From: Candidatus Magasanikbacteria bacterium RIFCSPHIGHO2_01_FULL_41_23
Lineage (GTDB): Bacteria > Patescibacteriota > Patescibacteriia > Magasanikbacterales > UBA922
DNA: 64,000 bases
Reading direction: 5' to 3'
NCBI GenBank assembly: GCA_001782805.1
Contig: MFPT01000004.1
Coordinates: 41,294 to 105,293 of the forward strand
Under the pieces are notes generated by a model. The model was given only the letters and a program-made list of their open reading frames with translations, ran no database searches and was not told the DNA's origin. The position numbers were made by a program, and so were the translations under genes. Below are positions 1 through 64,000 of this stretch, piece after piece (positions within the stretch are counted from its first letter, which is position 1; every line of letters starts with the position of its first letter).

Positions 1-232
1 CAGCAATCTTTTTGGGGTTAGTCGCGGCCGAAGCGGTTAAATACACGCCTTTTACTATTTTACGCGCCGGCTTTTCACGAATTAAATCCGCCGATTCATC
101 GGCAAACGGAGCCGGATCATTTGATTGAGCATTCGTTTTATACAACCCTTCAGCTTTGCTCAGGGCAAAGAAAAATCCAGCGAATGCAATAACGCCAATC
201 AAAAAAAATACGTACGCGCGAGATTGTTGCAT
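1..232 (-). CDS. Hypothetical membrane-anchored protein (N-terminal part only; gene continues beyond window start)
   Basis: Reverse-strand ATG at 232 gives MQQSRAYVFFLIGVIAFAGFFFALSKAEGLYKTNAQSNDPAPF... with a TM helix right after the start. No stop is reached before position 1. Confidence 0.5.
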   Translation of the reverse strand, partial: MQQSRAYVFFLIGVIAFAGFFFALSKAEGLYKTNAQSNDPAPFADESADLIREKPARKIVKGVYLTASAATNPKKIA

Positions 233-241
233 ATTTAAATA

Positions 242-844
242 TTATAACACAATCAATCCCTGCCGCAGGATTTTTATATGATTGTCAAGCACTTGGACTA
301 CGGTTGATGGCAATTGTAACGGCAAATCACCCGCGTCTATGACCGTATCCGGTTTTGTTTTCCCTTGACCAAGCGAATTAATTATTTGCTCAACGCGATA
401 GGGATTTTCACCTCCGGAAAAATTTGCTGAAGTTGAAACGATTGGATTATTAAATTCCTGAAGGATATTCGTGATTAATGGATGACTGGAAACTCGAAAC
501 GCCAAAGTATTATCCGCACCAATAATTCCGGCCGGCCATTCTCGGGAATTTTTTGCTTTCGCGACAATCGTCAATGCTCCGGGCCAATGGTCTAAAGCCA
601 ATTTTTCAATTATTTCATTCCATTCAATAAATGTTTTTACTTCGCCGATAGAAGACGCCAGCATCAACATTGGCTTTCCTGTTTCGCGGCCTTTGCTGGT
701 AAAAATTTTCACCACGGCTTCAGCATTCAAAGCGTCGCAACCTAATCCATAACATGTTTCGGTTGGATACACGATTGTTTTCCCAGCCTTTAATTCAACC
801 ACGATTTCTTGAATTACGACTTTTTCTCTTGGGATTATACGCAT
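242..844 (-). CDS. tsaC: L-threonylcarbamoyladenylate synthase, TsaC/YrdC/Sua5 family
   Basis: 200 aa. YrdC-fold motifs YPTETCYGLGCDALN, KGRETGKPMLML and SANFSGG. Confidence 0.85.
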   Translation of the reverse strand: MRIIPREKVVIQEIVVELKAGKTIVYPTETCYGLGCDALNAEAVVKIFTSKGRETGKPMLMLASSIGEVKTFIEWNEIIEKLALDHWPGALTIVAKAKNSREWPAGIIGADNTLAFRVSSHPLITNILQEFNNPIVSTSANFSGGENPYRVEQIINSLGQGKTKPDTVIDAGDLPLQLPSTVVQVLDNHIKILRQGLIVL

Positions 845-884
845 ATAACTATAATTTCAATATCGATTTAATAATAAATTTATT

Positions 885-1203
885 TTCTAAGTTTTAAGCA
901 AAATTCGTTTATCCTAAGTCTTAATCAAACTTCACTGATCCTCTTTTTTTCAACTGATAGTCTGACGGATTATGCATTCTCAGTAAGTCAATATACTCAG
1001 CTTTCAGAAAAAGAGGATTCAGTTCCAGTTTGTTTATTAGTATATTGGATGTTTCGCTGTTGCAATGCGAGACAGGGTTTAATCTTTGAAGCAAACTGGA
1101 GTGAGATCTTTTTCTCGATGCCCGAGCACGGTCGAGGGTCGAGAAAAACGGTCTCACGAAGTTTGCTTACGTGTTAGCAAAAAGGAATTTTTATTTTGAA
1201 TTC
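885..1203. repeat. Mosaic MITE-like intergenic repeat, copy A (TIR CTAAGTCTTAA[G/T]CAAA ... TTTGCTTACGTGTTAG)
   Basis: Shares long near-identical blocks with copies at 8050-8420, 24441-24800, 40362-40723 and 59590-59920 (inverted). Contains the imperfect hairpin tttttctcgatgcccgag...ctcgacc(c)tcgagaaaaa. Confidence 0.8.
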
Positions 1204-2117
1204 TTTAAAATGTTTAAAAATATTTTAAGGAATAGAAATATTTTATATGGTAATTTTCTAATCGGTAATTCAAAAGCTTGGCCGTGTGTTAAGCGCGTTC
1301 CCCCAAATCCGCTTTTAAATCGTGTAATTCCCGACCACGGATGATCTGCTTCGGCATTTTCCGGAGCCACGCCCCAAAAATCATAAATCTTGAATCCTTT
1401 TTCTTGAGCACGCAGAATCGCTGACCACTGTAATAAATACGGCGCCATAGTTTCCCGATGCGCGTTCGCGGACGCGCCATGCAGATATGTGTATGTTTCG
1501 CCATACTCAATAAAAATCGCGCTGGCCAATGGCTCATCATCCAAATAAACCGTGACTTGTTCAGTCAAATTACATGTCAACATTTTTTCATAATAATCAT
1601 TATTATGTGCGCCAAATTTATCGCGCCTGCTGGTTTCAGTCAGCAATTGATTAAAAACGATCGCATTTTTTTCCCAAGAAATAATTAAATTCTTTTTTTC
1701 CGCCAAACGAATATTATAGCGAGTTTTCGAGTGCATCTGAGTCAATAAATCTTCTTCCTTTTTATTTAAATCCAAAATCAGACTATGTTCTGGCTGTCGA
1801 TGTTTAACAACTTTTGCTTGTGAAGATAATGTTGGAAGTGCGGACAATGATTCAATTCTTATAAAAACAATTTTATTTTCCTTTTTGACAAATTCAACTA
1901 ATAATTCATAATCAGTTACAGCCAAATCAGCCTGCGGAATATACCAAAAAACGCCAACAAGCAAACGATGAACAAAAATTTGCACCGGTTTATCATTAAC
2001 CAAAAACCGCCGTGGCGTATTCCCCACGCTTGCCTGAAATTCTCCCCATTCCCAAGATTGCAAAAAACTCTTGGAACACGGCCATTCTGGCTTATCAAAA
2101 ATCTCAATAATGGACAT
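1191..2117 (-). CDS. FemAB-family peptidoglycan interpeptide-bridge aminoacyltransferase
   Basis: 308 aa with FemABX-type GNAT-like fold signatures (YLHGASANAHRETMAPYLLQW). The 3' end and stop codon lie inside repeat A. Confidence 0.7.
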   Translation of the reverse strand: MSIIEIFDKPEWPCSKSFLQSWEWGEFQASVGNTPRRFLVNDKPVQIFVHRLLVGVFWYIPQADLAVTDYELLVEFVKKENKIVFIRIESLSALPTLSSQAKVVKHRQPEHSLILDLNKKEEDLLTQMHSKTRYNIRLAEKKNLIISWEKNAIVFNQLLTETSRRDKFGAHNNDYYEKMLTCNLTEQVTVYLDDEPLASAIFIEYGETYTYLHGASANAHRETMAPYLLQWSAILRAQEKGFKIYDFWGVAPENAEADHPWSGITRFKSGFGGTRLTHGQAFELPIRKLPYKIFLFLKIFLNILKNSK

Positions 2118-2224
2118 ATCTAACGGATAGAATACTCCTCCGACAAGCTCAGGACAAGCCCTTGATTTCCTTTGGCAACTAGGTTATACTCGTTTTATTG
2201 TTTTAAAATTTATTAAATTATTGT

Positions 2225-2434
2225 ATGGGTCTTCCCTCAAAAAAACGCACCAATCGTTCCAAACGCGATCGCGCTTCGCATTTTGCACTTAAACCAACGA
2301 CGATCCAGACTGATGCCAGTGGCAATCCGCATTTGCCGCATCATGCCACCAAAGCCGGATCATATAATGGCCGCACCGTGGCCACCAAAGCAGTCAAACG
2401 CGCGGCACGCCGACTGCGCAAACCTTCGGTCTAA
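2225..2434 (+). CDS. Small very basic protein (69 aa); possibly a divergent ribosomal protein L34-like peptide
   Basis: ORF KKRTNRSKRDRASHF...ATKAGSYNGRTVATKAVKRAARRLRKPSV has a pattern reminiscent of L34 (KRT..R.R..HGF...ATK.GR.V...RRAKGRK) but with an insertion. Sits immediately upstream of nusB. No clear SD. Confidence 0.3.
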   Translation: MGLPSKKRTNRSKRDRASHFALKPTTIQTDASGNPHLPHHATKAGSYNGRTVATKAVKRAARRLRKPSV

Positions 2435-2437
2435 CTT

Positions 2438-2890
2438 ATGTCCAAACGGCATTTGGCTCGATCGGTTATCATGCAATCCCTATACCAATGGGATTTTAAG
2501 GATAAGCCAACTGCGGCCATACCCGCGATTATTGAACAAGTAATGTTGGAATTTGGCGCGGGAATTGAAGATACCAAAGACTATATTGTCAAAACGATCA
2601 GCGGAATTTTGGATAATGTTGAAAAAATAGATGATATTATAAAACAATACGCGCCCAATTGGCCGATTTCTGAAATGTCTATTGTTGACCGCAACATTTT
2701 GCGTCTGGGAGTTTTTGAACTTAAATTAAACGATCATATCCCTCCAAAAGTCGCGATTAACGAAGCCATTGAACTGGCCAAAAGTTATGGCGGTCCGTCA
2801 TCGGGAAAATTTATAAATGGTATTTTGGGCGGGATGTATAATGATATGCCGCATTCTGATGTCAGCCTCGCTGAACCGACCAAAGAATAA
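2438..2890 (+). CDS. nusB: Transcription antitermination factor NusB
   Basis: 150 aa. N-terminal [11 protein letters not shown] motif and size typical of NusB. Confidence 0.85.
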
Positions 2891-2911
2891 TAATTCGCGC
2901 TCACTACTAAT

Positions 2912-3673
2912 ATGCCAATCACTAGTTATTTGGAAAAAAAATTCCCGGCTCTGGAAAAAAAAATTGGCGTTGCTTTTCGCAATCCGGATTTGTTGGTGCA
3001 AGCATTGGTGCATCGGTCATTTTTAAATGAAAATAGAAATTTTCCTTTGGCGCACAATGAACGACTGGAATTTTTGGGTGACGCGGTGCTGGAATTAATC
3101 GTCACTGAATTTCTGTTTGAAAATTATCTTAATCCCGAAGGTGAATTGACGAATTGGCGCGCGGCTTTGGTAAATGCGAATATGTGCGCAGTCGTGGCGC
3201 AAGAAATTGATTTGGAACCATATCTTTTTTTGAGTCATGGCGAATCCAAAGACGCCAACACTAAAGCACGCGGATATATTTTGGCCAATGCACTTGAAGC
3301 AGTGATTGGCGCAATTTATTTGGATCAAGGATCGGAAATAGCCAAACAATTCGTCACTCGTTGGGTTTTGACCAAATTGCCGGAAGTTTTGGAACTTGGT
3401 TTATGGATGGATCCCAAATCGCGCTTTCAGGAAGGCGCGCAAGAAGTGGTGGGAATCACGCCAACATATCGAGTTCTCAAAGAAGAAGGTCCGGATCATG
3501 AAAAAAATTTCGTCATTGGCGTATATCTGGGCAAAGAAAAAGTCGCGGAAGGATTTGGCACGAGCAAACAAGAAGCGCAAACTGATGCCGCGGAAAAAGC
3601 CTTGCGTATCAAAGGCTGGAAAGGCCCGAAAGTTGATATTATAACCAGAACACAAACCGATCCAATTGGTTAA
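2912..3673 (+). CDS. rnc: Ribonuclease III
   Basis: 253 aa. RNase III catalytic signature ERLEFLGDAVLEL, plus a C-terminal dsRBD region. Confidence 0.9.
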   Translation: MPITSYLEKKFPALEKKIGVAFRNPDLLVQALVHRSFLNENRNFPLAHNERLEFLGDAVLELIVTEFLFENYLNPEGELTNWRAALVNANMCAVVAQEIDLEPYLFLSHGESKDANTKARGYILANALEAVIGAIYLDQGSEIAKQFVTRWVLTKLPEVLELGLWMDPKSRFQEGAQEVVGITPTYRVLKEEGPDHEKNFVIGVYLGKEKVAEGFGTSKQEAQTDAAEKALRIKGWKGPKVDIITRTQTDPIG

Positions 3674-3697
3674 AATTACAAATTTAAAAAAAGATAC

Positions 3698-3770
3698 GGG
3701 CCGGTAGCTCAGCTGGTAGAGCAGATCCCTCTTAAGGATAAGGTCCTGGGTTCGATCCCCAGCCGGCCCA
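3698..3770 (+). tRNA. tRNA-Lys (anticodon CTT)
   Basis: Manually folded cloverleaf: acceptor GGGCCGG/CCGGCCC, D-arm GCTCAGCTGGTAGAGC, anticodon loop CTCTTAA, T-arm CTGGGTTCGATCCCCAG, discriminator A. No encoded CCA. Confidence 0.8.
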
Positions 3771-3776
3771 CTAAAA

Positions 3777-3851
3777 GCTCCTGTCGTTCAACGGATAGGA
3801 CAACAGCCTTCGAAGCTGTATATGGGGGTTCGATTCCCTCCGGGAGCACCA
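3777..3851 (+). tRNA. tRNA-Arg (anticodon TCG)
   Basis: Cloverleaf: acceptor GCTCCTG/CGGGAGC, anticodon stem ACAGC/GCTGT with loop CTTCGAA, T-arm GGGGGTTCGATTCCCTC. CCA is encoded. Confidence 0.75.
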
Positions 3852-3893
3852 TTCGACTCGTCCATACGTTCCTTCGCTCATGGTAAACCATTT

Positions 3894-5645
3894 TTATTCC
3901 ACTGCAATCGGATCAACTGTAAATGAAATCAAATCATTGGTTTCAGCATCCGTAGCCTTAACTGAAATTGGTCCAGTATAATTCTTTTGATTGGAATTGG
4001 AATCTGATTTATTAAATATTAAGCCAAACTCCATCGCCAACAAATCCAGACTCGTCGGCATTTCTTTAATTGTCCAGACAACTTCATTTCTTTCTTCGGA
4101 AAAAACGACATTACCTGCGGGAACATTAAGTTTTTGTTCATCCCAAGATACATTACCCAGGAGTGTCGTGCTTACGGTCACATTTTTCAAATCATGAAAA
4201 CTATTGGTGAGCAAAAAGGAAAAATTACTAAGATCCAAATCACTGGAGACACTTGCTTTCAAGCTTAAATCAGATAAAATCTTCACAACTACCGGATTGG
4301 TAGTAGCCAGTACTTCGCCATTACTGCGAATTTCACCCCAAACAGTCACTGTACTCGTACTAAAATTAACCAGACTGGTGTTGTCGCCATCTTTAATGGG
4401 CAATGAAATATTAAATATTGATTTTCCGCCATTGGAAAAATCATTAAGTTGGCTATTGGGTTCATTTCCCCAAAAAATAGTACCACGACGAACGAACTCG
4501 TTTATTTGTTCGCCTTTAACAGCGCCATTGTTATGATCAATTAAATTCTGCCAATCCAAAATACTTTTTTTCTGATAGCTGGGCGCTTCAATGTATAAGA
4601 CCGCGGTCAAATTCGGATATATGGTATCACTTGAATTTTGAAAAGAAATTTGAATCGGGAGTTTTTGACCCGGACGAATAGTAACTTGTTCGGCATTTCC
4701 AAACATTGTGGCCGAAGCACTGATCGTCGACGAGGTTAAGGTAAAATTTGTTTCGGTTTGAGAGTAAACAAATTTTTTATGCAAAACTTTAGTCACAAAA
4801 TTAGGATTGATATTTCCACCGGAAAACAGGCCGTGAATGGTAAAAGTAGTCATAGTCGTTAATTTAGGTAACGTCCAACGAAACAAATCAGGTTCATCCG
4901 GCTTGGGGTTGATTTCCTGAGCGAAAAAACTTTGATCCGGTTGAAGCGCAACAATCACCGGTTCAGTAAACGGATAAATTGGCTGAACCGTAAATGAAAG
5001 TGTGGTTGGAACATTCGCGTTAAAAACTGTTGGCTGATTCCAAATAATAGTGGCGGCCGGAATACTGGCCACTGTTTGAAAATTGGCGACTTTTTCAAAT
5101 ACTGAATTGAAATTACCCGGAGTATATGACAAAACCGCAGTTAGTGTTGATGTGGCAAATTGATCAACCAATAATCGACCACTCAAAATAACCGTGCCGC
5201 CTGATCCGGCGGGAATACTTCCCAAAACAATCGTTGAACGTTCACCCAAAACTGTGGGCGAACTGCTTACAAATACAAAACCCCGCGGATATTGAAAACT
5301 CAAACTGGCATGAGCAATGGGCAAGGCTTCCGCATTTCGATAACGCACCGTGTAGGTAATCGTATCACCCGAAGCTATTATTGAGGGAGCTTCAACACTA
5401 ACTGAAATTTGATCATTATATACTAAATTTGGCGTGGCGTATCGCCATACAACCCAGCCCAAAATTCCCAATCCGCAAAAAACAAAAAAACAAGTCAACA
5501 AACGCCAAAACCAGATGCCGTTTGAGCGATCAAACGTTTTCATGTCCGGCATACTGCCATCGGAATTTTCATAAATCTTGCGCAAATTTTCCTCGATCTT
5601 ACGCGGCTCGGACACGGTTATTTTTTTTGATTTTGAACGAGACAT
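3894..5645 (-). CDS. Large bitopic surface protein (short cytoplasmic N-terminus, one TM helix, ~500-aa Thr/Ser/Asn-rich extracytoplasmic beta-rich region); function unknown
   Basis: 583 aa. TM helix WFWRLLTCFFVFCGLGILGWVVW. No recognisable catalytic motifs. Confidence 0.6.
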   Translation of the reverse strand: MSRSKSKKITVSEPRKIEENLRKIYENSDGSMPDMKTFDRSNGIWFWRLLTCFFVFCGLGILGWVVWRYATPNLVYNDQISVSVEAPSIIASGDTITYTVRYRNAEALPIAHASLSFQYPRGFVFVSSSPTVLGERSTIVLGSIPAGSGGTVILSGRLLVDQFATSTLTAVLSYTPGNFNSVFEKVANFQTVASIPAATIIWNQPTVFNANVPTTLSFTVQPIYPFTEPVIVALQPDQSFFAQEINPKPDEPDLFRWTLPKLTTMTTFTIHGLFSGGNINPNFVTKVLHKKFVYSQTETNFTLTSSTISASATMFGNAEQVTIRPGQKLPIQISFQNSSDTIYPNLTAVLYIEAPSYQKKSILDWQNLIDHNNGAVKGEQINEFVRRGTIFWGNEPNSQLNDFSNGGKSIFNISLPIKDGDNTSLVNFSTSTVTVWGEIRSNGEVLATTNPVVVKILSDLSLKASVSSDLDLSNFSFLLTNSFHDLKNVTVSTTLLGNVSWDEQKLNVPAGNVVFSEERNEVVWTIKEMPTSLDLLAMEFGLIFNKSDSNSNQKNYTGPISVKATDAETNDLISFTVDPIAVE

Positions 5646-5652
5646 AAAAAAA

Positions 5653-8019
5653 TTAATAAATGGAATTTTGACTCATGACTACGCCAAACAATTCGTCTGT
5701 AGTTAATGTATCTGCCCAACGCAAACCGTTTGTACCAATTTCCGCATCATCGCGATTCCGCCATATCGGCGACCAGCCGTCCGGATAAATAATTTGTGTG
5801 GAAAAATTACTGTTGGTTCCGGATTGTTTTTGTACCAAAAGACTGTATCGTGATGGTGGCGCGGTTACAAAAAAAGGCAATTTGTAAGTAAACCAAACTT
5901 CAGTATCCTCACCGGCTTTGGTAGTGATCCAATTACCAAACACAGTTTTGTTAAATTCATTGGTAATGCGCGTTCCGCTACCGACATGAAAACCACGCTC
6001 AGTTTCATGAGTCTTTAAATCCTCGTCGTCAGTGTACCATTTTTCCGGAACCTTAAATGACTCTTCTTCCGGATAGACAAAACCACTGGCATTTATAATT
6101 TCTGCTCCTTCCGGAACATAAACGCGGACATAACTATTGTTGGGACGACCATAAAGCGCATCACTGGGATTACCGCTATGTTTACGGCGAATAATAACCG
6201 TGTCAACAATGCTTCGATCAGGTTGAACGACAGCTTGATGCTCAATTTCATCGGTAATCCGCGCGTCACTTTTGGCGCCGCCCAAATTAGTATTAACCAC
6301 CATTAGATAATCCTGTGTTGGCAACGTGGCAGTGATTTCTCCAGTCCATCCCAATTCGGAAAATTTCTTTTGCGCGGCGGAATCTACGGTATAAATCTGA
6401 ATTTCTTTTTGCGTCAAGGCCGTGCCAAGTTCACTGACCAATGAAATTATTTGTCCGGAATTTATGACTCCGGCATTATTAATTAATTGATGAAACACAT
6501 CGCCAATTATGGCCTTTGGGCGATTCAAAGCCTTATCCTCGCCAGTCTCAACTTCGGTTTGCAATTTTTCCAGAGCATCAGCCGCGGTTAATTGCAATTG
6601 ATAATGATCATTTTGAAGTGGACCGATTACCTTTAAAATCCGTTCCAGAACCGAAGCATTGACCGCAATCACTCCATCAACGGTTGAGTCACGACTATGT
6701 TTATAAAACCAAGCGATTTTTTGCGCTGAAGCGGGAAAATCCGGAAACCAATTCGCATCCTGAAATTCCCAACGAGGATTGGCGATTTGTAATGGTAATG
6801 GCGGTTTGACAAACGTATCCAGCTGGCCTTGCAAATCATAACTGCCTCCCGGCGGCACTTCCAAATTCATGATCTTGCCACGTTGAACATCAAGTATGGC
6901 CATGCTGCCAATAAAACCACCGGTCGGACGCAATTCATGATGATTTTGAAACACCAATAAATAACGTCGCGGAGAATCGCTTCCGAGCACTGTTTCCAAT
7001 CCGGTTATAACCGAAGTCATTTTTTGCAAATCACCAATCAAACCGGCAAACAGCACTTTAAAATCAGCAAAAGAATTTTGATATTCAACCGGCAATGTTT
7101 GGGATTTGACTTGTGCTAATTCCATGAGCGCGTTTTGATACTGCGGCACAGCGCCACGAATATGAATTTTTAAAATATTCATGCGTTCCAAAAAATCAGC
7201 TTTACTGGAAGATGCCGCTGCCTCACCAATCCCTTTAACCAAATACGTATTACCAAGCGCGACCATATGTCCGGCCGCCAAAATATGCTGACGACTGACA
7301 ACTTTTTCGCCAACAACCGGTAAAATACTGGCGATATAAATAAGAGCACGATGCTCTTTTTCAATCATGGCTTCAACATTGCCAAATGAATTAAGGGCAA
7401 CGTTCAAATCAAGCTGAGCTTGGGGTAAATTAGTGGCCAAAGCCGCGGCTGTGGATGATTGCAAAGACAAAAAAGCATTCACGCTTTCACTAACCAAATA
7501 ATTGCTATCGTGACGTAATTTTTGATAATAAGAAAATGCCGGATATGGCACAAGCAACAGAACAACGAGTGCGAATGCGGTCCAGACAAAAAAACGAAGT
7601 TCAAGACGAGCACAAAATTCGATATAGCTTGCCGCGATTCGTTTTAAAAAAGATTTTTTTGAGACGATGTCACTGGATTCTGAGTCAATATCTTGATTTG
7701 GTTCAGCTTCATTGCGATTGGCTTTTTTGACTAAGCTGGCAAAATCAATGACAACACGTTTGGGTTGTTCTGGAGTAATTTCGGAAAAAATCGGAAAATT
7801 TAACGGTGAATTGATGGATTTTTTTTGACTAAGCGTCACAACATGAGCTGATTGTCGTGGCTTCCTGGAAAAATGTACGGGGACATGTGTCGCGCGAATC
7901 GCCCGAGCTTCGGCTACTGGACAATCTGTTTTTATATGCCCAATTTTTTGGCAAACTGAACATGGGCGATTAATCGCTGTTTTGTTTTTTAACGATGATG
8001 TATTTTTTTTATAATTCAC
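5653..8019 (-). CDS. Large bitopic membrane protein with N-terminal cytoplasmic CCHC zinc knuckle and a large extracytoplasmic domain (DUF4012-like, from memory)
   Basis: 788 aa, GTG start. CSVCQKIGHIKTDC matches C-X2-C-X4-H-X4-C. TM at ~residues 135-160. Downstream motif ELRPTGGFIGS. Confidence 0.6.
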   Translation of the reverse strand: MNYKKNTSSLKNKTAINRPCSVCQKIGHIKTDCPVAEARAIRATHVPVHFSRKPRQSAHVVTLSQKKSINSPLNFPIFSEITPEQPKRVVIDFASLVKKANRNEAEPNQDIDSESSDIVSKKSFLKRIAASYIEFCARLELRFFVWTAFALVVLLLVPYPAFSYYQKLRHDSNYLVSESVNAFLSLQSSTAAALATNLPQAQLDLNVALNSFGNVEAMIEKEHRALIYIASILPVVGEKVVSRQHILAAGHMVALGNTYLVKGIGEAAASSSKADFLERMNILKIHIRGAVPQYQNALMELAQVKSQTLPVEYQNSFADFKVLFAGLIGDLQKMTSVITGLETVLGSDSPRRYLLVFQNHHELRPTGGFIGSMAILDVQRGKIMNLEVPPGGSYDLQGQLDTFVKPPLPLQIANPRWEFQDANWFPDFPASAQKIAWFYKHSRDSTVDGVIAVNASVLERILKVIGPLQNDHYQLQLTAADALEKLQTEVETGEDKALNRPKAIIGDVFHQLINNAGVINSGQIISLVSELGTALTQKEIQIYTVDSAAQKKFSELGWTGEITATLPTQDYLMVVNTNLGGAKSDARITDEIEHQAVVQPDRSIVDTVIIRRKHSGNPSDALYGRPNNSYVRVYVPEGAEIINASGFVYPEEESFKVPEKWYTDDEDLKTHETERGFHVGSGTRITNEFNKTVFGNWITTKAGEDTEVWFTYKLPFFVTAPPSRYSLLVQKQSGTNSNFSTQIIYPDGWSPIWRNRDDAEIGTNGLRWADTLTTDELFGVVMSQNSIY

Positions 8020-8049
8020 AATTAAATTTGAAAAAATACTTTTTTTCTG

Positions 8050-8420
8050 AATCTTAAGAAAAATTCTTCTTTGCTAAATCTTAAGCAAATTTCATTCGTA
8101 CTAACTCTTAAGCAAAATTCGACGATATCCTTTTGTTCAACTGATAGTCTAACGGATTATGCATTCTCAACAAGTTATCATACTCAGCTTTCAGCAAAAG
8201 TATATTCGTCTCCATTTTGCTTATTAGTTTAGTCGAATGTTTCGCTGTTGCAATGCGAGACAGGGTTTAATCTTTGAAGCAAACTGGAGTGAGATCTTTT
8301 TCTCGATGCCCGAGCCTGTTTACCCTAAGCTTGTCGAAGGGTCGAGGGTCGAGAAAAATGGTCTCACGAAGTTTGCTTACGAGTTAGCAAAGAGGAATTT
8401 TTATTTTAATTTCCTTAATG
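8050..8420. repeat. Mosaic MITE-like intergenic repeat, copy B (TIRs CTAACTCTTAAGCAAA / TTTGCTTACGAGTTAG; three tandem half-sites at left end)
   Basis: Near-identical to copy C over ~170 bp and to copy A over the hairpin module. Ends with ggaatttttattttaatttccttaatg, shared with the groESL spacer element. Confidence 0.85.
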
Positions 8421-8447
8421 CAATTTAATAAATTATACCACAAAATT

Positions 8448-9587
8448 CTAGCGCTTGTGAAATATTTTTTCATAAATCGCCCGAGTCTCCGCTGCAAGCT
8501 TGCTCCAAGAATACCGGAGCGATTCTTGACGCGCGGCCAAACGTAATTCGTAACGAATTTCGTCATTAATTAATCCTTGAAAAATAACATCGGCCATTTG
8601 TTTAATTGATTCCGGGTCAAAATACAGCGCCCCCATGCCTAAAATTTCCGGAATAGAACCACGATTTGACGCCACGACCGGTACATTAAAAATCCACGCT
8701 TCCAACGGCGGCAAACCAAAACCTTCGTATAAACTGGGGAAAACAAAAAGCGCAGCATTTTTATACAAAGCCGGCAAATCTTCATCCGGCACAAAACCGG
8801 TAAAAATAATATGGGAAATTTTTTCCTCCTGCACGATTTTTTCAATTTTATTGGAAAAATAATTTTTTTTACTCGCGATGACCAATTGATAATCATTGCC
8901 ATGACGCTCAACCAATAATTTCCAGGCACGCACCAAACCGGCCAAATTTTTATGTGGATAGCTAACGCCAACATACAACGCATAAGACTTGTTGATTCCA
9001 AATTTTTCAATTGTATTTTGCGATGCACTGACATTCGCGGGCGATTCAAAACTGGGAGCTTGATAAATAATGAAAATTTTATTCGTTGTTTGCGGAAAAT
9101 GTTTAATGATTTCTTGTTTGGTGAATTCGCTGACCGCGATAATGTGTTCGGCGCTTTGGACTGCGTGCCGCAAGACAATCCGATACGCCAAATTTTTAAA
9201 CCAATACCCAATCGGTCCGAGCGTGCTGGCCGCGCGCGTGGAATATTGCAAAAGCAATAAGTCATGAATCGTAACAACAAACGGCTCATTATAAAATAAT
9301 GGCACATTCCAGTGCGGAAAATGCATCAATTCAACTTTGGCTTTTTTAATAATGCTTGCCAACAAAATTTGTTCACGCCAGCCATACCACGGAATATCGG
9401 CCAAAACTTTTGTATATTTAAAATGTTCATTTCCTATTTTTACTTTATTGATATTCTCTGAACGCAAAAAAAGAACGTAATCGTTTTCCTGATCAATCAG
9501 GCTCAAGTGTAAAACAAGTTGTTCAATATATCGTCCCAATCCGCCTTGTTCCGGCCCCAACAGGCGACAATCAATTCCAATTTTCAT
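8448..9587 (-). CDS. Glycosyltransferase family 4 (GT-B, group 1)
   Basis: C-terminal EGFGLPPLEA motif and overall GT4 layout. Start taken at MKIGID. Confidence 0.8.
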   Translation of the reverse strand: MKIGIDCRLLGPEQGGLGRYIEQLVLHLSLIDQENDYVLFLRSENINKVKIGNEHFKYTKVLADIPWYGWREQILLASIIKKAKVELMHFPHWNVPLFYNEPFVVTIHDLLLLQYSTRAASTLGPIGYWFKNLAYRIVLRHAVQSAEHIIAVSEFTKQEIIKHFPQTTNKIFIIYQAPSFESPANVSASQNTIEKFGINKSYALYVGVSYPHKNLAGLVRAWKLLVERHGNDYQLVIASKKNYFSNKIEKIVQEEKISHIIFTGFVPDEDLPALYKNAALFVFPSLYEGFGLPPLEAWIFNVPVVASNRGSIPEILGMGALYFDPESIKQMADVIFQGLINDEIRYELRLAARQESLRYSWSKLAAETRAIYEKIFHKR

Positions 9588-9603
9588 ACAGCACAATCAC
9601 TAA

Positions 9604-10686
9604 CTAATAAATAAACATGGCATCGCCAAAACTATAAAAACGATATTTATCGGCAACCGCTTGCCGATAACAAGATAACATAAATTCTCTGTCGCCAACC
9701 AATGCGGCGGTCAACATTAAAAGCGTTGATTTTGGCAAATGAAAATTGGTAATTAATGCGTCCACTACTTGGAATGTAAATCCAGGAATAATAAAAATAT
9801 TCAGATCGCCATGATACGGTTCAATCCAATTTCCATTTTTTTGACCGGAAAATTTGGCACAAAATTGCGCCACGCCTTCCAAAGTTCTGACTGTAGTTGT
9901 GCCCACCGCAATAACCCGTCGTCCATCGTGTTTTGCCTTATTGACGGACTCGGCTGTTTCCTGGGAAATCTCCACTTGTTCGCTGTGCATAGTATGGTCC
10001 GCGATGCGTTCGGTTTTAACGGGCAAAAAAGTTCCCAGGCCAACATGCAATGTTACTTCCGCGAATTCCACGCCTTTATTTTTTAATTTTTCAATGAGTT
10101 CCGGAGTAAAATGAAATCCGGCTGTGGGCGCGGCCACCGATCCTTCATGTTTCGCGTAAATAGTTTGATAGACATCAAGTTCATGTCGTTCATCTTTTAC
10201 ATAAGGCGGCAATGGCACGGATCCATATTGATTGGCTTTGGCGCGAACTTGTTCCGCTGTATCTGGAAATTGAACTAAAATTGTGCCGTCATTTTCTTTA
10301 ACAATCACGTCACACCAAAAATCCGACGCGAATTGTACGCGCGTGCCTGATTTTACATGCCGACCGGGTTTAGCCAGTACTTTCCATACTCCGAGATTTT
10401 CCATGGGCCGAACTAAAAAAATTTCCACTGGTTTAGTATGATCGCGCAACGGTTCACCTTTTTCCGACAGTAATTGTCCCGACAACCGCGCTTTAAAAAC
10501 TTTGGAATTATTCCAGACCAACAAATCACCTGACTGAAAATAATCAACAATATCAAAAAAATGTTTATGCGTTGTACTTTTTTGCGCGCGATCCACTATC
10601 ATCAAACGCGAAACATCACGCGGCTCAACCGGTTTTTGGGCGATCAGTCTTGTGGGTAAATTATAGTCAAAATCAGCGGTAAACAT
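9604..10686 (-). CDS. queA: S-adenosylmethionine:tRNA ribosyltransferase-isomerase
   Basis: 360 aa. N-terminal FDYNLPTRLIAQKPVEPRDVSRLM is typical of QueA. Confidence 0.85.
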   Translation of the reverse strand: MFTADFDYNLPTRLIAQKPVEPRDVSRLMIVDRAQKSTTHKHFFDIVDYFQSGDLLVWNNSKVFKARLSGQLLSEKGEPLRDHTKPVEIFLVRPMENLGVWKVLAKPGRHVKSGTRVQFASDFWCDVIVKENDGTILVQFPDTAEQVRAKANQYGSVPLPPYVKDERHELDVYQTIYAKHEGSVAAPTAGFHFTPELIEKLKNKGVEFAEVTLHVGLGTFLPVKTERIADHTMHSEQVEISQETAESVNKAKHDGRRVIAVGTTTVRTLEGVAQFCAKFSGQKNGNWIEPYHGDLNIFIIPGFTFQVVDALITNFHLPKSTLLMLTAALVGDREFMLSCYRQAVADKYRFYSFGDAMFIY

Positions 10687-10687
10687 A

Positions 10688-11716
10688 TTATTTTATTTTA
10701 TACATTGTTGCTTTGGCTTTTCCCAAGCGAACAATTTTTCCCAGCGCGATCAATTTATTAAAATCCAAATTACGCGTGGCTTTGGCGCGATCAGTTATCT
10801 GCGAATACAACTTGTCAGTAATGTATTCGTGTTCGGCAATGTAGTTTAAAATATTTTGATGATACGGTTGCAATACATCGGCTGGAGAAAACGCGGATTT
10901 TTTTAACCCCTCGCCCACGCGCAAAAGTTCATCAATAATTCCATCCGTAAAATATTCCAGCCATTCCGTAAAATCCAACTCATTTTTAATATCATAATAA
11001 TTTCCCCGCACGCCTACTGTGGCAAAATATTTAGTGACATTTTGATTATAATAATTTTCAAAACTAAACAAATTAAAAGTATTGAGACCCATCCCCGCCA
11101 ACAAAACTTTAGTAGCCAGTCGAATGGTTCGGCCATTGCCATCAATAAATGGATGGATAACAACAAACTGTTTATGAAAAATCCCGGCTAAAATCAGTGG
11201 ATCAAGAATTTTTTTATTGCGTTCTATAAAATCAAACAACTGTTTCATCAATTCCGAGACATCCGCCTGATCAGGCGGCCAGTACACGGTTATCCGCGCA
11301 CGCGGATCATTGACAAAAACCGGTTCTTGTCGAAGTACGCCGGAACGATGCTCGGACAACAAATTTTGTGTTACAGTTTTTTGTATTTTTAAAACTAAGG
11401 GCAAACCAAAATGAAAAGAACTTTCTTTAACCATTGTATTGAGTTCAATTAAAGCCTCATTATAATTCAAAACTTCTCGCTCACTGTCGCGAATAAATTC
11501 CGGACGGTGTTTCAAAATTTCCCTAACATCGGTCAATGGAAGTGGATTGCCTTCAATACTGGTGGAGGCATGGGCGGAAATTTCCCGTGCCTTTTTTTCC
11601 CAATCCATTAAGACCACTTTGGCCAATGGCTGATAGTTCAATTCTGCCACCAAAACTGAAATCCGTTTGACGTTTTGCAACAATTTAGGAGAAACCGTAT
11701 ATTTTGGCTTAAACAT
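10688..11716 (-). CDS. Fic/DOC family AMPylase-type protein with intrinsic N-terminal inhibitory motif
   Basis: Fic motif HPFIDGNGRTIR. N-terminal TSIEGN matches the (S/T)xxxE(G/N) auto-inhibition helix. Confidence 0.85.
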   Translation of the reverse strand: MFKPKYTVSPKLLQNVKRISVLVAELNYQPLAKVVLMDWEKKAREISAHASTSIEGNPLPLTDVREILKHRPEFIRDSEREVLNYNEALIELNTMVKESSFHFGLPLVLKIQKTVTQNLLSEHRSGVLRQEPVFVNDPRARITVYWPPDQADVSELMKQLFDFIERNKKILDPLILAGIFHKQFVVIHPFIDGNGRTIRLATKVLLAGMGLNTFNLFSFENYYNQNVTKYFATVGVRGNYYDIKNELDFTEWLEYFTDGIIDELLRVGEGLKKSAFSPADVLQPYHQNILNYIAEHEYITDKLYSQITDRAKATRNLDFNKLIALGKIVRLGKAKATMYKIK

Positions 11717-11809
11717 AAGGTTTTAAGTAATTGACTATAGACGAATTATAGACGATTGTTGGACGATTGTCAATTGCTTCTCTGGGTTTTTTGTCCCGAC
11801 TTGACGGGA

Positions 11810-12643
11810 TTATTTTTTCAAAAACCGTCGCGCATTTTCGTTATGTTCCGCCAATGTCCGCGCATACTTAACTTCTCCCGTGTCCAGCGTAGTCAAAAAA
11901 TACCAATAACCGTTTTTTTCCGGATTAATCGCGGCCATAATTGATTCCAAACTTGGATTACTGATTGATCCGGGCGGAAGTTTGGGATATTTATACGTAT
12001 TCCAAAAATTATCTGTTTGCCGGTCTTCATTGGAAGTAAATACTGTTCCCTCTTTGGCCGTCGCATAATGAACTGTGGAATCAGCTTGTAAACCCATTCC
12101 CACATCATGTCGTCGCCAAAAAATATCCGCGACTTTGGCTTTGTCGGTTTTGGTTTTCACTTCCCGTTCCAAAATACCGGCCATGGTCAAAATTTCATGA
12201 ATGCTTCTATCGGTCAATTTAATGGAATTTTGTAATTCCGCAGAAAATTCTTTTTCACGTTGAGATGCCAGCCGGCTTATGATATTCTTAACCGTTGCAT
12301 CCGCGTAAACACGATAAGTATCGGGCGCCAAATATCCTTCGAGACTGAGGCCGCGCGGTTTGGCGATCAACAGTGAATTGGTAATTATGGACGCAGTATT
12401 ATTTGCTCTGGCCGCCAGACCGGTAATTACATATACATCGGCAGTGGACGAAGCAAATTCTTGTTGTACCAAATATTCCGCCACGTCGCGCAAATCCCAG
12501 CCCGGAATAATTGTAATGGTTTTTTCCACGCGAGCATTGCGGACAATTTTTTCCGCTCGATCTTTGAGAACAGTTTGTCGCCACCACAAACCGGCCACAG
12601 TAATGATAATCACCGATAAAATGACAAATTTAACCACGCGCAT
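11810..12643 (-). CDS. mltG: Endolytic murein transglycosylase MltG (YceG-like)
   Basis: 277 aa. N-terminal TM, YLAPDTY and YKYPKLPPGSISNP motifs of the YceG family. Confidence 0.8.
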   Translation of the reverse strand: MRVVKFVILSVIIITVAGLWWRQTVLKDRAEKIVRNARVEKTITIIPGWDLRDVAEYLVQQEFASSTADVYVITGLAARANNTASIITNSLLIAKPRGLSLEGYLAPDTYRVYADATVKNIISRLASQREKEFSAELQNSIKLTDRSIHEILTMAGILEREVKTKTDKAKVADIFWRRHDVGMGLQADSTVHYATAKEGTVFTSNEDRQTDNFWNTYKYPKLPPGSISNPSLESIMAAINPEKNGYWYFLTTLDTGEVKYARTLAEHNENARRFLKK

Positions 12644-12646
12644 AAT

Positions 12647-13699
12647 TTACAAATATTTTTCTTCACCCGCATCTTCCAATTCTTTCAACACATTTTTAAT
12701 TTCCGGAACAAAATCTTTGTGGCAAACCAAAAGCGCGTCCGGAGTATTTACGACCACAATTCCAGCCAAACCGATTGTTACCACTTTTTTTTGACTCTCT
12801 TCATTATATACCAAAGAGTCGCGAGTTTTTTTAACCAATATATTGCCGGACAAAAAATTATCTTCTTGCTTTGGTGACAGAGCTTCTTTCAACGCATACA
12901 AAGTTCCCGGATCACTCCAACCTAAATTTACCGGCATCACGACTGCGTCAGACAAAGACAGATGCTCAATAATCGCTTCATCAAATGAAAGCGTTGGTAA
13001 ATTTTTGTATTCACGATTAAGCGTGACTTCATCGCTCGCCATAATTTCCAAATTCCGCCACAGTTCAGGCTGAAAATCTTGATACCACTTAATCATGGTA
13101 TCCAAATCAAAAACAAAATAACCGGGATTCCATAACCATTCTCCACTGGCAAACATGGTGTCGCACAGGGATTTTTCCGGACGGTATTTCCAGCCCGCGA
13201 ACGAGCGATAGTTACCGACCGATTGTTCGCCCAGTTTAATCCAACCCAAATTATGATTGGCAAAACGCGGTTTTTCTCCAAAAAAAATAATCTTTGTCGG
13301 GTCAGCCGACACTAATTCTTCCGCGCGGTTCAAGACTGATTCAAATTCCTGTGGATGATCCACAAAATGATCTGACCAAATAATTGCGGCGGAGCCAGTC
13401 GCACCGCTTTTTTTTAAACGAACCAAAGTCAAACCAACGGCCGCGGCCAAATCACGACGACATGGTTCCGTCAAAATATGATCCTCTACGATTTCCGGAA
13501 TTTGTTTTTTTACCAGATCTTTGTACTGTTCATTCGTAATTATAAAAATATTTTCCCGACCAAAATTATTGACGCGTGTCATTGTCATTTGCAATGTTGA
13601 TTGTCCATCTTTAAAAAAACCAAACTGTTTCGGTGAATTTTTGCGACTTAACGGCCACAAGCGTGTGCCGGCTCCGCCCGCGAAAATTAAAATATTCAT
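12647..13699 (-). CDS. Sugar-phosphate nucleotidyltransferase (mannose-1-phosphate guanylyltransferase-like)
   Basis: N-terminal ILIFAGGAGTRLWPLS motif. About 350 aa. Confidence 0.75.
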   Translation of the reverse strand: MNILIFAGGAGTRLWPLSRKNSPKQFGFFKDGQSTLQMTMTRVNNFGRENIFIITNEQYKDLVKKQIPEIVEDHILTEPCRRDLAAAVGLTLVRLKKSGATGSAAIIWSDHFVDHPQEFESVLNRAEELVSADPTKIIFFGEKPRFANHNLGWIKLGEQSVGNYRSFAGWKYRPEKSLCDTMFASGEWLWNPGYFVFDLDTMIKWYQDFQPELWRNLEIMASDEVTLNREYKNLPTLSFDEAIIEHLSLSDAVVMPVNLGWSDPGTLYALKEALSPKQEDNFLSGNILVKKTRDSLVYNEESQKKVVTIGLAGIVVVNTPDALLVCHKDFVPEIKNVLKELEDAGEEKYL

Positions 13700-13704
13700 A
13701 AATG

Positions 13705-14235
13705 TTATCGCCAAAAAATAAAAGCAACAGTAGTGGCTAAAATCCAGCCCGCGACAATATCACGCGGATAATGCACGCCGGCAAATACGCGCGCCACACT
13801 GATGATTATTGCCCAAAAAAAATAAGAAAGTGCAATCGATGGCGCACTCGGCAGAAAAAAAATAAAATAAGCCAAAAGCGCGGACATTATCGCGTGATCT
13901 GAAGGCAATGATTTCCAATGGCTTAATGGCTTAATAATTTCCTTAACTTCAGGGAATTCTATAACCGGTCGACGATGCGGATATAACCAACCGAATAGCC
14001 AACTTAACCCCAGCGCCAAACCCGAACCCAATAAAAATTTACCGATCAAAAAAGAAAAATTAATCCATTCCCATGAAACGTGATCACCAATTTGCCAAAC
14101 CGCGGCTAACCCAATAGCAAAAATAGCATTCTTGGCAAAAAAAATCACCGCGCGATCAAAAAATTTCCAGCGACCGCTGTACCGATTCGCCAAGAAAAAA
14201 AGCTTGTGACTCCACGATAATTGCATAGTGTCCAT
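13705..14235 (-). CDS. PAP2-family phosphatase (undecaprenyl-diphosphatase-like membrane protein)
   Basis: Multi-TM. PAP2 motifs KxxxxxxRP-like, SLPSDHA and GVHYPRD. Confidence 0.75.
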   Translation of the reverse strand: MDTMQLSWSHKLFFLANRYSGRWKFFDRAVIFFAKNAIFAIGLAAVWQIGDHVSWEWINFSFLIGKFLLGSGLALGLSWLFGWLYPHRRPVIEFPEVKEIIKPLSHWKSLPSDHAIMSALLAYFIFFLPSAPSIALSYFFWAIIISVARVFAGVHYPRDIVAGWILATTVAFIFWR

Positions 14236-14281
14236 TAGTATGGCGAAAATTCATGATTTGGTCAATCAATTGACGATCAAC

Positions 14282-15367
14282 TTATTGTCCGACTTTCCAA
14301 CGCAGATAGCTTTCCACAAATTGGTCAAGTTCGCCATTCAAAACCGCGTCAGTATCGGCAGTTTCATATTTTGTGCGCACGTCTTTGACCATATGATACG
14401 GATGAAGAACATAGGAACGAATCTGACTTCCCCATTCTGGACTTTTCAATTCGCCGCGCAATGACAAGCGTTCGGCTATTTCTTTTTCTTCTTGCATTTT
14501 TTGCAATTTACCGGCCAAAATTTTCAGCGCAGAGTCTTTGTTTTGCAATTGCGAACGTTCATTTTGACATTGCACGGAAATGCCTGTGGGAATATGTACA
14601 ATCCGCACCGCGGAATACGTCGTGTTTACTGACTGTCCGCCTTTGCCTCCCGCCATAAACGTATCAATCCGCAATTCTTTAGGATCAATCCTAATATTTT
14701 CCGCCGCGATTTCCGGCACCACTTCAATCAGCGCAAATGAAGTATGCCGCATTTTTTCCGCATCAAACGGCGAGATGCGCACCAAACGATGCGTGCCATG
14801 TTCGGATTGTAAGTAACCATACGCGTATCGACCGCCAATTTTAAACGTGGCGGATTTTATTCCGGCTTCATTGCCGCGCGATTCATCCAGCAAAGTCGCC
14901 GCAAAATTATGACTTTCACAAAAACGCAGAATCATACGCACCAACATTTCCGTCCAATCTTGCGCTTCCGTTCCACCACTGCCCGCATGAAATGAAACAA
15001 TCGCGTTGCCCGCGTCATGATGTCCGGAAAATAAAATAAAAAATTCACGACGATTAAATTCAACGGTTAATTCACTGAATTGTTTGGCAATTTCCGCAAT
15101 CATGTCTTGATCTGGATTTTTGGCCACATCTTCGGCCAACGCCAATAAACCACTCACATTAGAAGCCAATTTGTCCCAGCCTGTTACCTCATTTTTCAGT
15201 GCTTCAAATGTTTGCGACACATTCCGCGCCTTTTCCTGATCTGCCCAAAAATTCGATGCCTGCATAATACCTTCCAGTTCCTTCATCTCTTGCCGATGTT
15301 TTGGTATATCTAAAAGTTGGATTGTACTGGCAATTTTAGTTTGAAGACTCAATAATTGTTCAATCAT
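14282..15367 (-). CDS. prfB: Peptide chain release factor 2
   Basis: 361 aa with GGQ motif (GGQSVNTTYSA) and RF2-specific SPF motif (RISPFD). Single intact ORF, so no programmed +1 frameshift. Confidence 0.9.
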   Translation of the reverse strand: MIEQLLSLQTKIASTIQLLDIPKHRQEMKELEGIMQASNFWADQEKARNVSQTFEALKNEVTGWDKLASNVSGLLALAEDVAKNPDQDMIAEIAKQFSELTVEFNRREFFILFSGHHDAGNAIVSFHAGSGGTEAQDWTEMLVRMILRFCESHNFAATLLDESRGNEAGIKSATFKIGGRYAYGYLQSEHGTHRLVRISPFDAEKMRHTSFALIEVVPEIAAENIRIDPKELRIDTFMAGGKGGQSVNTTYSAVRIVHIPTGISVQCQNERSQLQNKDSALKILAGKLQKMQEEKEIAERLSLRGELKSPEWGSQIRSYVLHPYHMVKDVRTKYETADTDAVLNGELDQFVESYLRWKVGQ

Positions 15368-15400
15368 AGTGTTTATCCATTCATCCTACAGAAAAAATCC

Positions 15401-15434
15401 CAAAAAAACAATCCCCCGATTTAAAAAAGGGGAT
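15401..15434 (-). terminator. Rho-independent terminator downstream of the 15456-16019 gene
   Basis: Hairpin atcccc-(11 nt loop)-ggggat, followed on the minus strand by a T-run. Confidence 0.5.
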
Positions 15435-15455
15435 ATTGATGCAATCCGATTATTC

Positions 15456-16019
15456 TTAATTCTCAAGAAAATATTTTTTTAAACGCGCCAAAATCCCGAC
15501 TGGTTTGGATCCTTTTTCATTAGCCGATATAGGGCGACGTGTCTGTCCGGATTCGCTATCAACTGGAGCAACCGGTTCTTTTTGCAAAGTAACACTTTTA
15601 ATATCTAAAATTGAACCGGATTTGGCATCCAATAAAGACAATCTAACCACGATATTCTTTTCTTCCCCTCCTATCTTAACTGTGGTTTCAATAACAGGTT
15701 CCAGAGGAGTTGGTAGATCATTAATATCCAAATCTCGAATTTCGTCACCGGAATTACTAATTTTTCTAACTTCTTCGACTACATCGCTGATATCACTAAA
15801 GTCGTGGCGGGATAAGTAAACAGAAAGATGATCGGACACAGAAGCCACGTCACCTGACTTAATAAAATCTATAATTTGAGTACAAACATTTCCCGAATAA
15901 ATTTTTTGGTTTTTCTGAAATATTTGCACCGGCCGCGCGAAGTTCATCGAGATCGATCTCCACTCGACGGTTTGCCGAATCTCCCTTATCACTAAAAGAA
16001 AGACTTCGAGGAGTATCAA
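15456..16019 (-). CDS. Hypothetical acidic protein (likely true start at MNFARP)
   Basis: ORF only. No recognisable motifs. Confidence 0.4.
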   Translation of the reverse strand: MILLEVFLLVIREIRQTVEWRSISMNFARPVQIFQKNQKIYSGNVCTQIIDFIKSGDVASVSDHLSVYLSRHDFSDISDVVEEVRKISNSGDEIRDLDINDLPTPLEPVIETTVKIGGEEKNIVVRLSLLDAKSGSILDIKSVTLQKEPVAPVDSESGQTRRPISANEKGSKPVGILARLKKYFLEN

Positions 16020-16140
16020 TTGGCATATAATTACAGACTGAGAATTAAAATAAAATTCTTTTTAATTAAACCAATAGGTGTAGTATACTATAAACCTTGA
16101 AATTAAATCAAGAGCTTTTACAAACTATATTTTTTTAACA

Positions 16141-16166
16141 AAAAACCTGCTGTTGGCAGGTTTTTT
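16141..16166 (-). terminator. Rho-independent terminator of groESL operon
   Basis: aaaaacctgc-tgtt-ggcaggtttttt, a perfect 7-bp stem with A/T runs on both sides, 30 nt after the groEL stop. Confidence 0.7.
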
Positions 16167-16195
16167 GGAAGATTATTTTTGAGATAAATGAACCC

Positions 16196-17857
<1,662 letters not shown>

Positions 17858-17860
17858 TTA

Positions 17861-17981
17861 AAGTGTGTTGATTAAAATAAAAATGGAATCCCGACAAGTC
17901 GGGATAAACTCCTGTAGCTTTTTTGAGCCCGATATTTATGAGGGTCTCAGAAAAAGATTTGCAGTGAATTTTTATTTTAAT
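17861..17981. repeat. Type-2 MITE-like element (TIR TTAAAATAAAAAT, internal palindrome ATCCCGACAAGTCGGGAT) inserted in groES-groEL spacer
   Basis: About 95% identical to 43738-43860. A partial copy lies at 47031-47075. It widens the normally short groES-groEL gap to ~155 nt. Confidence 0.8.
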
Positions 17982-17994
17982 TTCCTTAATGAGT

Positions 17995-18288
17995 TTATTT
18001 CTCAAGAACCGCCAGAATATCTTCTTGACTGACAATTTTATATTCCTGTTTTTCCACTTCCACTTCGTCGCCTCCCCATTTTTTAATGAGTACGCGATCG
18101 CCAACTTTAACTTCCATAGCCCCGCGCGCACCACTTTCCAAAAGTTTGCCCGGACCCACGGCCACAATTTCACCTTCGGCTTTTTTTTCTTTATCCACAG
18201 TATCAGGCAAAACAATGCCTGACGCAGTAATTTCTTCCTCCTTAACAAGTTTGACCACGACGTGGTCGCCGAGCGGTTTTATCGTCAT
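17995..18288 (-). CDS. groS: Co-chaperonin GroES (10 kDa)
   Basis: MTIKPLGDHVVVK... is typical GroES. Start taken at MTIKPL. Confidence 0.95.
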   Translation of the reverse strand: MTIKPLGDHVVVKLVKEEEITASGIVLPDTVDKEKKAEGEIVAVGPGKLLESGARGAMEVKVGDRVLIKKWGGDEVEVEKQEYKIVSQEDILAVLEK

Positions 18289-18312
18289 ATTGTAACAAAT
18301 AAAAATAAATAT

Positions 18313-18339
18313 ATTAGCACTCAACTTAACCGAGTGTTA
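18313..18339. promoter_or_regulatory. CIRCE operator (HrcA binding site) of groESL
   Basis: TTAGCACTC-N9-GAGTGTTAA, one mismatch to the consensus TTAGCACTC-N9-GAGTGCTAA. Lies between the promoter and the groES start. Confidence 0.85.
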
Positions 18340-18350
18340 AATGATAAGCT

Positions 18351-18378
18351 CATTTTAATACTTTCCTCAAAAATGTCA
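18351..18378 (-). promoter_or_regulatory. Sigma-70-type promoter of groESL (TTGACA-N16-TAAAAT)
   Basis: Minus-strand reading: TTGACAtttttgaggaaagtatTAAAAT, immediately upstream of CIRCE. Confidence 0.7.
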
Positions 18379-18383
18379 AGAGA

Positions 18384-18410
18384 GAAATCCACAAATAAAA
18401 AATCCAAGGT
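18384..18410 (-). terminator. Rho-independent terminator ending the upstream (O-antigen-ligase-like) transcript
   Basis: Minus-sense CCAAG-cctac-CTTGG followed by ATTTTTTATTT. Confidence 0.55.
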
Positions 18411-18542
18411 AGGCTTGGCCCAAACGACGACCGTATAAATCTCAAGATGCCTGTCAGTACCCGAGATTCCCTGGCGTGCGCTTGCGCCCTGCCTACTGTG
18501 GATTCTTTAGTTCAGGCATTATATTCCGTTATATTCGAGCCG

Positions 18543-19847
18543 TCAATGAGGATAAATCAGGCTATTTTTTGCCTCAACAGAGCGCTGATGTGGATAACAA
18601 GTGGATGAAATAGATATGGCAAACAAGCAGAGTCCAATCCATGTGGTATATAAATAATGATCAAAAAAAGATAAAACGAAAATTGGTCCCAATCCCCAGA
18701 TTACGTTTTCTAATTTAAACCGCATATTTTTGGCTATAAAATATATAAACCACAGCCAAAAAATCATTCCAAAGATCCCCCATTCAACTAATCCCAATAC
18801 AAAAACGTTGTGAACAGGCTGAAGTTGCCATCCATTGAGTGCGGAATTTTGTTTTTGTAAAAAAACCGTAAAATTCCCTGGACCAGCACCAAAAAACCAA
18901 TTATTTTTAAATATATTCCACGCCTCGGCATATCCGATAACCCGTTCGGAAATCGAATTAACTTCATGTATTTCGACCATTGAAAATCTGGTTGTAACAA
19001 TCGGCCACAACAAGCCAAGCAAAACTAAAAAACTAAAGGCGGAAACAAAAACACCCAATGAAAAAAATGAATCCCGACATAATGGCTGGCGAAAAATCCG
19101 CCAATGTGAAAAAATAATCATAAACGCCCATGCCAGCCAAGCCGAACGACTAAATGATACCACCAATCCGACAGTTAAAATAATAAGAATAACAATAAAA
19201 AACCATTTTAATTTTTTTGTTTTAATTTGCCGGAATTTTTCTTCTGATTGCAAAAAAAATAAAATATGACTAATTACAATTACCATAAAACCCCCCAATA
19301 TATTGGGATGCGGAAATGTACCATACGCGCGCAACCAACGACCCGCGCTCGTTACAACTACACTGGCGCCGGCAATCCAACTAGAATGAGTCGTCGTCCC
19401 CAACAATGTTGATCCCCAAGTAGTTTGGCCAAAAAATTGTGCGATTCCCAAAACAGCCGGCACTATACTTCCAACAGCCAACCAAAAAATAATTTGTTGA
19501 TTATTTAAATATTTCTCGCGAATCAACATGCATAGTATCCCCGCTTCAATTATTCGACGAATAGTTTGAAACGCCAGCCAAGAATCGGACGCATGCCAAA
19601 TCATAACAAAAAAATAAATCAGCATGACAATAATTAACCCTGAACAATTAATTTTTTTATTAAACCAATGACGAATTCCCATCAATACTAACAGGATTTC
19701 AGTCAGATAAAAAATAATCGTGGCCTGTTGCCAAATACTCCCGCCGATAAACACCGTACTGGCGATAAACGCAGTTTGGAATGGCAAAAAAAACAAAAAC
19801 AAGCGCAACTCATTGGCAATAATATATTTGGATGTAAAAAATTTCAT
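18543..19847 (-). CDS. O-antigen ligase (WaaL/Wzy_C)-like polytopic membrane protein
   Basis: 434 aa, about 10 TM helices, with the FSRSAWLAWAF motif typical of the O-antigen ligase family. Confidence 0.65.
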   Translation of the reverse strand: MKFFTSKYIIANELRLFLFFLPFQTAFIASTVFIGGSIWQQATIIFYLTEILLVLMGIRHWFNKKINCSGLIIVMLIYFFVMIWHASDSWLAFQTIRRIIEAGILCMLIREKYLNNQQIIFWLAVGSIVPAVLGIAQFFGQTTWGSTLLGTTTHSSWIAGASVVVTSAGRWLRAYGTFPHPNILGGFMVIVISHILFFLQSEEKFRQIKTKKLKWFFIVILIILTVGLVVSFSRSAWLAWAFMIIFSHWRIFRQPLCRDSFFSLGVFVSAFSFLVLLGLLWPIVTTRFSMVEIHEVNSISERVIGYAEAWNIFKNNWFFGAGPGNFTVFLQKQNSALNGWQLQPVHNVFVLGLVEWGIFGMIFWLWFIYFIAKNMRFKLENVIWGLGPIFVLSFFDHYLYTTWIGLCLFAISISSTCYPHQRSVEAKNSLIYPH

Positions 19848-20806
19848 ATCGTGTTTTCTTCTACGTCAATGAATGTTGCTGGATGCGCGAGCCAGACATG
19901 CTGATACTCAGCTCGACGATCATCTTCATGAAATTTAAGCATGGTATTGGAAATAACCACGGCCGGCGGAATATTGTGCGGCTGTTTGGCAATACGCTTC
20001 AATTGGAAAGAGCGGCAAATATTTTCCAATCTCACGCCGATTTTATTTTGAATTATTTTTTCCAAACCGTGTTTTAGAAAACGCCAAACCGGATGCAAAA
20101 TAATTATTTTATCCGGATGAAATTTTTGTTTTACAGCAGCGTTCGGAATATATGCGTGCGTCCATTGATTCGCACTATGCAATTTCTCCAAAATTTCCGC
20201 TTCGTCAAAGATGGGCACCAATTGGTACAACCAATATGTTAAATAAATATCCGGCGCAGCAATGCGCACATCGGCCAAACTTAAATGACTGTCAGTCAAA
20301 TAAAAACTTAGGCAAATTCTGTCGGCAATATATTTTTTACCACGACGAACATTGCATAAACTGGCCATTCCGGTCACCAATAAACGCGCCAACCACAAAC
20401 GGTCGGTTTGTACTATAACCAAAACATCAATGTCACTGTCTGTTGTGGGCCAGCCCGCAGCCACGGTATTGCAAACAAAAATTCCCCGCACAAACGGCAC
20501 TGTTCCCAACAGTTTGGCTGCACGACGAGCTAGAGCCAATTTGGATTCAACCAAAAGTAAACTGCGCTGACGTTTTTCCGCGCACTCTTCGCGACCTGGT
20601 AATAAATAATAAGAAAAAACAGAGACACAATGACCATTGGTAACTGCATTTTCCAAGATGTTCAAAAACTCCCGCCACTGAATTTTTTCGGCCGGTTGCC
20701 ACAAAAAATCAAATAATTCTTCCGCTGTTAGCGGATAAGAAAATTGATCAAAGTAAGCCAATGTTCGTTTAATTGATATAAGAATATCCGCGCGCTCCAT
20801 AAACAA
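19844..20806 (-). CDS. Hypothetical protein with Pol-beta-like nucleotidyltransferase signature
   Basis: GTVPFVRGIFVCNTVAAGWPTTDSDIDVLVIV resembles the G[SG]...D.D motif of minimal nucleotidyltransferases. Confidence 0.4.
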   Translation of the reverse strand: MFMERADILISIKRTLAYFDQFSYPLTAEELFDFLWQPAEKIQWREFLNILENAVTNGHCVSVFSYYLLPGREECAEKRQRSLLLVESKLALARRAAKLLGTVPFVRGIFVCNTVAAGWPTTDSDIDVLVIVQTDRLWLARLLVTGMASLCNVRRGKKYIADRICLSFYLTDSHLSLADVRIAAPDIYLTYWLYQLVPIFDEAEILEKLHSANQWTHAYIPNAAVKQKFHPDKIIILHPVWRFLKHGLEKIIQNKIGVRLENICRSFQLKRIAKQPHNIPPAVVISNTMLKFHEDDRRAEYQHVWLAHPATFIDVEENTI

Positions 20807-20826
20807 AAATATCCGCGCGGCTCTGA

Positions 20827-21135
20827 TTAATTCTTAACTGTGCGCGCTGAACCGGACGTAACCGCGGGTTCGGTTTTAATCGTAAAAAAACGACGCGAAA
20901 CGCCTTTTGCTTGTCGACCAATCGCATCATCAACAATCATTTCCGTCATGGTGATAGAACGTACTTGAGCGCGGCTGACCAAATATTGCCGAGAACGTAA
21001 CAGCGATGAAATAATTGTATACTGTGTGATCATTTGATCATCAACTTCAATTTCAAATCCACGAACACGTCCGAGCACTTGTCCGGAAACAGTTTTAACA
21101 ATCAGACGACGAAGAGTTTTATCGGCAAGACGCAT
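20827..21135 (-). CDS. Hypothetical small protein, PRC-barrel-like
   Basis: 102 aa. The pattern VSGQVLGRVRGFEIEVDD resembles PRC-barrel proteins. Weak call. Confidence 0.35.
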   Translation of the reverse strand: MRLADKTLRRLIVKTVSGQVLGRVRGFEIEVDDQMITQYTIISSLLRSRQYLVSRAQVRSITMTEMIVDDAIGRQAKGVSRRFFTIKTEPAVTSGSARTVKN

Positions 21136-21136
21136 A

Positions 21137-21889
21137 TTATGAAACTATTTTTCCTTCAATTACTTTGTCGAGTTTGCCGGACGATGTTGAACGACGCAAG
21201 ATGTATTCTTGTTGCAAAGCGGTCAATACAGTGGAAAAAAACCAATATAAAGTAAGGCCGGCTGATAATTGCCAACCCACAATCACGGTCATGGCCGGCA
21301 TAAAATACAGCATTTGTTTATTCATCATGGCAGACATATTATTTTCTTCTCCAGGAGCCTTGACCGAAGTAGGAGATTTTTTGTTGATCATTGAGCGTGC
21401 TTGCCAGTATTGAGCCGCGCCGGCCAAAACTGCCATAACAATGCTCGGCTGATGCAAATCCAAGAATCCAAATGTGACTGTTTTGATGGTTCCGGGATTT
21501 TTTATAAATGGATACAATAAATCAAACTGGCCTGATTTGAGCACTGATTCCAAAACCCAGTACAAAGCAATAAAAATCGGCAACTGAATCAAAATGGGCA
21601 AACAAGAACTCAACGGATTAATTTTATGCTCACGATATAATTTCATGGTCTCCGCCGCCATCTTAGTTTGATCGTCTTTGTATTGTTTTTTTAATTCTTC
21701 CAATTTTGGTTGGAGTTCGGTCAAAGATCGTTGGGCTTTGATTGATTTGGTCGTTAACGGATACAATAAAATTTTTGACAAAATAGTTACCAGCAAAATA
21801 ACCACTCCCATATCGGGAATAAGCCAGTAAAAACCGACAAAAATATTAAAGATTGGTTGATAAATGAGCGTAGTGAAGAGTGCTTTCAT
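21137..21889 (-). CDS. yidC: Membrane protein insertase YidC/Oxa1 family (short form)
   Basis: 250 aa, 5 TM helices, conserved LPILIQLPIFIALY region. Confidence 0.85.
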   Translation of the reverse strand: MKALFTTLIYQPIFNIFVGFYWLIPDMGVVILLVTILSKILLYPLTTKSIKAQRSLTELQPKLEELKKQYKDDQTKMAAETMKLYREHKINPLSSCLPILIQLPIFIALYWVLESVLKSGQFDLLYPFIKNPGTIKTVTFGFLDLHQPSIVMAVLAGAAQYWQARSMINKKSPTSVKAPGEENNMSAMMNKQMLYFMPAMTVIVGWQLSAGLTLYWFFSTVLTALQQEYILRRSTSSGKLDKVIEGKIVS

Positions 21890-21894
21890 AAAAA

Positions 21895-23115
21895 TTAGTT
21901 ATCTTTCGGTTCATTTTCATTTACCGGTTCATTTACCGGTTCTCCACCAACCACCGGAGTATCGCCACCAATTTGTTCAACAGTAATTCTCCAACCCGTT
22001 AAATCAGTGGCCAAACGAACATTTTGTCCTTCGCGGCCAATGGCCAAAGAAAATTGATCGGGCTGAACACGCGCCAAAGCTTCTTTGGTTTTTTCATTCA
22101 AAACCACTTCGGTAATTTTTGCCGGAGATAAGGCGTTCTTGATATAGCCGATTGGATCATCGTTATATTGAATAACATCAATTTTTTCTCCGCCAAGTTC
22201 ATCGATGACTGTAGTAATGCGACTGCCGCGCTGACCAATACAAGCGCCAATCGGGTCAACATTGTCATCCGTTGTATAAACCGCAACTTTGGAACGATTG
22301 CCGGCATCGCGCGCAATACCTTTAATCTCCACGTCGCCATTCCCGACTTCGGGGATTTCTTGTTCAAAAACCGTTTGCACCATTCGTTTATCAGTACGCG
22401 ATAAGATAATTTCCGGACCACGCATACCCATATCAACCGAAACCACAAAAAATTTCAACCGCGCGCCCATTTTATAATGTTCACGACGAATTTGATCTGC
22501 TGGCAATACAAGACCGGTTACTTTTCCCAAATCAACAATCAATGATCCATTTTTATCAAAACGCTGGACAAAACCAAATACGATTGATCCTTGTTGTTTT
22601 TTGAAATCATCCATAACGGTCAAACGTTCGGCCTCGCGCAATTTTTGAATAATCACTTGTTTGGCAGTTTGCGCGGCCATGCGACCAAAATCTCCCGGAA
22701 CTTGCAACGGAATTATTAGTGTTTCGCCAACTTGCGCGTCCGACTTGGTAACACGCGCTTCAGTCACCATAATTTCGCTTTTGGGATTGAATTGTGCCAA
22801 ATCAGCCACTTCTTCATCGGACAATTCACGGTTTTCTTTGCGCGCTTGTTCACGGCGTTCATTTAATTCATTTTGCGCTTGCTCCAATTCTTCGACCGCA
22901 ATATCAATCACCACTAATTTTTCGTCCCACACTTTCATGTCACCGGTTTCCGGATCATACTTAACTTGAATATTTTGCTGGCGATTGCCAAAATCTTTGC
23001 GATAGGCCGCGCCAAGCGCTGACTCCAATGCTTCCAACACTGTTTCATAATTCAAACCCTTATCATCGCATAAAATCTGAATGGCTTTGGTAATTTCCGA
23101 CATATATAGTTTCAA
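21895..23115 (-). CDS. nusA: Transcription termination/antitermination factor NusA
   Basis: N-terminal domain (EALESALGAAYRK), S1 domain (LIVDLGKVTGLVLPAD), and two KH domains (GIARDAGNRSKVAV...GACIGQRGSRI). Confidence 0.9.
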   Translation of the reverse strand: MKLYMSEITKAIQILCDDKGLNYETVLEALESALGAAYRKDFGNRQQNIQVKYDPETGDMKVWDEKLVVIDIAVEELEQAQNELNERREQARKENRELSDEEVADLAQFNPKSEIMVTEARVTKSDAQVGETLIIPLQVPGDFGRMAAQTAKQVIIQKLREAERLTVMDDFKKQQGSIVFGFVQRFDKNGSLIVDLGKVTGLVLPADQIRREHYKMGARLKFFVVSVDMGMRGPEIILSRTDKRMVQTVFEQEIPEVGNGDVEIKGIARDAGNRSKVAVYTTDDNVDPIGACIGQRGSRITTVIDELGGEKIDVIQYNDDPIGYIKNALSPAKITEVVLNEKTKEALARVQPDQFSLAIGREGQNVRLATDLTGWRITVEQIGGDTPVVGGEPVNEPVNENEPKDN

Positions 23116-23221
23116 TGTTAATTAATTTAAAAAATAATGATAGATGATAAACAAAGGCCAGCTCTTATAAAGCTAGCCATTGTCAAGAGGATACCAGATG
23201 AATTATTTTTTGTCAAATTTT

Positions 23222-23590
23222 TTATTCGGGCAAAACATATTTAATGATCTGCACTTGTTTATTTCCTCGATTACAGTAAATGCTTATTTGTTCAAATAAA
23301 ATTGATGTGGACAAAATATTGACATTCCATTGTCGACAATAATACCGCGCGGCACGAGTAAGATGTTGTTTTTTGATAAATCCCACGGATCGCTCGGCAC
23401 TGCCGGTCCAGCCGCTTCTGGTTTTAACTTCAATAAATGAAATCGCGTCACTGTGCCGAGCAATAATATCAATTTCACCGGCCGCACATATAAAATTTTG
23501 TTCTAAAATATTGTAGCCTTGCCGTAATAAAAAATCAACTGCCAATTGTTCGCCCCATGATCCTAACTTTTGTTTTTTGTTTTGTGGCAT
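23222..23590 (-). CDS. yraN: YraN/UPF0102 family endonuclease-like protein
   Basis: 122 aa. GEIDIIARH...FIEVKTRS is the YraN signature. Confidence 0.8.
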   Translation of the reverse strand: MPQNKKQKLGSWGEQLAVDFLLRQGYNILEQNFICAAGEIDIIARHSDAISFIEVKTRSGWTGSAERSVGFIKKQHLTRAARYYCRQWNVNILSTSILFEQISIYCNRGNKQVQIIKYVLPE

Positions 23591-23600
23591 TTTTTGTTGC

Positions 23601-23628
23601 GACTGAAATAAAAATTTTTATTTCAGTC
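23601..23628. promoter_or_regulatory. 28-bp perfect palindrome spanning the stop codon of the methyltransferase gene, 10 nt upstream of the yraN start
   Basis: gactgaaataaaaatttttatttcagtc is its own reverse complement. Confidence 0.5.
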
Positions 23629-24198
23629 ATGACGAAATAAAACCAAACCGCGCAAATATTGATTGGGCATAAAATCATCTTGCACACCAAATTCATGCGC
23701 GCGCGCCCATTCCAGAACTGCGGAAAAGTTTAATTTTTTATCTTCTGTTGGTCCCAATTGTCCCAAACGACCGGTCCAATCCATAACCACAATTCGGCCT
23801 TTTGGTTTAAGTAAACGTTCAGCTTCGGATAATGATCCGGCCATATTCATCAAATGATGCAAAATATTAATCATAAAAATAACATCCAACGAACCGCGGG
23901 GAATGGAAACACCGTTAGCTCGTTCAATGTCTGCCCAGAGCGGATGAATATTTACAAAGGCTTCCATATCCGCGCGCTTTTTGATGAGTGTCAAAACTTC
24001 TTTCAAAATATCCACGGCATACACTACTCCATGCTCGCCAACGATCTTGGCTGCAGGAAAAACCATGTGTCCGGTACGACCGGAACCAAAATCCGCCACG
24101 TGCATACCAGCCTGGACATGCGCGCGTTCAAATAAATCACGAGAATCTACCAAAGCTGTGCCGGTGGTGTAAGTCATATAATTAGCGTGGCTGGCCAA
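23623..24198 (-). CDS. Class I SAM-dependent methyltransferase
   Basis: Motif I VADFGSGRTG, post-I VYAVDI, and Methyltransf_11-like length (191 aa). Confidence 0.75.
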   Translation of the reverse strand: MASHANYMTYTTGTALVDSRDLFERAHVQAGMHVADFGSGRTGHMVFPAAKIVGEHGVVYAVDILKEVLTLIKKRADMEAFVNIHPLWADIERANGVSIPRGSLDVIFMINILHHLMNMAGSLSEAERLLKPKGRIVVMDWTGRLGQLGPTEDKKLNFSAVLEWARAHEFGVQDDFMPNQYLRGLVLFRHD

Positions 24199-24427
24199 AT
24201 AAACTGCCGAATATGCTTATAGTGATTTCGCCCAGAGCGCCGGTTACGGCTAAAATCGCCAAAATAATTCCGGCTAAGCCGATTAATTTATACATTAAAC
24301 GAGATCCGCCGCCACCTAATTTTTCCTCGGCCCAATCACTGTGACCAAAATTTTCGAGAAACCATTCGGTTTTGATGACCATTAAACAGCCGATTACAAC
24401 GACGATTGTGGCGACGAAGTATTTCAT
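24182..24427 (-). CDS. Small hypothetical membrane protein (2 TM)
   Basis: 81 aa. Two hydrophobic helices flanking a GGGGS linker. Confidence 0.45.
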   Translation of the reverse strand: MKYFVATIVVVIGCLMVIKTEWFLENFGHSDWAEEKLGGGGSRLMYKLIGLAGIILAILAVTGALGEITISIFGSLFGQPR

Positions 24428-24440
24428 ATAATAAATTTTT

Positions 24441-24800
24441 TCTAAGTCTTAAGCAAACTTAGTTTATTCTAACTCTTAAGCAAAATTCAACGATATCCTT
24501 TTCTTCAACTGATAGTCTAACGGATTATGCATTCTAAACAAGTCATCATACTCAGCTTTCAGCAAAAGTATATTCGTCTCCATTTTGCTTATTAGTTTAG
24601 TTGAATGTTTGGGTGTTGCATTAGGGTAATTTCAGTAGTAGGTAATTTTGTTTTTCAGTAATGTGTATGAGCTTTCTTACTACTTACTTGGTTAAAGTAG
24701 ATTTAATATATCAATAAGGATAGAAACTAGGGAGAGGAGAAGAATAGCGAGTTTTACTGAAAAGAAAATTACCTACTACTGAAATTCAGTTGATTTAAAT
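24441..24800. repeat. Mosaic MITE-like intergenic repeat, copy C (left TIR plus a 180-bp inverted-repeat module)
   Basis: Left half is nearly identical to copy B. Right half (24610-24790) is nearly identical to copy D 40510-40690. It contains a ~33-bp inverted repeat aatttcagtagtaggtaattttgtttttcagtaa ... ttactgaaaagaaaattacctactactgaaatt. Confidence 0.85.
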
Positions 24801-24846
24801 TCCAAGATATACTAGTATTGTATCCTCTCGCAAAAATTTTATCAAA

Positions 24847-25809
24847 TTATTTTGAAATCAATCGTTTAAATTCCTCCACCATTGGCACTTGCTCCGATTC
24901 CAAACCATACTGTTCGGCAATCGCCACTGCAGTCCAGTCTGCCAAGACCAATGCCCAAGCCATTTTTTCGATTGCGCTTTGACCAATTAAATTAATTTCA
25001 ATAACTGGCAATCCGCGAGCTTCGTATAATTTTTTTAAAACAGTAAAACGTTTTTGAATTTGGGGATGATCATCGTCATCGCGCAAAAATATAAACGTAA
25101 ATCGTTCTGACAATTCACGTGTTGGCTCAGCCACATCAAAACCATTCATTTCATTGTGATTGAGTTCAGGAAGAATATTATAAAACGCGGGAATTTTGCC
25201 GGTTTCATTACATTTTATTTTCCAATTATAAGCAATTGATTTGTTTTGTCGAGACGCATAGATAATCGGCACCCGCTTGAACAATTGCTTAGCCAGACTT
25301 TTACCTGATTTTTCTAAATCGTTAATCGCTAAATTAGTTAAATTTTCCATTGCCACCAAATCAGCTTCACAACCCAACAATTTCATAAGCGCACGCAAAC
25401 TATATGCCCAAGCTGATCGCGGCTGAATTCCCGTATTGGGTAATTGAATAAAAGGAATTTGATGTGCACGCGCGAAATCCAACAATTGACCACCAATTGC
25501 AATCGCGGCCATATTATATCCTCTTTTTAATCCTTCTTCACTGACAGCTAAAACTTCTTCTGTTCCGCCGGAATACGATGACAAAATTATCAAGGTATTT
25601 TTGGGATCAAGAATGACTGGCAAACCATAATCCGAATAAACTAGCAAATCAATATCCGGACGCAAACGTTCCAAGGCATCGGCCGCCAAATGTGATCCGC
25701 CCATACCAACGACAACGAAACGAGTGTAATTTTTTGCGTGAAAATCTCCGACAATCTCCGGCTGATATAAAAATTGTTGCGGGAATAAACGAATCGCGTC
25801 AGACATCAT
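24847..25809 (-). CDS. Bifunctional phosphoglucose/phosphomannose isomerase (SIS-domain, archaeal-type PGI/PMI)
   Basis: SIS-domain motifs VVGMGGSHLAA and SYSGGTEE. 320 aa. Confidence 0.65.
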   Translation of the reverse strand: MMSDAIRLFPQQFLYQPEIVGDFHAKNYTRFVVVGMGGSHLAADALERLRPDIDLLVYSDYGLPVILDPKNTLIILSSYSGGTEEVLAVSEEGLKRGYNMAAIAIGGQLLDFARAHQIPFIQLPNTGIQPRSAWAYSLRALMKLLGCEADLVAMENLTNLAINDLEKSGKSLAKQLFKRVPIIYASRQNKSIAYNWKIKCNETGKIPAFYNILPELNHNEMNGFDVAEPTRELSERFTFIFLRDDDDHPQIQKRFTVLKKLYEARGLPVIEINLIGQSAIEKMAWALVLADWTAVAIAEQYGLESEQVPMVEEFKRLISK

Positions 25810-25810
25810 A

Positions 25811-26614
25811 TTATTTTTTTGTTTGATTAATTAAACCGGAAAGAATTAATTCCAAGAGCGCTAAGACCACCACGGTCGCGCCGGTCGGCAAATCAAGATA
25901 AAATGAAATTAACAATCCGGCCACCATGGCGATAATGGAAAATAAAACTGAAATGACCAAAGTAACTTTGAAACTGGATTTGAATTGCATGGCCGCCGTC
26001 ACCGGAATTACCATCAGTGCGCCAATTAATAACACGCCGACAATGCGCATCGCCACGGCAATGGTTACCGCCGCCAACATGATCATAAATAAATTCAAAG
26101 CCGGCACGCGCAAACCTTCAGCTGCGGCCAAATCTTCATTTAGACTGACTAAAAATAATTCTTTGTATAAAAACAAAACTCCAATTAACGCCACAATTCC
26201 CAAACCAACAATTAACCATACATCCCATTGCGTTACCGTAGTAATACTGCCAAACAAATAACTGAATAAATTTTGATTAAAGCGTTGATTCGCGCCCATT
26301 AACAATAACGCAATCGCCAAACTGCCGGACAAAAAAATCGCCAAAACCGATTCACCAAATAAACGCCGACTGCTGCGCAAACGCTCGATTCCCCAGGCCG
26401 CGACGATGGCCACTCCGAGAGCAGAAATAATCGGATTGATGCGCGCGATTAAACCAAGAGCAACGCCAACCAATGAAACATGCGCCAAAGTATCAGCCAA
26501 ATACGAATAGCGCCGCACCACTAAAAATAATCCGATCATTGGCGCAATCACCGCAATGACCAAACCCGCGCCCAAAGCGCGTTGCATAAAATCATAAGCT
26601 AAAAATTCCAGCAT
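25811..26614 (-). CDS. Metal (Zn/Mn) ABC transporter permease, ABC-3 family
   Basis: 267 aa, 8 TM, ZnuB/MntB-like. Confidence 0.8.
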   Translation of the reverse strand: MLEFLAYDFMQRALGAGLVIAVIAPMIGLFLVVRRYSYLADTLAHVSLVGVALGLIARINPIISALGVAIVAAWGIERLRSSRRLFGESVLAIFLSGSLAIALLLMGANQRFNQNLFSYLFGSITTVTQWDVWLIVGLGIVALIGVLFLYKELFLVSLNEDLAAAEGLRVPALNLFMIMLAAVTIAVAMRIVGVLLIGALMVIPVTAAMQFKSSFKVTLVISVLFSIIAMVAGLLISFYLDLPTGATVVVLALLELILSGLINQTKK

Positions 26615-26617
26615 ATT

Positions 26618-27766
26618 TTAGATTTGTTTTGTTGACCGATTATAATATTGAACAGCAATAATGGTGGACAAAGGCACGGCGACCACCAGAGCAATACTGC
26701 CAATAAGCGCTCGCACCACTTCTTCACTGATAAGTTCGGTATTGAGCGTCACCCACCACGGCGTGCTGTAGACAGTAAATAAAAGAAGTAAGGGAAATGA
26801 TGCGCCAACATAAGCTAAAACTAAGGTATTCACAACCGAAGTTATATGTTCCCGTCCAATACGCGCGGCGCGATTATACAATTCACGAGCAGACAATTGC
26901 GGATTGGCGTGTTTTAATTCCGCTACCGCCGCTACTTGCGCAGTGGTTACATCATCCAACACGCCGAGCACACCAATAATAATACCGCCGAGTAATAAAC
27001 CGCGCAAATTAATGGGATGTTCAGTGCCAAATTGCAGATAATACGCTTCTTCACTTCCCATGCCAAAAAGTTGTGTTGCCTCGACGGCAAAATACGCCAA
27101 ACCCATGGCTCCGGCAATAGTAATCATAATACTCACAAAGGCCAAACAAGTTTCCCGATTAAAGCCATGCGCCAAAAATAATGACGATGAAGCGATGAGT
27201 GCCGTGCCGATTATACAAACCACAAATGGATTGCTCCCGCTCGTGACTTGCGGAATAATATAAAAACCAATTATTACCATGGTTAAGGCTAAGCCAACAA
27301 ACGCCATTGCTCCGCGTTTACCGGCAAAAGCAATCGTAATTCCGGCAAATAAAATCAATAACCAACCAATGGCCGGCAAGCGAAATTGTTCGGTAATGTA
27401 ATATTGAGTTATCTCCGGCGTAATATTTTTGACAACGATTACTCCATCTCCGGCAGTCATTTTTTTGGCTCGTGATTCGCCGCGAATTTGATAATCAACC
27501 GTGACGATTTTATTTTTTTCCAAACCACTCACAATCTCAACTTCCAATTTTTGTGTGATCAAAGGTTCGCCAAGTTCAATTGTTTTTTCTTCGCTGATCA
27601 CCCACATCACTTTGCCACGAGCATAACTATCTTCGCTCCTCGGTTCGGCATTATCGGCTTGGACAAATCCGACAATTAAAAAAAGACCAGCCAAAAAAAT
27701 ACCCAACAAAAAACGAAATTTAAATGTGGTAATGTTCAACCACTTTGGTATCATGACCATACACAT
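26618..27766 (-). CDS. YibE/F-family membrane protein
   Basis: GMGSEEAYYLQFG and LDDVTTAQVAAV motifs. Polytopic membrane protein. Confidence 0.7.
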   Translation of the reverse strand: MCMVMIPKWLNITTFKFRFLLGIFLAGLFLIVGFVQADNAEPRSEDSYARGKVMWVISEEKTIELGEPLITQKLEVEIVSGLEKNKIVTVDYQIRGESRAKKMTAGDGVIVVKNITPEITQYYITEQFRLPAIGWLLILFAGITIAFAGKRGAMAFVGLALTMVIIGFYIIPQVTSGSNPFVVCIIGTALIASSSLFLAHGFNRETCLAFVSIMITIAGAMGLAYFAVEATQLFGMGSEEAYYLQFGTEHPINLRGLLLGGIIIGVLGVLDDVTTAQVAAVAELKHANPQLSARELYNRAARIGREHITSVVNTLVLAYVGASFPLLLLFTVYSTPWWVTLNTELISEEVVRALIGSIALVVAVPLSTIIAVQYYNRSTKQI

Positions 27767-28484
27767 CGTGTAAATATTTTTCCTTTTCAAAATTAGGCGC
27801 CGGAACATGACAAACTAAAGTTTTACTGACGCACAAAACATGTCGCACTTGACCAATAACCGCGTCCACATCATGCGATACCATAATAATCGTCATCTTA
27901 TTTTCTTGGTTAAGCTTCCTGAGCAAACGATCAAGTTGATCTTCCGCGGCACTATCTACTCCGACTGATGGCTCATCTAAAATTAATAATTTTGGTTCCC
28001 CAGCCAAGGCGCGAGCAATAAATACACGTTGACGCTGACCGCCCGATAATTGATCCAGCGGTCGATTGGCTAATTCGGAAATTCCCACCAAGTCCATCAT
28101 TTCTTCAGCCTGTTTTTGGTCATCACTATTAAATAAATGAAACAAACCACGTCGCCGAGTTCGTCCGCTCAAAACCACTTCATAAACTGTGGCCGGAAAT
28201 GAAAAATCCACTTGGGCAATATGCTGCGGCACATAACCAATTTCAAAATGGGTTTTGGCTGTGGCCGCGCTATGGCCAAAAATTTCGACTTGGCCGTTTG
28301 TTGGTTCAATCAAACCCAAAATTAATTTAAGCAGAGTTGTTTTGCCGCCACCATTGGGGCCAATGATACCGACAAAATCACCGACCGGAATTTCCGCGGT
28401 TACTGAATCCAAAACCAACGCGTTCGTATACGCAAAACCAACATTGTGCAAAGAGATACAAGTATTGCCGTGAGTTATTGGCAT
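27720..28484 (-). CDS. Metal ABC transporter ATP-binding protein (ZnuC-like)
   Basis: Walker A GPNGGGKTT, signature LSGGQRQR, Walker B LLILDEP. Confidence 0.9.
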   Translation of the reverse strand: MPITHGNTCISLHNVGFAYTNALVLDSVTAEIPVGDFVGIIGPNGGGKTTLLKLILGLIEPTNGQVEIFGHSAATAKTHFEIGYVPQHIAQVDFSFPATVYEVVLSGRTRRRGLFHLFNSDDQKQAEEMMDLVGISELANRPLDQLSGGQRQRVFIARALAGEPKLLILDEPSVGVDSAAEDQLDRLLRKLNQENKMTIIMVSHDVDAVIGQVRHVLCVSKTLVCHVPAPNFEKEKYLHDVYGHDTKVVEHYHI

Positions 28485-29431
28485 AGCATGGCAGTGGTTA
28501 AGGCAGACAAATTATCGCGCATAATAGTTTCATAATTTTTCCCGGCTGACAAATCTTCGCTGGTTAATCCTTCAATGGGATTCAATACATTGGTAACTGC
28601 TCCGGTTTCTTTGGCCAGAGTTTCGGCCAAACGCGGTGAAACCAACGTTTCAAAAAAAATCGTTGTAATGTTTTTTTCTTTTACCAATCTGGTTAATTCC
28701 GCCAGATGCTTGGCCGATGGTTCAGCTTCCGGTGACATGCCGGCAATCGCGTATAGTTTCAGATTATATCGTTCAGCCACATAATTGAACGCGTAATGGG
28801 AAACTATCACATCACGAGTGGCACAGCTGGCCAAACTTTTAGTGTAATCAGTATCCAACGCGGTTAGACGGCCTGACAAGTCACTAAACTGTCCGCGATA
28901 ATAATCTGCTCCGCTTGGATCAACTACAATCAATGTATCACGAATTAATTCGGCAATTTGACGCGCCCGAATTGGATCCAACCAAATATGCGGATCAAAC
29001 TGATTAAAAATTCTTTTGTCTTCTCTCTCATCGTCAACCATTTGTTCAACTGGAGTCGGCATCAGTGAAACGGCATCACTTACTGCTACGACTTTTACAC
29101 CTCCAACGATCAATTCCGGTTGCACTCGATCAGCCCACGCATCAACCCCATTGCCGTTGTAAAAAAATACTCGACTGGAGCGAAGCGTAATTATATCTTG
29201 TGGCGTTGGTTCAAAATCATGCGGTTCAGTTCCATTCGGAGTAATTGACTGTATAGATACGCGATCCCCGCCGACTTGCTCGGCAAAATAGGCCAATGGA
29301 TAAAAACTGGCCGTGACGGAAATTTTGGCCGATTTTGGCACGAAATTATTTACTTTTGAACGGCTGGCGAACACTGCGGCCAGAGCCAAGCCAAGAATTA
29401 TAACAATGATAATCGTGATTTTTTTATACAT
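28475..29431 (-). CDS. Metal ABC transporter substrate-binding protein (ZnuA/TroA-like)
   Basis: Signal/TM N-terminus and cluster-9 SBP fold length. First gene of the SBP-ATPase-YibE/F-permease operon. Confidence 0.75.
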   Translation of the reverse strand: MYKKITIIIVIILGLALAAVFASRSKVNNFVPKSAKISVTASFYPLAYFAEQVGGDRVSIQSITPNGTEPHDFEPTPQDIITLRSSRVFFYNGNGVDAWADRVQPELIVGGVKVVAVSDAVSLMPTPVEQMVDDEREDKRIFNQFDPHIWLDPIRARQIAELIRDTLIVVDPSGADYYRGQFSDLSGRLTALDTDYTKSLASCATRDVIVSHYAFNYVAERYNLKLYAIAGMSPEAEPSAKHLAELTRLVKEKNITTIFFETLVSPRLAETLAKETGAVTNVLNPIEGLTSEDLSAGKNYETIMRDNLSALTTAMLCQ

Positions 29432-29463
29432 ATTTTATTTTTAGACTAAATTTACCGAATCCA

Positions 29464-30453
29464 TTACCGAATACCCACTAATTTCCGCACGTCTTTCATG
29501 GTCTTTCCTGCTACAATTCGCGCTTTTTTAGCCCCCTTATTCAAAATCGCTTTTAATTTATTTGAATTTTTAAGATATTTTTTTCTTTCAGCGCGAAAAC
29601 CGGCAAAATGACGCGCGATTGCTTCTGCCACTGCGATTTTTAAATCTCCATAACGAATACTTCCCGCTTGTTCGGCTGATACAAATTCACCAAAAACTTT
29701 TTTATCATCAAACTGTTTTAATAATAATAATAAATTCGCCACTCCGGGCGCTAATTCTCCGCCACTGGTCGCGGTTACGGCTTTCTTAAGTTTCGCCATA
29801 ATAATTTCCGGCTCATCAGCCAGCTCAATAACACTGTTTAAACCATGACTCTTACTCATTTTTTTTGTTGGTTCAAGCAAACTCATTACTTTGGGAATTT
29901 CCGTTAACAAAACTTTGGTTTCCGGAAAATAATTTCCATAGCGATTATTAAACCAACGCGCGATATCACGCGTTAATTCTACATGTTGAACTTGATCTTG
30001 ACCAACCGGCACTAAATTTCCATGATACAACAAAATGTCAGCCGCCTGCAAAATCGGATAGGTCAAAAGTCCGACATTAATATTTTTCTCCTGATGTTCG
30101 GATTTATCTTTAAATTGCGTCATGCGATACAATTCTGAAACCGGCGTAATTGTATTAAAAATCCACGCCAATTCCGTGCATTGCGGCACGGCTGACTGCA
30201 CAAACAAAGTAGATTTTTTGGGATCAATTCCCGCGGCCAACAATTCAGTCGCCAGATTCAGAGTATTGACTCGTCGCTCATCCGCGCCTTGGTTGCCAGT
30301 CAAAGAATGATAATCCACAATGCAAAAATAACAGTCGTATTTTCCACTATTTTGCAATTCTACCCAATTTTTGACCGCGCCCAAATAATTACCAACATGC
30401 AAATTGCCAGTTGGCTGAATACCGGAAAAAATAACTGGTTTCGTTGATTTCAT
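29464..30453 (-). CDS. trpS: Tryptophan--tRNA ligase
   Basis: Class I aaRS: HVGNY (HIGH-type) and KMSKS motifs. 329 aa. Confidence 0.9.
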   Translation of the reverse strand: MKSTKPVIFSGIQPTGNLHVGNYLGAVKNWVELQNSGKYDCYFCIVDYHSLTGNQGADERRVNTLNLATELLAAGIDPKKSTLFVQSAVPQCTELAWIFNTITPVSELYRMTQFKDKSEHQEKNINVGLLTYPILQAADILLYHGNLVPVGQDQVQHVELTRDIARWFNNRYGNYFPETKVLLTEIPKVMSLLEPTKKMSKSHGLNSVIELADEPEIIMAKLKKAVTATSGGELAPGVANLLLLLKQFDDKKVFGEFVSAEQAGSIRYGDLKIAVAEAIARHFAGFRAERKKYLKNSNKLKAILNKGAKKARIVAGKTMKDVRKLVGIR

Positions 30454-30462
30454 ATTTTAGTA

Positions 30463-32292
30463 TTATACCTCAATCACCACCGGCAACACCATAGGACGTT
30501 TTTCAGTTTTAGTATAAATATATTGTCCAATTTTGTCGCGGATATCATTCCGAATTTGATTGGTATCCGCCCAACTACTGGGATTGGATTCAATGACCAT
30601 TTTTTTCACTTTGTGACGAATGTCTTCAATTAATTCTTTGTTATCTTTTAAGAATACAAAGCCGCGCGAAATAATATCGGGATTTTGCAACAACGTTCCG
30701 CGTTTGGAATCAACGGTCGCAATCACCACAATCATGCCATCTTCGGCCAAAACCTGACGATCGCGCAAAACCACGTGTTGCGTATCACTGATTCCCAGAC
30801 CATCCACAAACACATAATCAGTAATAACTTTTTTGGGCAAAACGCGAATGCCATTGTGATCCAATTCAATGACTGTACCATTATCCGGCACAATAATTTT
30901 TTCTTCCGGCATACCATTCGCAATCGCGAGCGAACGCGCTTCTTTCAAAAAATAATGATTGGCATACACGGGCATAAAATACGTTGGCTTCACTTGATTC
31001 AACATTTCCACAATATCCCGTCGCGTGGCATGACCCGATATATGCACATCCATTAAATCGCCATGAACCACATGATCGGATTGACGATAGATATTGTCTT
31101 TTAAACGCTGAATGGAACGTTCGTTGCCCGGAATGATGGACGAAGAAAAAATAATCGTGTCTTTTTTGCTTAATTTAATACTCCGATGTTCACCACTTGT
31201 AATTCGTGACAGAACTGCTCTATCCTCGCCTTGCGCGCCCGTGCAAATTACCACTACTTTATCTTCCGGAAAATCACTGATGGTTTCTGTTTCGATCATT
31301 ACTCCTTTGGGTACTTGAATATAGCCTAATTTTTTGGCGATTTCAATATTCATTTTCATGCTATAGCCGTCAAGCGCGACTTTTTTACCGAGTTCACTGG
31401 CCGCTTGGATAATCCATTTAACCCGTTCCACTTGAGAAGAAAAAGTCGCCACAATCACGCGTCCGGGCGCCTGACTGATAACGCGATGCAAATTAGCATA
31501 CATTTCATTGTACGTGCCGTGACGTTTTTCATTGGTCGCGCCCAAACTTTCCAACATCAGCACAGTTGGTTTGGCCAAATTAGCCAGCTGTTCATAGCGC
31601 ACATGTGTATTGCCATCAACATCGCGTTCCATGGTCCAATCGCCCGGATGAATCGCGGATCCGGCGGGAGTTTCAATAATTGTTCCCATGGAATCCATAA
31701 TAGAATGTTCAACTTGAAAAAAACCCATAGTGATTGAGCCCAATGCTATGCGCTGATCCATGGATGAAACCGAAATTGTTTTTAATTTTTTGCTCGAACC
31801 TTTCTGATAATCTTCCATGCGATGCTTAATGAGCGCGAGCGTCAGTGGCATGGCAATGATTGGCGGATAGCCTAATTTTTCCAATAAAATCGGCGCGGCA
31901 CCAATATGATCAAGATGACCATGACTAAATGCAATGGCGCGAATCCGTTTTTCTTTTCCCTGCAGATATTTGATGTTCGGAATAATATAATCAATTCCGG
32001 GCATGTCTTCTTCGGGAAATTGCAAACCCATATCAAGAATTACAATATCCTGACCATACTCGTAAACGGTCATATTGCGTCCGACTTCTTCACAGCCGCC
32101 AATGGGAATTATGCGCAAAGCATTGGGGTTGCCGGTTTCTTCAGTTCCACCAACCACACCAAAAACCGGGGGGCGAACTTGATTAAAATTTCGGCCTCCG
32201 CGATTATGAATCGGTGGGCGAGCTCCGGCACGATTGCCGGAACGACTGTCCTGGCGACGAAAAGGCGCGCCGGAATTTGATTGTCGTATCAT
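30463..32292 (-). CDS. rnj: Ribonuclease J with Arg/Gly-rich N-terminal extension
   Basis: Metallo-beta-lactamase HGHLDHIGA, beta-CASP and RNA-metabolising C-terminal domains. Disordered RG-rich N-terminus of ~55 aa. Confidence 0.9.
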   Translation of the reverse strand: MIRQSNSGAPFRRQDSRSGNRAGARPPIHNRGGRNFNQVRPPVFGVVGGTEETGNPNALRIIPIGGCEEVGRNMTVYEYGQDIVILDMGLQFPEEDMPGIDYIIPNIKYLQGKEKRIRAIAFSHGHLDHIGAAPILLEKLGYPPIIAMPLTLALIKHRMEDYQKGSSKKLKTISVSSMDQRIALGSITMGFFQVEHSIMDSMGTIIETPAGSAIHPGDWTMERDVDGNTHVRYEQLANLAKPTVLMLESLGATNEKRHGTYNEMYANLHRVISQAPGRVIVATFSSQVERVKWIIQAASELGKKVALDGYSMKMNIEIAKKLGYIQVPKGVMIETETISDFPEDKVVVICTGAQGEDRAVLSRITSGEHRSIKLSKKDTIIFSSSIIPGNERSIQRLKDNIYRQSDHVVHGDLMDVHISGHATRRDIVEMLNQVKPTYFMPVYANHYFLKEARSLAIANGMPEEKIIVPDNGTVIELDHNGIRVLPKKVITDYVFVDGLGISDTQHVVLRDRQVLAEDGMIVVIATVDSKRGTLLQNPDIISRGFVFLKDNKELIEDIRHKVKKMVIESNPSSWADTNQIRNDIRDKIGQYIYTKTEKRPMVLPVVIEV

Positions 32293-32365
32293 AAAGACAT
32301 CTTAAATAAACTGATAAAAATATTATCAAAGAGTTTAATTTGTTCACAGTGAGTCTGTCGAACTG

Positions 32366-32449
32366 TGGGGATAGAGAGACTCGAACTCTCACGGCCTTGC
32401 GGTCATGGCGCTCTGAACGCCACGTGTCTACCAATTCCACCATATCCCC
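32366..32449 (-). tRNA. tRNA-Leu (anticodon CAG), long variable arm
   Basis: Minus-strand cloverleaf: acceptor GGGGATA/TATCCCC, anticodon stem TGGCG/CGCCA with loop TTCAGAG, long variable arm, T-arm GAGAGTTCGAGTCTCTC. No encoded CCA. Confidence 0.8.
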
Positions 32450-32464
32450 TTCTCCTTAATTCTG

Positions 32465-34417
32465 TTATTTTTTAAATTTCCATTCACTGCCGATTTTTAT
32501 ATACCAATCAGTTACATTGGCAAATCGATCAGCCGGATGCGCAATACGTTCAACCGCAAAACCATATATTTGATTGCCTAGAACATAGACGTAAGTTGGA
32601 CTGTATAAAAATATCGCGGGCACATCTTCGGCAAGCAACTTTTGAAATTCAAGATACAGATCGTTTAATTGTTGACTGTCACTGGTCTGGCGAATCTTCA
32701 AGAGAATTTCATCAACTTTTTTATTGGTATAGCCGGACAAATTCAAACCGGGATATTTGACTTGGCTGGAATGCCAAAATGGAAACTGATCCGGGTCACT
32801 GCCAACAATCACTCCGTACAAAAGGACATCATAATCACGATCTTTAAGTATGCTTTGCGCAATTTCTTTTTGACTGACATAAGTAATATTGGTTTTGACG
32901 CCAATATCCTGCCAATACCCGGCGATTAAAGCCGCGGCCTCGCGATATTCCGGTGTGTCAGCCGTCACCAAATTCAAAATCGCCATGGTTTTATTCTTAT
33001 TGATTCTATAAAATAATTGCGCGGGAGATAGAGTCTTTTCAATTTCTGTGGCTCCTGAAATCGCAAGCGTGGATGTGGTATCAGTGCTGGCTGTACTCGT
33101 AGAACTGTGCTCTTCTACATATTCAGTGATCAACTTTTGCCGATAATCCTCCGCGCTTATTCGCGACCATTTTTTATCTAAAAATTCATTGGCCTCTTCA
33201 GGCAGACCTAATTGCAATAGAGGATTTTTATATCCGGGAAAACCAAATAAAACCGGACTGTCAATGGCCGCGCCTTCATTATCCAAAGTTTCTTGGAGAA
33301 TTTTTGGTTTGTTTATGGCCAATGACAAAGCTTGACGCATAGTCTTGTCTGACAAAATTCCCTCATTATTTAGATTAAAAAAGAGTGCGGTGTACTGAGG
33401 CAATTGGAGCGTGGCCAAACGTACATGTTTCACCGCGGTTTTTTCCTTGAGTGCCGTGGGAATAAAATTCAAACCGGACACTTTTTTTGTTCGCAACGCT
33501 TCCAACATACCATTATCTCCTTCATATTCAGAATAAAATTGCCAGACCATATCCTTAATATACGGAGGCTGACGATAATATTCCGCATTGCGAGATAATT
33601 CATAGCGGGAAATAAAACCGGTTTCTTCTCTAATCAAGCGCTTGAATTGAAACGGGCCGGAACCGATTGGCTTGAGGTTCATTTCGGCCAAGCGAATTTG
33701 ATCGCGCGGAATTATTGACCAAATATGTTCAGGCAAAATACCAACTGTAAGAGCGGATAAAAAAGCCGGATACACTTCAGGCAAGGTAAAACGCACGGTG
33801 TATTCGGAAACTGTTTCCACTTTAATGCCGGCAAATGTTCCGGCCAACGGACTGGCCAGGGTCGGATCTTCCAGCAATGCAAACGTAAAAGCAACATCGC
33901 GCGCCGTCACTGATTTGGCATCATGCCAATGCGCATTGGAAACCAAATTAAAAGTATATATTTTTTTATCCTCGCTGACCGTATAATTTTCCGCCAAGTC
34001 CGTTACAATTTCTTGTTTACCATTAAAACGCACCAGGCCACTGTACAAAAGCCGCGTTAATCCCAAATCAGTTTCATTGGCTGAAGCAAAAATAGGATTA
34101 ATCAAACGCGGATTTCCCACCACACCTTCCACATATTCTCCGCCAATTTGGGGAACCGGAATCCGAAATTGAGCCAAAAATAACCCGGCTAACGCAATCG
34201 CGGAAAGCAAAAGAGTTATCCACGTCATCCGAAACAAAAATTTCTGACGAGACGTTAGGACTTTGCTGATGAATCGTACTTGGCGCCAAGACGGGATATA
34301 CTTGCCATGAGCTCTCTGCATTACCATATAATCGTAACGCGGATTGACCAGTCGCTGGCGTATCTGAAATATAGCGCGTATGTACGTTTCAATTTTTTGT
34401 CTGTATTTTTTAAACAC
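32465..34417 (-). CDS. Extracellular solute-binding protein, family 5 (OppA/DppA-like), membrane-anchored
   Basis: 650 aa. N-terminal TM, then an SBP_bac_5-like region (LYSGLVRFNGKQEIVTDLAENYTVSED...). Confidence 0.6.
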   Translation of the reverse strand: MFKKYRQKIETYIRAIFQIRQRLVNPRYDYMVMQRAHGKYIPSWRQVRFISKVLTSRQKFLFRMTWITLLLSAIALAGLFLAQFRIPVPQIGGEYVEGVVGNPRLINPIFASANETDLGLTRLLYSGLVRFNGKQEIVTDLAENYTVSEDKKIYTFNLVSNAHWHDAKSVTARDVAFTFALLEDPTLASPLAGTFAGIKVETVSEYTVRFTLPEVYPAFLSALTVGILPEHIWSIIPRDQIRLAEMNLKPIGSGPFQFKRLIREETGFISRYELSRNAEYYRQPPYIKDMVWQFYSEYEGDNGMLEALRTKKVSGLNFIPTALKEKTAVKHVRLATLQLPQYTALFFNLNNEGILSDKTMRQALSLAINKPKILQETLDNEGAAIDSPVLFGFPGYKNPLLQLGLPEEANEFLDKKWSRISAEDYRQKLITEYVEEHSSTSTASTDTTSTLAISGATEIEKTLSPAQLFYRINKNKTMAILNLVTADTPEYREAAALIAGYWQDIGVKTNITYVSQKEIAQSILKDRDYDVLLYGVIVGSDPDQFPFWHSSQVKYPGLNLSGYTNKKVDEILLKIRQTSDSQQLNDLYLEFQKLLAEDVPAIFLYSPTYVYVLGNQIYGFAVERIAHPADRFANVTDWYIKIGSEWKFKK

Positions 34418-34448
34418 AAAAATCTAAAGCCGAGTTGGCAGGCGAAAT

Positions 34449-34667
34449 TTATTTAGCCAATATCGAAGCCAATGAAATTAAGAGAAAGCCAGTGGCAATG
34501 CCGATCGTGGCATTGAATAAAACTTTGTCTACTCCTCGTCGAGTGGTATGCATCGCGCCTGTTCCGCCAAACGCCGCGCCCAAACCCGCGCCTTTTTGTT
34601 GGAGCAAAATTACGACAATCAACAGAACGGAAAATACCAGTTGGATTATTGATAAAGTAAATTTCAT
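34449..34667 (-). CDS. secG: Preprotein translocase subunit SecG
   Basis: 72 aa. LLIVVILLQQKGAGLGAAFGG is the SecG hallmark. Confidence 0.85.
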   Translation of the reverse strand: MKFTLSIIQLVFSVLLIVVILLQQKGAGLGAAFGGTGAMHTTRRGVDKVLFNATIGIATGFLLISLASILAK

Positions 34668-34787
34668 ACCGGAATGAAAAGAAGTCGATAAAATAACAAT
34701 GGTAAAGATACCACAACTCTAGGAAGATTGTCAATGATACCGTGTAAACGTCTCTAATTATATGTTATACTGATCAAAGATTATTCT

Positions 34788-35561
34788 ATGGAAATTTTGC
34801 CACCAAAATCACGCGCTCACCATACTCTTGGCCTGACTGTGATCAGCATTATTATAATTCTATTGTTGTTTTTTCTCGGCTTGGTTGTTTTTTATCTTTG
34901 GCAATCCAAATACGGTTCCGGAGAAGACATTGCCAAAACTAAATTGGAATTTCAAAGTCAAAAATTAACCCCTCGACTCGTCCCGACTTCGTCGGGACTC
35001 GCTCGGGGTAAACCCGATCAGGGAGAGCCAAAAGCGCCAATCAATTGGACAGAATATGTAACCAAAGATAATCCGACATTCGGCAGTGTGGCCAGTCCGG
35101 TTACTATTATCGCCTTTATTGATTTTGAGTGTCCTTTTTCCCAAGAAGGCTATCCGATTTTCAAATCCGTTATGGAAACTTACGGTAGTGCGGCCAAAAT
35201 TGTTTTTAAACAATTGCCGTTAACCAGTATTCATGCCAATGCTTTGCCGACGGCCGAAGCCGCGGCTTGTGCCTATGAACAAGATAAATTTTGGGAATAT
35301 TACAATTATTTATTTAATACCAAAAAATTATCAGCGAATGATTTAACGATCGCGGCGAAAGCAGTTGGTCTTGATCTCAACACATTCTCGACTTGCCAAA
35401 AAAGCGCCAAATACCAAAAAGAGATTGAAAAAGATGTGAATGACGCGATTGCTCTTGGCGTGCGCGGCACGCCAACTTATTTTGTTAATAATGAAGTCAT
35501 TGAAGGAGTGGCGGATCGCGCCATTTGGGACACGATTATTCTCCGCAATTTAAAAAAATAA
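34788..35561 (+). CDS. DsbA-like thioredoxin-fold thiol:disulfide oxidoreductase, membrane-anchored
   Basis: N-terminal TM, CPFS active site (FECPFSQEG), DsbA-family length. Its stop is 1 nt before the next gene's start. Confidence 0.8.
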   Translation: MEILPPKSRAHHTLGLTVISIIIILLLFFLGLVVFYLWQSKYGSGEDIAKTKLEFQSQKLTPRLVPTSSGLARGKPDQGEPKAPINWTEYVTKDNPTFGSVASPVTIIAFIDFECPFSQEGYPIFKSVMETYGSAAKIVFKQLPLTSIHANALPTAEAAACAYEQDKFWEYYNYLFNTKKLSANDLTIAAKAVGLDLNTFSTCQKSAKYQKEIEKDVNDAIALGVRGTPTYFVNNEVIEGVADRAIWDTIILRNLKK

Positions 35562-35562
35562 T

Positions 35563-37509
35563 ATGCTTAAAAAAATCATCATTGGTTTTTGTTTCTTGTT
35601 TGGTATTTTTTTGTTTGAGAATCAAGCGCAGGCAGTTGATTCAACAAATAAAGCATCAAAATGTTGGACAAAAACAGCGTGTGAAAGTGCCAGAGCCGGA
35701 TTTGGCGGTGTTCCGGGCGAAGGTTTGTATACCGGATCTGATGCACAAGAATTGTGTGGAAAAGACCATCTAGTCCCCGGAGGTGGAAAAGAGCCTACTG
35801 GTTTTTGTCTGCCAGCCGGCCAATCAATCACCAAAATTTCCTTTGGTGGAAAACAAACATTTGCCAACTTCGGGGAATTTATCCAATACATTTACCGCTA
35901 TGGTATGTGGTTGGCCGGCATTCTGGCAGTTGCTTTTATTGTTATTTCCGGTTTGCAGTGGGCTGCTTCGGGTGGTAATTCTGATATGATCGGATCAGCC
36001 AAAAATAGAATTACCGGAGCCGTAACCGGACTTATTTTATTAGCACTGTCTTATACTATTCTTAGTACAATCAATCCATATTTGGTCCAATTACGTTTGC
36101 CACAAACCTGGATGATAAACAGAATTGGCATGGCCGCAGCGTTTTGTAGCGATGCAAAAGATGCAAAAATATCTCTTTTTACAAAATCTGATACTTCACA
36201 AATAGAAAAAGAAAAAATAAAAGCAACTAAATTGGCAGAGGTTGAAAGCAAAGGATATAAAGAAACATACCTAAATGCAAAATGTGGTTATGAGTATTTT
36301 GTGGATGGCACGTCCGGACAAACGTGCCAAGGGAATATTTGTGGAGGAGGAATATGTGGATCAGCAATCAAAGATAAAAAATTGACATCTAATAAAGTAT
36401 GCTACGAGGGTGATTTGATAATAAAATTTTCAGCAGACATGGCCAATAACTTTCTTTCCCAAGCTCCTTTTCTCGGTATTGGCTTCGCTCAACTTAAGGA
36501 TAAATGGCTGACTAATAATCTAGTAATATACGGAGTTTGTGAAATGCCAAATAATGGAGTCTGTTCATCTGACCAAACTATTAGCGGTGGTGAAAAAATA
36601 AAAATGAGTCAGAGCACTCTCGAGGGCGAAGTTCTCTCCAACTATTTACGAATATACCATGGGATTAGAGACCTTGGTGCCGGTACCTTTTGTAAAGATA
36701 CTGAATTAAAGAATTTAAAAGGAATAATAATAAAAACCGAACTTGACGAGAACTGGAAATTCACTGATCCTAATTTATACATTGCCATACCCTCGTCAGG
36801 AAATAACGCATACATAGGAGATTTTAAAACTGTTTTTGATAAAGTAAAAGCTGAAGATTCAGCTAAAGTATACGAAAGATTAAAGGTTGGTTTAGAATTA
36901 AATGCCCTCGTAACGTTTAACATGTTCTCCAAAATTTCTGATGAAGACTGGAGTGGACCAAATGATCTAGAATTCGAGGAGTTATGTAAAAATTACACAT
37001 CTAGTGAAGATGGTGCTGAAGTAAAATTAAAACTAAAAAAAGATACTGGTGGCTTCTGCTTCCTAGCTGGCACTGAAATTCTGACACCGGCTGGAAATAA
37101 AAAAATTGAAATGCTGGGAACCGGTGACGAAGTGATCTCTTATAATATTGAGGATGGTAGTTACCATATCGGAAAAATCGCTGGTGTACGCAAACAAAAT
37201 AGTGAAGCATATTATTTAATAAACCATGGCCTTCTTCGGGTCACTGATCAGCATCCTATATACTTAAGAAAGAAATCAAACAAACAAACTGGATGGGCGT
37301 CTAACAATCCTTCGGGGACACATAAATTAACTGGTCTAAACGTCATGCAATTAGAAGTTGGTGATGAAGTCTTTACAGATAACAAAAAATGGGTTAATAT
37401 CACAGATATTGTCCATATTTCAAAGGAAGTCGAGACCTATAATGTACTCAATGTTGAACCCTATAACACATACTTCGCAAACGGTATCCTAGTACACAAC
37501 AAAATATAG
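35563..37509 (+). CDS. Secreted Cys-rich protein: signal peptide + VirB2/TrbC-pilin-like double-TM segment + C-terminal Hint (intein/hedgehog-type) autoprocessing domain
   Basis: Signal peptide [24 protein letters not shown]. Hydrophobic pair [49 protein letters not shown] resembles conjugative pilin. More than 20 Cys in the extracytoplasmic part. C-terminal ~150 aa has Hint blocks [10 protein letters not shown] (A), RVTDQHPIY (B, TxxH), and [23 protein letters not shown] (F/G), ending VHNKI-stop. Confidence 0.75.
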
Positions 37510-37523
37510 ATCTCATATAGTAT

Positions 37524-40319
37524 ATGGACACCATCAAAATCACGAACGCGCGAGTCCACAATCTAAAAAGCGTTTCGTTGGAGATTCCCAAAAACAAATT
37601 AGTGGTTATTACAGGACTTTCCGGATCAGGAAAGTCCTCTTTGGCTTTTGATACGATTTATGCCGAAGGCCAGCGGCGTTATGCGGAAAGTTTAAATGCC
37701 TATGCGCGCCAATTTATGGATATGGCAGATAAGCCGGACGTTGATGAAATAACCGGTCTATCTCCCACCATTGCCATTCAACAACGCAATTACAGTGTGA
37801 ATCCACGTTCCACGGTGGGAACTGCCACGGAAATTTATGATTATTTACGTTTGTTATTTTCTCGAATCGGTACACAATATTGCCCGAATTGTAAAACAGC
37901 CGTGGCAACGCATACGTCAGGCGCAATTGTGGAGCGTATTCGCGCTTTGGCTCGCACTCAAGAAATTATTCTGGCCGCGCCCATTATTCATCAGGAAAAA
38001 ATTTCCCTTAAAAATTTAAAAAATCGACTGGAGCGAGCCGATGTGGAACGCGTACTTATTAATAACGTGGAAGTTAGTTTGAAATCACTGGTAAAATTTT
38101 CTTTCCACGATAGTCAAGTCTATGATGTGTCGGTAATAATTGCCACAATCAAAAACAACAGCAAAACTACATTGGCAAGTTTGGTGGAAAAAGCCTTGGA
38201 ACTGGGCAATGGCCATTGTGTGATAATAACTGCAGACAAAGAAGAAAAAATTTTCTCAACCAAACCAGTCTGCTCCACTTGTAGCCGAATATTTTTACCC
38301 ATTGAACCGCGATCATTCAGTTTTAACAGTCCGTATGGCGCGTGCTCGCGCTGTACCGGTCTTGGCGTGACATTGGAAGTTGATCCGGATTTAGTCATTC
38401 CCAACGCACGTTTAACTTTGGCCGAAGGCGCAGTTCAGCCATGGACACGGCTCGTGGGCAATCAACAATTTTACCAAGATCTTTTGGAACAAGTGGCGGC
38501 CAAAAATAATTTTTCCACACATATACCCGTGGAATCACTGTCCAAACGCGTGATGGATATTTTATTATATGGCACTGATGGCGACGAATATATAGTGGCC
38601 AAAGAAAAAGTTCATTTTGATGGCATTGTCCCGAATCTCAATAAGCGATATTTGGAAACCAAATCGGATTATCTCAAAAAAGAAATTGAACAATACATGC
38701 GCGAACGCATCTGTTCCATTTGCCAAGGATGCCGCCTAAAAGAAGACAATATATACATCAAAATTTTAGGAAAAAGTATTGCCTACATTGTGGATTTAAG
38801 TATTGAAGAATCTAAAAATTTTTTTTCTGAATTAGCCGGACAAAAAAATTCCCTGTCGAGCGTGGTCATGCCCATCGTGAAAGAAATGATCAAACGGATT
38901 GAATATCTGAATAATGTAGGATTGCCCTATTTGAATTTGGATCGTTCACTGGCGACCGTTTCAGGCGGTGAAGCGCAACGCATTCGCTTATCCACTCAAT
39001 TGGCGGCCGGATTATCCGGATTGATTTACATTTTAGATGAACCATCGGTCGGACTCCATCCCAAAGACAATGATCAATTAATCGTCACCTTAAAAAAATT
39101 ACGCGATGCCGGCAACACGGTAATTGTCGTGGAGCATGATAAAAGCATCATGGAAGCGGCTGATTACATTATTGACGTTGGTCCGGGGGCAGGTGAATAT
39201 GGCGGAGAAATTGTGGCGGCCGGAACATGCGCGCAAATTAAAAAAAATCAACATTCGCTTACGGGACAATACTTGAAAGGCGAAGCCAAAATTGGCAATG
39301 GCCAAAAACCACGCAAAGGAAACGGGCAAATTCTAAAGATTGTTGGCGCCAAATCACACAATTTAAAAAATATTGATGTGTCAATTCCTCTGGGAACATT
39401 AACGTGTTTTACCGGAGTTTCCGGATCAGGCAAATCAACTCTAGTCATAGATATTTTAAGCAAAGCATTAAACAGTTATTTTTATCGCGCGCACGCCACG
39501 CCTGGCGAACATGAAACTATTGTTGGTCTTGATCAGATTGATAAAGTAATTACCATTGATCAGGCTCCTATCGGGCGCACGCCACGCTCCAATCCGGCGA
39601 CGTATACTGGCCTTTTTACTTTAATTCGCGATGTTTTCGCCGAATTGCCCGAAGCAAAGATGCGGGGAATGAATGCGGGGACTTTTAGTTTTAATGTCAA
39701 AGACGGCGGACGTTGTGAAGCGTGTGGCGGCGAAGGTTACACCACGATTCCCATGCACTTTTTGAATGATGTTTTTATTGAATGCAGTGAATGTTTTGGC
39801 ACTCGCTATACCAAAGAAGTTTTGGAAATTCATTATCATTATAAACATATCGCCCAGGTCTTGGATATGACTGTGGAAGAAGCCTTTGTATTTTTTCATG
39901 GTTTGCCCAATATTCGCGAGAAACTGCAGATTTTGCGTACGGTGGGACTGGGTTATTTGCGTTTGCGTCAGCCGGCAACCACGCTTTCCGGCGGAGAAGC
40001 GCAACGAATTAAATTGGCAACTGAATTGTCGCGTCGTTCAACGGGCAAAACTCTGTATATCCTAGATGAACCGAGTACAGGTTTGCATTTTGAAGATATT
40101 AAAAAATTACTCACGGTTTTGAATCAATTGGTGGATAAAGGAAATACGGTTTTGATTATTGAACATAATTTGGAAATTGTTGGCTCGGCCGATTGGATTA
40201 TTGATTTGGGACCGGAAGGCGGCAAACGTGGTGGTGAAGTGGTGGCTACGGGCACGCCAAAAGAGATGGCGAAAAATGCACAGAGTTGGACGGGGAAATA
40301 TTTGGCGGCGAATAAATAA
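37524..40319 (+). CDS. uvrA: Excinuclease ABC subunit A
   Basis: 931 aa. Tandem ABC ATPase modules ([17 protein letters not shown] x2) and zinc fingers ([13 protein letters not shown]). Confidence 0.95.
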
Positions 40320-40361
40320 ACTTCTAGTAATAAAACCTCGTCTTTATTAACTCATAAAGAC

Positions 40362-40723
40362 TCCGTTTCCTAAGTCTTAAGCAAACTTCGTGAGACCATT
40401 TTTCTCGACCCTCGACCCTTCGACAAGCTCAGGGTAAACAGGCTCGGGCATCGAGAAAAAGATCTCACTCCAGTTTACTTATTAGGTATATTGAATGTTT
40501 CGGTGTTGCATTGGTGGGGAATTTCAGTAATAGGTAATTTTCTTTTTCAGTAATGTGTATGAGCTTTCTTACTACTTACTTGGTTAAAGTAGATTTAATA
40601 TATCAATAAGGATAGAAACTAGGGAGAGGAGAAGAATAGCGAGTTTTACTGAAAAGAAAATTACCTATTACTGAAATTACTGTTGAATTGATGTAAGTTG
40701 TAACTTATTTTAATTTCCTAAAT
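40362..40723. repeat. Mosaic MITE-like intergenic repeat, copy D (TIR + inverted hairpin module + 180-bp inverted-repeat module), inside uvrA 3' UTR
   Basis: Hairpin module is the reverse complement of that in copy B. Right half is nearly identical to copy C. A terminator hairpin follows at 40746-40774. Confidence 0.85.
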
Positions 40724-40745
40724 GTTTTTAGGATAAATAAAAAAT

Positions 40746-40774
40746 CCTCGTGATAAGCGGGGATTTTTTATTCC
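40746..40774 (+). terminator. Rho-independent terminator of uvrA transcript
   Basis: aaaaaatcctcgtgataagcggggatttttt: 7-bp stem with one G-U pair, then a T-run. Confidence 0.6.
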
Positions 40775-40805
40775 TAAATTATTTCTAAAACTAAAAATAA
40801 TAATT

Positions 40806-41400
40806 GGTGGACGAGGCAGCTTCGTCCGTGTTCTCCTTGTTGGTTGTTGTGTGAACCGGAACTTTCATCACTGCCGCCCACCGAAGTGGGTGATGAAAGT
40901 GCGGCGCCGAACGAGGCCGCTACTCGATGTGCTGAACGCCGAAGACGATGATCCGGATCTCCGAATCCTCGGTCGTCGTCGCCGGCCGCTCGATCGGGAT
41001 GTCGGCGTTGATCGCGTCCTGGAGGAGCTTGGTCGCCGCCTCCACAGGAAGACCCTGACCGACCGACGAGGACATCATCGAGATGGCGTCGGCCAAGCAG
41101 GCGATCCGCAGGCTCTGCGCGCAGAACGGGCTGTGGAAGTACCCGCTCTCGTAGCGGTAGCCGTGGGTCTCATCCGCCGACAACTTCTTGCTCCGGATGA
41201 TCTCGGCGATCTTGCCCATGTTGGGCGCCAATCGCTCGCCGACCAGCCGGATGAAGCCCGCCCCGATCTCGACGATGTCGATCCCGTGGTTCACGACGGC
41301 CAAGCCCACGGCCGTGTTCAGGTCAGCGCGGGTCCAGACCCGGCCGACCTCCTCGTCGTCGACCATCACGACGCCGTACCGGACGCCCAAGAACCCGAAC
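40806..41400. other. GC-rich (~60+% GC) compositional island in a ~40% GC genome; probable horizontally acquired DNA
   Basis: Abrupt switch from A/T-rich to G/C-rich sequence with GC-rich third codon positions. The frames on the opposite strand are Arg/Asp-rich junk, as expected for the antisense of high-GC coding DNA. Confidence 0.8.
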
Positions 41401-41453
41401 AACTTACACTTGTTGTTTTCCTCGAAAAAGAGCCCTTTCATGATGTTCTCCAT
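40920..41453 (-). CDS. Hypothetical 177-aa protein of foreign (high-GC) origin
   Basis: Single coherent ORF MENIMKGLFFEENNKCKLFGFLGVRYGVVMVDDEEVGRV.... The first ~20 codons are AT-rich and the rest GC-rich. I cannot assign a family from memory. Confidence 0.55.
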   Translation of the reverse strand: MENIMKGLFFEENNKCKLFGFLGVRYGVVMVDDEEVGRVWTRADLNTAVGLAVVNHGIDIVEIGAGFIRLVGERLAPNMGKIAEIIRSKKLSADETHGYRYESGYFHSPFCAQSLRIACLADAISMMSSSVGQGLPVEAATKLLQDAINADIPIERPATTTEDSEIRIIVFGVQHIE

Positions 41454-41612
41454 GTCTATGTTTTGATTATCGATTGCTCGATACCCTCGTCATCAATAAC
41501 ATTTCTGGTTTTGGTTTTGTTGAGGGGAGAGAAAAGACGATTGTTCATCTGCTTTCTGCCCAACACAATTGGGCACATTTAATCAGAGAGAGAGAGAATT
41601 GTCAATAGAGAC

Positions 41613-41647
41613 AAAAAAAATCCCCCGATTATTTGGAGGATTTTTTG
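41613..41647 (-). terminator. Rho-independent terminator of rplS (bidirectional-looking)
   Basis: aaaaaaaatcccccgattatttggaggattttttt. Confidence 0.7.
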
Positions 41648-41661
41648 AATGGAATAATTTT

Positions 41662-41994
41662 TTAAACTTTGGGCGCCTTAACTTCTTTTAATTTCTTTTT
41701 ATAATCACGCAAATAATATGGCCGCGCCTGATTTACTTTCATATGACGCACGAGTTCAATTTTTTCTACGACCGGCGAATGAATGGGAAAAATTTTTTCC
41801 ACGCCCACGCCTTCGGAAACTTTGCGCACGGTTACCGTCGCGCCCTGTTCTTTGCCATGTTTTTGCGCCAAAATCATCCCTTCAAAAATCTGAATACGTT
41901 CTTTTTCTTCACCTTTGGTATTGATTTCCTTAACTTTTTGGTGAACTTTAACAATCATGCCGGGCTTAAGGTTCAAACGAATATCTTCGGACAT
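41662..41994 (-). CDS. rplS: 50S ribosomal protein L19
   Basis: 110 aa. KPGMIVKVHQKV...RIQIFEGMILA is typical L19. Confidence 0.9.
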   Translation of the reverse strand: MSEDIRLNLKPGMIVKVHQKVKEINTKGEEKERIQIFEGMILAQKHGKEQGATVTVRKVSEGVGVEKIFPIHSPVVEKIELVRHMKVNQARPYYLRDYKKKLKEVKAPKV

Positions 41995-42021
41995 AAAATA
42001 ATAATTAAAAGCAGTGCTAGT

Positions 42022-42591
42022 TTAGCTGGTTTGGTCAATCTTGTCAAGGATGGCCTTCACATCAACGACCGTTTTATCGAATTTGCCGTGAACATTGATT
42101 ACACTATAGGTAAACGTTGCGGCTTGCGTAATTTCCTCCCGAGCAACCGCCAAACGACGAGCAATGTCCTCGGTTGTGGATCCGGGACGACGTTTGAGAT
42201 TTTCTTCGAGCATACTGAGTGAATCCGGTTCCAAAAAAATGGAAACTTGTCGAATCGGCAACACCGCCAAACTGTTTTTGCCGCGTACATCAATGGGCGC
42301 GAACACGTAGGGATGATGTTCGAGCATTGTAGTTAATAATTTTTTATCAACTCCATAATAATGTTCGACATATTGGATATGTTCCACAAAATCTCCCTCA
42401 ACAATCTTGTAAATAAATTCGGAGCGAGTTAAAAAATGATAATCAACGCCGTTAATTTCACCCGGACGTGGTGGTCGAGTGGTGCTCGTGACCAAACGAA
42501 CTGAATCCGGCAATTGACGGATGAGTTCGTTGATAACGGTGGTTTTACCGCCGCCCGAAGGCGATGAAATTACAACCAACAAACCGTTCAT
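42022..42591 (-). CDS. gmk: Guanylate kinase
   Basis: P-loop SSPSGGGKTT and STTRPPRPGEINGVDYHF motifs. Confidence 0.9.
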   Translation of the reverse strand: MNGLLVVISSPSGGGKTTVINELIRQLPDSVRLVTSTTRPPRPGEINGVDYHFLTRSEFIYKIVEGDFVEHIQYVEHYYGVDKKLLTTMLEHHPYVFAPIDVRGKNSLAVLPIRQVSIFLEPDSLSMLEENLKRRPGSTTEDIARRLAVAREEITQAATFTYSVINVHGKFDKTVVDVKAILDKIDQTS

Positions 42592-43580
42592 AGAGATTTA
42601 AGTCCGGCTAAGACTGTTTTTAATTTTTCCGGCAAAGGAATTGCAAACGTAACGATTTCATTATTTTGATTATGAAATTCCAAATGATAGGAATGTAAAA
42701 ATACGCGGCCTATTTTTTTGTCAATTTCACGTTTTATATTTTTATTAAAATAAAGCGGATCACCCACCAGCGGATGATTATAGGCAAAAAAATGCACGCG
42801 AATTTGATGAGTACGGCCCGTGTGAAGAGTAATATCGCAATAGGTATAATTAATATATTCTTGCAAAACCGTAAATTCAGTCAAAGCCACGCGACCATCC
42901 TGAATACTGTCAACATTTTTTAGCGTGACTTCCGTAATATTTGGTCGCGCAACCATGCGACCATCTTTGCCGCGCGCCACCAAAAAATTTAAAAAACCAT
43001 GTTCAATCGGAAGTTTTCCATGCGCGAGCGCGTAATATTTTTTTATGACCGAACGACTTCTAAATTGTTCTTTAAGATGTTCGAAACTAGCCGCTGTCTT
43101 GGCCACTACCATCAGACCGGATGTATCTTTGTCCAAACGATGAACCATGCCCGGACGATTGACATATTCACCGACTTTGTCCAACTTGGGATAATTTTGC
43201 AATAACCAACCGGTTAATGTATTCGATTCCGCCAATGCTTTTTTTCCTACAACCGTGGCATCGGGATGCACAATCAGGCCGGCCGGTTTATTGATCACAA
43301 TATAATCTGGAGTTTCGTTGATAATTTTTATTTCAGAAAATAAATCAATCGAATTTATTTTTTTTTCTTTTGTTATGGGTATCTGGCTGGTTTCAAAAAC
43401 CATAACTGTATCACCCGCTTTCAGCTGATCACCCATTTTTTTGGGCTCTTGATCATTAATAAAAACCTGCTTCATTTTTATAAGCTTTTGCACTTGGGAA
43501 CGAGTTACATTCATTTCCGTCGTAAGCCAAACATCAAGCCGAGCGATTACACCAGTAGGAACAAGGTATTTTTTTTGCAT
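42588..43580 (-). CDS. rluD: RluA-family pseudouridine synthase with N-terminal S4 domain (RluD-like)
   Basis: Catalytic HRLDKDTSGL motif. S4-like N-terminus. Confidence 0.85.
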   Translation of the reverse strand: MQKKYLVPTGVIARLDVWLTTEMNVTRSQVQKLIKMKQVFINDQEPKKMGDQLKAGDTVMVFETSQIPITKEKKINSIDLFSEIKIINETPDYIVINKPAGLIVHPDATVVGKKALAESNTLTGWLLQNYPKLDKVGEYVNRPGMVHRLDKDTSGLMVVAKTAASFEHLKEQFRSRSVIKKYYALAHGKLPIEHGFLNFLVARGKDGRMVARPNITEVTLKNVDSIQDGRVALTEFTVLQEYINYTYCDITLHTGRTHQIRVHFFAYNHPLVGDPLYFNKNIKREIDKKIGRVFLHSYHLEFHNQNNEIVTFAIPLPEKLKTVLAGLKSL

Positions 43581-43644
43581 ATGGCTGGGATTATACAGGT
43601 TATTCTTGAAAAATCAAGAGGGGCATGATAGATTAGGCTCGCAC

Positions 43645-43719
43645 GCTCTCGTCGTCTAAAGGATATGACATCGGCCTCCGAAGCCGAAAATCCAGGTTCA
43701 ATTCCTGGCGAGAGCACCA
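43645..43719 (+). tRNA. tRNA-Arg (anticodon CCG)
   Basis: Cloverleaf: acceptor GCTCTCG/CGAGAGC, anticodon stem TCGGC/GCCGA with loop CTCCGAA, T-arm CCAGGTTCAATTCCTGG, encoded CCA. The D-stem has only 3 bp. Confidence 0.65.
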
Positions 43720-43737
43720 TATTCTTACATGTGTATT

Positions 43738-43860
43738 GATTAAAATAAAAATGGAACCCCGACAAGTCGGGATAAACTCCTTAAGCTTTTTTGAGCCCGA
43801 TATTTATGAGGGTCTCAGAAAAAGATTTGCAGTGAATTTTTATTTTAATTTCCTTAGATG
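43738..43860. repeat. Type-2 MITE-like element, second full copy (immediately 3' of tRNA-Arg)
   Basis: About 95% identical to 17861-17981. Confidence 0.8.
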
Positions 43861-44070
43861 AATTTAATTTTAAAATAAAAAGTTATACACACCCATTCCA
43901 TAAAACTATTCCCAAAAAACATAAAACACTTTATACTAATTACAAAAGGTCGTAACGAAAATTTTTTTTAATAAAATTTTCCGAGAAACTTTTACAGCAA
44001 TGCTTGTCTTGTAAAAATTCTCATCATTGCGCGTCCGTTACCATTTGGTGTGTACCATGGTCATATCAAA

Positions 44071-44090
44071 AAGATGTGCGCGCACATCTT
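44071..44090 (+). promoter_or_regulatory. 20-bp perfect palindrome (putative operator/attenuator) just upstream of SD of micropeptide gene
   Basis: aagatgtgcgcgcacatctt, followed by taatctcGGAGGtgaatatttATG. Confidence 0.45.
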
Positions 44091-44111
44091 TAATCTCGGA
44101 GGTGAATATTT

Positions 44112-44216
44112 ATGGCAAAAGCTAAAGCAAAAAGTAAGGCAAAAAGTAAGGCAAAAGCTAAAGCTCCTAAACGGAGAGCTGCCGCTCGCAAGCCTAAAGC
44201 TAAGAAGAAGAAATAA
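44112..44216 (+). CDS. 34-aa Lys/Ala-repeat basic micropeptide (MAKAKAKSKAKSKAKAKAPKRRAAARKPKAKKKK); histone-H1/HU-tail-like or ribosome-associated
   Basis: Strong SD GGAGG 7 nt upstream, ATG start, TAA stop, followed by a perfect terminator. The ORF track's longer 44050-44274 frame is a different, implausible frame. Confidence 0.55.
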   Translation: MAKAKAKSKAKSKAKAKAPKRRAAARKPKAKKKK

Positions 44217-44225
44217 TTCTTCTCA

Positions 44226-44258
44226 TAAAAAATCCTCCTATAAATCGGAGGATTTTTT
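44226..44258 (+). terminator. Rho-independent terminator (serves micropeptide gene; also faces convergent PHP gene)
   Basis: aaaaaatcctcctataaatcggaggatttttt: 8-bp perfect stem. Confidence 0.75.
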
Positions 44259-44270
44259 AATCCAAAAAAA

Positions 44271-45548
44271 TTAACTGAGATCAAAACTTTTTTGTTCTGT
44301 TTTTTTTCTTTCATTATCACCAAAAACTTTGACCACGCCAAATATACCATCATATCCCGGTTTAACATAAATATTTCCCTCACGAACGCGGCCTAACGCT
44401 TCGGCAATTTCAGGCGACGACACTGTTTGCACAAGAGACAAATCAGCCTGAAGTAAAATATAAAATTCACTGCCGATTTTTTTAATTAACGTATCGTAAA
44501 TTTGTGTAACTGCTTTTGAACTCACGCCAACGCCAATAGTATCTGCAATAATCTCGGGCAAAGGCACCAAATTTTTAAATGGCACGCGATTTAAAGTGCG
44601 CGCCTCGATTTCTGTTCGCGTTGATAATTCCGCCACGCGATTCATGACACCAATGGTCAAACCACGTCCGCATTTTGGACACAGACCGCGGTATTTTTTC
44701 GTATCATTCGGCGGACAGGAAAATTCACAAGTCGCATGGCCATCATAATGATATTTTCCTTCTTCCGGATAAAATTCAATCGTGTATAAAAATTTCGCAC
44801 GATCGCCTGTTTCAATAATCCGCTTAATTTCCGCATACGTAATGTCGCTTTCTTGTTCAAAGGAAAAAACATTGGCTTCACGACCAAGTTTTTGTGGACT
44901 ATGCGCGTCAGAATTGGAAATTAAAGTGATTCCATCGACTGCCGGCACTTGCCAATTCATGAGTGGATCGCTGGATAATCCGGTTTCAATCGCGTGAATA
45001 TGCGGAGTTAAGTCTTCAAACGCGTCCGACAGTGAATCATAACCGCCTTTGGATCCAAAAATACCAAACCATGGTGTCCACGCATGAGCGGGAATTACCA
45101 TCATCTGCGGATCAGCTTCCAGCGCCACGGTCAAAATATCTTTGGAAGTCAAACCCAAAATCGGTCGGCCATCAGCGCGAATATTACAACCAAGTTCAGT
45201 TAATTTTTTATTAAATTTTTTGACAGCCGCAAAATTAGGCGCAAAAATTAAATGATGCACGCGCCGCAATTTACCCGCGTGTTTTTTAATTGAAGCAACT
45301 TCAGTCCCTAAAATGAAACGAGTTGATTCCGACCTGTCGGGATTATTTTTTAAGGAAAAAATTCCGGAAGCACTTTCAAATAATTCTTGTTCTAACATCT
45401 CCAACCATTGGGGATGCGTAAAATCGCCCGTAGAAACAATATCAATTCCCCGCGTAACACAGGCTCGCGCAATTGTTTCCGGTATCAAATTTTTGGAACA
45501 AGCGCGTGAATAGCGTGAATGAATATGAAGATCAAGAATTTTTTCCAT
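44271..45548 (-). CDS. PHP-domain protein with C4 zinc finger, endonuclease Q (EndoQ/TIGR00375)-like
   Basis: N-terminal PHP motif LDLHIHSRYS. Internal CEFSCPPNDTKKYRGLCPKCG zinc ribbon. 425 aa. Confidence 0.6.
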   Translation of the reverse strand: MEKILDLHIHSRYSRACSKNLIPETIARACVTRGIDIVSTGDFTHPQWLEMLEQELFESASGIFSLKNNPDRSESTRFILGTEVASIKKHAGKLRRVHHLIFAPNFAAVKKFNKKLTELGCNIRADGRPILGLTSKDILTVALEADPQMMVIPAHAWTPWFGIFGSKGGYDSLSDAFEDLTPHIHAIETGLSSDPLMNWQVPAVDGITLISNSDAHSPQKLGREANVFSFEQESDITYAEIKRIIETGDRAKFLYTIEFYPEEGKYHYDGHATCEFSCPPNDTKKYRGLCPKCGRGLTIGVMNRVAELSTRTEIEARTLNRVPFKNLVPLPEIIADTIGVGVSSKAVTQIYDTLIKKIGSEFYILLQADLSLVQTVSSPEIAEALGRVREGNIYVKPGYDGIFGVVKVFGDNERKKTEQKSFDLS

Positions 45549-45572
45549 ATATGATGAGCTTGTCGAATCACA

Positions 45573-46268
45573 TTATTCAGTACTCAATGATATATCTCGA
45601 TCACGAATTTGAATGCGCGCAATTTTTACTTCGGGAATTTCCACCACAAATGATTCGCCGATTATCCACATATCCAAATCATCATACAAAGCCACTGACA
45701 ATTCATTGGTACCGGGCAATACTGTAATATTATTCCAATTAGTTATTTGTTGACCGTTAATGGCCAGCCGCACTTTGTAATCGGTTAAATGTGATTCAAC
45801 TTCAATGGTCAACGGCCGGCGATAAGCCGGTAATTTTTTTTGTACTAATGTGTTAATACTGTTCGCAATCCGATCATAACGCCAACGAGACAAAGCACCA
45901 GTAATGAACGACTGTCCCAAATTACTTTTGGTAATCACATTAGTGCCGATAATCAAAGAAATGGAATCGCCGCCACGATCATACACTTCTTTAGTTTTAG
46001 TTTTAATGGTAGAAAAAAAATACCAACGCAACGTAGTATACACAGTGTTCATTTCTTTTTGCGAAACTGAAAAATTAACTTTTTGTTCAACACCATTATA
46101 ATAATGCTGATACACGCCGCCATTAGTGGACAGATCAATGTGTGTTCTTTCCGGATACAGACCGCCATCACGATCATACTGAACATGCAAATCAGTTGGC
46201 AGAGCGCCCAAAAGCAGATGTGGCACGAGCACACCTACCACAACACTAATGACCAAAAAATTCTTCAT
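45573..46268 (-). CDS. Hypothetical secreted protein
   Basis: Signal-peptide-like N-terminus MKNFLVISVVVGVLVPHLLLGA. No motifs recognised. Confidence 0.45.
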   Translation of the reverse strand: MKNFLVISVVVGVLVPHLLLGALPTDLHVQYDRDGGLYPERTHIDLSTNGGVYQHYYNGVEQKVNFSVSQKEMNTVYTTLRWYFFSTIKTKTKEVYDRGGDSISLIIGTNVITKSNLGQSFITGALSRWRYDRIANSINTLVQKKLPAYRRPLTIEVESHLTDYKVRLAINGQQITNWNNITVLPGTNELSVALYDDLDMWIIGESFVVEIPEVKIARIQIRDRDISLSTE

Positions 46269-46283
46269 AAAAATATTACAGAA

Positions 46284-47033
46284 TCACACGGACGTTGTTC
46301 CAATATATTCAATATCTTCCGGAGTCAATCGTCGGATCCCTTCATCGTTAGTTATTTCTTCAACAATATGGGCAACGAGTCCGGGAACGCGGGCAATTAC
46401 AAATATACCATTTCCTATGCGCGCGTCAAAGCCCATATCACAAAGAATTGCCGCAATCGCGCCATCAACATTCAGTGGAAGTTTTTTGGATGAAATTGAA
46501 TTTAATCCGATTTCAATTTTTTGGGCAAACGTCGCATACTGACCATATATCCCAGTTTCTTTGGCAATTTTAAACAATGCTTGCGTACGCGGATCAACTG
46601 CAAAAATTTTGTGACCAAATCCGGACGCATATTCTTTGCGTTCCTTCATATTTTTAAGAAGTGCTACGATATCAGACTCGTCAACATGATCATAAAAAAA
46701 TTTCATCGCCGGTTCAACTACCACACCATGCCGACCACCCAGTCCAAGCAAACCGGCCGCAACCGAAGTGTGCAAATCATTTTTGGCCGAAGCCGAAATT
46801 CGGGCGTTCATCGCCGAACTTGTTGCCGGACCATGATCAATGATCGCGGTAAAAATGGCATTCATCATTTTTGTTTGTTCCGAAGTCGGTAAATGACCTT
46901 TCAAAATCAAAAAAATTGTTTCGACAAAAGTTTTGTTGGCAATTAAATCCGCCAAATTATGTCCACGAATAATTTCCGTGCCGTCGGTTTGAATGTTCGT
47001 GATTGCGGTTTTGAATTTCATATTAATTGTCAA
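46284..47033 (-). CDS. Citrate-synthase-like protein (citryl-CoA lyase-like / ATP-citrate lyase C-terminal-domain-like)
   Basis: 249 aa. Citrate-synthase catalytic motifs SGFGHKIF (GxGHxV His) and VDPRTQAL (DPR Asp). No full-length citrate synthase large domain. Confidence 0.6.
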   Translation of the reverse strand: MTINMKFKTAITNIQTDGTEIIRGHNLADLIANKTFVETIFLILKGHLPTSEQTKMMNAIFTAIIDHGPATSSAMNARISASAKNDLHTSVAAGLLGLGGRHGVVVEPAMKFFYDHVDESDIVALLKNMKERKEYASGFGHKIFAVDPRTQALFKIAKETGIYGQYATFAQKIEIGLNSISSKKLPLNVDGAIAAILCDMGFDARIGNGIFVIARVPGLVAHIVEEITNDEGIRRLTPEDIEYIGTTSV

Positions 47034-47077
47034 AATAAAAATGGAATCCCGACATGTCGGGATTATTTTAATCTAAA

Positions 47078-47968
47078 TTAAGAATGGGGTTTGATTAATA
47101 GAACTAAATCTTCGTATTTCTCCGCAATCATCACCCCAACATCACTCAACGCCTTTTCTTTTTCCACCGCGCCTTTCCCCTTCTCCACAATCGCGCCGGC
47201 ATGACCGATATTCATTCCCTCCGGGAGGATATTCGCGAATTTTCCCCCAATATAGATAGCGAGTGGTTTAGTATATTCGTCATTATTGATTAAGTCAACA
47301 ATCTCAAATTCATAACTGCCGCCGTGTTCGCCAAAAATAACCACGGCTTTTGTCTGATCATCTTTTTCAAATAAACGTAGTAAATCAGCATAAGTTGTAC
47401 CCATCAACAAATCACCGCCCACATGCACGGCTGTGCTTTGGCCCAAGCCAGCCTGGCGCAATTGCCATGAAATTTCATTGGTCATCCCACCGGAACGAGA
47501 AATTACTCCAATTGATCCAGGAGAAAAAATTTCATTAACCAATGGACCACCGACCACGCCAATGCGTCCAACTCCCGGAGAAATAAAACCGAGTGAACTG
47601 GGACCAATAATGGTAATATTTTTTTCTTTGGCCGCGGCCAAACAATAAGCTGTATCTTTAATGGGAATGCGTTCCACGATCGTGTTGATTAAGGGAATGT
47701 CGTTATTAATTGCTTCCAAAATTGCGGCTTTGGCCGCAAATGGTGGAACATAAATTGCGCTGATATTTATTTCAGGAAATTGCGTTTTGGCTTCAGTAAT
47801 GAAATTAAATACCGGTTTACCTTCCACTTCTTGACCAGCCTTATTGGGAGTAACGCCACAGACTACATTGGTGTTATAATCCAACATCGCGCGCGCGGCT
47901 TTGGCGCCTTCTTTGCCCGTAATCCCTTGGACGAGAACGTGAGTTTGAGTAGTGATGAGAATACTCAT
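47078..47968 (-). CDS. Succinyl-CoA-synthetase alpha-like CoA-binding/phosphohistidine subunit
   Basis: CoA-binding Rossmann fold N-terminus and phosphohistidine loop MNIGHAGAIV. Confidence 0.8.
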   Translation of the reverse strand: MSILITTQTHVLVQGITGKEGAKAARAMLDYNTNVVCGVTPNKAGQEVEGKPVFNFITEAKTQFPEINISAIYVPPFAAKAAILEAINNDIPLINTIVERIPIKDTAYCLAAAKEKNITIIGPSSLGFISPGVGRIGVVGGPLVNEIFSPGSIGVISRSGGMTNEISWQLRQAGLGQSTAVHVGGDLLMGTTYADLLRLFEKDDQTKAVVIFGEHGGSYEFEIVDLINNDEYTKPLAIYIGGKFANILPEGMNIGHAGAIVEKGKGAVEKEKALSDVGVMIAEKYEDLVLLIKPHS

Positions 47969-47969
47969 A

Positions 47970-49154
47970 TTATTTTTTCTTTATCATTTCGGCCAATACT
48001 TCGGCCGTCTCACTCATGCTCGTTTCTTTACCAAAAATTTTCATATTCAAATTATTTCTGATCGCGCATTCCTGCATTAAAGTTAAACCTTCTTTTTCAA
48101 ACGGCCCGGCACGACGAACGACAATCGGATAGTTTGGTTTTATTTCATCAAGCACGTCCGCGATTCCCTGAAATGTTTCCGCGATATTCGTAAAATTCGC
48201 GACTCCGCCCGCAATCCACAATCCACGCAAATTTGGTTTGGATAAAACAATTTTCGCCAGCGCGTAGACTTTTTCACGTGGCGGATTGCCGGAATATTCC
48301 GTGTAATTCGCCGGCTTCAATCCGGTTTTTAAAAGCGCGTCCATATTAGCGATACTGGCTCCGCCTCCGGAAAACAAAATCGCGATATCTCCATCCATTT
48401 CCATATATTTTCCCGCTGTTCCTTGATAATATTTTTCACCTTCGTCAATTTTTTTCACGGCAATTTCGCGTTCAGTCGGAGCACGACCAAGCATCGTGCG
48501 CGGTTCCAATACTTCCCATTCTTTATGTTTGTAAAAAGCATCATCATCCAGCGCCACTTTAGCATCGGCCGCAATCCAACGACCGTCCACGGTCTTGATT
48601 AAAGGATTAATTTCCACGACACGCGTGTCTTCGGCCAAAAAACAATTCCACAATGATCGCGCGATCGGTTCAAGATTTTCATTACTAAAATCATTATGTA
48701 AAGTTGATAATAATGTAATCTCACTATTACGTACATCCAATCCAATTTTGACAATCTTTTCTTCCGCCACATCTTCAATATCCATTCCTCCGGATTGCGA
48801 ATAAATCAGCATCGGCTGTTTTCTATTGGTATCGTACGTAATGGAAATATAATGTTCTTCGGCAATATTTAATTTTTCTTCAATCAGCACCGCGGACACA
48901 TATTGTCCGCGAATGTTTATGGTGAACAATGTATCACAGACTGTACGAACTTCTTCGGACGAACCACAAAATTTAATCCCGTTATTTTTGCCACGTTTTC
49001 CTGACAACACTTGGGCTTTAACTACAACGTCTTTAATTCCCAACTCATTATATTTTTGTATCGCATCATCACCACGACGAACAACAACCCCTTTTGGAAT
49101 CGCGATACCATGTTTTTTAAATAATTGTTTGCCTTCAAATTCGTAGAGGTTCAT
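47970..49154 (-). CDS. Succinyl-CoA-synthetase beta-like ATP-grasp subunit
   Basis: MNLYEFEGKQLFKKHGIAIPKG ATP-grasp N-terminus. About 395 aa. Confidence 0.8.
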   Translation of the reverse strand: MNLYEFEGKQLFKKHGIAIPKGVVVRRGDDAIQKYNELGIKDVVVKAQVLSGKRGKNNGIKFCGSSEEVRTVCDTLFTINIRGQYVSAVLIEEKLNIAEEHYISITYDTNRKQPMLIYSQSGGMDIEDVAEEKIVKIGLDVRNSEITLLSTLHNDFSNENLEPIARSLWNCFLAEDTRVVEINPLIKTVDGRWIAADAKVALDDDAFYKHKEWEVLEPRTMLGRAPTEREIAVKKIDEGEKYYQGTAGKYMEMDGDIAILFSGGGASIANMDALLKTGLKPANYTEYSGNPPREKVYALAKIVLSKPNLRGLWIAGGVANFTNIAETFQGIADVLDEIKPNYPIVVRRAGPFEKEGLTLMQECAIRNNLNMKIFGKETSMSETAEVLAEMIKKK

Positions 49155-49849
49155 ATAATTTTCCACTCTTGAGGAATTTCAATTTCAATCTTTTTGATTT
49201 CATCTTTTGTCGCCAATTTGAATTCTACGCTCGTGGCGCAGAGGGCGATTGAATGATGGCTATTCGCTTTCGTCTCGACACCCTCTTTCAAAGACTTGGG
49301 ACTATGTCGTGGCTCGTATTTTACATCACCGACAATCGGGTGTCCAAGATGGGCAAGTTGCGCCCGGATTTGATGCGATCGACCGGTTTTGAGATTAATT
49401 TTAATGATTGCATTGTCGCCCACTTTTTTGACCGTTTCATAATCCAATTCCGCGCGCAAAGTGTCCGGCGTCTCATGATCAAAAACCATAACCACGTTTT
49501 TGATTTCGTCTTTTTTTAAAAAATTAATTAAGGTTCCGGCGTTTGGTAATGGCGTTCCAATTACCAGCGCGTGATAGGTTTTTTTAATTGTATGATTGCG
49601 AATTTGTTCGCTCAAACGCGCCGCGCCTTTGCTGGTTTTGCCGAACAATACAATTCCCGATACGGGTCGATCCAAACGATGCACCACACCTAAAAAAACT
49701 TTGCCCAACTTGTGATATTTTTGTTTTAAATAATATTTTACTTCATCGCATAACGTGGCATCGCCGGTATCGTCGGCCTGCACCAAAACACCGGTCGGTT
49801 TGTACACCGCAATAATATGATTGTCTTCGTAGAGAACATGCAAACCCAT
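49151..49849 (-). CDS. RluA-family pseudouridine synthase
   Basis: HRLDRPVSGIVLFGKT catalytic motif. Start taken at MGLHVLYEDNH. Confidence 0.8.
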   Translation of the reverse strand: MGLHVLYEDNHIIAVYKPTGVLVQADDTGDATLCDEVKYYLKQKYHKLGKVFLGVVHRLDRPVSGIVLFGKTSKGAARLSEQIRNHTIKKTYHALVIGTPLPNAGTLINFLKKDEIKNVVMVFDHETPDTLRAELDYETVKKVGDNAIIKINLKTGRSHQIRAQLAHLGHPIVGDVKYEPRHSPKSLKEGVETKANSHHSIALCATSVEFKLATKDEIKKIEIEIPQEWKII

Positions 49850-49850
49850 A

Positions 49851-50783
49851 TCAATTTTTTGACCAGCGCGCAAAAATTCCGCAAGGCAATAATCGTCCGG
49901 ATTCTTCGGCAATTGTTAGTTCGCCTTTTTCAAACATTCCGCCATTATTTTTAAATAATTCTTGTAAATTATTGGCGTACGCAATCGCCGAATAACCGGA
50001 CGCATAACCGTTCAATAAAAAAAATAATGGCGTTTCGGTCATGACTTCACGACACAATTTTAAAAGTGGCACCAAATGATCCCCAATCTGCCACAATTCT
50101 TTATGCGGTCCATGCCCAAACGCGGGCGGATCAAGAATAATGCCATCATATTTTCGTCCGCGTTTCAGTTCTCGTTTTACAAAATCGCGTGCATCGTCAA
50201 GAATCCAGCGAATCGGTTTACTACTCAAACCAGAAATGGCTGCGTTGTCGCGCGCCCACTGAATCGCGACTTTGGAACCATCGACATGACAAACTTCAGT
50301 GCCAGCTTGCGCGCAGGCCAATGTCGCGCCGCCCGTGTAACCAAAAAGATTAAGAACTTTTATTGGATCCTGTGATTTTAAATTTTGTCCTTCCGACTTA
50401 TTGTTATTAATTTTTTCTGTCATCCATTTCCAATTGGACAATTGTTCGGGAAATAAACCAGTGTGTTTAAACGATGTCGGACGAATCCAAAATTGTAATC
50501 CCGAACCCGATAAATCGGAAGAACCAAATTCAATTTTCCAACGAGCCGGCAAATTTTTGGCCAAATTCCAATCCCCTTTTTTTCCGTCACGCCGAAAACT
50601 GGCGTGGGCTTTTGCCCATTCTTTTTCCGGCAAATTTTTATTCCACAGTGCTTGCGGATCCGGCCGTCGAAAAATAAATTCACCGTAGCGTTCCAGTTTT
50701 TCATTATCACCAGAATCTAAGAGCGCGTAACCAGCCGAAGGTTTTACGCTGAGCACAGTTGAAAGGTTGGTAATTTCAATCAT
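49851..50783 (-). CDS. Class I SAM-dependent RNA methyltransferase, RlmI-like (no PUA domain)
   Basis: LDPPAFGHGPH (DPPxF) motif and NLFGYTGGATLACA SAM-binding loop. Confidence 0.65.
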   Translation of the reverse strand: MIEITNLSTVLSVKPSAGYALLDSGDNEKLERYGEFIFRRPDPQALWNKNLPEKEWAKAHASFRRDGKKGDWNLAKNLPARWKIEFGSSDLSGSGLQFWIRPTSFKHTGLFPEQLSNWKWMTEKINNNKSEGQNLKSQDPIKVLNLFGYTGGATLACAQAGTEVCHVDGSKVAIQWARDNAAISGLSSKPIRWILDDARDFVKRELKRGRKYDGIILDPPAFGHGPHKELWQIGDHLVPLLKLCREVMTETPLFFLLNGYASGYSAIAYANNLQELFKNNGGMFEKGELTIAEESGRLLPCGIFARWSKN

Positions 50784-50789
50784 ATAAAA

Positions 50790-51113
50790 TTATAAATCCA
50801 ATCTAAATTCTTTTCCATAATCCGTAAATCCGAGCCGTTGATACCAATCATGGATTTCGCTACGACTGTAGCGACTCGTGGAAACTAATTTATAACATCC
50901 TTTTTCACGCGCGCTCGCAATAAGCGCTTCAATTAATTTTTTACCAATTCCTTTTTTCCTATATTCTTCTACTACAAACAAATCTTCTATCAAGCCGAAT
51001 GATTCTTTATGAAGATCATTTTTTAAAAGATATAAATACACATGGCCGATTTCTTTGCCATTCTCATTTTCCGAAAAACGAATCGCTTTTGTGGTTAATT
51101 CAGTTTGCGTCAT
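50790..51113 (-). CDS. GNAT-family N-acetyltransferase
   Basis: VVEEYRKKGIGKKLIEALIASARE (Q/RxxGxG/A motif A). Confidence 0.75.
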   Translation of the reverse strand: MTQTELTTKAIRFSENENGKEIGHVYLYLLKNDLHKESFGLIEDLFVVEEYRKKGIGKKLIEALIASAREKGCYKLVSTSRYSRSEIHDWYQRLGFTDYGKEFRLDL

Positions 51114-52087
51114 ACCATCACACTATATAAAACCTCACTTAATTTTTGACTGTCATGCCGAATCAAACTACGCATCAAAACATCGCCATTTTCTTTATTA
51201 ACTTCGACCAAATTAATTATATCACGTCTAATAATCTCCATAGTCTTATCAGAAAGATCATCAATAATCGGATATTCTCCTCGTTCTGAATATTTATCCA
51301 AAATATGCGCAGGAAACGAAGTATTATTTACAACAATGACATCAGGTTTCCGACCGGAATAGCGAGTAATTTCACCGACCAAATCCGTGGCCGTAAAATT
51401 ATGCGTCTGGCCATATTTGGTCATCAAATTATTAATAAAAATAAATTTCGCCTGGCTCTCCACAATAGCAGCGGAAATTCCGGGAATAATAATATTGGCC
51501 AAAACACTCGTATATAAATCACCCGGACCCGCGATAATTATATCCGCCTCTTTAATGGCTTCTATAGCCACGACATAAGCTTGAACTGGAGTTGATAACG
51601 ACAATTGTTTTACATGACCCAAATTCGGAATTCCCGATTCTTCAATAGAATGTTCGCCTTCAATTCTCTGACCCGTATAATATTCGGCGATTAAATTTGT
51701 TTGACCCAAAGTAACCGGAATAATGATGCCTTTCACCTGAAATAATTCCGACAAACGCTGAATCGCGATTAATTCCGATCCGCCCATATCGGCCAATGCC
51801 AGCATCATCAAATTTCCCAATGTGTGACCAGACAAACCTTCGCCTTTGGCAAAACGATACGTAAATAATTCGCGCAATAATTGATTATCGGTTTCCGCGA
51901 GCGCAATAATTGATTTACGGACATCAGACAGTGGCAACAAACCAAATTCATCGCGCACCACTGCGTTACTGCCACCATCATCAGTCATGCTTACAATAAC
52001 GCTCAATTCCATATCAGAATATTTTTTTAATCCGGAGAGAACAGGAACCGTGCCTGTTCCTCCACCGATAACCACTATTTTTTTCAT
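51110..52087 (-). CDS. yvcK: Gluconeogenesis factor YvcK (UPF0052/CofD-like)
   Basis: MKKIVVIGGGTGTVPVLSGLK N-terminus and family length. Confidence 0.8.
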   Translation of the reverse strand: MKKIVVIGGGTGTVPVLSGLKKYSDMELSVIVSMTDDGGSNAVVRDEFGLLPLSDVRKSIIALAETDNQLLRELFTYRFAKGEGLSGHTLGNLMMLALADMGGSELIAIQRLSELFQVKGIIIPVTLGQTNLIAEYYTGQRIEGEHSIEESGIPNLGHVKQLSLSTPVQAYVVAIEAIKEADIIIAGPGDLYTSVLANIIIPGISAAIVESQAKFIFINNLMTKYGQTHNFTATDLVGEITRYSGRKPDVIVVNNTSFPAHILDKYSERGEYPIIDDLSDKTMEIIRRDIINLVEVNKENGDVLMRSLIRHDSQKLSEVLYSVMV

Positions 52088-52093
52088 AAAAAA

Positions 52094-53914
52094 TTATTCA
52101 ACCGTAACCGATTTAGCTAAATTCCGCGGCCGATCCACGTCTTTACCCAAAATGACCGCCATGTGATACGCGAATAATTGCAACGGAATGGTATTTATTA
52201 ACGGCTCCAATAATTCCATTGTTTCCGGAACATAAATCACATCATCCGCCAGTTCCAGTGCGCGATCGTCGCCCTTTGTAGCCAATAAAATCACTTTCGC
52301 GCCACGCGCCCGCACTTCTTCCACATTGCTGCGCATTTTTTCATACAATTGATTTTTGGTCATAATCGCGAACACAGGAAATTCCGGACACAACAATGCT
52401 AATGGCCCATGTTTCATTTCTCCGCCAGGGAATGCTTCGCTGTGAATATAAGAAATTTCTTTTAGCTTTAGTGACCCTTCCAACGCCACGGAAAAATTAA
52501 TGCCGCGTCCCAAAAACATCATATTGTGATAGTCGGAATATTTTTGCGCGACTTTTTTAATCTCTTCACTTAATTCCAAAGTCTCTTTCATTTTTTGCGC
52601 CACTTCACGCAAAGCATCAACAACACGCAAGCCAGTCGCGAGCGATAACCGACGTAAACGACCAAATTGCAAAGCATATAAAATCAAAACCGCGATCATA
52701 TTAGTATACGCTTTAGTGGAAGCGACAGCTAATTCCGGGCCGGCATGAATGTAAGTACCACCATCCGTTTCGCGCGCAATAGTTGAACCAACCGCGTTCA
52801 CAATTCCCCGCACCACTGCGCCGCGACGTTTCGCTTCACGCACTGCGGCCAAAGTATCAGCTGTTTCTCCTGATTGAGAAATGGCAAAAACTAATGTGTG
52901 ATTGTCAATGACCGGATCGCGATACCGAAACTCACTGGCCACATCAACTTCGGCCGGAATTCCCGCCAAACGTTCAAACGCGTATTTCCCGGCCATAGCC
53001 GCGTATGATGTTGTGCCGCAGCCGATAAAAATAACCCGATTAATATCGCGTATTTGATTATCCGTTAAATTAATTCCCCCCAAACGCGCCGTGCCATCGA
53101 TGATATTATAGCGACCACGAATCGCGTCTTGAAAAACCGTGGGCTGATCATAAATTTCTTTAAGCATAAAATGCGCGAAGCCTTGTTTTTCCGCCTGCGC
53201 TTCATCCCAATCAATTTTCTCCACGCGCTTCTGTATATGTTCATGGCGCACATTAAACGTTTTAATTGTCTCACGACTGACTTCGGCGATTTCACCATCA
53301 TCCAAAAAAACCACTTGATTGGTATAAGCTAAAATCGGCGTGGCATCGCTGGCAATATAATGTTCATTTTCACCAACTCCAATGACGAGCGGACTACCCA
53401 TTCTCGCTGCGATCAATTTGTCGGGATGATCAGCATGCGTCACTACTAATCCATATGTTCCTCGCACCTGCGCGAGCGCAGTTTCCACTGCCTGACGCAA
53501 ATCACCGGAATAATATTTTCCAATCAAATGCACCAACACTTCGGTATCAGTTTGCGAAACAAATGATACATCGAGTAATTGATTTTTTAATTCGCGATAA
53601 TTTTCAATAATACCATTATGCACAATCATCAATTTCCCATTTAAAGCGCTGTGCGGATGCGCGTTGGCTTCAGTCACTCCACCATGCGTGGCCCAACGCG
53701 TGTGTGCGATCCCCATCGTCCCCAACAATTCCTGATCTTTTAGTTTTTCCGATAAAATATCAATTTTACCCATGGTTTTCACGCGATTCAATCCGCCATT
53801 ATTTAAAATCGCCACGCCCGCGCTGTCATAACCGCGATATTCCAAACGACGCAATCCGCGCAACAAAATCGGCAAGGCCGGTTCTTTTCCAATATAAGCA
53901 ATTATTCCGCACAT
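52094..53914 (-). CDS. glmS: Glutamine--fructose-6-phosphate aminotransferase
   Basis: MCGIIAYIG Ntn amidotransferase start, two SIS domains. 606 aa, with C-terminal ...KSVTVE. Confidence 0.95.
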   Translation of the reverse strand: MCGIIAYIGKEPALPILLRGLRRLEYRGYDSAGVAILNNGGLNRVKTMGKIDILSEKLKDQELLGTMGIAHTRWATHGGVTEANAHPHSALNGKLMIVHNGIIENYRELKNQLLDVSFVSQTDTEVLVHLIGKYYSGDLRQAVETALAQVRGTYGLVVTHADHPDKLIAARMGSPLVIGVGENEHYIASDATPILAYTNQVVFLDDGEIAEVSRETIKTFNVRHEHIQKRVEKIDWDEAQAEKQGFAHFMLKEIYDQPTVFQDAIRGRYNIIDGTARLGGINLTDNQIRDINRVIFIGCGTTSYAAMAGKYAFERLAGIPAEVDVASEFRYRDPVIDNHTLVFAISQSGETADTLAAVREAKRRGAVVRGIVNAVGSTIARETDGGTYIHAGPELAVASTKAYTNMIAVLILYALQFGRLRRLSLATGLRVVDALREVAQKMKETLELSEEIKKVAQKYSDYHNMMFLGRGINFSVALEGSLKLKEISYIHSEAFPGGEMKHGPLALLCPEFPVFAIMTKNQLYEKMRSNVEEVRARGAKVILLATKGDDRALELADDVIYVPETMELLEPLINTIPLQLFAYHMAVILGKDVDRPRNLAKSVTVE

Positions 53915-53917
53915 ATT

Positions 53918-55105
53918 TTAAGAAATTAAAGAATACTTTTTGCCTAGACTGGCAAACGTCGCTACCAATTGATCAATTTGTTCATGCGTATGTGCCGCGG
54001 AAATTTGCACGCGAATACGCGCTTTGCCCATGGGTACAACCGGATAACTAAATCCAATTACATAAATTCCTTGTGCCAACATTTCGCGGGCAATATCACT
54101 GGCAACTTTTCCGTCGCCAATCATCACAGGCACAATCGGGTGAACATCTTGAGGCACCGTAAATCCGGCCACAATCATTTTAGCGCGGAAATAATTCGTG
54201 TTATCCCAAATCTGCGCGCGCAATTCCGGATGAGCTTCAATGAAATCCAAGACAAACATTGTCGTCGCGGCGATTACCGGAGGCACAGTGTTGGTAAATA
54301 ATGTGGTACGCGCACGTTGGTGAAACAAATCAATAATATCTTTTTGCCCGGCAATACAACCACCATTCGCTCCGCCCAGCGCTTTACCAAAAGTAGTGGT
54401 AATCAAATCCACTCGATCAATTACTCCGCAGGCCTCCACTGCACCTCGACCAGTTTCACCCATAAATCCAGTCGCGTGCGAATCATCCACCACCACATAC
54501 GCATTATATTTTTCCGCCAAATCACAAATTTCTTTGAGGGGCGCGATGTGCCCATCCATGCTAAACACGCCATCGCTCACCACACAGCGCAATCTTTTTT
54601 CTTGCGTGAATTTTAATTTTTCTTCCAAGTCAGCTAGATCGCGATGTTTAAACACGTGGCGCTCGGCTTTGCACAAACGAATCCCGTCGACAATACTGGC
54701 ATGATTCAATTCATCAGAAATCACTGCGTCAGCATCAGTCAAAAGCGTGGCAAACACGGCCTCATTTGCATCCCAACACGACGTAAAAATTATCGCATCA
54801 TCCTTATGCAAAAATTCCGCAATCTTTTTTTCCAATTCTTTGTGAACAGTTTGCGTACCACAGATAAATCGAACTGATGACAAACCATATCCGTATTTGT
54901 CCAACGCGTTTTTGGCATATTCCACCAATTCTTCACGGCCAGACAAACCCAAATAATTATTGGCGCAAAAATTCAAAACTTCTTTCCCATTCACACGCAC
55001 ATTGGTGCCCTGACGCGATTCCAAAACCCGATGTTCTTTGTACAGCCCAGCCGATTGAATTTCCGCAAGTGTTTGTTGGACAATTTTTTCTAAGTTTTGA
55101 TTCAT
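53918..55105 (-). CDS. kbl: Glycine C-acetyltransferase (2-amino-3-ketobutyrate CoA ligase)
   Basis: Class II aminotransferase alpha-oxoamine synthase family (NNYLGLS...). Adjacent to tdh. Confidence 0.8.
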   Translation of the reverse strand: MNQNLEKIVQQTLAEIQSAGLYKEHRVLESRQGTNVRVNGKEVLNFCANNYLGLSGREELVEYAKNALDKYGYGLSSVRFICGTQTVHKELEKKIAEFLHKDDAIIFTSCWDANEAVFATLLTDADAVISDELNHASIVDGIRLCKAERHVFKHRDLADLEEKLKFTQEKRLRCVVSDGVFSMDGHIAPLKEICDLAEKYNAYVVVDDSHATGFMGETGRGAVEACGVIDRVDLITTTFGKALGGANGGCIAGQKDIIDLFHQRARTTLFTNTVPPVIAATTMFVLDFIEAHPELRAQIWDNTNYFRAKMIVAGFTVPQDVHPIVPVMIGDGKVASDIAREMLAQGIYVIGFSYPVVPMGKARIRVQISAAHTHEQIDQLVATFASLGKKYSLIS

Positions 55106-55111
55106 ATAAAA

Positions 55112-56284
55112 TTATTTTTGGATAGCAAAAACCAACTTGGGATGTTCATTCATTTTTGCTTCAACCAATTCCGATGAAAATTCAGACAACGGAATAATTG
55201 TGCCATTACCTTGTTTCATAATCACATTCCACATTGCGTCTTGAATTCCATTGGTTTTATCAGACAGGACACGCTGCGCAATCTGCCAAGTCTTAAAAAT
55301 TTGTCGGCCAATAATATTATGCAAAGTAAAACCTTTAACAATCATACGAGAAAAATGAGGAATCGTAAAATCACCATCTTTGATACCAAATAAAATAATT
55401 TGGCCACCAAATCGCGTGGCTTCAATGCAATTATTTACTGACGAATTAAATCCAGCCATTTCCAAACTTACATCAACGCCTTTGTCATACGTAAGTTCCT
55501 GAATTTTTTTAATTACTCCAGCGTCAGCATCATACAAATTTGTTTTTGCCAAACTAGGATCAATCTGAATAGTTTCGTGCGCACCAAGTTGTTTAGCTAA
55601 AGCCAAGTTGGCCGGATTAACATCGACCGCAATAATTTTTGAAGCGCCAAAATGCCGCGCCAATAAAATCGCAAACATGCCAATCTGTCCTGCGCCGAAA
55701 ATCGCCACGCGAGCGCCGCGCACATCCACTTTTGTCAAAGCGTGCACGGCATTGCCAAATGGATCAAAGAGCGCGCAGATTTCCGGACGAATGCGATTAA
55801 AATCCACGGCCCACAAATTTTTGGCCGGAATTTTGACATATTCCGCATAAATTCCATCCGTACTAATTCCCAAAATCGCTTGATCCTGACACACTTCTTC
55901 TTCACCCAAACGACACTGATAGCATTTGCCACACGTAACATGCGAATCGCCCGACACATTACTCCCAATGTGAATGTCATAATAAGTTGATTCCACAAGC
56001 GAGCCGGCCGCGACCACTTCGCCCACAAATTCATGCCCCAAAATCCGCAAAGTTTTGTTTTGTTTTGCCAATGCGCCCGCAAACATTTCGGTAAAAGCGA
56101 CGCGTGTCCAAATACCGCGATCAGAGCCACACATGCCAGCGTATTTTACTTTCACAATGACCGACAAAGCGTCGACAGGATTATTGGTTTCATCCAATTC
56201 CGGCATGGCAATTTGGCGCTTGATAAATCCGCGCGAAGTTGTCCAGCCGTCGGTTTTAATATCGAGAGTAAGAGCGCTGATCAT
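55112..56284 (-). CDS. tdh: L-threonine 3-dehydrogenase (Zn-dependent MDR family)
   Basis: GHEFVGEVVAAG zinc-ADH motif, Rossmann GAGQIGMFA. Forms the tdh-kbl pair. The N-terminus is probably shorter than the ORF. Confidence 0.8.
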   Translation of the reverse strand: MISALTLDIKTDGWTTSRGFIKRQIAMPELDETNNPVDALSVIVKVKYAGMCGSDRGIWTRVAFTEMFAGALAKQNKTLRILGHEFVGEVVAAGSLVESTYYDIHIGSNVSGDSHVTCGKCYQCRLGEEEVCQDQAILGISTDGIYAEYVKIPAKNLWAVDFNRIRPEICALFDPFGNAVHALTKVDVRGARVAIFGAGQIGMFAILLARHFGASKIIAVDVNPANLALAKQLGAHETIQIDPSLAKTNLYDADAGVIKKIQELTYDKGVDVSLEMAGFNSSVNNCIEATRFGGQIILFGIKDGDFTIPHFSRMIVKGFTLHNIIGRQIFKTWQIAQRVLSDKTNGIQDAMWNVIMKQGNGTIIPLSEFSSELVEAKMNEHPKLVFAIQK

Positions 56285-56301
56285 AAATAATAATTATTTT
56301 T

Positions 56302-57060
56302 TTATAGTAAAATTTCCGCTGTTTTCAAATCAGCTTGGGAATTAATCCCCACAGCTTCTTGTGGTTCAATGCTAATCGAGGAAATTTTAGCGCCTTGTTC
56401 AATTGCCAATTGAATTAAATCAGTCAAATAATATTCTTGTTGCGCATTATTATTTTTTAAAGTTTTAATATTGTCCCATAACCAATCACTTTTAAAACAA
56501 TAAACGCACGGATTTAATTCCGTAATATTCAATTCTTCCGGTGTACAATCTTTTTTCTCAATGCTCCGTACAATGTGTCCATCAGCGCCACGAATTACTC
56601 GGCCAAATGTCAAAAACGCCGCACGCCAATCAGAAAAATCAGGAACAGTAACCGTCATCATAGTGATAGTATTATTACGTTCAATATGTCTCTCTACCAA
56701 TCGTCTGACCGAATCACCGGATATAAATGGCATATCACCGTATAAAATCACAATGTTGCTCACTTCACTGCGCAATTGTTGTTCGGCAACAGCCACCGCG
56801 TGTCCGGTTCCCAATCGTTCAACTTGCACCGCATAATCGGCACGCTTGCCTAAAAAATTCTGCACTGACGGATCGTCATTACAAACAATTACGGTCGGCT
56901 TGCGATCAAACTGGACTTTTTCGACTGTACTGACTACATAATCAATTAACGGCTTACCGTGCAACAAGTGCATGACTTTGAGCATTGTGCTATTCATACG
57001 CCTGCCCAAACCAGCGGCCAAAATAATCGCGCCGATAGTTTTTTTATTTTGTTCATTCAT
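56302..57060 (-). CDS. NTP_transferase-fold nucleotidyltransferase (GlmU N-terminal-like / MobA-like)
   Basis: GAIILAAGLGRRMNS...GKPLI signature. 252 aa. Confidence 0.55.
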   Translation of the reverse strand: MNEQNKKTIGAIILAAGLGRRMNSTMLKVMHLLHGKPLIDYVVSTVEKVQFDRKPTVIVCNDDPSVQNFLGKRADYAVQVERLGTGHAVAVAEQQLRSEVSNIVILYGDMPFISGDSVRRLVERHIERNNTITMMTVTVPDFSDWRAAFLTFGRVIRGADGHIVRSIEKKDCTPEELNITELNPCVYCFKSDWLWDNIKTLKNNNAQQEYYLTDLIQLAIEQGAKISSISIEPQEAVGINSQADLKTAEILL

Positions 57061-57698
57061 ATTTTTTGATATAAATTGTTTTGTATATGTTGGGCAATTT
57101 CCGTCAAATTATCAAAAAAGGGCAGGCCACTCGTTTCATAATCTGACAATGAAAATTTTGGTGACACTTTTAATACCGCACGAATTGAAGGATGTTCAGT
57201 TATAATTTCTTTTGCTTCGTTTATTTTATCATTAACCAGCCAGCCACTGATAGTCGTCGCGTTGGCTAATTCATTAATTACACGAATTTTGGAATCCGAG
57301 ATCATAAATAATCGATCAAAATAATCATGAATGCCGCAAGCGCGCACTTTGGCTTCTTGAAAATCAGAGTCACCTAAACTTAACAAAATTAACGGCTGTT
57401 GACATTTTTTCAGCGTATTAAGAAAATAAATTGCATCAGAAAAAAGCCATTGTTGGCAATTCTCGGTTATTTTTTTAAAAAACGCAAGGATTTCATCATA
57501 CACAAAGCCATTCTCGAACAATATTTTGGCATGAACTTTATCGCTATATACCATATATCCATTTTCATTGATGCGTGCCCGAGAATAGGTTTCATTCCAC
57601 AATTCAGTTGATACACCAATGGCAAGCGCGGCTTCACAACGCGCTCGGTGAAAAGCCTGTGTGTCAAAAAGCGTATCGTCAAAATCAATTAAAAACAT
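57057..57698 (-). CDS. HAD-superfamily hydrolase
   Basis: Motif I FLIDFDDTLFDT. Start taken at MFLIDFDD to avoid overlapping trmB. Confidence 0.7.
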   Translation of the reverse strand: MFLIDFDDTLFDTQAFHRARCEAALAIGVSTELWNETYSRARINENGYMVYSDKVHAKILFENGFVYDEILAFFKKITENCQQWLFSDAIYFLNTLKKCQQPLILLSLGDSDFQEAKVRACGIHDYFDRLFMISDSKIRVINELANATTISGWLVNDKINEAKEIITEHPSIRAVLKVSPKFSLSDYETSGLPFFDNLTEIAQHIQNNLYQKI

Positions 57699-57699
57699 A

Positions 57700-58434
57700 T
57701 TACAAAGTTTTCCATAACGCATCGAAAATATGCACTTGGGTTTCGTACACGCCATCATTTTCAATCACAACACCAACCGCTTCATTCTGAACATTCAGAG
57801 AAATATATGCGGCCTTGCTTGGATACAAAATAATATACGTTGGTTTAGTTTCCGGCGCAGACAGCCATTTGCGTTCATCAAGTCCGCGCAATTCTCCACC
57901 TTCTCCCAACGCAATGACGCGTACCGAAATATTTTTGGCCACACGCACATCACTAAACGTAGAAAAATTCGCGTACAAATGATCGCGAATTCCTTCGGTA
58001 GAATATGCTCGATACTTAGGTTCTTGGCTTTGTTCGCAGGTAAGAAGTACGTCATTTAAAATAGCCGGCAATTCAATTGATGAAAAATAACGAGCAATCG
58101 GCCTATCTCCGCCGCGATTATACAAAGCTTCCAATTCCGGTACTGAACGCTCTAATTCCAGACTTGCTTGTTCTAAATTATGCGTCTCTTCTTTTATTAG
58201 ACTGCGTAACCGTGCCGGCGATTCGGCCACAAAATGTTGTTTGGATTTTTTTTCATAAAAAGAAACTAAGCCACGATCACCAAGCCATTTGAGCGAATCA
58301 TACGTTGAACCTCTATTTAATCCGCAAAATTCCGCCAAGTTGCGCACTGAACTGGGACCAAGTTGAAGAATGCCCATATAGACTTGGGCGGTCTTGTCAG
58401 AAAAGCCTATTTTCTTTAATAATTCATTTTTCAT
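57700..58434 (-). CDS. TrmB-family sugar-responsive transcriptional regulator
   Basis: N-terminal winged HTH LGPSSVRNLAEFCGLNRGSTYDSLKWL typical of the TrmB family. 244 aa. Confidence 0.6.
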   Translation of the reverse strand: MKNELLKKIGFSDKTAQVYMGILQLGPSSVRNLAEFCGLNRGSTYDSLKWLGDRGLVSFYEKKSKQHFVAESPARLRSLIKEETHNLEQASLELERSVPELEALYNRGGDRPIARYFSSIELPAILNDVLLTCEQSQEPKYRAYSTEGIRDHLYANFSTFSDVRVAKNISVRVIALGEGGELRGLDERKWLSAPETKPTYIILYPSKAAYISLNVQNEAVGVVIENDGVYETQVHIFDALWKTL

Positions 58435-58517
58435 ATTTTTAGCTTATTTTAGATAATATCATAAACAAAAAAACTGTCAAGTTTTTACTGACAGCTTTTT
58501 ATTATGATATGACGATC

Positions 58518-59540
58518 CTATTCCCCAAAATATTCGCCTTTACTGGCCAAACCATTCATTTTTGCCCTTTTATAGAATTCAGCTTGAGCCGCTGTTATAT
58601 TTTCCGATTTTCCACCCCATGTTTTTAAAACAGAAGTCTGCAAAGCCCGACCATACGAAAAGCTCAACACCCATGGCGTATTATCCTGCGCAGATGTATC
58701 ACCTTTCATGGCATTAATCGCCTGCAAATTGGCCGTCGCCTCAACTTCACTTTGACCGCCGGACAAAAATACAATTCCGGGAACTTGGGCCGAAACATTT
58801 TCGTGCAAACATTGCAAAGTCAATCGCGCAATTTCTTCGGCAGAACTTTTGATCGATTCACTGCCCGCAATCACCATGTTTGGTTTGAGCAAAATTCCCG
58901 GCAGATAAACACCGGCCTCATTTAATTTAGCAAAAACTGTTTTTAAGACTTGGCTCGTAACTTCGTAGCAGCGTTCAATCGTATGTCCGCCATCCATTAA
59001 AACTTCCGGCTCGACAATCGGCACAATATTATTTTGCTGACACAACAAGGCATACTGAGCCAATTGCTCAGCATTTTTTTCTATACATAACTCAGTGGGA
59101 ATTCCCTCGCCGATTGTTATTACTGCTCGCCATTTGGCAAATTTGGCAGCAAAACCAGCATATTGTTTCAATCGTTCATCCAATCCCTCTAAACCTTTGG
59201 TAACCAGCTCCAAGAGAGATTCGGACATCGGTTCAGTACCAAGATCAACTTTAATTCCCGGAAGAATTCCTTTTTTTTCTAAAACAGAAACAAAAGTATG
59301 GCCATCATTCGCCCGCTGTTTTATGGTTTCATCAAATAAAATCACGCCGCTAATAAATTCTTCAATTCCTGAAGTCGTAAACAATAATTCGCGATACGCG
59401 CGACGATTATCTTCGGTTGATTCCACATTAATTTTCGCGAAACGCTTGGTAATGGTTCCGGTACTTTCATCCGCAGCCAAAATTCCTTTTCCCGGAGCAA
59501 CTAATTGTCGCGCAATTGATTCTAATAATTCTTTGTTCAT
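58518..59540 (-). CDS. fba: Fructose-bisphosphate aldolase, class I
   Basis: GKGILAADESTGT motif and Schiff-base Lys region. Start at MNKELLES. Confidence 0.85.
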   Translation of the reverse strand: MNKELLESIARQLVAPGKGILAADESTGTITKRFAKINVESTEDNRRAYRELLFTTSGIEEFISGVILFDETIKQRANDGHTFVSVLEKKGILPGIKVDLGTEPMSESLLELVTKGLEGLDERLKQYAGFAAKFAKWRAVITIGEGIPTELCIEKNAEQLAQYALLCQQNNIVPIVEPEVLMDGGHTIERCYEVTSQVLKTVFAKLNEAGVYLPGILLKPNMVIAGSESIKSSAEEIARLTLQCLHENVSAQVPGIVFLSGGQSEVEATANLQAINAMKGDTSAQDNTPWVLSFSYGRALQTSVLKTWGGKSENITAAQAEFYKRAKMNGLASKGEYFGE

Positions 59541-59589
59541 ACTTAATTTAAAATAAAAATTCACTATTCTGTTCATTCGGTTGTCACCA

Positions 59590-59920
59590 TATCAGTCATC
59601 GCCGCTCGCTCGCAGATGGATTCAGTGAATGGCTCACTCACTACATTGTCCGCTCGGCTTTGATTATATATAGTATAGATTCAGCCTCGCGTCCAAACGT
59701 GCGCTGACTGACATGAATGCCAACCTCACTAATGCAACAGCGAAACATTCGATATACTGAATAAGCAAACTGGAACTGAATCCTCTTTTTCTGAAAGCTG
59801 AGTATATTGACTTACTGAGAATGCATAATCCGTCAGACTATCAGTTGAAAAAAAGAGGATCAGTGAAGTTTGCTTAAGACTTAGAAAACGAGGCTTGACT
59901 AAGTCTTACGAAAAAAATTA
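59590..59920. repeat. Mosaic MITE-like intergenic repeat, copy E (inverted relative to A; ends in a TIR-TIR pair)
   Basis: Reverse complement matches copy A over ~230 bp at ~90% identity. Right end is tttgcttaagacttag-N14-ctaagtcttacg. Confidence 0.85.
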
Positions 59921-59933
59921 TTCATTAACAATA

Positions 59934-60875
59934 TTATTTCCTCCGATGCCATGTTTCCAAATATCGCACTGTTCCAGTTTTCACGCGCATCACTACCGAA
60001 TGCGTAATACAATAATCTGTAGTATACCGTACACCTTTAAGCATCGGCCCGTCAATGACACCAGTCGCAGTAAATGTAATATCATTACCAGACACTAAAT
60101 CTTCAGTCGTATATATTTTATTAAAATCAATAATTCCCATTCCACGCAATTCATCTTCCTGCGCTGAATTTTTTGGTTTCAACTGCGCCTGAAATTCACC
60201 ACCCAAACATTTAATCGCCGCGCTCGCGAGCACTGCCTCTGCGCTTGCTCCAATACCCATCAGCAAATCAATGCCTGAATCAGGCAATGATGGTGCAATC
60301 GCGCCGGCCACATCGCCGTCAGTAATTAAACGCACGCGAGCGCCAGCCTGGCGAATTTGAGTTATCAAATCTTCGTGACGCGGACGATCAAGCACCATTA
60401 CAACCATTTCTGAAACTTTTTTGCCTAGTTTATTGGCCGCGCGTATAATGTTATTTTCCGGACTGTCCAACAAATTAATAACATCTTTTGTCGCTGGACC
60501 GCCAGCGATTTTATTCATATACATATCCGGCGCCCGAAATAATGTTCCGCGCAATCCAGTCGCAATTACCGAAATCGCATTCGGCGTACCATTGGCAACG
60601 CTATTCGTGCATTCCAAAGGATCAACCGCAATATCAAGTGCCACACCTTGGCCAGTTCCAACTAACTCATCAACAAATAATTCCGGCGCTTCATCTTTTT
60701 TTCCTTCACCAATCGCAATGATACCATTAAATTCCACACTGGAAAATCGCGCGCGCATTTCATCAACCGCGGCTTTATCCGCGGCAATTTTATCACCACG
60801 CCCCATCCATTTGGCCGCGGCAATTGCCCCGGCTTCGGTAACTCGAACAAATTCCAAAGCTAAATTACGATCCAT
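59934..60875 (-). CDS. glpX: Fructose-1,6-bisphosphatase class II
   Basis: MDRNLALEFVRVTEAGAIAAA... GlpX family. 313 aa. Confidence 0.85.
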   Translation of the reverse strand: MDRNLALEFVRVTEAGAIAAAKWMGRGDKIAADKAAVDEMRARFSSVEFNGIIAIGEGKKDEAPELFVDELVGTGQGVALDIAVDPLECTNSVANGTPNAISVIATGLRGTLFRAPDMYMNKIAGGPATKDVINLLDSPENNIIRAANKLGKKVSEMVVMVLDRPRHEDLITQIRQAGARVRLITDGDVAGAIAPSLPDSGIDLLMGIGASAEAVLASAAIKCLGGEFQAQLKPKNSAQEDELRGMGIIDFNKIYTTEDLVSGNDITFTATGVIDGPMLKGVRYTTDYCITHSVVMRVKTGTVRYLETWHRRK

Positions 60876-60877
60876 AT

Positions 60878-61135
60878 TTATGTTCGGCCATTTAAAACCG
60901 CATCCCAAATTTCTTCCACTTCATCTTCCAGATTCACATCGTCGGCATGATCCAAATACCACTGACCAAACGCGACTTGAAGTTCACCAAAATCAGAAGC
61001 ATTGCTGACTGCGTCTTCTAACAACGCATATTTTTCTTCATGCGTGCGAGCCATACTTTCTTCAATTTCTTCAAACAAGCCGCGCATGTGACCGAGTAAA
61101 TTATTTTTTACTAATTCAAATTGTTCTTCATGCAT
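60878..61135 (-). CDS. Small acidic hypothetical protein (85 aa)
   Basis: ORF only. Highly acidic (Asp/Glu-rich). Confidence 0.4.
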   Translation of the reverse strand: MHEEQFELVKNNLLGHMRGLFEEIEESMARTHEEKYALLEDAVSNASDFGELQVAFGQWYLDHADDVNLEDEVEEIWDAVLNGRT

Positions 61136-61217
61136 AAAAAAATTAATTCAAAAATGTAATATCAATGCAAAATATACCACAGTTATTTTTTATTGCAATG
61201 CCATATGCTGTGGACAA

Positions 61218-62066
61218 TTGCTTTACAGACAAATTCAACCTATTTATACTATAAACAATATGCCGATAACTCTCATTTCGTGGAATGTCAACGGTCTGCG
61301 CGCGGCTCTTAAAAAAAATTTTGAAGGATTTTTGGCTACGCAAAATCCGGATATTATCTGTTTGCAAGAAACCAAAGCCGAAGATCACCAAATTGAAGCT
61401 GATTTTTTGGGATACGATAAATTTTGGTGTTCATCGGAAATCAAAAAAGGATATTCTGGTACGGCAATTTTAACAAAAATAAAACCAATAAATGTCACGT
61501 GCAATTTCCCTGACGCAATTGCGAAAAAATATAATTTAATTGATTCTCTCAAAAGAGACGCTAATCGTGAAGGAAGAATTTTGACTATTGAATTTGACAA
61601 ATTTTTTTTGGTAAATGTATACACGCCCAATGCCAAAGAAGATTTATCACGACTATCATTTCGTTTTGAACAATGGGATCCGGCATTTTTGGAATACACA
61701 AAATCCTTAGAAAAAAATAAATCGGTTATTATCTGCGGCGATTTAAATGTGGCCCACCAAGAAATTGATTTGGCACGACCAAAAGAAAATGTTGGTAAAC
61801 ATGGTTTTACCAATGAAGAACGGGCCGGATTTGATAAATTCATTAAGACCGGTTTTGTGGATACATTACGTGCCCAATATCCGAATAAACCAGAATTGTA
61901 CACTTGGTGGTCGAACTGGGGCAATGCGCGAGAACGCAATGTCGGTTGGCGCATTGATTATTTTTTAATGAGCGTAAAACTAAAAAAACAAATCACTGAC
62001 GCATTTATACTTCCCCATGTCATGGGATCTGATCATTGTCCGGTAGGAATTACACTGGATTTGTAA
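61218..62066 (+). CDS. xth: Exodeoxyribonuclease III (AP endonuclease, Xth family)
   Basis: ISWNVNGLRA, LQETK, and C-terminal SDHCPV motifs. Start probably at MPITLISWNV (61260). Confidence 0.9.
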   Translation: MLYRQIQPIYTINNMPITLISWNVNGLRAALKKNFEGFLATQNPDIICLQETKAEDHQIEADFLGYDKFWCSSEIKKGYSGTAILTKIKPINVTCNFPDAIAKKYNLIDSLKRDANREGRILTIEFDKFFLVNVYTPNAKEDLSRLSFRFEQWDPAFLEYTKSLEKNKSVIICGDLNVAHQEIDLARPKENVGKHGFTNEERAGFDKFIKTGFVDTLRAQYPNKPELYTWWSNWGNARERNVGWRIDYFLMSVKLKKQITDAFILPHVMGSDHCPVGITLDL

Positions 62067-62103
62067 TTTTTAAAAAAACCACAGAAATAAAAAAGATCCA
62101 AAT

Positions 62104-62209
<106 letters not shown>

Positions 62210-62570
62210 ATTTGAATCTCTTTTATCCCGCCGAAGTCCGAAGGACAAAGGCGGGGTTTTGTTTAGGATTTGGGTAATTAAAGCCCTGTACGGGCTTGAA
62301 AAGCACAACTAAGTGCTTCTGTAGTGTTGGGTCAATTAGTACGCCTCGGCATACACCTAGCGCCTATCAATCTGGTCGTCTACCAGAGACCTCATAACGA
62401 ATATTAATCTTAAGAACGGCTTCGCACTTAGATGCTTTCAGCGCTTATCCGTGCCGAACTTAGCTACCCAGCTATGCCTTGCGGACAACTGGCACACCAG
62501 AGGTTCGTCAATCCCGGTCCTCTCGTACTAGGGATTGGTTCTCTCAATATTCAACGCCCACAGCAGATAG

Positions 62571-62622
<52 letters not shown>

Positions 62623-62635
62623 TGGCGAACAGCCA

Positions 62636-62666
<31 letters not shown>

Positions 62667-62681
62667 CGATGAGCCGACATC

Positions 62682-63037
62682 GTACTTTGTTCCACAGTTT
62701 CTTGTGGCGTAGACTATATCTTCTTCTTGCTCTGGATGGTAGCGGATGCCGACAAGTCGGCACGTGATCCGCGTAATCTCAGTTTGACTGTGCAAGAGTC
62801 GGCGTGTTGTCTCTCCTGATCATTAATCAGGAAAAACCTCCCCTTTCGGGTCAGTCGTTACGGGGTTATCCCGACATTGTCGGGAAACTTCCCACGGTAT
62901 TGCCGGGTGATTGTGGGTCAATCACTGACGGGTTCACCGTTATAAGCCGAATTTGTGTCTCTTAATCTATCTAAATTTAAAATTTTAACGAAAAGAATTG
63001 GGATAAACATTACTGTTTGTGCACCCCGATATGTTAA
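62682..63037 (-). mobile_element. ORF-less group I-type intron in 23S rRNA at the peptidyl-transferase centre (about E. coli position 2500)
   Basis: ~355-nt insertion between exon sequences GGCACCU and CGAUGUCGG. Contains group I S-element-like AAGAAGATATAGTCTAC and R-like GAGATTA. Confidence 0.7.
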
Positions 63038-63571
63038 GGTGCCAAACCGCGCCGTCGCTGTGGACGCTTGGGCGCGATCAGCCTGTTATCCCCGGAGTAG
63101 CTTTTATCCGTTGAGCTTCCGCCGTCCTATATCGTACGGTCGGATCACTAACTTCCGCTTTCGCGACTGATCGGGTGGTAGCCCTTTCAGTAAAGCTGGC
63201 TTTTGCGTTTGCACGTCCAGTCCGATTTCCATCCGGACTAAGCCAACCTTTGTAAACGCCTCCGTTACATTTTGGGAGGCAACCGCCCCAGTTAAACTAC
63301 CCATCAGATACTGTCTCTCTATCCTGATTCAAGGACAAAGATTAGATACATCGCTACGCAAGGGTGGTATCTCACTGACTCCCGACTTTCGTCGGGATCC
63401 CACCTATGCTGAACAAGCGAAGCAATGCACCAATATCAAACTATAGTAAAGCTTCACGGGGTCTTTTCGTCTAGTTGCGGGTATGTCGCATCTTCACGAC
63501 ACTTGCATTTTCGCCGAGTACATCGTCAAGACAGTCCACTCATCATTATGCCATTCGTGCGGGTCGGAACT

Positions 63572-64000
63572 CCAAATTGTGTTAACTCCGCGTTCCCACG
63601 GAGATCAGACTATACTTTCATCTTACTCACAATCTTTAGGAGATTTCCCTTATCATATTGTCTTGCGCCCATATTATTCATAGAGTACGCAACGTCAATA
63701 ATTTTACAAATTCCGTTTTGGGAAAGGTGGATACGCTGTTTCATTAACTCGCAAACTAATTTAAACTGTTCAAAATCTGAACGTTTAGAAGTTCGGATTG
63801 GAAACAAGTTAAAGTGCGGGATAATCTTTTTTACAAGATCAGCCAAACTTCTGACTTCGTACTTCCATGTTCTGTCGCGTTTATTAAAACGAATTGTTCC
63901 GCAGTTAAAAAACCGCTGAATTTCTTTAAGAATGTTTTTACTTCTCTCATGTTGACTGACTGTAAAAGCCGGTCTAACTTCAAGTCCTATTTTCATTCTT
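63572..64000 (-). mobile_element. Second 23S rRNA intron (about E. coli position 1917-1951), carrying a LAGLIDADG homing-endonuclease ORF; 5' part beyond window
   Basis: Exon sequence AGTTCCGACCCGCACGAATGG resumes at 63571. The upstream side does not match conserved CCUUGUCGGGUA but is coding. Confidence 0.7.
63610..64000 (-). CDS. LAGLIDADG-family homing endonuclease (C-terminal part; N-terminus with LAGLIDADG motif lies beyond window)
   Basis: SQHERSKNILKEIQRFFNCGTI...IIPHFNLFPIRTSKRSDFEQFKLVCELM matches the I-CreI-type core following the LAGLIDADG helix. Confidence 0.7.
   Translation of the reverse strand, partial: RMKIGLEVRPAFTVSQHERSKNILKEIQRFFNCGTIRFNKRDRTWKYEVRSLADLVKKIIPHFNLFPIRTSKRSDFEQFKLVCELMKQRIHLSQNGICKIIDVAYSMNNMGARQYDKGNLLKIVSKMKV

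Follow-up and report, generated by a model that had tools for sequence, protein, structure and literature searches.

In BOX elements of Streptococcus pneumoniae, a short subunit repeated in tandem a varying number of times separates conserved modules with complementary ends, and Correia elements possess an IHF site and are associated with short target duplications. REPs and BIMEs have also been defined (PMC2817692), a REP being an imperfect palindrome of 20-40 nt that is tagged at one end by GTAG or CGTC (PMC3733652), as have REPINs (PMC3116915). QMITE1 of Coxiella burnetii has an IHF site and short target duplications (PMC5896051).

How do the repeats considered here compare with these families? 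The window, a 64,000-nt stretch of the genome of Candidatus Magasanikbacteria bacterium RIFCSPHIGHO2_01_FULL_41_23, contains five intergenic copies (A to E, Table 1) of 340-400 bp each, delimited by blastn and find_repeats, which sum to ~1.9 kb, or 2.9% of the window. All five had been located at or near these positions in an initial annotation, and nhmmer profiles for each module recovered exactly the same five copies in the window, without weaker ones. We consider that they are probably lineage-specific, non-coding, interspersed, palindromic mosaic repeats (MITE/BIME/BOX-like) of Candidatus Magasanikbacteria, a member of the CPR.

Like the BIMEs of E. coli and its relatives (PMC2817692), the elements are intergenic, non-coding mosaics of palindromes that vary in order and orientation, are present in multiple copies and form hairpins that could be transcribed within operons. 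Unlike BIMEs, whose REP units have a tag and a linked RAYT, they have hairpins of 80-170 nt, lack the tag and are found where no RAYT was seen; nothing in BIMEs corresponds to their tandem 27-bp end units. With REPINs (PMC3116915) they share inverted pairs of a short repeat that form a hairpin as the replicating unit, and the existence of sequence populations within one genome, whereas REPINs are REP doublets served by one RAYT and the units here are much longer, with no RAYT detected. The likeness to BOX is architectural only. Both are modular with tandem subunits, intergenic, structured and devoid of a transposase of their own, but here the tandem subunit is found at one end, whose terminus it copies, the hairpins are interchangeable (X or Y, then Y, Z or W) and the host belongs to the CPR; a sequence relation to BOX is not expected. 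Like the Correia elements of Neisseria and QMITE1 and QMITE2 of Coxiella burnetii (PMC5896051), whose proposed effects are on transcription and RNase processing, the elements are small non-coding inverted repeats that are dense in a small genome, adjoin or overlap gene ends and occur in full-size and truncated forms. Unlike in Correia elements and QMITE1, to which they have no sequence similarity, no target duplication was recognised and no IHF consensus lies in a copy: WATCAANNNNTTR matched 13 sites in the window, against 7.9 expected, and none inside a copy. Identity with the Coxiella QMITEs (PMC5896051) was rejected because the UvrA homologues of this DNA are those of Magasanikbacteria; the aldolase homologues likewise place the window in this group of the Patescibacteria (CPR). 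The initial annotation had likened the repeats to BOX or Correia elements while recognising no family; the design is indeed comparable to these and to BIMEs, and no curated family in Rfam was matched.

Table 1. Positions in the window of the repeat copies and of other features mentioned in the text
Feature	Position	Strand	Parts	Flanks and remarks
Copy A	868..1208	+	units 887-913, 914-940; X hairpin type 1 914-1041; tail 1042-1067; Y hairpin 1086-1181; end motif 1185-1207	Sua5 start 844; FemAB stop 1191
Copy B	8040..8420	+	units 8047, 8074, 8101; X type 2 8101-8228; tail 8229-8255; Y 8274-8391 with 22-nt loop insertion; end motif 8395-8417	DUF4012 gene / glycosyltransferase
Copy C	24428..24800	+	units 24442, 24469; X type 2 24469-24596; tail 24597-24622; Z hairpin 24624-24786, arms ~34 bp near-perfect	81-aa ORF start 24427; PGI-like gene stop 24847
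Copy D	40324..40723	+	two decayed units 40324-40369; Y inverted 40366-40485; tail 40486-40515; Z 40516-40678; degenerate end motif 40700-40723	downstream of uvrA, stop 40319
Copy E	59541..59928	-	inverted unit 59899-59914 and one direct unit; X type 1 59757-59884; tail 59735-59756; W hairpin 59563-59734; end motif 59541-59565	aldolase ATG at 59540, immediately after the end motif
FemAB-like ORF	1191-2117	-		last codons and stop overlapped by end motif of copy A
RNase III gene	2912-3673			
RNase J gene	30463-32292			
Second repeat family	17863-17988, 43731-43856, 47032-47063			
A-run/GC hairpin/T-run sites	40737-40769, 41612-41646, 44224-44258			
GC-rich stretch	40850-41460			in the uvrA-rplS spacer
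177-aa ORF	40920-41453	-		
23S rRNA match	62328-63504	-	model positions 2046-2912 only	stops at 63504
LAGLIDADG_1 ORF	63610-63996	-		beyond the end of the 23S match

Architecture of the elements

The anatomy of the elements was read from the window copies side by side with nine further loci. At the left end stand one to four tandem direct units, spaced 25-28 bp apart and each composed of ~16 conserved bases, CTAAGTCTTAAGCAAA, plus ~11 variable ones. With up to three mismatches this 16-mer occurs 12 times in the window, against 0.54 expected, and 12 occurrences were reached in none of 100 shuffles. The units are of recognisable, ordered types that recur across copies, and they decay outward, so the outer boundaries of the elements are fuzzy. 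The first hairpin is either X (~128 nt), whose stem occurs in two subtypes around a conserved centre of 56 nt, or an inverted Y. The interiors of X and Y differ, and their ends of ~20 bp are common to both: CTAAGTCTTAAGCAAACTTC on the left and, on the right, CCAGTTTGCTTATTAG, a shorter and imperfect inverted copy of the left end that closes the first hairpin in every copy. At loci L011 and L013 the right arm of X is replaced by Y.

The first hairpin is followed by a constant tail (GAATGTTTCGCTGTTGCA; GAATGTTTCGCTGTTGCATTAG) and then by a second hairpin, which is Y forward in copies A, B and G, Z (163 nt, with ~34 bp near-perfect arms) in C, D and L014, and W (~170-210 nt) in E and at six more loci. 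Each of the hairpins X, Y and Z has inverted arms that close it. Reduced forms also occur: in copy F, Z is cut down to its arms, L008 is without the tail, and one copy consists of W only. An A/T-rich end motif (GAATTTTTATTTTAATTTCC; GAATTTTTATTTTAATTTCCTTA) usually comes last. The initial annotation had already noted the segment ending in GAATGTTTCGCTGTTGCA, the Y hairpin of A and B with its inversion in D, joints recurring at the same short motifs, and a 180-bp self-inverted unit in C and D; all of these were verified, the last as the 163-nt Z, itself an inverted repeat. W, by contrast, had not been separated as a fourth module in copy E; it extends to the true start of the aldolase gene at 59540. 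The start of the mechanically called aldolase ORF, 59576, falls within this W region, whereas the recorded protein starts at 59540.

Two features had been described more simply than the copies allow. First, the elements had been thought to be bounded by 16-bp terminal inverted repeats. A good inverted copy at the far end is present in A and B only, where the ends of the whole element form an inverted repeat of 38 bp with 82-87% identity (in B, 8056-8093 against 8368-8405, 87%); C, D and E have no inverted 16-mer at the far end, and C and D end in Z. Nor is the 16-mer a simple terminal repeat on the left, where it heads each of the tandem direct units. Second, the shared blocks had been put at 85-95% identity. 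The span is wider, 74-100%: the X core of A and E is 98% identical over 125 nt, Z of C and D 98% over 163 nt, and the tail with the left arm of Y in A and B 100% over 79 nt, while X of A and B is 74% identical.

No conserved ORF was found in the elements, which contain only short ORFs that differ between copies (Z and W by eye); the idea that they encode small peptides was dropped, these ORFs not being kept between copies.

A second repeat family was observed in the window. It is ~126 nt long, and its two full copies are 97% identical; one copy is situated between groES and groEL and another follows tRNA-Arg. Its right end is the same motif as the end of the elements, GAATTTTTATTTTAATTTCCTTA, which stands inverted at the left end as TTGATTAAAATAAAAAT. 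Beside the left end lies a GC hairpin, GGAATCCCGACAAGTCGGGAT, which resembles a two-way terminator and is also present in some W modules.

Folding, pairing and possible RNA signals

Every module folds far better than its shuffles (z -3.9 to -6.8). Folded as RNA, the hairpins reach about -20 to -73 kcal/mol, and the whole of copy B, with its ends paired, reaches -114 kcal/mol (z -6.9). In X, 93% of the stem cells pair, against ~40% when the partner is slid, and 7 of the 33 pairs are altered on both sides between subtype 1 (A and E) and subtype 2, the 56-nt centre being conserved. Because this represents essentially one evolutionary split, the covariation is modest evidence, and covariation of the arms is equally expected for inverted repeats recognised by a transposase. 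W occurs with two alternative left arms and two right arms, which pair better with their own partners (-24.3 and -20.8 kcal/mol) than when swapped (-12.8 and -10.4 kcal/mol); its core of ~60 nt is nearly invariant across seven copies. In Z, 4-7 G:T pairs are formed on one strand against 0-1 on the other, in three copies that are not independent, and X, Y and W show no such asymmetry. Deciding between RNA and DNA by G:U asymmetry was dropped, Z alone being asymmetric.

Might the elements form a structured RNA family, either sRNA genes or cis-acting leaders, with X and W as cores and the A/T-rich end motif as the terminator tract? The conserved centres with their covarying or swappable stems would fit such a family, as would the very stable folds, the T-rich motif after the second hairpin and the G:U asymmetry of Z. 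However, Rfam 15 at the gathering threshold gave no match to the copies across the whole window, and copies A, D and E gave only chance-level matches even at E values up to 10. Scans for a consensus promoter and a canonical terminator found nothing inside copies A, B and C. In addition, the copies lie in both orientations to genes whose functions are unrelated, their modules are freely truncated, deleted and swapped (as in F, L008 and the W-only copy), and gene conversion alone can give conservation within one genome. We consider this explanation quite improbable. Two other candidate signals were also rejected: an outward promoter in the unit array, since promoter-like sites lie only outside the right edges of B and C, and a tRNA-like stretch in W (GCCGAGCGG), in which ARAGORN finds no tRNA.

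Mosaic repeats of the kind that we favour may nevertheless act at the RNA level, as the initial annotation had suggested. Because the corresponding spacers are only 13-56 bp in relatives, the copies are probably transcribed within operons. The roles of REP/BIME and Correia hairpins in processing, stability and termination provide the analogy here, and it is plausible that the present hairpins could serve as such signals in operons, given the tiny spacers in relatives and the genes for RNase III and RNase J in the window. By the same analogy, the elements are candidate RNase III or RNase J processing sites that would uncouple neighbouring genes.

Separately from the elements, three sites of the window have an A-run, a GC hairpin and a T-run (AAAAAATCC...GGATTTTTT) and, from their sequence, resemble intrinsic terminators that could work in both directions; the genes on either side are convergent or in tandem.

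Distribution, empty sites and exchange between copies

Nine further loci elsewhere in the same genome carry copies, giving a total of 14 loci in the genome population. Copies F and G lie within 10 kb to the left of the window, so that seven copies occur in ~79 kb of contiguous DNA, and the right half of another copy is found on contig L039. Proteins looked up for L008, L010, L011, L014 and L015 gave exact matches in the same four NCBI MAGs as the window; the protein look-up for L012 gave no match to those MAGs, and L013 overlaps L015. The family is thus also represented on further contigs of the genome and is not a local duplication at this locus, and the genes beside the copies are housekeeping genes, not parts of a larger IS or prophage, these being the two readings that the initial annotation had set against its own. 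Searches of viral contigs, plasmids and phages revealed nothing similar to the elements.

The window is matched at 99.7-100% identity by over 20 contigs of other samples and by two NCBI assemblies, all with the same insertions; because the sampled strains are clonal and their insertions identical, there is no presence/absence polymorphism within the population. At least eight independent assemblies that are 99.9-100% identical to the window end inside a copy, which is the usual signature of a multi-copy repeat. Repeats do break assemblies, and on two contigs, L038 and L039, the flanks switch inside a copy, as might be expected if the copies were assembly chimeras or a single local segmental duplication. 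However, the same five insertions recur at 99.7-100% identity in the contigs of many samples and in two NCBI assemblies, the copies differ from one another by up to 26%, and their flanks are unrelated; an artefact of this kind is scarcely credible.

The flank switches on these contigs were seen among strains that are ~0.2% divergent, at L038:4560-4800 (sample ERZ4903125) and L039:3240-3524 (ERZ27254759). In L038, the sequence passes from the left part of G into the right part of C inside a tract of 69 identical bp, the product expected of a ~27 kb inversion between G and C; in L039, the left part of F runs into the right half of a copy not otherwise sampled. The sample that gave L038 also gave contig L043, which has the normal C junction, so that L038 could be either a minor real variant or an assembly chimera. 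The two contigs are either repeat-mediated rearrangements or assembly chimeras.

Identity between copies is patchy. A and B are poorly matched in X and 100% identical in the tail and Y, A and E are highly similar in X, and C and D in Z. Moreover, the variant blocks of W are seen in all four pairwise combinations, which indicates recombination between copies. Exchange between copies, and not nested insertion alone, explains much of the module shuffling at short motifs.

Empty sites were found in related species. The uvrA-rplS spacer, which is 1343 bp with copy D, is 42-56 bp in L003, L004 and L006 (78-80% UvrA identity), and the glpX-aldolase spacer, ~393 bp with copy E, is 13-50 bp in relatives. 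These relatives are distant (72-80% protein identity), and the spacers cannot be aligned. Searches with the module profiles found no copy in ~69 kb of distinct DNA of relatives. The empty spacers and these searches suggest that the family expanded in a narrow lineage. Exact 60-mer and 22-mer searches of GTDB species representatives gave no match and also missed the source species, so they say little about relatives.

In a more distant genome (L001, GCA_023246565.1), the uvrA-rplS spacer is 290 bp long and holds an unrelated palindromic element (L001:4100-4215) with 13-bp perfect arms, ACTGTCATTCTGG and CCAGAATGACAGT, and a 17-bp inverted repeat inside, so that hairpin repeats of their own may be present in other Magasanikbacteria as well. 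The same spacer in the window contains, together with copy D, a stretch of ~58% GC in a genome of 40% GC. The 177-aa ORF in it has no Pfam or NCBIfam match and is possibly a horizontally acquired gene.

Are the arrays placed with respect to genes? The unit array lies ~15-50 bp from a start codon in 10-11 of 15 scorable loci. When 12 loci could be scored, the unit end pointed towards the start codon downstream in a ratio of 10:2, but after copies F, G and H were added the count was 10-11 against 4, which is not significant, and an orientation bias relative to genes was dropped. The position near gene starts, together with the ordered arrays of one to four units whose types recur across copies, could indicate arrays of sites for a DNA-binding protein (operators or iterons), in which a 16-bp motif with a CTTAAG core is repeated every 25-28 bp and the hairpins are incidental. 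Yet the neighbours of the arrays are unrelated in function (Sua5, DUF4012, a TraD-like protein, acetolactate synthase and a PfkB kinase), four copies have the opposite orientation, the units decay outward like relics, and the hairpin ends are made of the same 16-bp motif. Such a role seems to us very unlikely.

Proposed spread of the elements and their significance

How might palindromic mosaic repeats of this kind have spread? In the mechanism that we propose, hairpin units with common ends would have been spread into short intergenic spacers by an end-recognising enzyme, which may be encoded elsewhere in the genome or have been lost. The ends common to X and Y are the best hint that such an enzyme once spread them. 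At present the copies would diverge chiefly through recombination or gene conversion at short motifs that they share, which would produce the shuffling of modules.

The initial annotation had called the repeats MITE-like and pointed to target-site duplications and a cognate transposase as features to look for. Several properties agree with a MITE: the copies, at 340-400 bp, are non-coding and below ~600 bp, and they are dispersed over 14 loci, two of their sites being empty in related species. However, no direct repeat was recognisable as a target-site duplication at the copy boundaries, which are fuzzy. No transposase, integrase or HuH domain was found by Pfam in window ORFs of at least 100 aa, and a cruder PHROGs scan of 65 ORFs in ~65 kb of extra loci named no transposase among the 25 of 31 matched families listed. 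Without a duplication or a cognate transposase, the MITE label is not established; what the evidence supports is a dispersed family, in a reduced genome, of modular, non-coding repeats that form hairpins.

A related possibility is that the elements are REP- or REPIN-like, being single-stranded DNA hairpins moved by a HuH tyrosine transposase of the RAYT or IS200/IS605 type, with the clusters as BIME-like mosaics. The units are hairpins and not simple inverted ends, the mosaics contain modules in both orientations with no target duplication seen, and the G:T pairs of Z are largely confined to one strand. On the other hand, the hairpins are several times longer than the 20-40 nt of a REP, no GTAG or CGTC tag stands at the hairpin foot, no Y1/HuH or other transposase domain was found in the window ORFs or named by PHROGs for the extra loci, the orientation to genes (and hence probably to replication) is not significantly biased, and X, Y and W lack the strand asymmetry. 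We regard this alternative as unlikely.

Another insertion was observed at the end of the window. The 23S rRNA match covers only part of the model, and the ORF beyond its end matches LAGLIDADG_1 (E 2.6e-18); from the sequence, the 23S gene looks like one interrupted by an intron/homing-endonuclease insertion. Insertions of this type are reported from the rRNA genes of CPR bacteria.

CPR (Patescibacteria) genomes are ~1 Mb in size and tightly packed, and in the searchable literature no description of interspersed repeat families in them was found. The palindromic mosaic family is apparently undescribed and adds to a familiar class of bacterial repeats; the principle is not new, and Neisseria, Streptococcus, Coxiella and enterobacteria have families of a similar kind. 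A bolder reading is that the elements are not decaying transposon relics but a cassette particular to this CPR lineage, functional and able to propagate itself, whose modules are structured RNA or single-stranded DNA. On this reading, either W and X would represent a new class of structured RNA or of recombinase guide or recognition sequence, or the hairpins would spread without a recognisable transposase. We hold this to be quite improbable; if it were true, the repeats would also drive rearrangement in a streamlined genome. Under the more conservative reading as mosaic repeats, they visibly fragment the metagenome assemblies of this organism, may yield chimeric contigs and may mediate rearrangements. 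Seven copies per ~79 kb would extrapolate to several dozen per genome, if this density is typical, and, if that is true, even CPR genomes tolerate or use the expansion of repeats in the spacers of their operons.

Follow-up and report, generated by a model that had tools for sequence, protein, structure and literature searches.

The DUF4012 gene and its start codon

The window, the whole stretch of 64,000 nucleotides that was analyzed, comes from a member of the Magasanikbacteria (CPR/Patescibacteria), a lineage of ultra-small, uncultivated bacteria. It carries a gene for a DUF4012 protein with a predicted N-terminal zinc knuckle, set between a glycosyltransferase gene and the gene of a second membrane protein.

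8448..9596, minus strand: GT4 glycosyltransferase gene, directly 5′ of the DUF4012 gene (Pfam on the same gene in locus L004)
8432..8461, minus strand: promoter-like site TTCACA-18-TG-n-TATAAT, 11/12, at the end of the GT4 gene (consensus scan only)
5653..8019, minus strand: DUF4012 protein gene with N-terminal zinc knuckle, 788 aa, GTG start (ORF, Pfam)
3894..5645, minus strand: partner gene, 583-aa bitopic protein with about five Ig-like beta-sandwich domains (TIGR01451, AF2, Foldseek)

A preliminary description of this DNA had given the gene as a 788-aa ORF with a GTG start, and when genes were called independently in the JGI contig, ORF 5653..8019 (minus strand) again came out as the identical 788 aa. 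Because no ATG, GTG, or TTG occurs from the GTG at 8019 to codon 61, and an in-frame stop lies at 8076, this GTG is the sole canonical start that covers the knuckle. An in-frame ATG lies 5′ of the knuckle in 71 of 78 homologs examined in their genomic loci, which argues against a true start 3′ of it. No Shine-Dalgarno sequence precedes the gene, an absence that is uninformative because the genome as a whole is essentially without such sequences. The leader 5′ of the gene is not conserved; it is a repeat insertion specific to this genome. Promoter-like matches in the region around 8432..8461 were not enriched over shuffles, so the site is weak evidence of a promoter. The term "giant," first applied to the two envelope proteins, was overstated; at 788 and 583 aa, they are large.

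A conserved zinc knuckle in a polybasic cytoplasmic tail

The 788-aa protein is made up of a tail with three conserved elements, a transmembrane (TM) helix, and a two-part ectodomain.

7606..8019, minus strand: cytoplasmic tail, aa 1-138, net charge +12 (composition, alignment of 103 homologs)
7921..7962, minus strand: CCHC zinc knuckle CSVCQKIGHIKTDC, aa 20-33, with the basic residue R18 before it (motif, homologs, profiles, AF2)
7831..7851, minus strand: tail motif SAHVVTL, family consensus S-P-H-V-V-D/N-L-K, aa 57-63 (alignment)
7717..7755, minus strand: tail motif R-x-V-V-D-F-A-x-L/M-V-R/K-x-A-N, aa 88-101 (column counts, AF2)
7531..7599, minus strand: single TM helix, about aa 141-163, ending in invariant L-P-F/Y-P-A (hydropathy, AF2)
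6985..7548, minus strand: extracytoplasmic helical stalk or bundle, aa 158-345 (AF2)
5656..6984, minus strand: globular ectodomain, aa 346-788, alpha/beta DUF4012 core plus C-terminal beta-sandwich, no Cys (AF2, Pfam)

As first described, the knuckle has the exact spacing C-X2-C-X4-H-X4-C (aa 20-33, nt 7962-7921), and this pattern occurs nowhere else in the six frames of the 64-kb window. From the Cys and His frequencies of this genome, 2e-5 such motifs are expected by chance in 788 aa and 4.5e-4 in all the long ORFs together. AF2 modeled the knuckle confidently as a small structured unit (pLDDT, 75-84).

Among the matches listed, 104 of 120 close homologs carry the knuckle. It is present in 79 of 80 species-level genomic loci, a count that includes one CCHH variant (L011). 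Of 145 representatives at 50% identity, 47 have the knuckle, all of them at ≥38% identity; it is absent from those at ≤37%. All 111 unique homolog knuckles share the C, C, H, and C ligands, and at least 90% have Gly before the His; in 78 genomic copies, the codons of the invariant ligands vary synonymously (TGT/TGC, 62:16, 42:36, and 54:24; CAT/CAC, 48:30). Chance does not explain the motif, on which selection acts at the protein level. Variant ligand sets are also kept, as the CCHH of L011 and the changed spacings of P0134 and P0153, and one homolog (P0141) has two knuckles. The 80 loci include at least one loss of the knuckle (L030), and several close homologs lack it with the remaining tail kept (P0005, P0006, P0040, P0064, P0075, and P0086), which argues that it is dispensable for the core function. 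As judged from these alignments, only the Magasanikbacteria clade has the knuckle, which this clade added to a tail that is itself conserved more widely; the preliminary description had not recognized this.

The tail, described earlier as basic, Ser-rich, and about 130 aa long, has 138 aa with 24 K+R, 12 D+E, and 16 Ser. Its pLDDT is mostly low except in the knuckle and in a predicted helix at 93-104 (block pLDDT, 76). Knuckle-bearing homologs have a median tail net charge of +21. In the SAHVVTL motif, S57 is conserved in 103/103 homolog tails and H59 in 92/103; the consensus form SPHVVDLK recurs in about half of the distant DUF4012 tails that lack a knuckle. These distant proteins keep a polybasic tail, which is sometimes Lys-rich and H1-like; low-complexity tails of this kind often occupy the N-terminal position that the knuckle has elsewhere, as in P0206 (net charge, +73), P0246 (+49), and P0190.

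The single TM helix proposed earlier corresponds to a hydrophobic stretch at about aa 139-163, the sole one that hydropathy revealed in the 788-aa protein. AF2 places a helix at 141-156 in this region, and P158 is invariant. Cysteines are limited to the tail, with 98 of 108 ectodomains containing none. The polybasic tail and the confinement of Cys to it support a type-II, N-in bitopic membrane protein.

The ectodomain belongs to the DUF4012 family

The motif ELRPTGGFIGS (aa 362-372) had been called DUF4012-like. This was correct, since the motif falls within a Pfam DUF4012 (PF13196) match over aa 348-489 (profile positions 1-142 of 144), which scored 96.2 bits (cutoff, 28; E=3.4e-27). PF13196 is annotated in all 120 homologs listed. 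A word-indexed search found 1285 DUF4012 homologs, and an exhaustive search found 10,473 representatives at 50% identity. No solved relatives of the ectodomain were found by sequence, and we know of no DUF4012 member with a demonstrated function. The AF2 helices of the stalk span residues 158-194, 198-222, 224-232, 234-272, 276-302, and 311-345 (block pLDDT mostly 75-96), and the globular ectodomain was modeled at a pLDDT mostly >90 (full model, 85.5). Invariant polar residues of the ectodomain include E362, R364, D377, R416, D421, D448, K502, D570, K583, and R632.

Weak fold matches of the ectodomain were to LCP, ribophorin I, and ITIH1. LCP structures made up 7 of the best 50 Foldseek matches (E, 1e-3 to 6e-2; target-normalized TM, 0.27-0.47). 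The 788-aa protein did not match Pfam LCP (PF03816). With hhalign, the probability was 0.1% for a single LCP sequence and 0.2-0.3% for a profile of 20 LCP sequences, which is narrow (46-97% identity) and thus of limited sensitivity. The modeled resemblance to LCP proteins appears weak and confined to the fold, and LCP membership is not supported. By analogy, the protein may work as LCP proteins do.

DUF4012 corresponds to fam000574 of Meheust et al. 2019, an envelope family enriched in CPR and Gram-positives (PMC6744442). In the EPS locus of Bifidobacterium longum, a DUF4012 gene sits between the priming glycosyltransferase and wzz; the member in strain 105-A is BL105A_0406 (PMC5412050).

The gene pair lies in a glycan-assembly operon

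The conserved operon order is priming phosphoglycosyltransferase, GT4 genes, DUF4012, and the Ig-like/CLIPPER partner. Same-strand neighbors of the DUF4012 gene include Bac_transf in 44 of 80 loci and GT4 in 62 of 80, with GT4 paralogs upstream. In L004, the same GT4 gene (8448..9596) carries Pfam Glyco_transf_4/Glycos_transf_1. The partner lies directly 3′ of the DUF4012 gene on the same strand in 73 to 75 of the 80 loci, and bactofilin is nearby in 14. No flippase or polymerase gene is present in the conserved operon, and across the 80 loci the neighborhood has no conserved sigma factor or regulator. The pair belongs to a glycan-assembly operon, a point that the preliminary description had missed; the second bitopic protein of the same topology that it placed downstream is this conserved partner.

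The partner ectodomain, already noted as rich in Thr, Ser, and Asn, is 29% Ser+Thr+Asn. Its first domain is CLIPPER/DUF11-like by TIGR01451 (27.3 bits against a cutoff of 24). Pfam PF01345 scored 13.7 bits against a cutoff of 24.6, and many partner homologs carry PF01345. The AF2 model (pLDDT, 87.3) gave Foldseek matches to PrgB Ig-like domains (4.8e-15), integrin-alpha legs, and alpha2-macroglobulin MG domains, and these confirm a beta-sandwich fold. On the cytoplasmic side of its TM helix (about aa 43-70), the partner has a helix at 13-25 with conserved I-Y-E-N-x-D-G-S-M-P-D-M, and the motif L21-x2-IYEN-x-DGSMPDM is nearly invariant in its homologs.

The knuckle resembles RNA-binding CCHC knuckles but lacks the nucleocapsid platform

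CCHC knuckles, whose best-known examples are in the nucleocapsids of retroviruses and the RNA-binding proteins of eukaryotes, are viewed as a eukaryotic and retroelement module. The Pfam zf-CCHC profile (PF00098) recognized the isolated 26-aa segment (24.5 bits) and not the full-length protein (17.8 bits, under the cutoff of 20.8); the score is not independent of the motif, because most of it comes from the four ligands. At E≤0.01, 17 of 111 clade knuckles matched PF00098 and 49 of 111 matched PF16588 (zf-C2H2_10); further clade knuckles match zf-C2H2_10, zf-CCHC_4, or zf-CCHC_2. When a profile of the 111 knuckles was compared with the PDB, it matched 7c42 (1.7e-8), TUT4 (4.5e-8), and HIV-2 Gag (2.3e-6), along with the solved knuckles of TUT7, Xrn2, and Air2.

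Retroviral knuckles stack on bases via an aromatic residue. Across 103 aligned homolog tails, Cys1 is followed by Ser in 84 and the His by Asn/Thr and then Lys/Arg, so the hydrophobic base-stacking platform is missing. The aromatic/hydrophobic platform is a mark of the nucleocapsid subtype and not of the whole zf-CCHC family. Basic residues surround the knuckle, with Arg at -2 in 90/103 tails, Lys/Arg at -1 in 79/103, and the core GH(T/N)KR. A single CCHC knuckle usually binds weakly, and several eukaryotic knuckles (Air2 and Xrn2) mediate protein contacts instead.

Possible function of the DUF4012 protein and its tail

We give an even chance to a model in which the protein helps to assemble a glycan outside the cytoplasm and uses its zinc-knuckle tail to bind a polyanion inside the cell, with RNA or single-stranded DNA as the most probable ligand. 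The ectodomain would act on a lipid-linked glycan made by the co-encoded priming phosphoglycosyltransferase and GT4 enzymes, which it would attach, process, or scaffold, and it would probably work together with the co-transcribed Ig-like/CLIPPER stalk protein. The knuckle, predicted to coordinate zinc, is the first structured element of the ~140-aa polybasic tail, added in the Magasanikbacteria clade ahead of the older motifs SPHVVDLK and RxVVDFAxxVRxAN. Together with the flanking Arg/Lys, it would bind the polyanion, and this binding would either tether the envelope-glycan machine to nucleic acid or serve membrane-anchored regulation of expression. Homology and charge are what lead us to RNA or DNA as the probable ligand of the tail.

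A more far-reaching form of this model, which we consider unlikely, makes the protein the first of a new class of bacterial transmembrane couplers, with a recruited knuckle of the eukaryote/retrovirus type linking RNA or single-stranded DNA to an extracytoplasmic machine for glycan or surface-fiber assembly. The nucleic acid could then be the operon's own transcripts, the nucleoid, or DNA that enters or leaves the cell. The protein might report envelope status in the manner of an RNA-binding one-component regulator, or it might tether nucleic acid at the envelope of these episymbionts.

The knuckle might instead be a zinc-stabilized protein-protein module that binds no nucleic acid and recruits a cytoplasmic partner to the membrane complex, a reading we find doubtful but quite possible. 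Candidate partners would be the GT4 or priming transferases, the cytoplasmic motif of the Ig-like protein, or a cytoskeletal protein. A knuckle without an aromatic stacking residue fits such a role, as do the two further conserved linear motifs of the tail, which resemble docking sites, and the nearly invariant cytoplasmic motif of the partner. Cytoplasmic glycosyltransferases are co-encoded, bactofilin is nearby in some loci, and some eukaryotic knuckles, such as that of Air2, bind proteins. However, the basic flanks and the Lys-rich tails found in place of the knuckle elsewhere are more in keeping with a polyanion than with a specific protein surface, and the best sequence matches are RNA-binding knuckles.

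It is distinctly unlikely that the protein is a membrane-tethered sensor-regulator like ToxR/CadC, the zinc-binding anti-sigma (ZAS) factors, or the LCP protein CpsA with its reported DNA-binding tail. In such a regulator, the ectodomain would sense envelope or glycan status and the tail would control transcription or translation, possibly after proteolytic release or via its zinc or redox state. The topology is the same, the long helical stalk is akin to signaling bundles, and the weak fold matches to LCP structures are consistent with this role. CpsA, from streptococcal capsule loci, reportedly binds DNA of the cps promoter, and DNA binding is reported for its tail (Hanson et al. 2010, 2012, as cited in PMC11739294). 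However, the 788-aa protein contains no HTH or winged-helix motif or Pfam match and neither the ZAS motif H-x3-C-x2-C nor a Pfam zf-HC2 match. The many invariant polar residues of the ectodomain look enzymatic and not sensory, and neither the unconserved leader with its repeat insertion nor the neighborhood, which has no conserved sigma factor or regulator, suggests a regulatory gene.

Binding of the whole polybasic tail, knuckle included, to anionic lipids or lipid-linked pyrophosphate carriers of the inner leaflet, so as to orient or cluster the protein, is very improbable. The charge on the membrane side is high, and polybasic tails occur family-wide with or without a knuckle. However, the knuckle sits at the distal end of the mostly disordered tail, with ~110 residues between it and the TM helix, and electrostatic lipid binding needs no strictly conserved metal site. 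Lastly, the reading of the motif as a chance pattern or as a sequence 5′ of the true start, outside the protein, to which the GTG start, the lack of a Shine-Dalgarno sequence, and the subcutoff full-length Pfam score lend themselves, is refuted by homolog conservation, by the 79/80 loci, and by invariant ligands amid free synonymous codon variation, with the upstream in-frame ATGs, the genome-wide lack of Shine-Dalgarno sequences, and the low chance expectation also against it.

The fusion of a knuckle to a DUF4012 envelope protein is previously unreported and represents a new variant of a known family. DUF4012 is very large and one of the families that set CPR and Gram-positive envelopes apart, and a strictly conserved, clade-wide knuckle on the cytoplasmic tail offers a concrete biochemical handle on its function. 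A stable, vertically inherited bacterial knuckle on a membrane protein is also relevant to where the CCHC module came from and how wide its functions are. The conserved operon nominates a candidate surface-glycan or glycoprotein fiber system in organisms that depend on cell-cell attachment.

Comparison with known systems

The protein is a clear DUF4012 member, with one N-terminal TM helix, a large extracytoplasmic domain, and glycosyltransferases next door. It differs from the rest of the family in its knuckle, which only the Magasanikbacteria clade possesses and which members at ≤37% identity lack.

Like LCP proteins, it combines a short cytoplasmic N-terminal tail, one TM helix, and an extracytoplasmic alpha/beta domain and is associated with capsule/EPS loci; unlike them, it has an additional ~190-aa helical stalk and a C-terminal beta-sandwich. 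ToxR, CadC, TcpP, and the zinc-binding anti-sigma factors likewise join a binding module at the cytoplasmic N terminus through one TM helix to an external domain, and in the ZAS factors the cytoplasmic module is zinc dependent. The DUF4012 protein has no winged helix, ZAS module, or accompanying sigma factor, and its ectodomain is enzyme-like.

The string of beta-sandwiches in the partner ectodomain resembles the CnaA-like CLIPPER (formerly DUF11) domains and Ig stalks of fibrillar adhesins, as in PrgB (PMC12617251). Unlike fibrillar adhesins, the partner is anchored by an N-terminal TM helix, with no sortase motif or outer-membrane anchor, and unlike CLIPPER proteins, it has a single recognizable CLIPPER unit.

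The knuckle shares its spacing, the Gly before the His, and basic flanks with the zf-CCHC knuckles of retroviral nucleocapsids, TUT4/TUT7, Lin28, Air2, and Xrn2, a group that covers PF00098 and its relatives zf-CCHC_2, zf-CCHC_4, and PF16588 (zf-C2H2_10). In contrast with these, it is bacterial (CPR), present as a single copy, and placed at the extreme N terminus of a membrane-anchored envelope protein, and it has Ser in place of the nucleocapsid-type aromatic residue after Cys1. The Gn fingers of bunyaviruses and hantaviruses are dual beta-beta-alpha structures at a C-terminal tail; they are viral and have no sequence relationship to the Magasanikbacteria knuckle. By analogy only, they provide the concept of a cytoplasmic envelope protein tail with CCHC fingers through which the envelope is connected to the ribonucleoprotein (reviews PMC3400131, PMC4661284).

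A conserved zinc knuckle in the cytoplasmic tail of a DUF4012 protein

5653-8019, minus strand: DUF4012 open reading frame, 788 aa, GTG start
7962-7921, minus strand: CCHC zinc knuckle at aa 20-33, CSVCQKIGHIKTDC, an exact C-X2-C-X4-H-X4-C

The same GTG start was called independently on a public JGI contig encoding an identical protein. An in-frame stop lies upstream at 8076, and a start-codon scan found no ATG, GTG, or TTG between the GTG and codon 61. No Shine-Dalgarno sequence precedes the GTG, as for almost all other listed genes of the window; A/T-rich runs precede the window genes, this one included. The tail (aa 1-138; 24 Lys+Arg, 12 Asp+Glu, 16 Ser) is followed by one hydrophobic segment (approximately aa 139-163). 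The string ELRPTGGFIGS, called DUF4012-like in the preliminary description, does fall within the Pfam DUF4012 match (aa 348-489, 96.2 bits, E = 3.4e-27).

The knuckle pattern occurs only once in all six frames of the 64 kb, and about 2e-5 occurrences per 788 aa are expected by chance at the genome's Cys (1.06%) and His (2.05%) contents. The nearest homologs belong to metagenome-assembled genomes (MAGs) of Candidatus Magasanikbacteria (CPR/Patescibacteria), and 104 of 120 close homologs (42 to 100% identity) have a knuckle near the N terminus. The homologs that lack it are for the most part gene calls that are truncated or start in the wrong place, such as P0016 and P0053, which begin MCPYRRRR and MSGHDKRTC. 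Cys/His spacing is altered in P0134 and P0153, and P0141 (945 aa) has two tandem CCHC knuckles, at residues 36-49 (CGLCGRNGHNKRRC) and 78-91 (CSVCGRTGHNKRTC). An exhaustive search over 1.84 billion cluster representatives yielded 10,473 DUF4012 relatives; among the best 145 new representatives, the knuckle was present in 47, all at ≥38% identity to the query, and absent from every one at ≤37%. A relative was found in 552 species genomes. Of 80 species-level genomic loci examined, 77 had a canonical knuckle in the DUF4012 ORF; the region is partly hidden by masked bases in L008, a CCHH variant (CSLCRETGHNRQAH) lies upstream of the annotated start in L011, and the knuckle is truly lost in L030. 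Orthologs thus keep the Cys and His residues, as the initial reading of the motif as a zinc knuckle would have it. Many Magasanikbacteria-type MAG records (L007, L009, L010, L012, and others) are titled "uncultured Gammaproteobacteria bacterium" and L076 "Candidatus Udaeobacter sp."; such records are evidently mislabelled or mis-binned.

The four ligands are invariant in 78 genomic copies, with synonymous codons free to vary (TGT/TGC 62:16, 42:36, and 54:24; CAT/CAC 48:30), and the Gly preceding the His uses all four codons. An in-frame ATG precedes the first Cys in 71 of the 78, at a median distance of 11 codons, so the start does not lie downstream of the knuckle, a concern of the preliminary description. 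Cys occurs in the window protein only at positions 20, 23, 33, and 136; the 624-aa ectodomain has none, as is true of 98 of 108 homolog ectodomains. This distribution is in keeping with zinc-thiolate chemistry in the reducing environment of the cytoplasm. We consider it very probable that the knuckle is genuine, translated, cytoplasmic, and zinc binding.

Likeness to known knuckles and anatomy of the tail

The isolated 26-aa segment scored 24.5 bits against Pfam zf-CCHC (cutoff, 20.8) and the full-length protein 17.8. A profile of 111 distinct knuckles of the clade matched the solved CCHC knuckles of 7c42 (1.7e-8), TUT4 (4.5e-8), and HIV-2 Gag (2.3e-6), as well as TUT7, Xrn2, and Air2. AlphaFold2 (AF2) placed residues 21-40 at pLDDT 75-84 and left the remaining tail mostly disordered.

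The consensus of 103 aligned tails begins with a basic N terminus and R-(K/R)-C-S-(V/L/I)-C-x-x-x-G-H-(N/T)-K-R-x-C-(P), followed by a Lys-rich linker, V-x-V, and S-P-H-V-V-(D/N)-L-K, in which S57 is invariant and H59 is present in 92 of 103. Next come W-x2-V-x-(V/A)-(Y/F)-x-E and a predicted helix, R-x-V-V-D-F-A-x-(M/L)-V-R-x-A-N, then a variable linker, a juxtamembrane F-x-x-(K/R)-(R/K)-F, and a transmembrane (TM) helix closing in an invariant L-P-F-P-A. Distant DUF4012 proteins without a knuckle keep a polybasic tail, about half with an SPHVVDL-type motif, so the knuckle was put in front of an older tail in this clade only. In several of these distant proteins, the N terminus is H1-like and extremely rich in Lys/Ala/Thr (P0206, net +73; P0246, +49; P0190). 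The knuckle thus occupies a position where other lineages put a generic polycation.

Structure of the ectodomain

An AF2 model built from a 69-sequence alignment (mean pLDDT, 85.5; pTM, 0.76) divides into three parts: a stalk of helices (aa 158-345), a core of the alpha/beta type, and a beta-sandwich at the C terminus. Most of the globular part exceeds pLDDT 90. The core opens with a three-stranded meander bearing the FQNxxELRPTGGFxGS motif. The many invariant polar residues (including E362, R364, D377, R416, D421, D448, K502, D570, K583, and R632) are more suggestive of an active site, or one that binds a ligand, than of a scaffold.

No sequence-related PDB chain was found, and Foldseek against the PDB gave weak matches only (E = 1e-4 to 6e-2). 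The beta-sandwich matched ribophorin I of the oligosaccharyltransferase complex, ITIH1, and M1-peptidase N-domains; the weak matches also include seven LytR-CpsA-Psr (LCP) structures (3pe5, 2xxq, 3tep, 3tel, 4de8, 3nxh, and 3qfi; target-normalised TM, 0.27-0.47). Compared with the LCP protein of plasmid pNZ4000 and 20 homologs, membership in the LCP family was unsupported at the profile level (hhalign probability, ≤0.3%). The best local alignment, pairing TVDGVIAINASVLERLLxVxGPI of DUF4012 with the LCP strand-helix-GG segment, was not significant. An LCP-like function of DUF4012 is a hypothesis.

A conserved two-gene unit among glycan genes

Minus strand, in window gene order: ...PAP2, ManC-type nucleotidyltransferase, YceG, Fic, QueA, GT4 glycosyltransferase, DUF4012, 583-aa partner
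Downstream of the partner, convergent: RNase III, NusB, L32

When all ORFs of the 80 loci were clustered, the partner came immediately after DUF4012, in the same orientation, in 73, and in 75 by tblastn, with contig ends explaining three of the five tblastn negatives. The "tandem pair of giant surface proteins" first described is therefore a real two-gene unit, but neither protein is giant. In the partner, a nearly invariant L-x2-I-Y-E-N-x-D-G-S-M-P-D-M motif marks the short cytoplasmic segment; the protein also has a single TM helix (aa 44-70) and some five beta-sandwich domains (model pLDDT, 87.3; pTM, 0.54, as expected of beads on a string). Its first domain matches the DUF11-type repeat (TIGR01451, 27.3 bits; cutoff, 24), and many homologs carry PF01345, now named CLIPPER, which is CnaA-like and belongs to surface fibrils (PMC12617251). 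The top fold matches were PrgB Ig-like domains (4.8e-15), integrin-alpha leg domains, and alpha2-macroglobulin MG domains. The ectodomain is 29% Ser+Thr+Asn and lacks Cys. Partner homologs are few (44), diverge faster than DUF4012, and share contigs with DUF4012 homologs.

GT4 paralogues lie upstream of DUF4012 in 62 of the 80 loci (156 copies), and 44 have a Bac_transf/CoA_binding_3 priming phosphoglycosyltransferase gene some 5.7 kb upstream; the conserved block contained no flippase or polymerase. A Wzy_C (O-antigen ligase/polymerase-like) membrane protein gene at 18543-19847(-), about 10 kb from the operon, is a possible candidate for the missing polymerase/ligase of the glycan pathway. 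Bactofilin and DAGK_cat-type lipid kinase genes lie ahead of the glycan operon, about 8-8.6 kb upstream of DUF4012, in 14-15 of the 80 loci (e.g., L012). The Fic-domain gene (10688-11716, minus strand), inserted between QueA and YceG, is missing from the otherwise syntenic locus L003.

An upstream repeat and other features of the window

8020-8447: spacer before the DUF4012 gene, unusually long at 428 bp and a dispersed intergenic repeat (core, approximately 8101-8420)
943-1197, 24469-24620, 40378-40476(-), and 59733-59855(-): at least four other copies in the 64 kb, 85-99% identity
17966-17991 and 43834-43856: short pieces of the repeat

The repeat is strongly structured as RNA (MFE, -117 versus -78 ± 6 kcal/mol in shuffles; z = -6.7), with 38-nt inverted arms at 8056-8093 and 8368-8405. 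Three 27-nt tandem repeats immediately precede the GTG. The repeat was not found in the 80 related loci and matched no Rfam family, and so looks like a genome-specific MITE/REP-like element. A 35-aa ATG ORF within it (METNILLLKAEYDNLLRMHNPLDYQLNKRISSNFA; 8108-8215, minus strand) is probably not a gene.

Elsewhere in the window, three adjacent genes (46284-49166, minus strand) resemble parts of ATP-citrate lyase or citryl-CoA synthetase/lyase (Citrate_synt C-terminal domain; CoA_binding/Ligase_CoA; ATP-grasp_2 plus Citrate_bind), which would not be expected of a CPR genome with its reduced metabolism. A 648-aa protein (35563-37509, plus strand) has an N-terminal region like T4SS_pilin and also matches a Hint domain weakly. 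A ZnuABC-type zinc-uptake operon (25811-29431, minus strand), encoding a ZnuA solute-binding protein, an ABC ATPase, an ABC-3 permease, and a YibE/F membrane protein, indicates that the organism imports zinc. At 62103-63504(-), 5S rRNA was detected and, of 23S rRNA, the 3′ part only (model positions 2046-2912); the 23S may be interrupted by an intervening sequence or cut by the edge of the window.

Proposed function and comparison with known systems

We propose that the DUF4012 ectodomain acts outside the membrane on a lipid-linked glycan built by the operon's transferases, probably attaching it or passing it on; the recipient would possibly be the wall or the Ser/Thr-rich partner as a stalk protein. 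Inside, the ligand of the knuckle in its polybasic tail would be a polyanion, with RNA or single-stranded DNA the most probable. This view draws on the profile homology to RNA-binding knuckles, the Arg/Lys flanks, the shared position with Lys-rich, H1-like tails elsewhere in DUF4012 lineages, and a capsule-locus precedent: for CpsA, an LCP protein, binding of promoter DNA has been reported (Hanson et al. 2010, 2012, as cited in PMC11739294). A nucleic acid ligand is a tentative assignment, approaching an even call, and any specific downstream role is more tentative still. That the knuckle instead docks a protein is rather unlikely, that the tail is a sensor-regulator clearly more so, and that it binds lipid is highly improbable. 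With the ligands kept across homologs and loci, there is next to no chance that the motif is a random pattern or untranslated sequence.

No literature report of a zinc finger or zinc knuckle was found for Patescibacteria or Magasanikbacteria, nor for DUF4012. DUF4012 is already annotated in public records, and the novelty is a clade-wide domain-fusion variant of an uncharacterised family: a well-supported curiosity with an obvious way in for experiments rather than a system of a new kind. Compared with nucleocapsid knuckles, those of this clade have Ser after the first Cys (84 of 103) and Asn/Thr followed by Lys/Arg after the His, and so lack the aromatic base-stacking platform. DUF4012 has been listed as an envelope family enriched in CPR and Gram-positive bacteria (PMC6744442). 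In the only literature found to place it, DUF4012 lies between a priming glycosyltransferase and wzz in the exopolysaccharide (EPS) locus of Bifidobacterium longum 105-A (PMC5412050), in agreement with the operon context described here.

Follow-up and report, generated by a model that had tools for sequence, protein, structure and literature searches.

REP/BIME elements are extragenic palindromes that lie after stop codons or between the genes of operons, form mosaics and act as 3' mRNA stabilisers and weak terminators; their REP units, GC-rich and of about 35 bp, occur in very large numbers and are linked to a GTAG motif and to RAYT (Y1) transposases. Among the other families, BOX elements are modular, RUP elements are MITE-like and have a matching IS element, and Correia elements (CREE) bear 26-bp terminal repeats and a TA duplication. 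Regarding Streptococcus pneumoniae, BOX, RUP and SPRITE have been described as small interspersed transcribed repeats (PMC3049150), while the ERIC/IRU and YPAL/RU-2 families of Enterobacteriaceae and Yersinia are imperfect palindromes of 127-168 bp, co-transcribed with their surroundings and affecting mRNA stability (PMC2229807). The Correia elements of Neisseria (CREE/NEMIS) possess inverted repeats, an IHF-binding site and promoter-generating ends, and have been associated with RNase III cutting or protection and with altered expression of the adjacent genes (PMC2649163; PMC2229807). Finally, a stem-loop-associated cleavage between groES and groEL, giving separate fates to the two halves of the transcript, is reported for Agrobacterium tumefaciens in the account of PMC3989490, which refers to previous work.

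The locus compared here with these systems is the groESL operon of Candidatus Magasanikbacteria RIFCSPHIGHO2_01_FULL_41_23, a member of the Candidate Phyla Radiation (Patescibacteria) from the Rifle aquifer. As seen by translation, groES (17995-18288, minus strand) encodes 97 aa, with a Pfam Cpn10 match on an identical protein, and groEL (16196-17839, minus strand) encodes 547 aa, being 100% identical to GroL of Ca. Magasanikbacteria RIFCSPHIGHO2_01_FULL_41_23, as an RluD-like protein is to one bearing the name of that genome; the two genes are separated by 155 nt (17840-17994). Upstream of groES there is a promoter-like site, TTGACA-16-TAAAAT (18379-18352, minus strand), followed on its 3' side by a CIRCE-like inverted repeat, TTAACACTC-N9-GAGTGCTAA (18340-18314, minus strand), both conserved in relatives. 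The only canonical intrinsic terminator of groESL, AAAAAACCUGC-CAACA-GCAGGUUUUUU (16140-16166, minus strand), is read from the sequence downstream of groEL. A promoter scan of the groES-groEL spacer returned 0 promoter-like sites, and an internal groEL promoter or a leaderless start in the residual spacer was rejected for want of an acceptable -10, both by eye and by the scan. Since the spacer has no promoter-like site and the sole canonical terminator follows groEL, groEL is probably expressed by read-through, with the intervening repeat lying within a bicistronic RNA. The earlier note on this DNA had claimed that the repeat is co-transcribed with a CIRCE-regulated operon, and co-transcription across the repeat can reasonably be inferred from the CIRCE-like site and the promoterless spacer.

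In the same neighbourhood, a conserved locus resembling a small-RNA gene of about 110 nt occupies 18395-18546 (minus strand), with a Wzy_C-type gene on one side and the promoter of groES on the other. A separate TTGACG-17-TATAAT site and a terminator (CCAAGCCUACCUUGG, then a U-run) belong to this locus; it also has blocks such as ACUGACAGGCAU and GGUCG that are invariant in 8 Magasanikbacteria genomes, and it had no match in Rfam.

The groES-groEL spacer contains a repeat of 126 nt, referred to as type 2 (copy 1, 17863-17988), which begins 3-4 nt after the groES TAA on the mRNA strand. A second copy in the same genomic orientation is located at 43731-43856, 11 nt after the 3' end of tRNA-Arg(CCG) (43645-43719), as the earlier note had observed. 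When the spacer was compared by BLAST with the window, meaning the whole stretch of 64,000 nt that was analysed, both copies were 96.8% identical over 126 nt (E 1.5e-59), and a repeat search gave 97%. The first description was of a 121-bp unit with terminal inverted repeats. The unit exists, and so do its inverted repeats, ATTAAAATAAAAAT (17871-17884) and ATTTTTATTTTAAT (17968-17981), of 14 nt each and A/T-only, but the unit measures 126 bp and the repeats are subterminal, since the sequence common to copies 1 and 2 extends beyond them by 8 nt at the left end and by 7 nt or more at the right. Similarly, the supposed perfect palindrome ATCCCGACAAGTCGGGAT (17888-17905) is palindromic, but in the form of an 8+8 inverted repeat around a 2-nt centre; it corresponds to the GC hairpin H1.

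A remnant between the citrate-lyase-like genes, also foreseen in the earlier note, is found as a 32-nt partial match with 97% identity by BLAST (47032-47063). It belongs to a minimal or partial copy (47029-47077, minus strand), consisting of the A-arm, H1 with a CAUG loop, UUCC and the U-arm, that fills the spacer between a ccsB-like gene (47078-47968) and a ccl-like gene (46284-47033), flanks assigned by Pfam, and that has the same orientation to its upstream gene as copy 1 has to groES. The three-gene cluster at 46284-49166 (minus strand) encodes a citryl-CoA synthetase-like enzyme (ATP-grasp/citrate-binding and CoA-binding subunits) and a citryl-CoA lyase-like enzyme (citrate-synthase C-terminal domain), metabolic genes that are unusual in a small genome from this group. 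Searching the window with nhmmer gave no further significant type-2 copies once a match in an EndoQ-like gene was rejected. This in-frame hairpin copy (45302-45348; E 2e-4), associated with a 7-aa gap relative to the P. furiosus EndoQ structure, was ruled out because the loop is variable in 46 homologues and its DDP(D/N)-like residues are ancestral. All conspecific contigs, coming from several samples, carry both full copies, and three independent assemblies break inside a copy (one of them in copy 2), as expected of a multi-copy repeat.

The type-2 repeat is related to a second family, here type 1, composed of mosaic repeats of 350-400 nt at 866-1227, 8026-8437, 24421-24786 and 40366-40730 of the window and at about 11690-11955 and 12815-13205 of contig L129, the latter two in the 10 kb beyond the window. 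In these repeats, CTAAGTCTTAAGCAAA units recur at a spacing of 27 nt, and there are also a conserved core of about 180 nt and modules that form long hairpins; their orientation to the flanking genes is not constant, and they have no match in Rfam. The 26-nt end module of copy 1 (17966-17991, minus strand), reading CATTAAGGAAATTAAAATAAAAATTC on the mRNA strand, is common to them: its sequence GAATTTTTATTTTAATTTCCTTAATG is matched at type-1 repeat ends in 26 of 26 positions at 8395-8420 and 19 of 20 at 40705-40724, and weakly, over 13 nt, at 1185-1197. The link through this 3' end that had been claimed between the two families is thereby borne out, and it is stronger than was claimed, as the long hairpin of the type-2 repeat (H2) also resembles the type-1 hairpin module, aligning with it through GCCCGA ... 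GAGGGTC ... GAGAAAAA. With the shared end module and the related hairpin, both types belong to one mosaic superfamily. Type-1 copies, too, are insertions specific to this lineage, at places where relatives have a short spacer: the spacer between the PGI gene and an 82-aa gene has 419 nt compared to 17-39 nt in relatives, and that between a glycosyltransferase (GT4) gene and a DUF4012 gene has 428 nt compared to 33-239 nt. One type-1 copy is adjoined by an island of about 550 nt with 65% G+C in a genome of 41% G+C (40850-41450), between uvrA and the L19 gene. This island is absent in the relative L208, where uvrA and the L19 gene are 92 nt apart, and its ORFs on both strands gave no Pfam or NCBIfam hit.

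Regarding its anatomy on the mRNA strand, the type-2 repeat follows the order of end module (CAUUAAGGAAAUU...), A-rich arm, H2, H1, UUCC and U-rich arm. The A-rich arm AUUAAAAUAAAAAU (17968-17981, minus strand) is complementary to the U-rich arm AUUUUUAUUUUAAU (17871-17884, minus strand) and pairs with it in the MFE and centroid folds and in RNAalifold (columns 18-31 with 123-136). This A/T-only closing stem, together with H2 and H1, is predicted to form a three-way junction on either strand. H2 is an imperfect hairpin of 53 nt with a variable apex (17912-17964, minus strand), with folding energies of -12.7 kcal/mol on the minus strand and -17.4 kcal/mol on the plus strand, and H1, AUCCCGA-CUUG-UCGGGAU (17888-17905, minus strand), has -9.4 kcal/mol and is part of a terminator-like site on the minus strand. 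The 157-nt spacer folds at -30.8 kcal/mol on the mRNA strand (z -3.55) and at -37.6 kcal/mol on the opposite strand (z -3.51), both being equal relative to shuffles. The predictions conflict about the strand of action: the sole H1 change of copy 2 gives a G-U pair on the mRNA strand and a C-A mismatch on the other, pointing to the mRNA strand, while the G-U pairs of H2 favour the opposite one. Covariation is almost uninformative with three sequences. No hit at gathering score was obtained for the repeat against Rfam 15 at three sensitivities, the best on the 181-nt region being the rimP leader, with 21 bits compared to a threshold of 47. A protein-coding reading was also discarded, because the copies have ATG-started plus-strand frames of unequal length and the variant from contig L057 has a frame shift, so that the only reading frame through the repeat is not conserved.

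Among the matches listed, this metagenome contig, L057, holds the only true relative of the full type-2 element. The species-representative genomes scanned with a 23-nt hairpin pattern gave 0 matches, the source genome being evidently outside that collection, and viral contigs contained no copy of the element, with two irrelevant hairpin matches. In L057 the element directly follows the TAA stop of a PIF1-type helicase gene and is oriented to that gene as copy 1 is to groES. It keeps the stem bases of H2 with a different apex, and a second H1-like GC palindrome replaces the A/T arm and pairs with the H1 at the far end, resulting in a fold of -49.9 kcal/mol (z -6.1). As the ends are paired through a different sequence, the closed, folded-back shape seems to be kept while the closing sequence has changed. 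About 30 nt from this element ends a convergent truncated gene, integrase-like by eye (rve-type), to be taken as a lead only. The helicase itself (1259-2707) has 482 aa, and most homologues have 540-650 aa with an extra C-terminal domain; since the helicase of contig L207, without the element, is also short (481 aa), its truncation is not due to the element.

The earlier note had interpreted the spacer sequence as an insertion, and the comparison with empty sites favours that view. The groESL loci of eight relatives, whose GroEL is 87-92% identical, were compared. In seven of them the groES-groEL spacer is short (14 nt in one, 17 nt in three, and 18, 31 and 35 nt in one each), against 155 nt here. 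The eighth, L122, has a 350-nt insert (9651-10000) of unrelated sequence with a nested palindrome, gtcattctggcgaaagccagaatc..., suggesting that this spacer has been hit independently. The same 155-nt spacer in relatives, by which the earlier note proposed to judge its own claim, was encountered in none of the eight, and no type-1 or type-2 copies were found in about 130 kb of their syntenic DNA. A second, independent pair of filled and empty sites is given by L057 and L207: the L207 helicase gene (85% identical) has its stop at the same codon, and only 9 nt, without the element, separate it from an Smr gene. For the site of copy 2, the closest available RluD-bearing contig begins 7 nt before that gene, with the tRNA side outside the contig. 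Judged from these alignments of loci, copy 1 is an insertion into the groES-groEL spacer that occurred after the split from the short-spacer relatives.

The type-2 repeat is best understood, with a probability of roughly three in four, as a lineage-specific, non-coding, palindromic dispersed repeat that was inserted after groES and is passively carried in the groESL RNA. Its family would spread as a non-autonomous element, by transposition or by recombination-based copying, and the repeat would be borne in the bicistronic groES-groEL transcript, with groEL made by read-through. Between the repeat and the groEL ATG there remains an AU-rich leader of about 26-30 nt, which is the size of an ancestral spacer; its part outside the repeat (17840-17862, minus strand) is predicted to be unpaired. 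The predicted mean unpaired probability at positions -25 to -1 of groEL is 0.59 with the repeat and 0.58 after its in silico removal, and the accessibility over the start codon is 0.55 and 0.59, respectively. The groEL start region is then predicted to be unaltered in its accessibility, and the repeat may be tolerated because this leader is left free. Its most likely effect would be small, as H1 and an interrupted U-run may give some premature termination. Alternatively, a groES-only RNA might gain a protected 3' end, as with REP/BIME hairpins, or the repeat might provide a processing site.

These last possibilities lead to the reading in which the repeat is a co-opted regulator, that is, a partial terminator, an RNase III or RNase E site or a 3' stabiliser that selection maintains and that determines the GroES:GroEL ratio, which is considered rather unlikely. 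The suggestions of the earlier note, of an RNA-processing or stability determinant or of a modulated GroES:GroEL ratio, are accordingly speculative. On the mRNA strand, H1 followed by UCCAUUUUUAUUUU passes a simple terminator scan and looks weakly terminator-like; however, UCCA separates the H1 stem from the U-run, a gap absent from two clear terminators of the genome, the one following groEL and the one at 44224-44258, in which the U-run abuts the stem. In the partial copy at 47029-47077, the hairpin and U-run precede the likely ccl start by 10-25 nt, where efficient termination would be harmful. The three gene-adjacent copies (groES, ccsB-like and L057 helicase) all have the same orientation relative to the upstream gene, beginning 0-5 nt downstream of its TAA, which could reflect selection for an RNA-level function instead of passive carriage, but three such cases are not significant (p about 0.25), and the tRNA, the gene nearest to copy 2, has the opposite sense to it. 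The H1 change in copy 2, conserving a pair on the mRNA strand only, agrees with such a role, while the better pairing of H2 on the opposite strand does not. An RNase III is encoded in the same window (2912-3673, by Pfam), and the groES-groEL cleavage described in the Agrobacterium tumefaciens account (PMC3989490) offers a precedent for processing at this position. Against them, the relatives manage with their short spacers, and attenuation before groEL would be counter-intuitive, given that GroEL is needed in excess of GroES.

A broader version of this idea takes H1 into account beyond this lineage. The pattern GGAAYCCCGACWWGTCGGGRT was found in more than 115 metagenome contigs among the matches listed and in 67 places in species-representative genomes, its hosts being Chloroflexota, Planctomycetota, Bacteroidota, Chlorobiota, Acidobacteriota, Poribacteria and several Patescibacteria. 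The H1-type hairpin, GGAAUCCCGA-CUUG/CAAG-UCGGGAU, forms the tip of different repeat families (L007-L121, L131-L197) and also occurs in 23S rRNA helices. Examples of these contexts are a Pirellulales family with aaaattaaggaagtc-H1-ttccacaattttg and the nested palindromes of gtcattgcgagg.... The centre is AA or TT, giving a CUUG or CAAG loop, in about 90% of the distinct occurrences among the matches listed, and CUUG is one of the stable tetraloop classes. It is conceivable that the CUUG hairpin, UUCC and U-run constitute a cross-phylum functional RNA module, and that this bacterium, with its minimal genome, recruited a repeat bearing the module to uncouple groES from groEL by partial termination or processing, although this is quite improbable; if true, a lineage poor in classical regulators would draw on dispersed repeats for regulation within its operons. 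Searches of the literature on the hairpin sequence and on repeats in CPR genomes or groES-groEL spacers gave nothing relevant.

The recurrence of the motif in the 23S intron, pointed out in the earlier note, does exist as a 12-nt match to H1 in the 23S group I intron (62749-62760), but with a BLAST E of 0.45 it is at chance level, and since the hairpin is generic across phyla it gives no evidence of kinship. Besides, the 23S rRNA gene (minus strand) contains two sub-threshold group I intron matches, at 62691-63015 and 63586-63896, with 33 and 22 bits compared to a threshold of 50. The rRNA genes of this bacterial group are rich in introns, with which these matches are in accordance.

Less tenable still, and very improbable, is the reading of the type-2 repeat as a small RNA gene of its own, present in two copies and of about 95 nt, with TAAAAT of the end module as its -10 and H1 with the U-run, some 95 nt downstream, as its terminator. 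In its favour, the module in the type-1 copy at 8420 is immediately preceded by a good extended -10 (TGGTATAAT). However, there is no -35 element, the promoter scan finds no promoter-like site, the arm bearing TAAAAT is replaced by a GC hairpin in L057, and the repeat is absent from all relatives examined and has no Rfam match; an independent small-RNA gene was rejected mainly on the missing -35 and on the loss of the supposed -10 in L057.

The proposal that the 155-nt spacer is ancestral, and that its likeness to 43731-43856 reflects a local duplication without any insertion into the operon, is barely credible: nothing but the bare existence of two copies speaks for it, and it is refuted by the empty sites of the seven short-spacer relatives, the sole long spacer, that of L122, being unrelated in sequence. 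Finally, that the repeats delimit an integrated island of about 26 kb in the manner of attL/attR sites, as their direct orientation, their separation of 25,868 bp and the position of one of them 11 nt after tRNA-Arg might suggest, is next to impossible, since the interval is core syntenic housekeeping DNA (nusA, yidC and the groESL neighbours) with the gene order of relatives, the repeat has no overlap with the tRNA, and there are also the partial third copy and the variant from another organism.

Genomes of the Candidate Phyla Radiation are small and usually described as streamlined; here about 74 kb contain six copies of type 1 and, of type 2, two full copies and a partial one, in spacers that measure just tens of bases in relatives. 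One copy is inside the essential groESL operon. Such repeats break assemblies and can mislead gene callers. Should the groESL mRNA prove to be terminated or cleaved at the element, this would be a clear natural case of operon stoichiometry being rewired by a repeat; otherwise, it is a fairly ordinary small dispersed repeat in an unusual host.

As for its class, the earlier note had called it a mobile element with terminal inverted repeats, of which the insertion and the dispersed family hold, while the sense of a MITE is not supported. Following the description of MITEs in PMC2229807, the type-2 repeat is shorter than 200 bp (126 bp), non-coding and A+T-rich in its arms (A/T-only), and it has filled and empty sites, both at the groES-groEL spacer and at the 3' end of the PIF1 gene (L057 and L207); its inverted repeats, however, are not at the termini, and one arm is a GC palindrome in L057. 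No consistent target-site duplication was observed at the three copies, the longest flanking direct repeats being of 4 nt (A/T) with inconsistent boundaries, and the proteins scanned from the window included no transposase. As neither a duplication, terminal inverted repeats nor a cognate transposase were found, mobility is deduced only from the filled and empty sites.

Compared to the described systems, the type-2 repeat resembles the Correia elements in being a non-coding element within their range of about 100-155 bp, with inverted-repeat arms and an intergenic location that includes the inside of operons, and it can also be likened to them in their co-transcription with neighbours and folding into a long hairpin (PMC2649163; PMC2229807). 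Unlike them, it has subterminal inverted repeats of 14 nt that are A/T-only, a duplication was looked for and not found, and there is no sequence similarity; the long terminal inverted repeats, TA duplication and IHF site of a Correia element are not recognised in it. With bidirectional intrinsic terminators it shares an A-tract, a GC hairpin and a T-tract, with the exact shape in the 47029-47077 copy, but it differs by the UCCA between stem and U-run, the co-directional genes that need read-through and the extra 53-nt hairpin. The structure of Agrobacterium, in turn, belongs to a native spacer and not to a dispersed repeat. The modules and sequences of BOX, RUP and SPRITE are also different. 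YPAL elements likewise have internal inverted repeats, and they lack TA ends (PMC2229807); they have target duplications of 3-26 bp, of which none was seen here, and are not A+T-rich (PMC2229807). With REP/BIME there is a similarity in location, the type-2 repeat being likewise extragenic, placed after the stop codons of the groES, ccsB-like and PIF1 genes and sharing mosaic modules with type 1, with no GTAG beside H1 in the type-2 copies. Therefore, the type-2 repeat is best classed with the mosaic palindromic dispersed repeats, such as REP/BIME, BOX, ERIC/YPAL or Correia elements, as one specific to this lineage.

What the first reader, a model, noticed from the sequence alone, without database searches (positions are those of the whole stretch)
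24610..24790. 180-bp inverted-repeat module shared by repeat copies C and D, predicted to form a long stem-loop
24610-24790 and 40510-40690 are nearly identical. Each has ~33-bp perfect arms (aatttcagta[g/a]taggtaattttNtttttcagtaa ... ttactgaaaagaaaattacct[a/t]ctactgaaatt) around a ~110-nt core (tgtgtatgagctttcttactacttacttggttaaagtagatttaatatatcaataaggatagaaactagggagaggagaagaatagcgag).

This is an independently mobile sub-element, or a structured small RNA gene nested in the larger repeat. The arms are too long and too perfect for an ordinary terminator.
Basis: seen in the sequence. Interest (0 to 1): 0.6.

Follow-up and report, generated by a model that had tools for sequence, protein, structure and literature searches.

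The report
Hairpin module of a dispersed intergenic repeat
The 165-base inverted repeat is real, but it is one interchangeable hairpin-forming block of a family of non-coding repeats scattered between the genes of a tiny-genome groundwater bacterium (Candidatus Magasanikbacteria), comparable to the small palindromic repeats known from many bacteria, and not a demonstrated gene or independent jumping element.

Summary
Confirmed: 24624-24786 and 40516-40678 are 98% identical. Each has 33-34-nt arms around a 92-nt core and folds far better than shuffled sequence.

The source is a Candidatus Magasanikbacteria (CPR) genome. I found six more full copies, one truncated and one internally deleted, in related contigs.

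In every copy whose flanks are held, the module sits between the same junction motif (GTTGCATTRG..GGG) and the same AT-rich tail. It lies inside a larger modular repeat, S-S-D1-J-IR-T or S-H'-J-IR-T. Other family members (883-1230, 8070-8437, 59733-59915) lack it.

- Arm complementarity is maintained: one pair shows three Watson-Crick states plus intermediates, another shows two, and one indel is matched on both arms. Statistical support is modest (17/500 shuffles).
- The arms vary less than the core (9/68 vs 30/92 variable columns).
- There is no Rfam match, promoter, U-tract or transposase nearby.
- In related species the PGI/81-aa-gene spacer is 0-48 nt, against 419 nt here, so the composite element is an insertion.
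- Two strain variants have rearrangement junctions inside these repeats.

Verdict: a new, lineage-restricted family of modular palindromic intergenic repeats (MITE/ERIC/BOX-like). Independent mobility of the module and a small-RNA gene are not supported. Moderate-to-low interest.

The parts
24628..24661 (+). IR module copy C, left arm (AATTTCAGTAGTAGGTAATTTTGTTTTTCAGTAA); contains two direct TTTCAGTA 8-mers 23 nt apart
24662..24753 (+). IR module copy C, 92-nt core. Its outer blocks (TGTGTATGAGC.. and ..AGAATAGCGAGTT) are conserved and extend the imperfect palindrome; the central ~63 nt (alignment columns 51-113) are the most variable part among copies.
24754..24786 (+). IR module copy C, right arm (TTACTGAAAAGAAAATTACCTACTACTGAAATT)
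40520..40553 (+). IR module copy D, left arm
40554..40645 (+). IR module copy D, core (identical to copy C core)
40646..40678 (+). IR module copy D, right arm
24602..24627 (+). Junction motif J (TGAATGTTTGGGTGTTGCA) plus TTAGGGT linker, directly 5' of the IR in copy C. The same motif precedes every IR copy and is also present in the IR-less copies A, B and E.
40492..40519 (+). Junction motif J plus linker, 5' of the IR in copy D
24438..24601 (+). S-S-D1 module of copy C. A ~115-nt imperfect hairpin whose basal stem is TAAGCAAAAT/ATTTTGCTTA; six base pairs show double compensatory changes between the A/E-type and the B/C-type copies.
40366..40480 (+). S-H' module of copy D, the reverse complement of the hairpin module H of copies A and B (96% to 8277-8391). 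It replaces D1 upstream of J.
24787..24803 (+). Tail T of copy C (CAGTTGATTTAAATTCC), shortened form
40679..40718 (+). Tail T of copy D, ending in TTATTTTAATTTCC. This terminus is also found at copy B and at both copies of the F2 repeat family.
883..1230 (+). Family copy A (S-S-D1-J-x-H-S'-T), no IR module
8070..8437 (+). Family copy B (S-S-S-D1-J-x-H-S'-T), no IR module
59733..59915 (-). Family copy E (S-D1-J followed by unique sequence), no IR module
24817..24845 (-). Promoter-like TTGATA-17-TACAAT just after the PGI stop. L084 has a similar site, TTGCCA-17-TACAAT, in its 48-nt spacer. Element C lies between this site and the ATG at 24427, so it would be transcribed (minus strand) as a 5' leader.

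Best explanation
The 165-nt inverted repeat is one facultative, hairpin-forming module ('IR') of a lineage-restricted family of non-coding, modular, dispersed intergenic repeats in a Candidatus Magasanikbacteria (CPR) genome.

A family member is a chain of blocks:
- one to three S motifs (TAAGTCTTAAGCAAA);
- a first long hairpin with a swappable interior (D1 or H') on a common basal stem (TAAGCAAAyT/ArTTTGCTTA);
- a junction motif J (GAATGTTTCGSTGTTGCA);
- then either the IR hairpin or an H hairpin;
- then an AT-rich tail T (..TTATTTTAATTTCC).

Shown: composite elements are insertions into intergenic spacers, including the space between a promoter-like site and a start codon. Copies recombine with each other, which shuffles modules and rearranges the genome. 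IR is inherited and spread as part of the J-IR-T block, not alone.

Inferred: because the elements lie inside transcription units in either orientation, IR is transcribed as part of 5' or 3' untranslated regions. There it forms a ~33-bp double-stranded RNA stem. That stem would be a substrate for the RNase III encoded in the window, or a barrier that stabilises the RNA. This, and/or template-switch correction of the quasi-palindrome during replication, would keep the arms complementary. The arms vary less than the core and each carries two TTTCAGTA repeats, so a sequence-specific protein may also recognise them.
For: - Real and non-random.
- Source organism: Candidatus Magasanikbacteria, GCA_001784325.1.
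- Further IR copies: L042, L058, L041 (truncated), L070, L071, L082, and an internally deleted copy in L075 (11897-11945).
- Constant context: every copy has T downstream. All 9 whose upstream flank is held have J upstream, preceded by D1 (C, L058, L070, L071, L075 mini) or H' (D, L042, L082).
- J occurs without IR in copies A, B and E.
- Arm pairing: pair 15/146 is G-C, T-A or A-T, with G.A and G.T intermediates. Pair 11/150 is G-C or A-T, with an A.C intermediate. The T5/A4, T4/A4 and T5/A5 run lengths include a matched indel. 96.1% of cells are paired.
- Arms vary less than the core: 9/68 against 30/92 variable columns, p=0.005.
- The D1 hairpin has six pairs with double compensatory changes, so the family as a whole is built of maintained hairpins.
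- Insertion: the PGI-to-81-aa-gene spacer is 48 nt in L084 and 0 nt in L085, with synteny kept, against 419 nt here. No family repeats were found in those contigs.
- Recombination: the L082 breakpoint lies inside H' of copy D, and L077 is an inversion junction through D1 next to copy C.
- RNase III gene in the window.
- No transposase, integrase or reverse transcriptase in the window.
Against: - There are no expression data, so transcription and any RNA-level role are inferred only.
- Covariation rests on two pairs and one indel among seven full copies. 17 of 500 shuffles reach the observed score, and the tool description itself warns that related sequences can give this without structure.
- Mismatch types do not favour one strand: G.U on + in L071, G.U on - in L042 and L058.
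- Within the source genome, IR is 98% identical between C and D while the adjacent J is about 80% identical. That could mean IR moved or was converted separately from its flanks.
- The mechanism that inserts composite elements is unknown. No target-site duplication was recognised.
- Only 64 kb plus ~10 kb of the source genome and a handful of related contigs could be read.
Confidence: 0.6

Rival explanations
1. IR is an independent non-autonomous transposon (a MITE) nested in the larger repeat. Its 33-nt arms are terminal inverted repeats bound by a transposase encoded elsewhere, and it inserts site-specifically next to the J motif of the host repeat.
For: - TIR-like arms that vary less than the core, each with two TTTCAGTA sub-repeats.
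- Sharp boundaries: C and D are 98% identical inside IR but only ~80% in J and ~65% in T.
- IR occurs behind two different upstream modules, D1 or H'.
- The same core type occurs in both contexts: C/D, and L058/L082.
- The terminal AATT is palindromic, so a 2-4-nt target duplication cannot be excluded.
- Tandem duplications in the J-IR linker of L070 and L071 could be footprints.
Against: - All 9 copies whose upstream flank is held share the same upstream J, and all 10 share a recognisable T.
- The 20-mer arm scans of GTDB genomes and 241 M metagenome records returned no true copy outside this context.
- No empty J-T site and no recognisable target-site duplication were found.
- There is no transposase in 64 kb plus flanks.
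- Transposase binding does not predict compensatory changes in the arms.
- Recombination between copies is directly observed (L082) and explains the shuffling of upstream partners.
Confidence: 0.15
2. IR (alone or with D1-J) is a structured small RNA gene or cis-acting RNA element with a specific function that depends on its fold.
For: - Very stable predicted fold on both strands.
- Compensatory changes in the IR arms and six in the neighbouring D1 hairpin.
- Invariant blocks next to the arms.
- Two one-sided changes in D1 are G.U on the + strand.
Against: - No Rfam family matches at gathering score or at E<=5.
- No promoter-like or terminator-like site lies in the module.
- The predicted core structure is not conserved: pairs are broken in L070 and L071, and there is a 2-nt indel.
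- Wobble evidence in IR is split between strands.
- There are many copies per genome at non-syntenic sites in both orientations relative to genes.
- One copy has lost 120 nt internally yet persists 10 nt from the ksgA start.
- Close relatives lack the element at the orthologous site.
Confidence: 0.1
3. IR is a DNA-level protein-binding or recombination site. Four TTTCAGTA sites are arranged as two direct plus two inverted copies. They could serve a regulator, a nucleoid protein or a site-specific recombinase, with the hairpin potential incidental.
For: - All four 8-mers are invariant in all seven full copies.
- The 8-mer occurs in the window only in the IR copies, apart from one site in the 23S gene.
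- The arm sequence varies less than the core.
- Rearrangement junctions lie in these repeats.
Against: - The observed breakpoints lie in H' and D1, not in IR, as expected for general homologous recombination.
- Compensatory substitutions and the matched indel point to pairing between the arms, not to two independent binding sites.
- No candidate binding protein was identified.
Confidence: 0.1

Closest known systems
ERIC/IRU (enterobacterial repetitive intergenic consensus) elements
   Same: Imperfect palindromes of ~130-200 nt in transcribed intergenic regions, in either orientation. They have length variants caused by an extra block at a fixed internal site and by internal deletions, and compensatory changes keep the hairpin (features of ERIC from my own knowledge). 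Here: the IR block is present or absent at a fixed site after J, there is a 120-nt internal deletion variant, and the arms are maintained.
   Different: There is no sequence similarity and a different phylum (CPR). The family here is a chain of several different hairpin modules, not one palindrome. The copies seen come from one source genome, close strain variants and a few contigs of unknown relatedness, not from a whole bacterial family.
Neisseria Correia elements (CREE) and other bacterial MITEs (reviewed in PMC3184786 and PMC2229807, abstracts seen)
   Same: A 100-170-bp non-coding element with ~26-33-bp terminal inverted repeats, multi-copy and intergenic. It is co-transcribed with neighbouring genes, so it forms a long dsRNA hairpin. 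RNase III processing of Correia hairpins is from my own knowledge.
   Different: Correia elements insert independently at TA with a TA duplication and occur alone. IR here is never found alone, shows no recognisable duplication, and is always between J and T of a larger repeat.
Pneumococcal BOX elements and E. coli BIMEs (modular mosaic repeats)
   Same: Built from a small set of interchangeable modules (boxA/B/C; REP types plus linkers). Modules are present or absent between copies, they form stable stem-loops, and they lie in intergenic regions (own knowledge).
   Different: The modules here are much longer (110-165 nt hairpins), with different sequences. No RAYT/TnpA-like gene or other mobilising gene is seen in the window.
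REPIN/RAYT systems
   Same: Two inverted sequence units forming a long hairpin, with complementarity kept and many copies per genome.
   Different: The IR arms are not themselves palindromic REP units. The spacer is 92 nt. No RAYT (Y1 transposase) gene is in the 64-kb window or in the other related contigs whose annotation the look-ups returned, and the whole genome could not be searched.

Membership tests
MITE (miniature inverted-repeat transposable element) | Terminal inverted repeats at both ends | tested here: met
   33-34-nt arms, 96% of cells paired across 7 copies
MITE (miniature inverted-repeat transposable element) | Small (<~500 bp) and without coding capacity | tested here: met
   ~159-nt module (163 nt with the linker bases); no ORF of >=20 aa lies within it, though one 20-aa TTG ORF in copy D starts in J and ends in the left arm. 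The 18-codon frame in the core is broken by a 2-nt indel in L058, L070 and L071.
MITE (miniature inverted-repeat transposable element) | Multiple dispersed copies | tested here: met
   2 full copies plus 1 deleted copy in ~75 kb of the source genome, and 6 more in related contigs at different loci
MITE (miniature inverted-repeat transposable element) | Target-site duplication flanking each copy | tested here: not met
   The flanks are the conserved J linker (..GGGT/GGGG) on the left and T (CAGTTGA../ACTGTTGA..) on the right, with no direct repeat. Only the palindromic AATT inside the arms is ambiguous.
MITE (miniature inverted-repeat transposable element) | Insertion at independent sites (filled versus empty sites for the element itself) | tested here: not met
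   For IR alone: it always lies between J and T, and no empty J-T site was found. For the composite element the criterion is met: the spacer is 48 nt or 0 nt in L084 and L085 against 419 nt here.
MITE (miniature inverted-repeat transposable element) | A related autonomous IS with matching ends in the genome or lineage | not testable with these tools
   No transposase is in the window or in the related loci whose annotation the look-ups returned.
Intrinsic (Rho-independent) terminator | Short G+C-rich stem-loop followed by a U-tract | tested here: not met
   The stem is 33 bp and A+T-rich with a 92-nt loop. No T-run follows it on either strand, and the terminator scan found no site overlapping either copy.
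Any described RNA family (Rfam 15) | Covariance-model match at or near the gathering score | tested here: not met
   No hit in or near any repeat copy at gathering score or at E<=5
Structured RNA gene (generic) | Conserved secondary structure supported by covariation beyond what relatedness gives | tested here: inconclusive
   The outer stem has 2 pairs with double changes and a covariation score of 0.049 against 0.026, reached by 17/500 shuffles. The core helices are not supported.
REP/REPIN with RAYT | Associated RAYT (IS200/IS605-like Y1 transposase) gene; short palindromic REP units | tested here: not met
   The arms are not palindromic units. No Y1 transposase was found among the window genes. 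Absence genome-wide is not testable.

The most novel reading that the evidence does not exclude
The composite S-D1-J-IR-T elements are a previously undescribed class of hairpin-chain element in CPR bacteria. One possibility is a mobile element that moves as single-stranded DNA through its maintained hairpins, using an unrecognised enzyme, with swappable hairpin cassettes on a common basal stem. Another is a multi-copy family of structured RNAs embedded in untranslated regions that controls expression of housekeeping operons such as groESL, ksgA and the nusA-upstream genes in a genome with few regulators.
Probability: 0.12. Interest if true: 0.65.

Novelty: new member of a known kind. Interest (0 to 1): 0.33.

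Why it matters
CPR/Patescibacteria genomes are about 1 Mb and highly streamlined. Even so, this one carries a modular repeat roughly every 10 kb (7 D1-type copies and 2 F2 copies in ~75 kb), some between a promoter-like site and a start codon or inside the groES-groEL spacer.

I found no paper describing such repeats in CPR bacteria. They matter in practice for three reasons:
- contigs break at them (L078, L076);
- they sit at the junctions of strain-level inversions and rearrangements (L077, L082);
- they add long double-stranded RNA hairpins to the leaders of conserved genes.

The 165-nt module itself is an ordinary kind of object, a palindromic repeat module. It is not a new gene or mechanism.

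Tried and rejected
- **Rfam** at gathering score and at E<=5 on the whole window: nothing at any repeat.
- **Arm 20-mer scans.** The scan of 185,579 GTDB genomes gave only single-arm chance hits. One was a 26-nt match inside a Saccharibacteria gene (L002), which I judged chance because the window has no homologue of that gene. The same pattern in metagenomes gave 3 true copies among 41 loci. L038 was rejected as chance.
- **Viral contig scans** with the invariant IR block and the invariant D1 block: no hits.
- **Coding hypothesis for D1.** There is a 35-aa frame on the minus strand (METNILLLKAEY..). I rejected it as a real gene: the ATG is CTG in copies A and E, the stop is lost in P0001 and P0003, and the differences between types are exactly the compensatory stem changes. 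It was useful only as a handle to fetch more loci.
- **Coding hypothesis for the IR core** (18-codon frame): broken by a 2-nt indel.
- **Six-frame 'pseudo-protein' query** built from the IR and H modules: only a mis-called 280-aa ORF came back.
- **Promoter and terminator scans** of both loci: nothing inside the module.
- **Integron attC, retron msd and guide-RNA scaffold readings.** I considered and dropped them. There is no integrase, reverse transcriptase or nuclease gene nearby, housekeeping genes lie between the copies, and the sequence after J is not variable in the way a guide would be.
- **Literature search** for CPR MITEs or the assembly accession: nothing relevant.

Full report
**1. 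Observation**

The two stretches are real. The repeat finder reports 24624-24786 and 40516-40678 as a 163-nt direct repeat at 98% identity (sequences).

- Copy C: left arm 24628-24661, 92-nt core 24662-24753, right arm 24754-24786.
- Copy D: left arm 40520-40553, core 40554-40645, right arm 40646-40678.
- Arm matches are not expected by chance: 0 in 100 shuffles.
- The arms are nearly but not fully perfect. Copy C has a G.G mismatch and a 1-nt bulge; copy D has only the bulge.
- The copies differ at three positions. Two of them (24638 G/A and 24776 C/T) are the two sides of one base pair.
- Predicted folding is far better than for shuffled sequence, as RNA on either strand and as DNA (z -7.3, -8.6 and -8.0).

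**2. Source and setting**

Exact-protein look-ups place the window on contig MFQH01000003.1 of GCA_001784325.1, a Candidatus Magasanikbacteria (CPR/Patescibacteria) genome from the Rifle aquifer set.

The window holds housekeeping genes and no transposase, integrase or reverse transcriptase. Among these genes are PGI, the znu/ABC-3 transporter, nusA, uvrA, L19, RNase III, groEL and glpX.

**3. The module belongs to a larger modular repeat**

Five intergenic repeats in the window share the junction motif J, GAATGTTTCGSTGTTGCA.

| Copy | Coordinates | Architecture |
|---|---|---|
| A | 883-1230 | S-S-D1-J-x-H-S'-T |
| B | 8070-8437 | S-S-S-D1-J-x-H-S'-T |
| C | 24438-24803 | S-S-D1-J-IR-T |
| D | 40366-40718 | S-H'-J-IR-T (H' is the reverse complement of H) |
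| E | 59915-59733, minus strand | S-D1-J followed by unique sequence |

- S is TAAGTCTTAAGCAAA, found at 10 sites against 0.3 expected.
- T ends in TTATTTTAATTTCC. That terminus is also carried by a second repeat family, F2 (17863-17988 and 43731-43856).
- Two more D1 copies lie in the 10 kb upstream of the window (L075).
- D1 is itself a ~115-nt hairpin. Six of its base pairs show double compensatory changes between the A/E type and the B/C type.
- The same basal stem (TAAGCAAAyT/ArTTTGCTTA) closes the D1 hairpin. By my reading of the sequences, it also closes the H/H' hairpins.

**4. More copies of IR**

The arm 20-mer found no true copy among GTDB species representatives. It found three in metagenome contigs: L042, L058 and the truncated L041.

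Using a spurious 35-aa frame in D1 as a handle brought in L070 and L071. Look-ups of window proteins in other assemblies gave L082 (a new variant), L077 (identical to C), and an internally deleted copy in L075. That deleted copy reads AATTTCAGTAG|AAAACAAAATTACCGATTACTGAAATT and ends 10 nt before the ksgA start codon.

Pairwise identity among full copies is 81-95% over the aligned stretch, which includes short flanks.

In every case IR is followed by T. It is preceded by J plus a G-rich linker in all copies whose upstream flank is held; L041 is cut by the contig end. The block upstream of J is D1 in C, L058, L070, L071 and the L075 mini copy, and H' in D, L042 and L082. No copy was found outside this context, and no J-T junction lacking IR was found.

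**5. Is the hairpin maintained?**

Across seven full copies, 28 of 33 arm pairs never vary.

- Pair 15/146 occurs as G-C (C, D, L058), T-A (L070) and A-T (L082). G.A (L042) and G.T (L071) are half-step intermediates.
- Pair 11/150 is G-C or A-T (D), with A.C in L042 and L058.
- The T-run/A-run lengths are 5/4, 4/4 or 5/5 (L071), which amounts to a matched indel.
- The covariation score is 0.049 against 0.026 for shuffles, reached by 17 of 500 shuffles. This is suggestive but not decisive, and the tool description warns about relatedness.
- Mismatch types do not single out a strand. L071 has two G.U on the + strand; L042 and L058 have one G.U on the - strand.
- The arms vary less than the core: 9/68 against 30/92 variable columns, Fisher p=0.005.
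- Each arm holds two TTTCAGTA 8-mers that are invariant in all copies.
- The helices predicted in the core are not kept in L070 and L071.

So complementarity of the outer stem is maintained. The arm sequence is also constrained, or the copies are young. The centre drifts freely.

**6. Mobility**

The composite element is an insertion. In two related species (PGI 69% and 64% identical) the gene order ABC-3, PGI, 81-aa gene, methyltransferase is kept. The PGI/81-aa spacer is 48 nt (L084) or absent (L085), against 419 nt in the window. None of the family profiles hits those contigs.

L084 and the window share a promoter-like site just after the PGI stop: TTGCCA-17-TACAAT and TTGATA-17-TACAAT. Element C lies between that site and the ATG at 24427. 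If the site is active, the whole element, including IR, is transcribed on the minus strand as a ~390-nt leader.

For IR on its own, the tests for mobility fail:
- its context is constant;
- there is no target-site duplication;
- no empty site was found.

The one observation in favour is that C and D are 98% identical within IR but only ~80% in J and ~65% in T. Gene conversion between copies explains this equally well.

**7. Recombination between copies is directly visible**

L082 comes from another sample and is 99.7% identical over 13 kb. It matches copy D exactly through S-H' up to GGCATCGAGAAAAA. It then switches to a different J-IR-T and a different downstream gene, thioredoxin.

L077 joins the D1 copy that follows ksgA to the D1-IR-PGI side of copy C. 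This is the junction expected from an inversion between two inverted D1 copies ~27 kb apart. The two D1 copies are 96% identical over 154 nt, so a 141-mer assembly chimera seems unlikely, but read-level confirmation is needed.

This recombination accounts for the same IR core type appearing behind either D1 or H'.

**8. What it is not**

- No Rfam family matches, even at E<=5.
- There is no promoter-like or terminator-like site in the module, and no U-tract after the stem on either strand.
- No ORF of 20 aa or more lies within the module.
- There is no copy in viral contigs.
- I found no publication on such repeats in CPR bacteria.

**9. Most likely working**

*Shown:* IR is a facultative hairpin module of a modular intergenic repeat family. 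The composite elements are insertions. Copies recombine.

*Inferred:* the elements sit inside transcription units in both orientations. By my reading of the flanking genes, they are antisense to the neighbours in A, B, C, L042 and L071, and sense in D, E, L070, L082 and the L075 mini copy. Because the module is palindromic, IR is transcribed as a ~33-bp dsRNA stem in untranslated regions whichever way it faces.

Such a stem is the classical substrate of RNase III, which the window encodes, or it could act as a stabilising 3' or 5' structure. Selection on that stem, and/or template-switch correction of quasi-palindromes during replication, would keep the arms complementary. The template-switch mechanism is my own knowledge and was not tested here. 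A sequence-specific protein acting on the TTTCAGTA sites cannot be excluded.

**10. Comparison and verdict**

The element works like ERIC, Correia and BOX/BIME-type repeats:
- a palindromic, transcribed, modular intergenic repeat;
- an optional block at a fixed internal site;
- deletion variants.

It shares no sequence with any of them and fails two defining MITE criteria when taken alone (target-site duplication and independent insertion sites). I file it as a new, lineage-restricted member of the known kind 'small palindromic/modular intergenic repeats', not as a MITE sensu stricto and not as an RNA gene.

Interest is moderate to low. The setting, a streamlined CPR genome with about one repeat per 10 kb and repeat-mediated rearrangements, is the more noteworthy part.

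Noticed in passing
window 62328-64000 (minus strand): The 23S rRNA gene is interrupted. The Rfam LSU match covers model positions 2046-2912 in 1177 nt, and there are sub-threshold group I intron hits at 62691-63015 (33 bits) and 63586-63896. rRNA introns are a known CPR trait.
   Followed up: no
window 17863-17988 and 43731-43856: A second repeat family ('F2', 126 nt, 97% identical). One copy lies immediately upstream of the 547-aa ORF that starts at 17839; I took that ORF for groEL from its MAKQIIF N-terminus, not from a Pfam scan. The other copy lies 15 nt after a tRNA gene. F2 shares its right terminus, GAATTTTTATTTTAATTTCCTTA, with copy B of the D1 family and also occurs in L042, L082 and L083.
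   Followed up: partly
L077 4530-5000 (ERZ4903125) versus window 24467-27627 and L075 12860-13040: This contig joins the ksgA-side D1 copy to copy C (D1-IR-PGI). That is the junction expected from a ~27-kb inversion between two inverted D1 repeats in another population.
   Followed up: partly
L082 12777-13230 (ERZ27254754) versus window 40300-40760: The sequence is identical to the uvrA locus through S-H' of copy D. It then switches inside the repeat to a different J-IR-T and a different downstream gene (thioredoxin). The rearrangement breakpoint is inside the element.
   Followed up: yes
L075 11897-11945 (10 kb upstream of the window, same genome): An internally deleted IR: 11 nt of the left arm are fused to 27 nt of the right arm, still between J and T, ending 10 nt before the ksgA (RrnaAD) start codon.
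   Followed up: yes
window 24476-24583 (minus strand) and equivalents in other D1 copies: A 35-aa frame (METNILLLKAEYDDLFRMHNPLDYQLKKRISLNFA) is open in several D1 copies and is called as a gene in three public contigs (P0001-P0003). It lacks an ATG in copies A and E and loses its stop in P0001 and P0003, so it is probably not a gene.
   Followed up: yes
L070 9940-9965 and L071 4520-4550 (J-IR linker): There are short tandem duplications exactly at the J-IR junction: GCATTGG x2 in L070 and GGTGTTGCATTA x2 (second unit GGTGTTGCCTTT) in L071. These could be slippage or footprints.
   Followed up: no
L002 4248-4273 (Saccharibacteria MAG CAZBOT010000003.1): A 26-nt exact match to the left arm of copy C lies antisense inside a 306-aa gene next to a large membrane protein. 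The window has no homologue of that gene. The match is probably chance, but it is longer than the 20-nt search pattern required.
   Followed up: partly
window 35563-37509 (+): A 648-aa protein has an N-terminal T4SS-pilin-like domain and a C-terminal Hint/intein-like domain. Intein-containing gyrB and dnaB genes occur in related contigs L070 and L071.
   Followed up: no
L076 and L078 contig ends: Several public contigs of this population end inside D1 copies (L076 at both ends, L078 at position 1). These repeats therefore break short-read assemblies.
   Followed up: no
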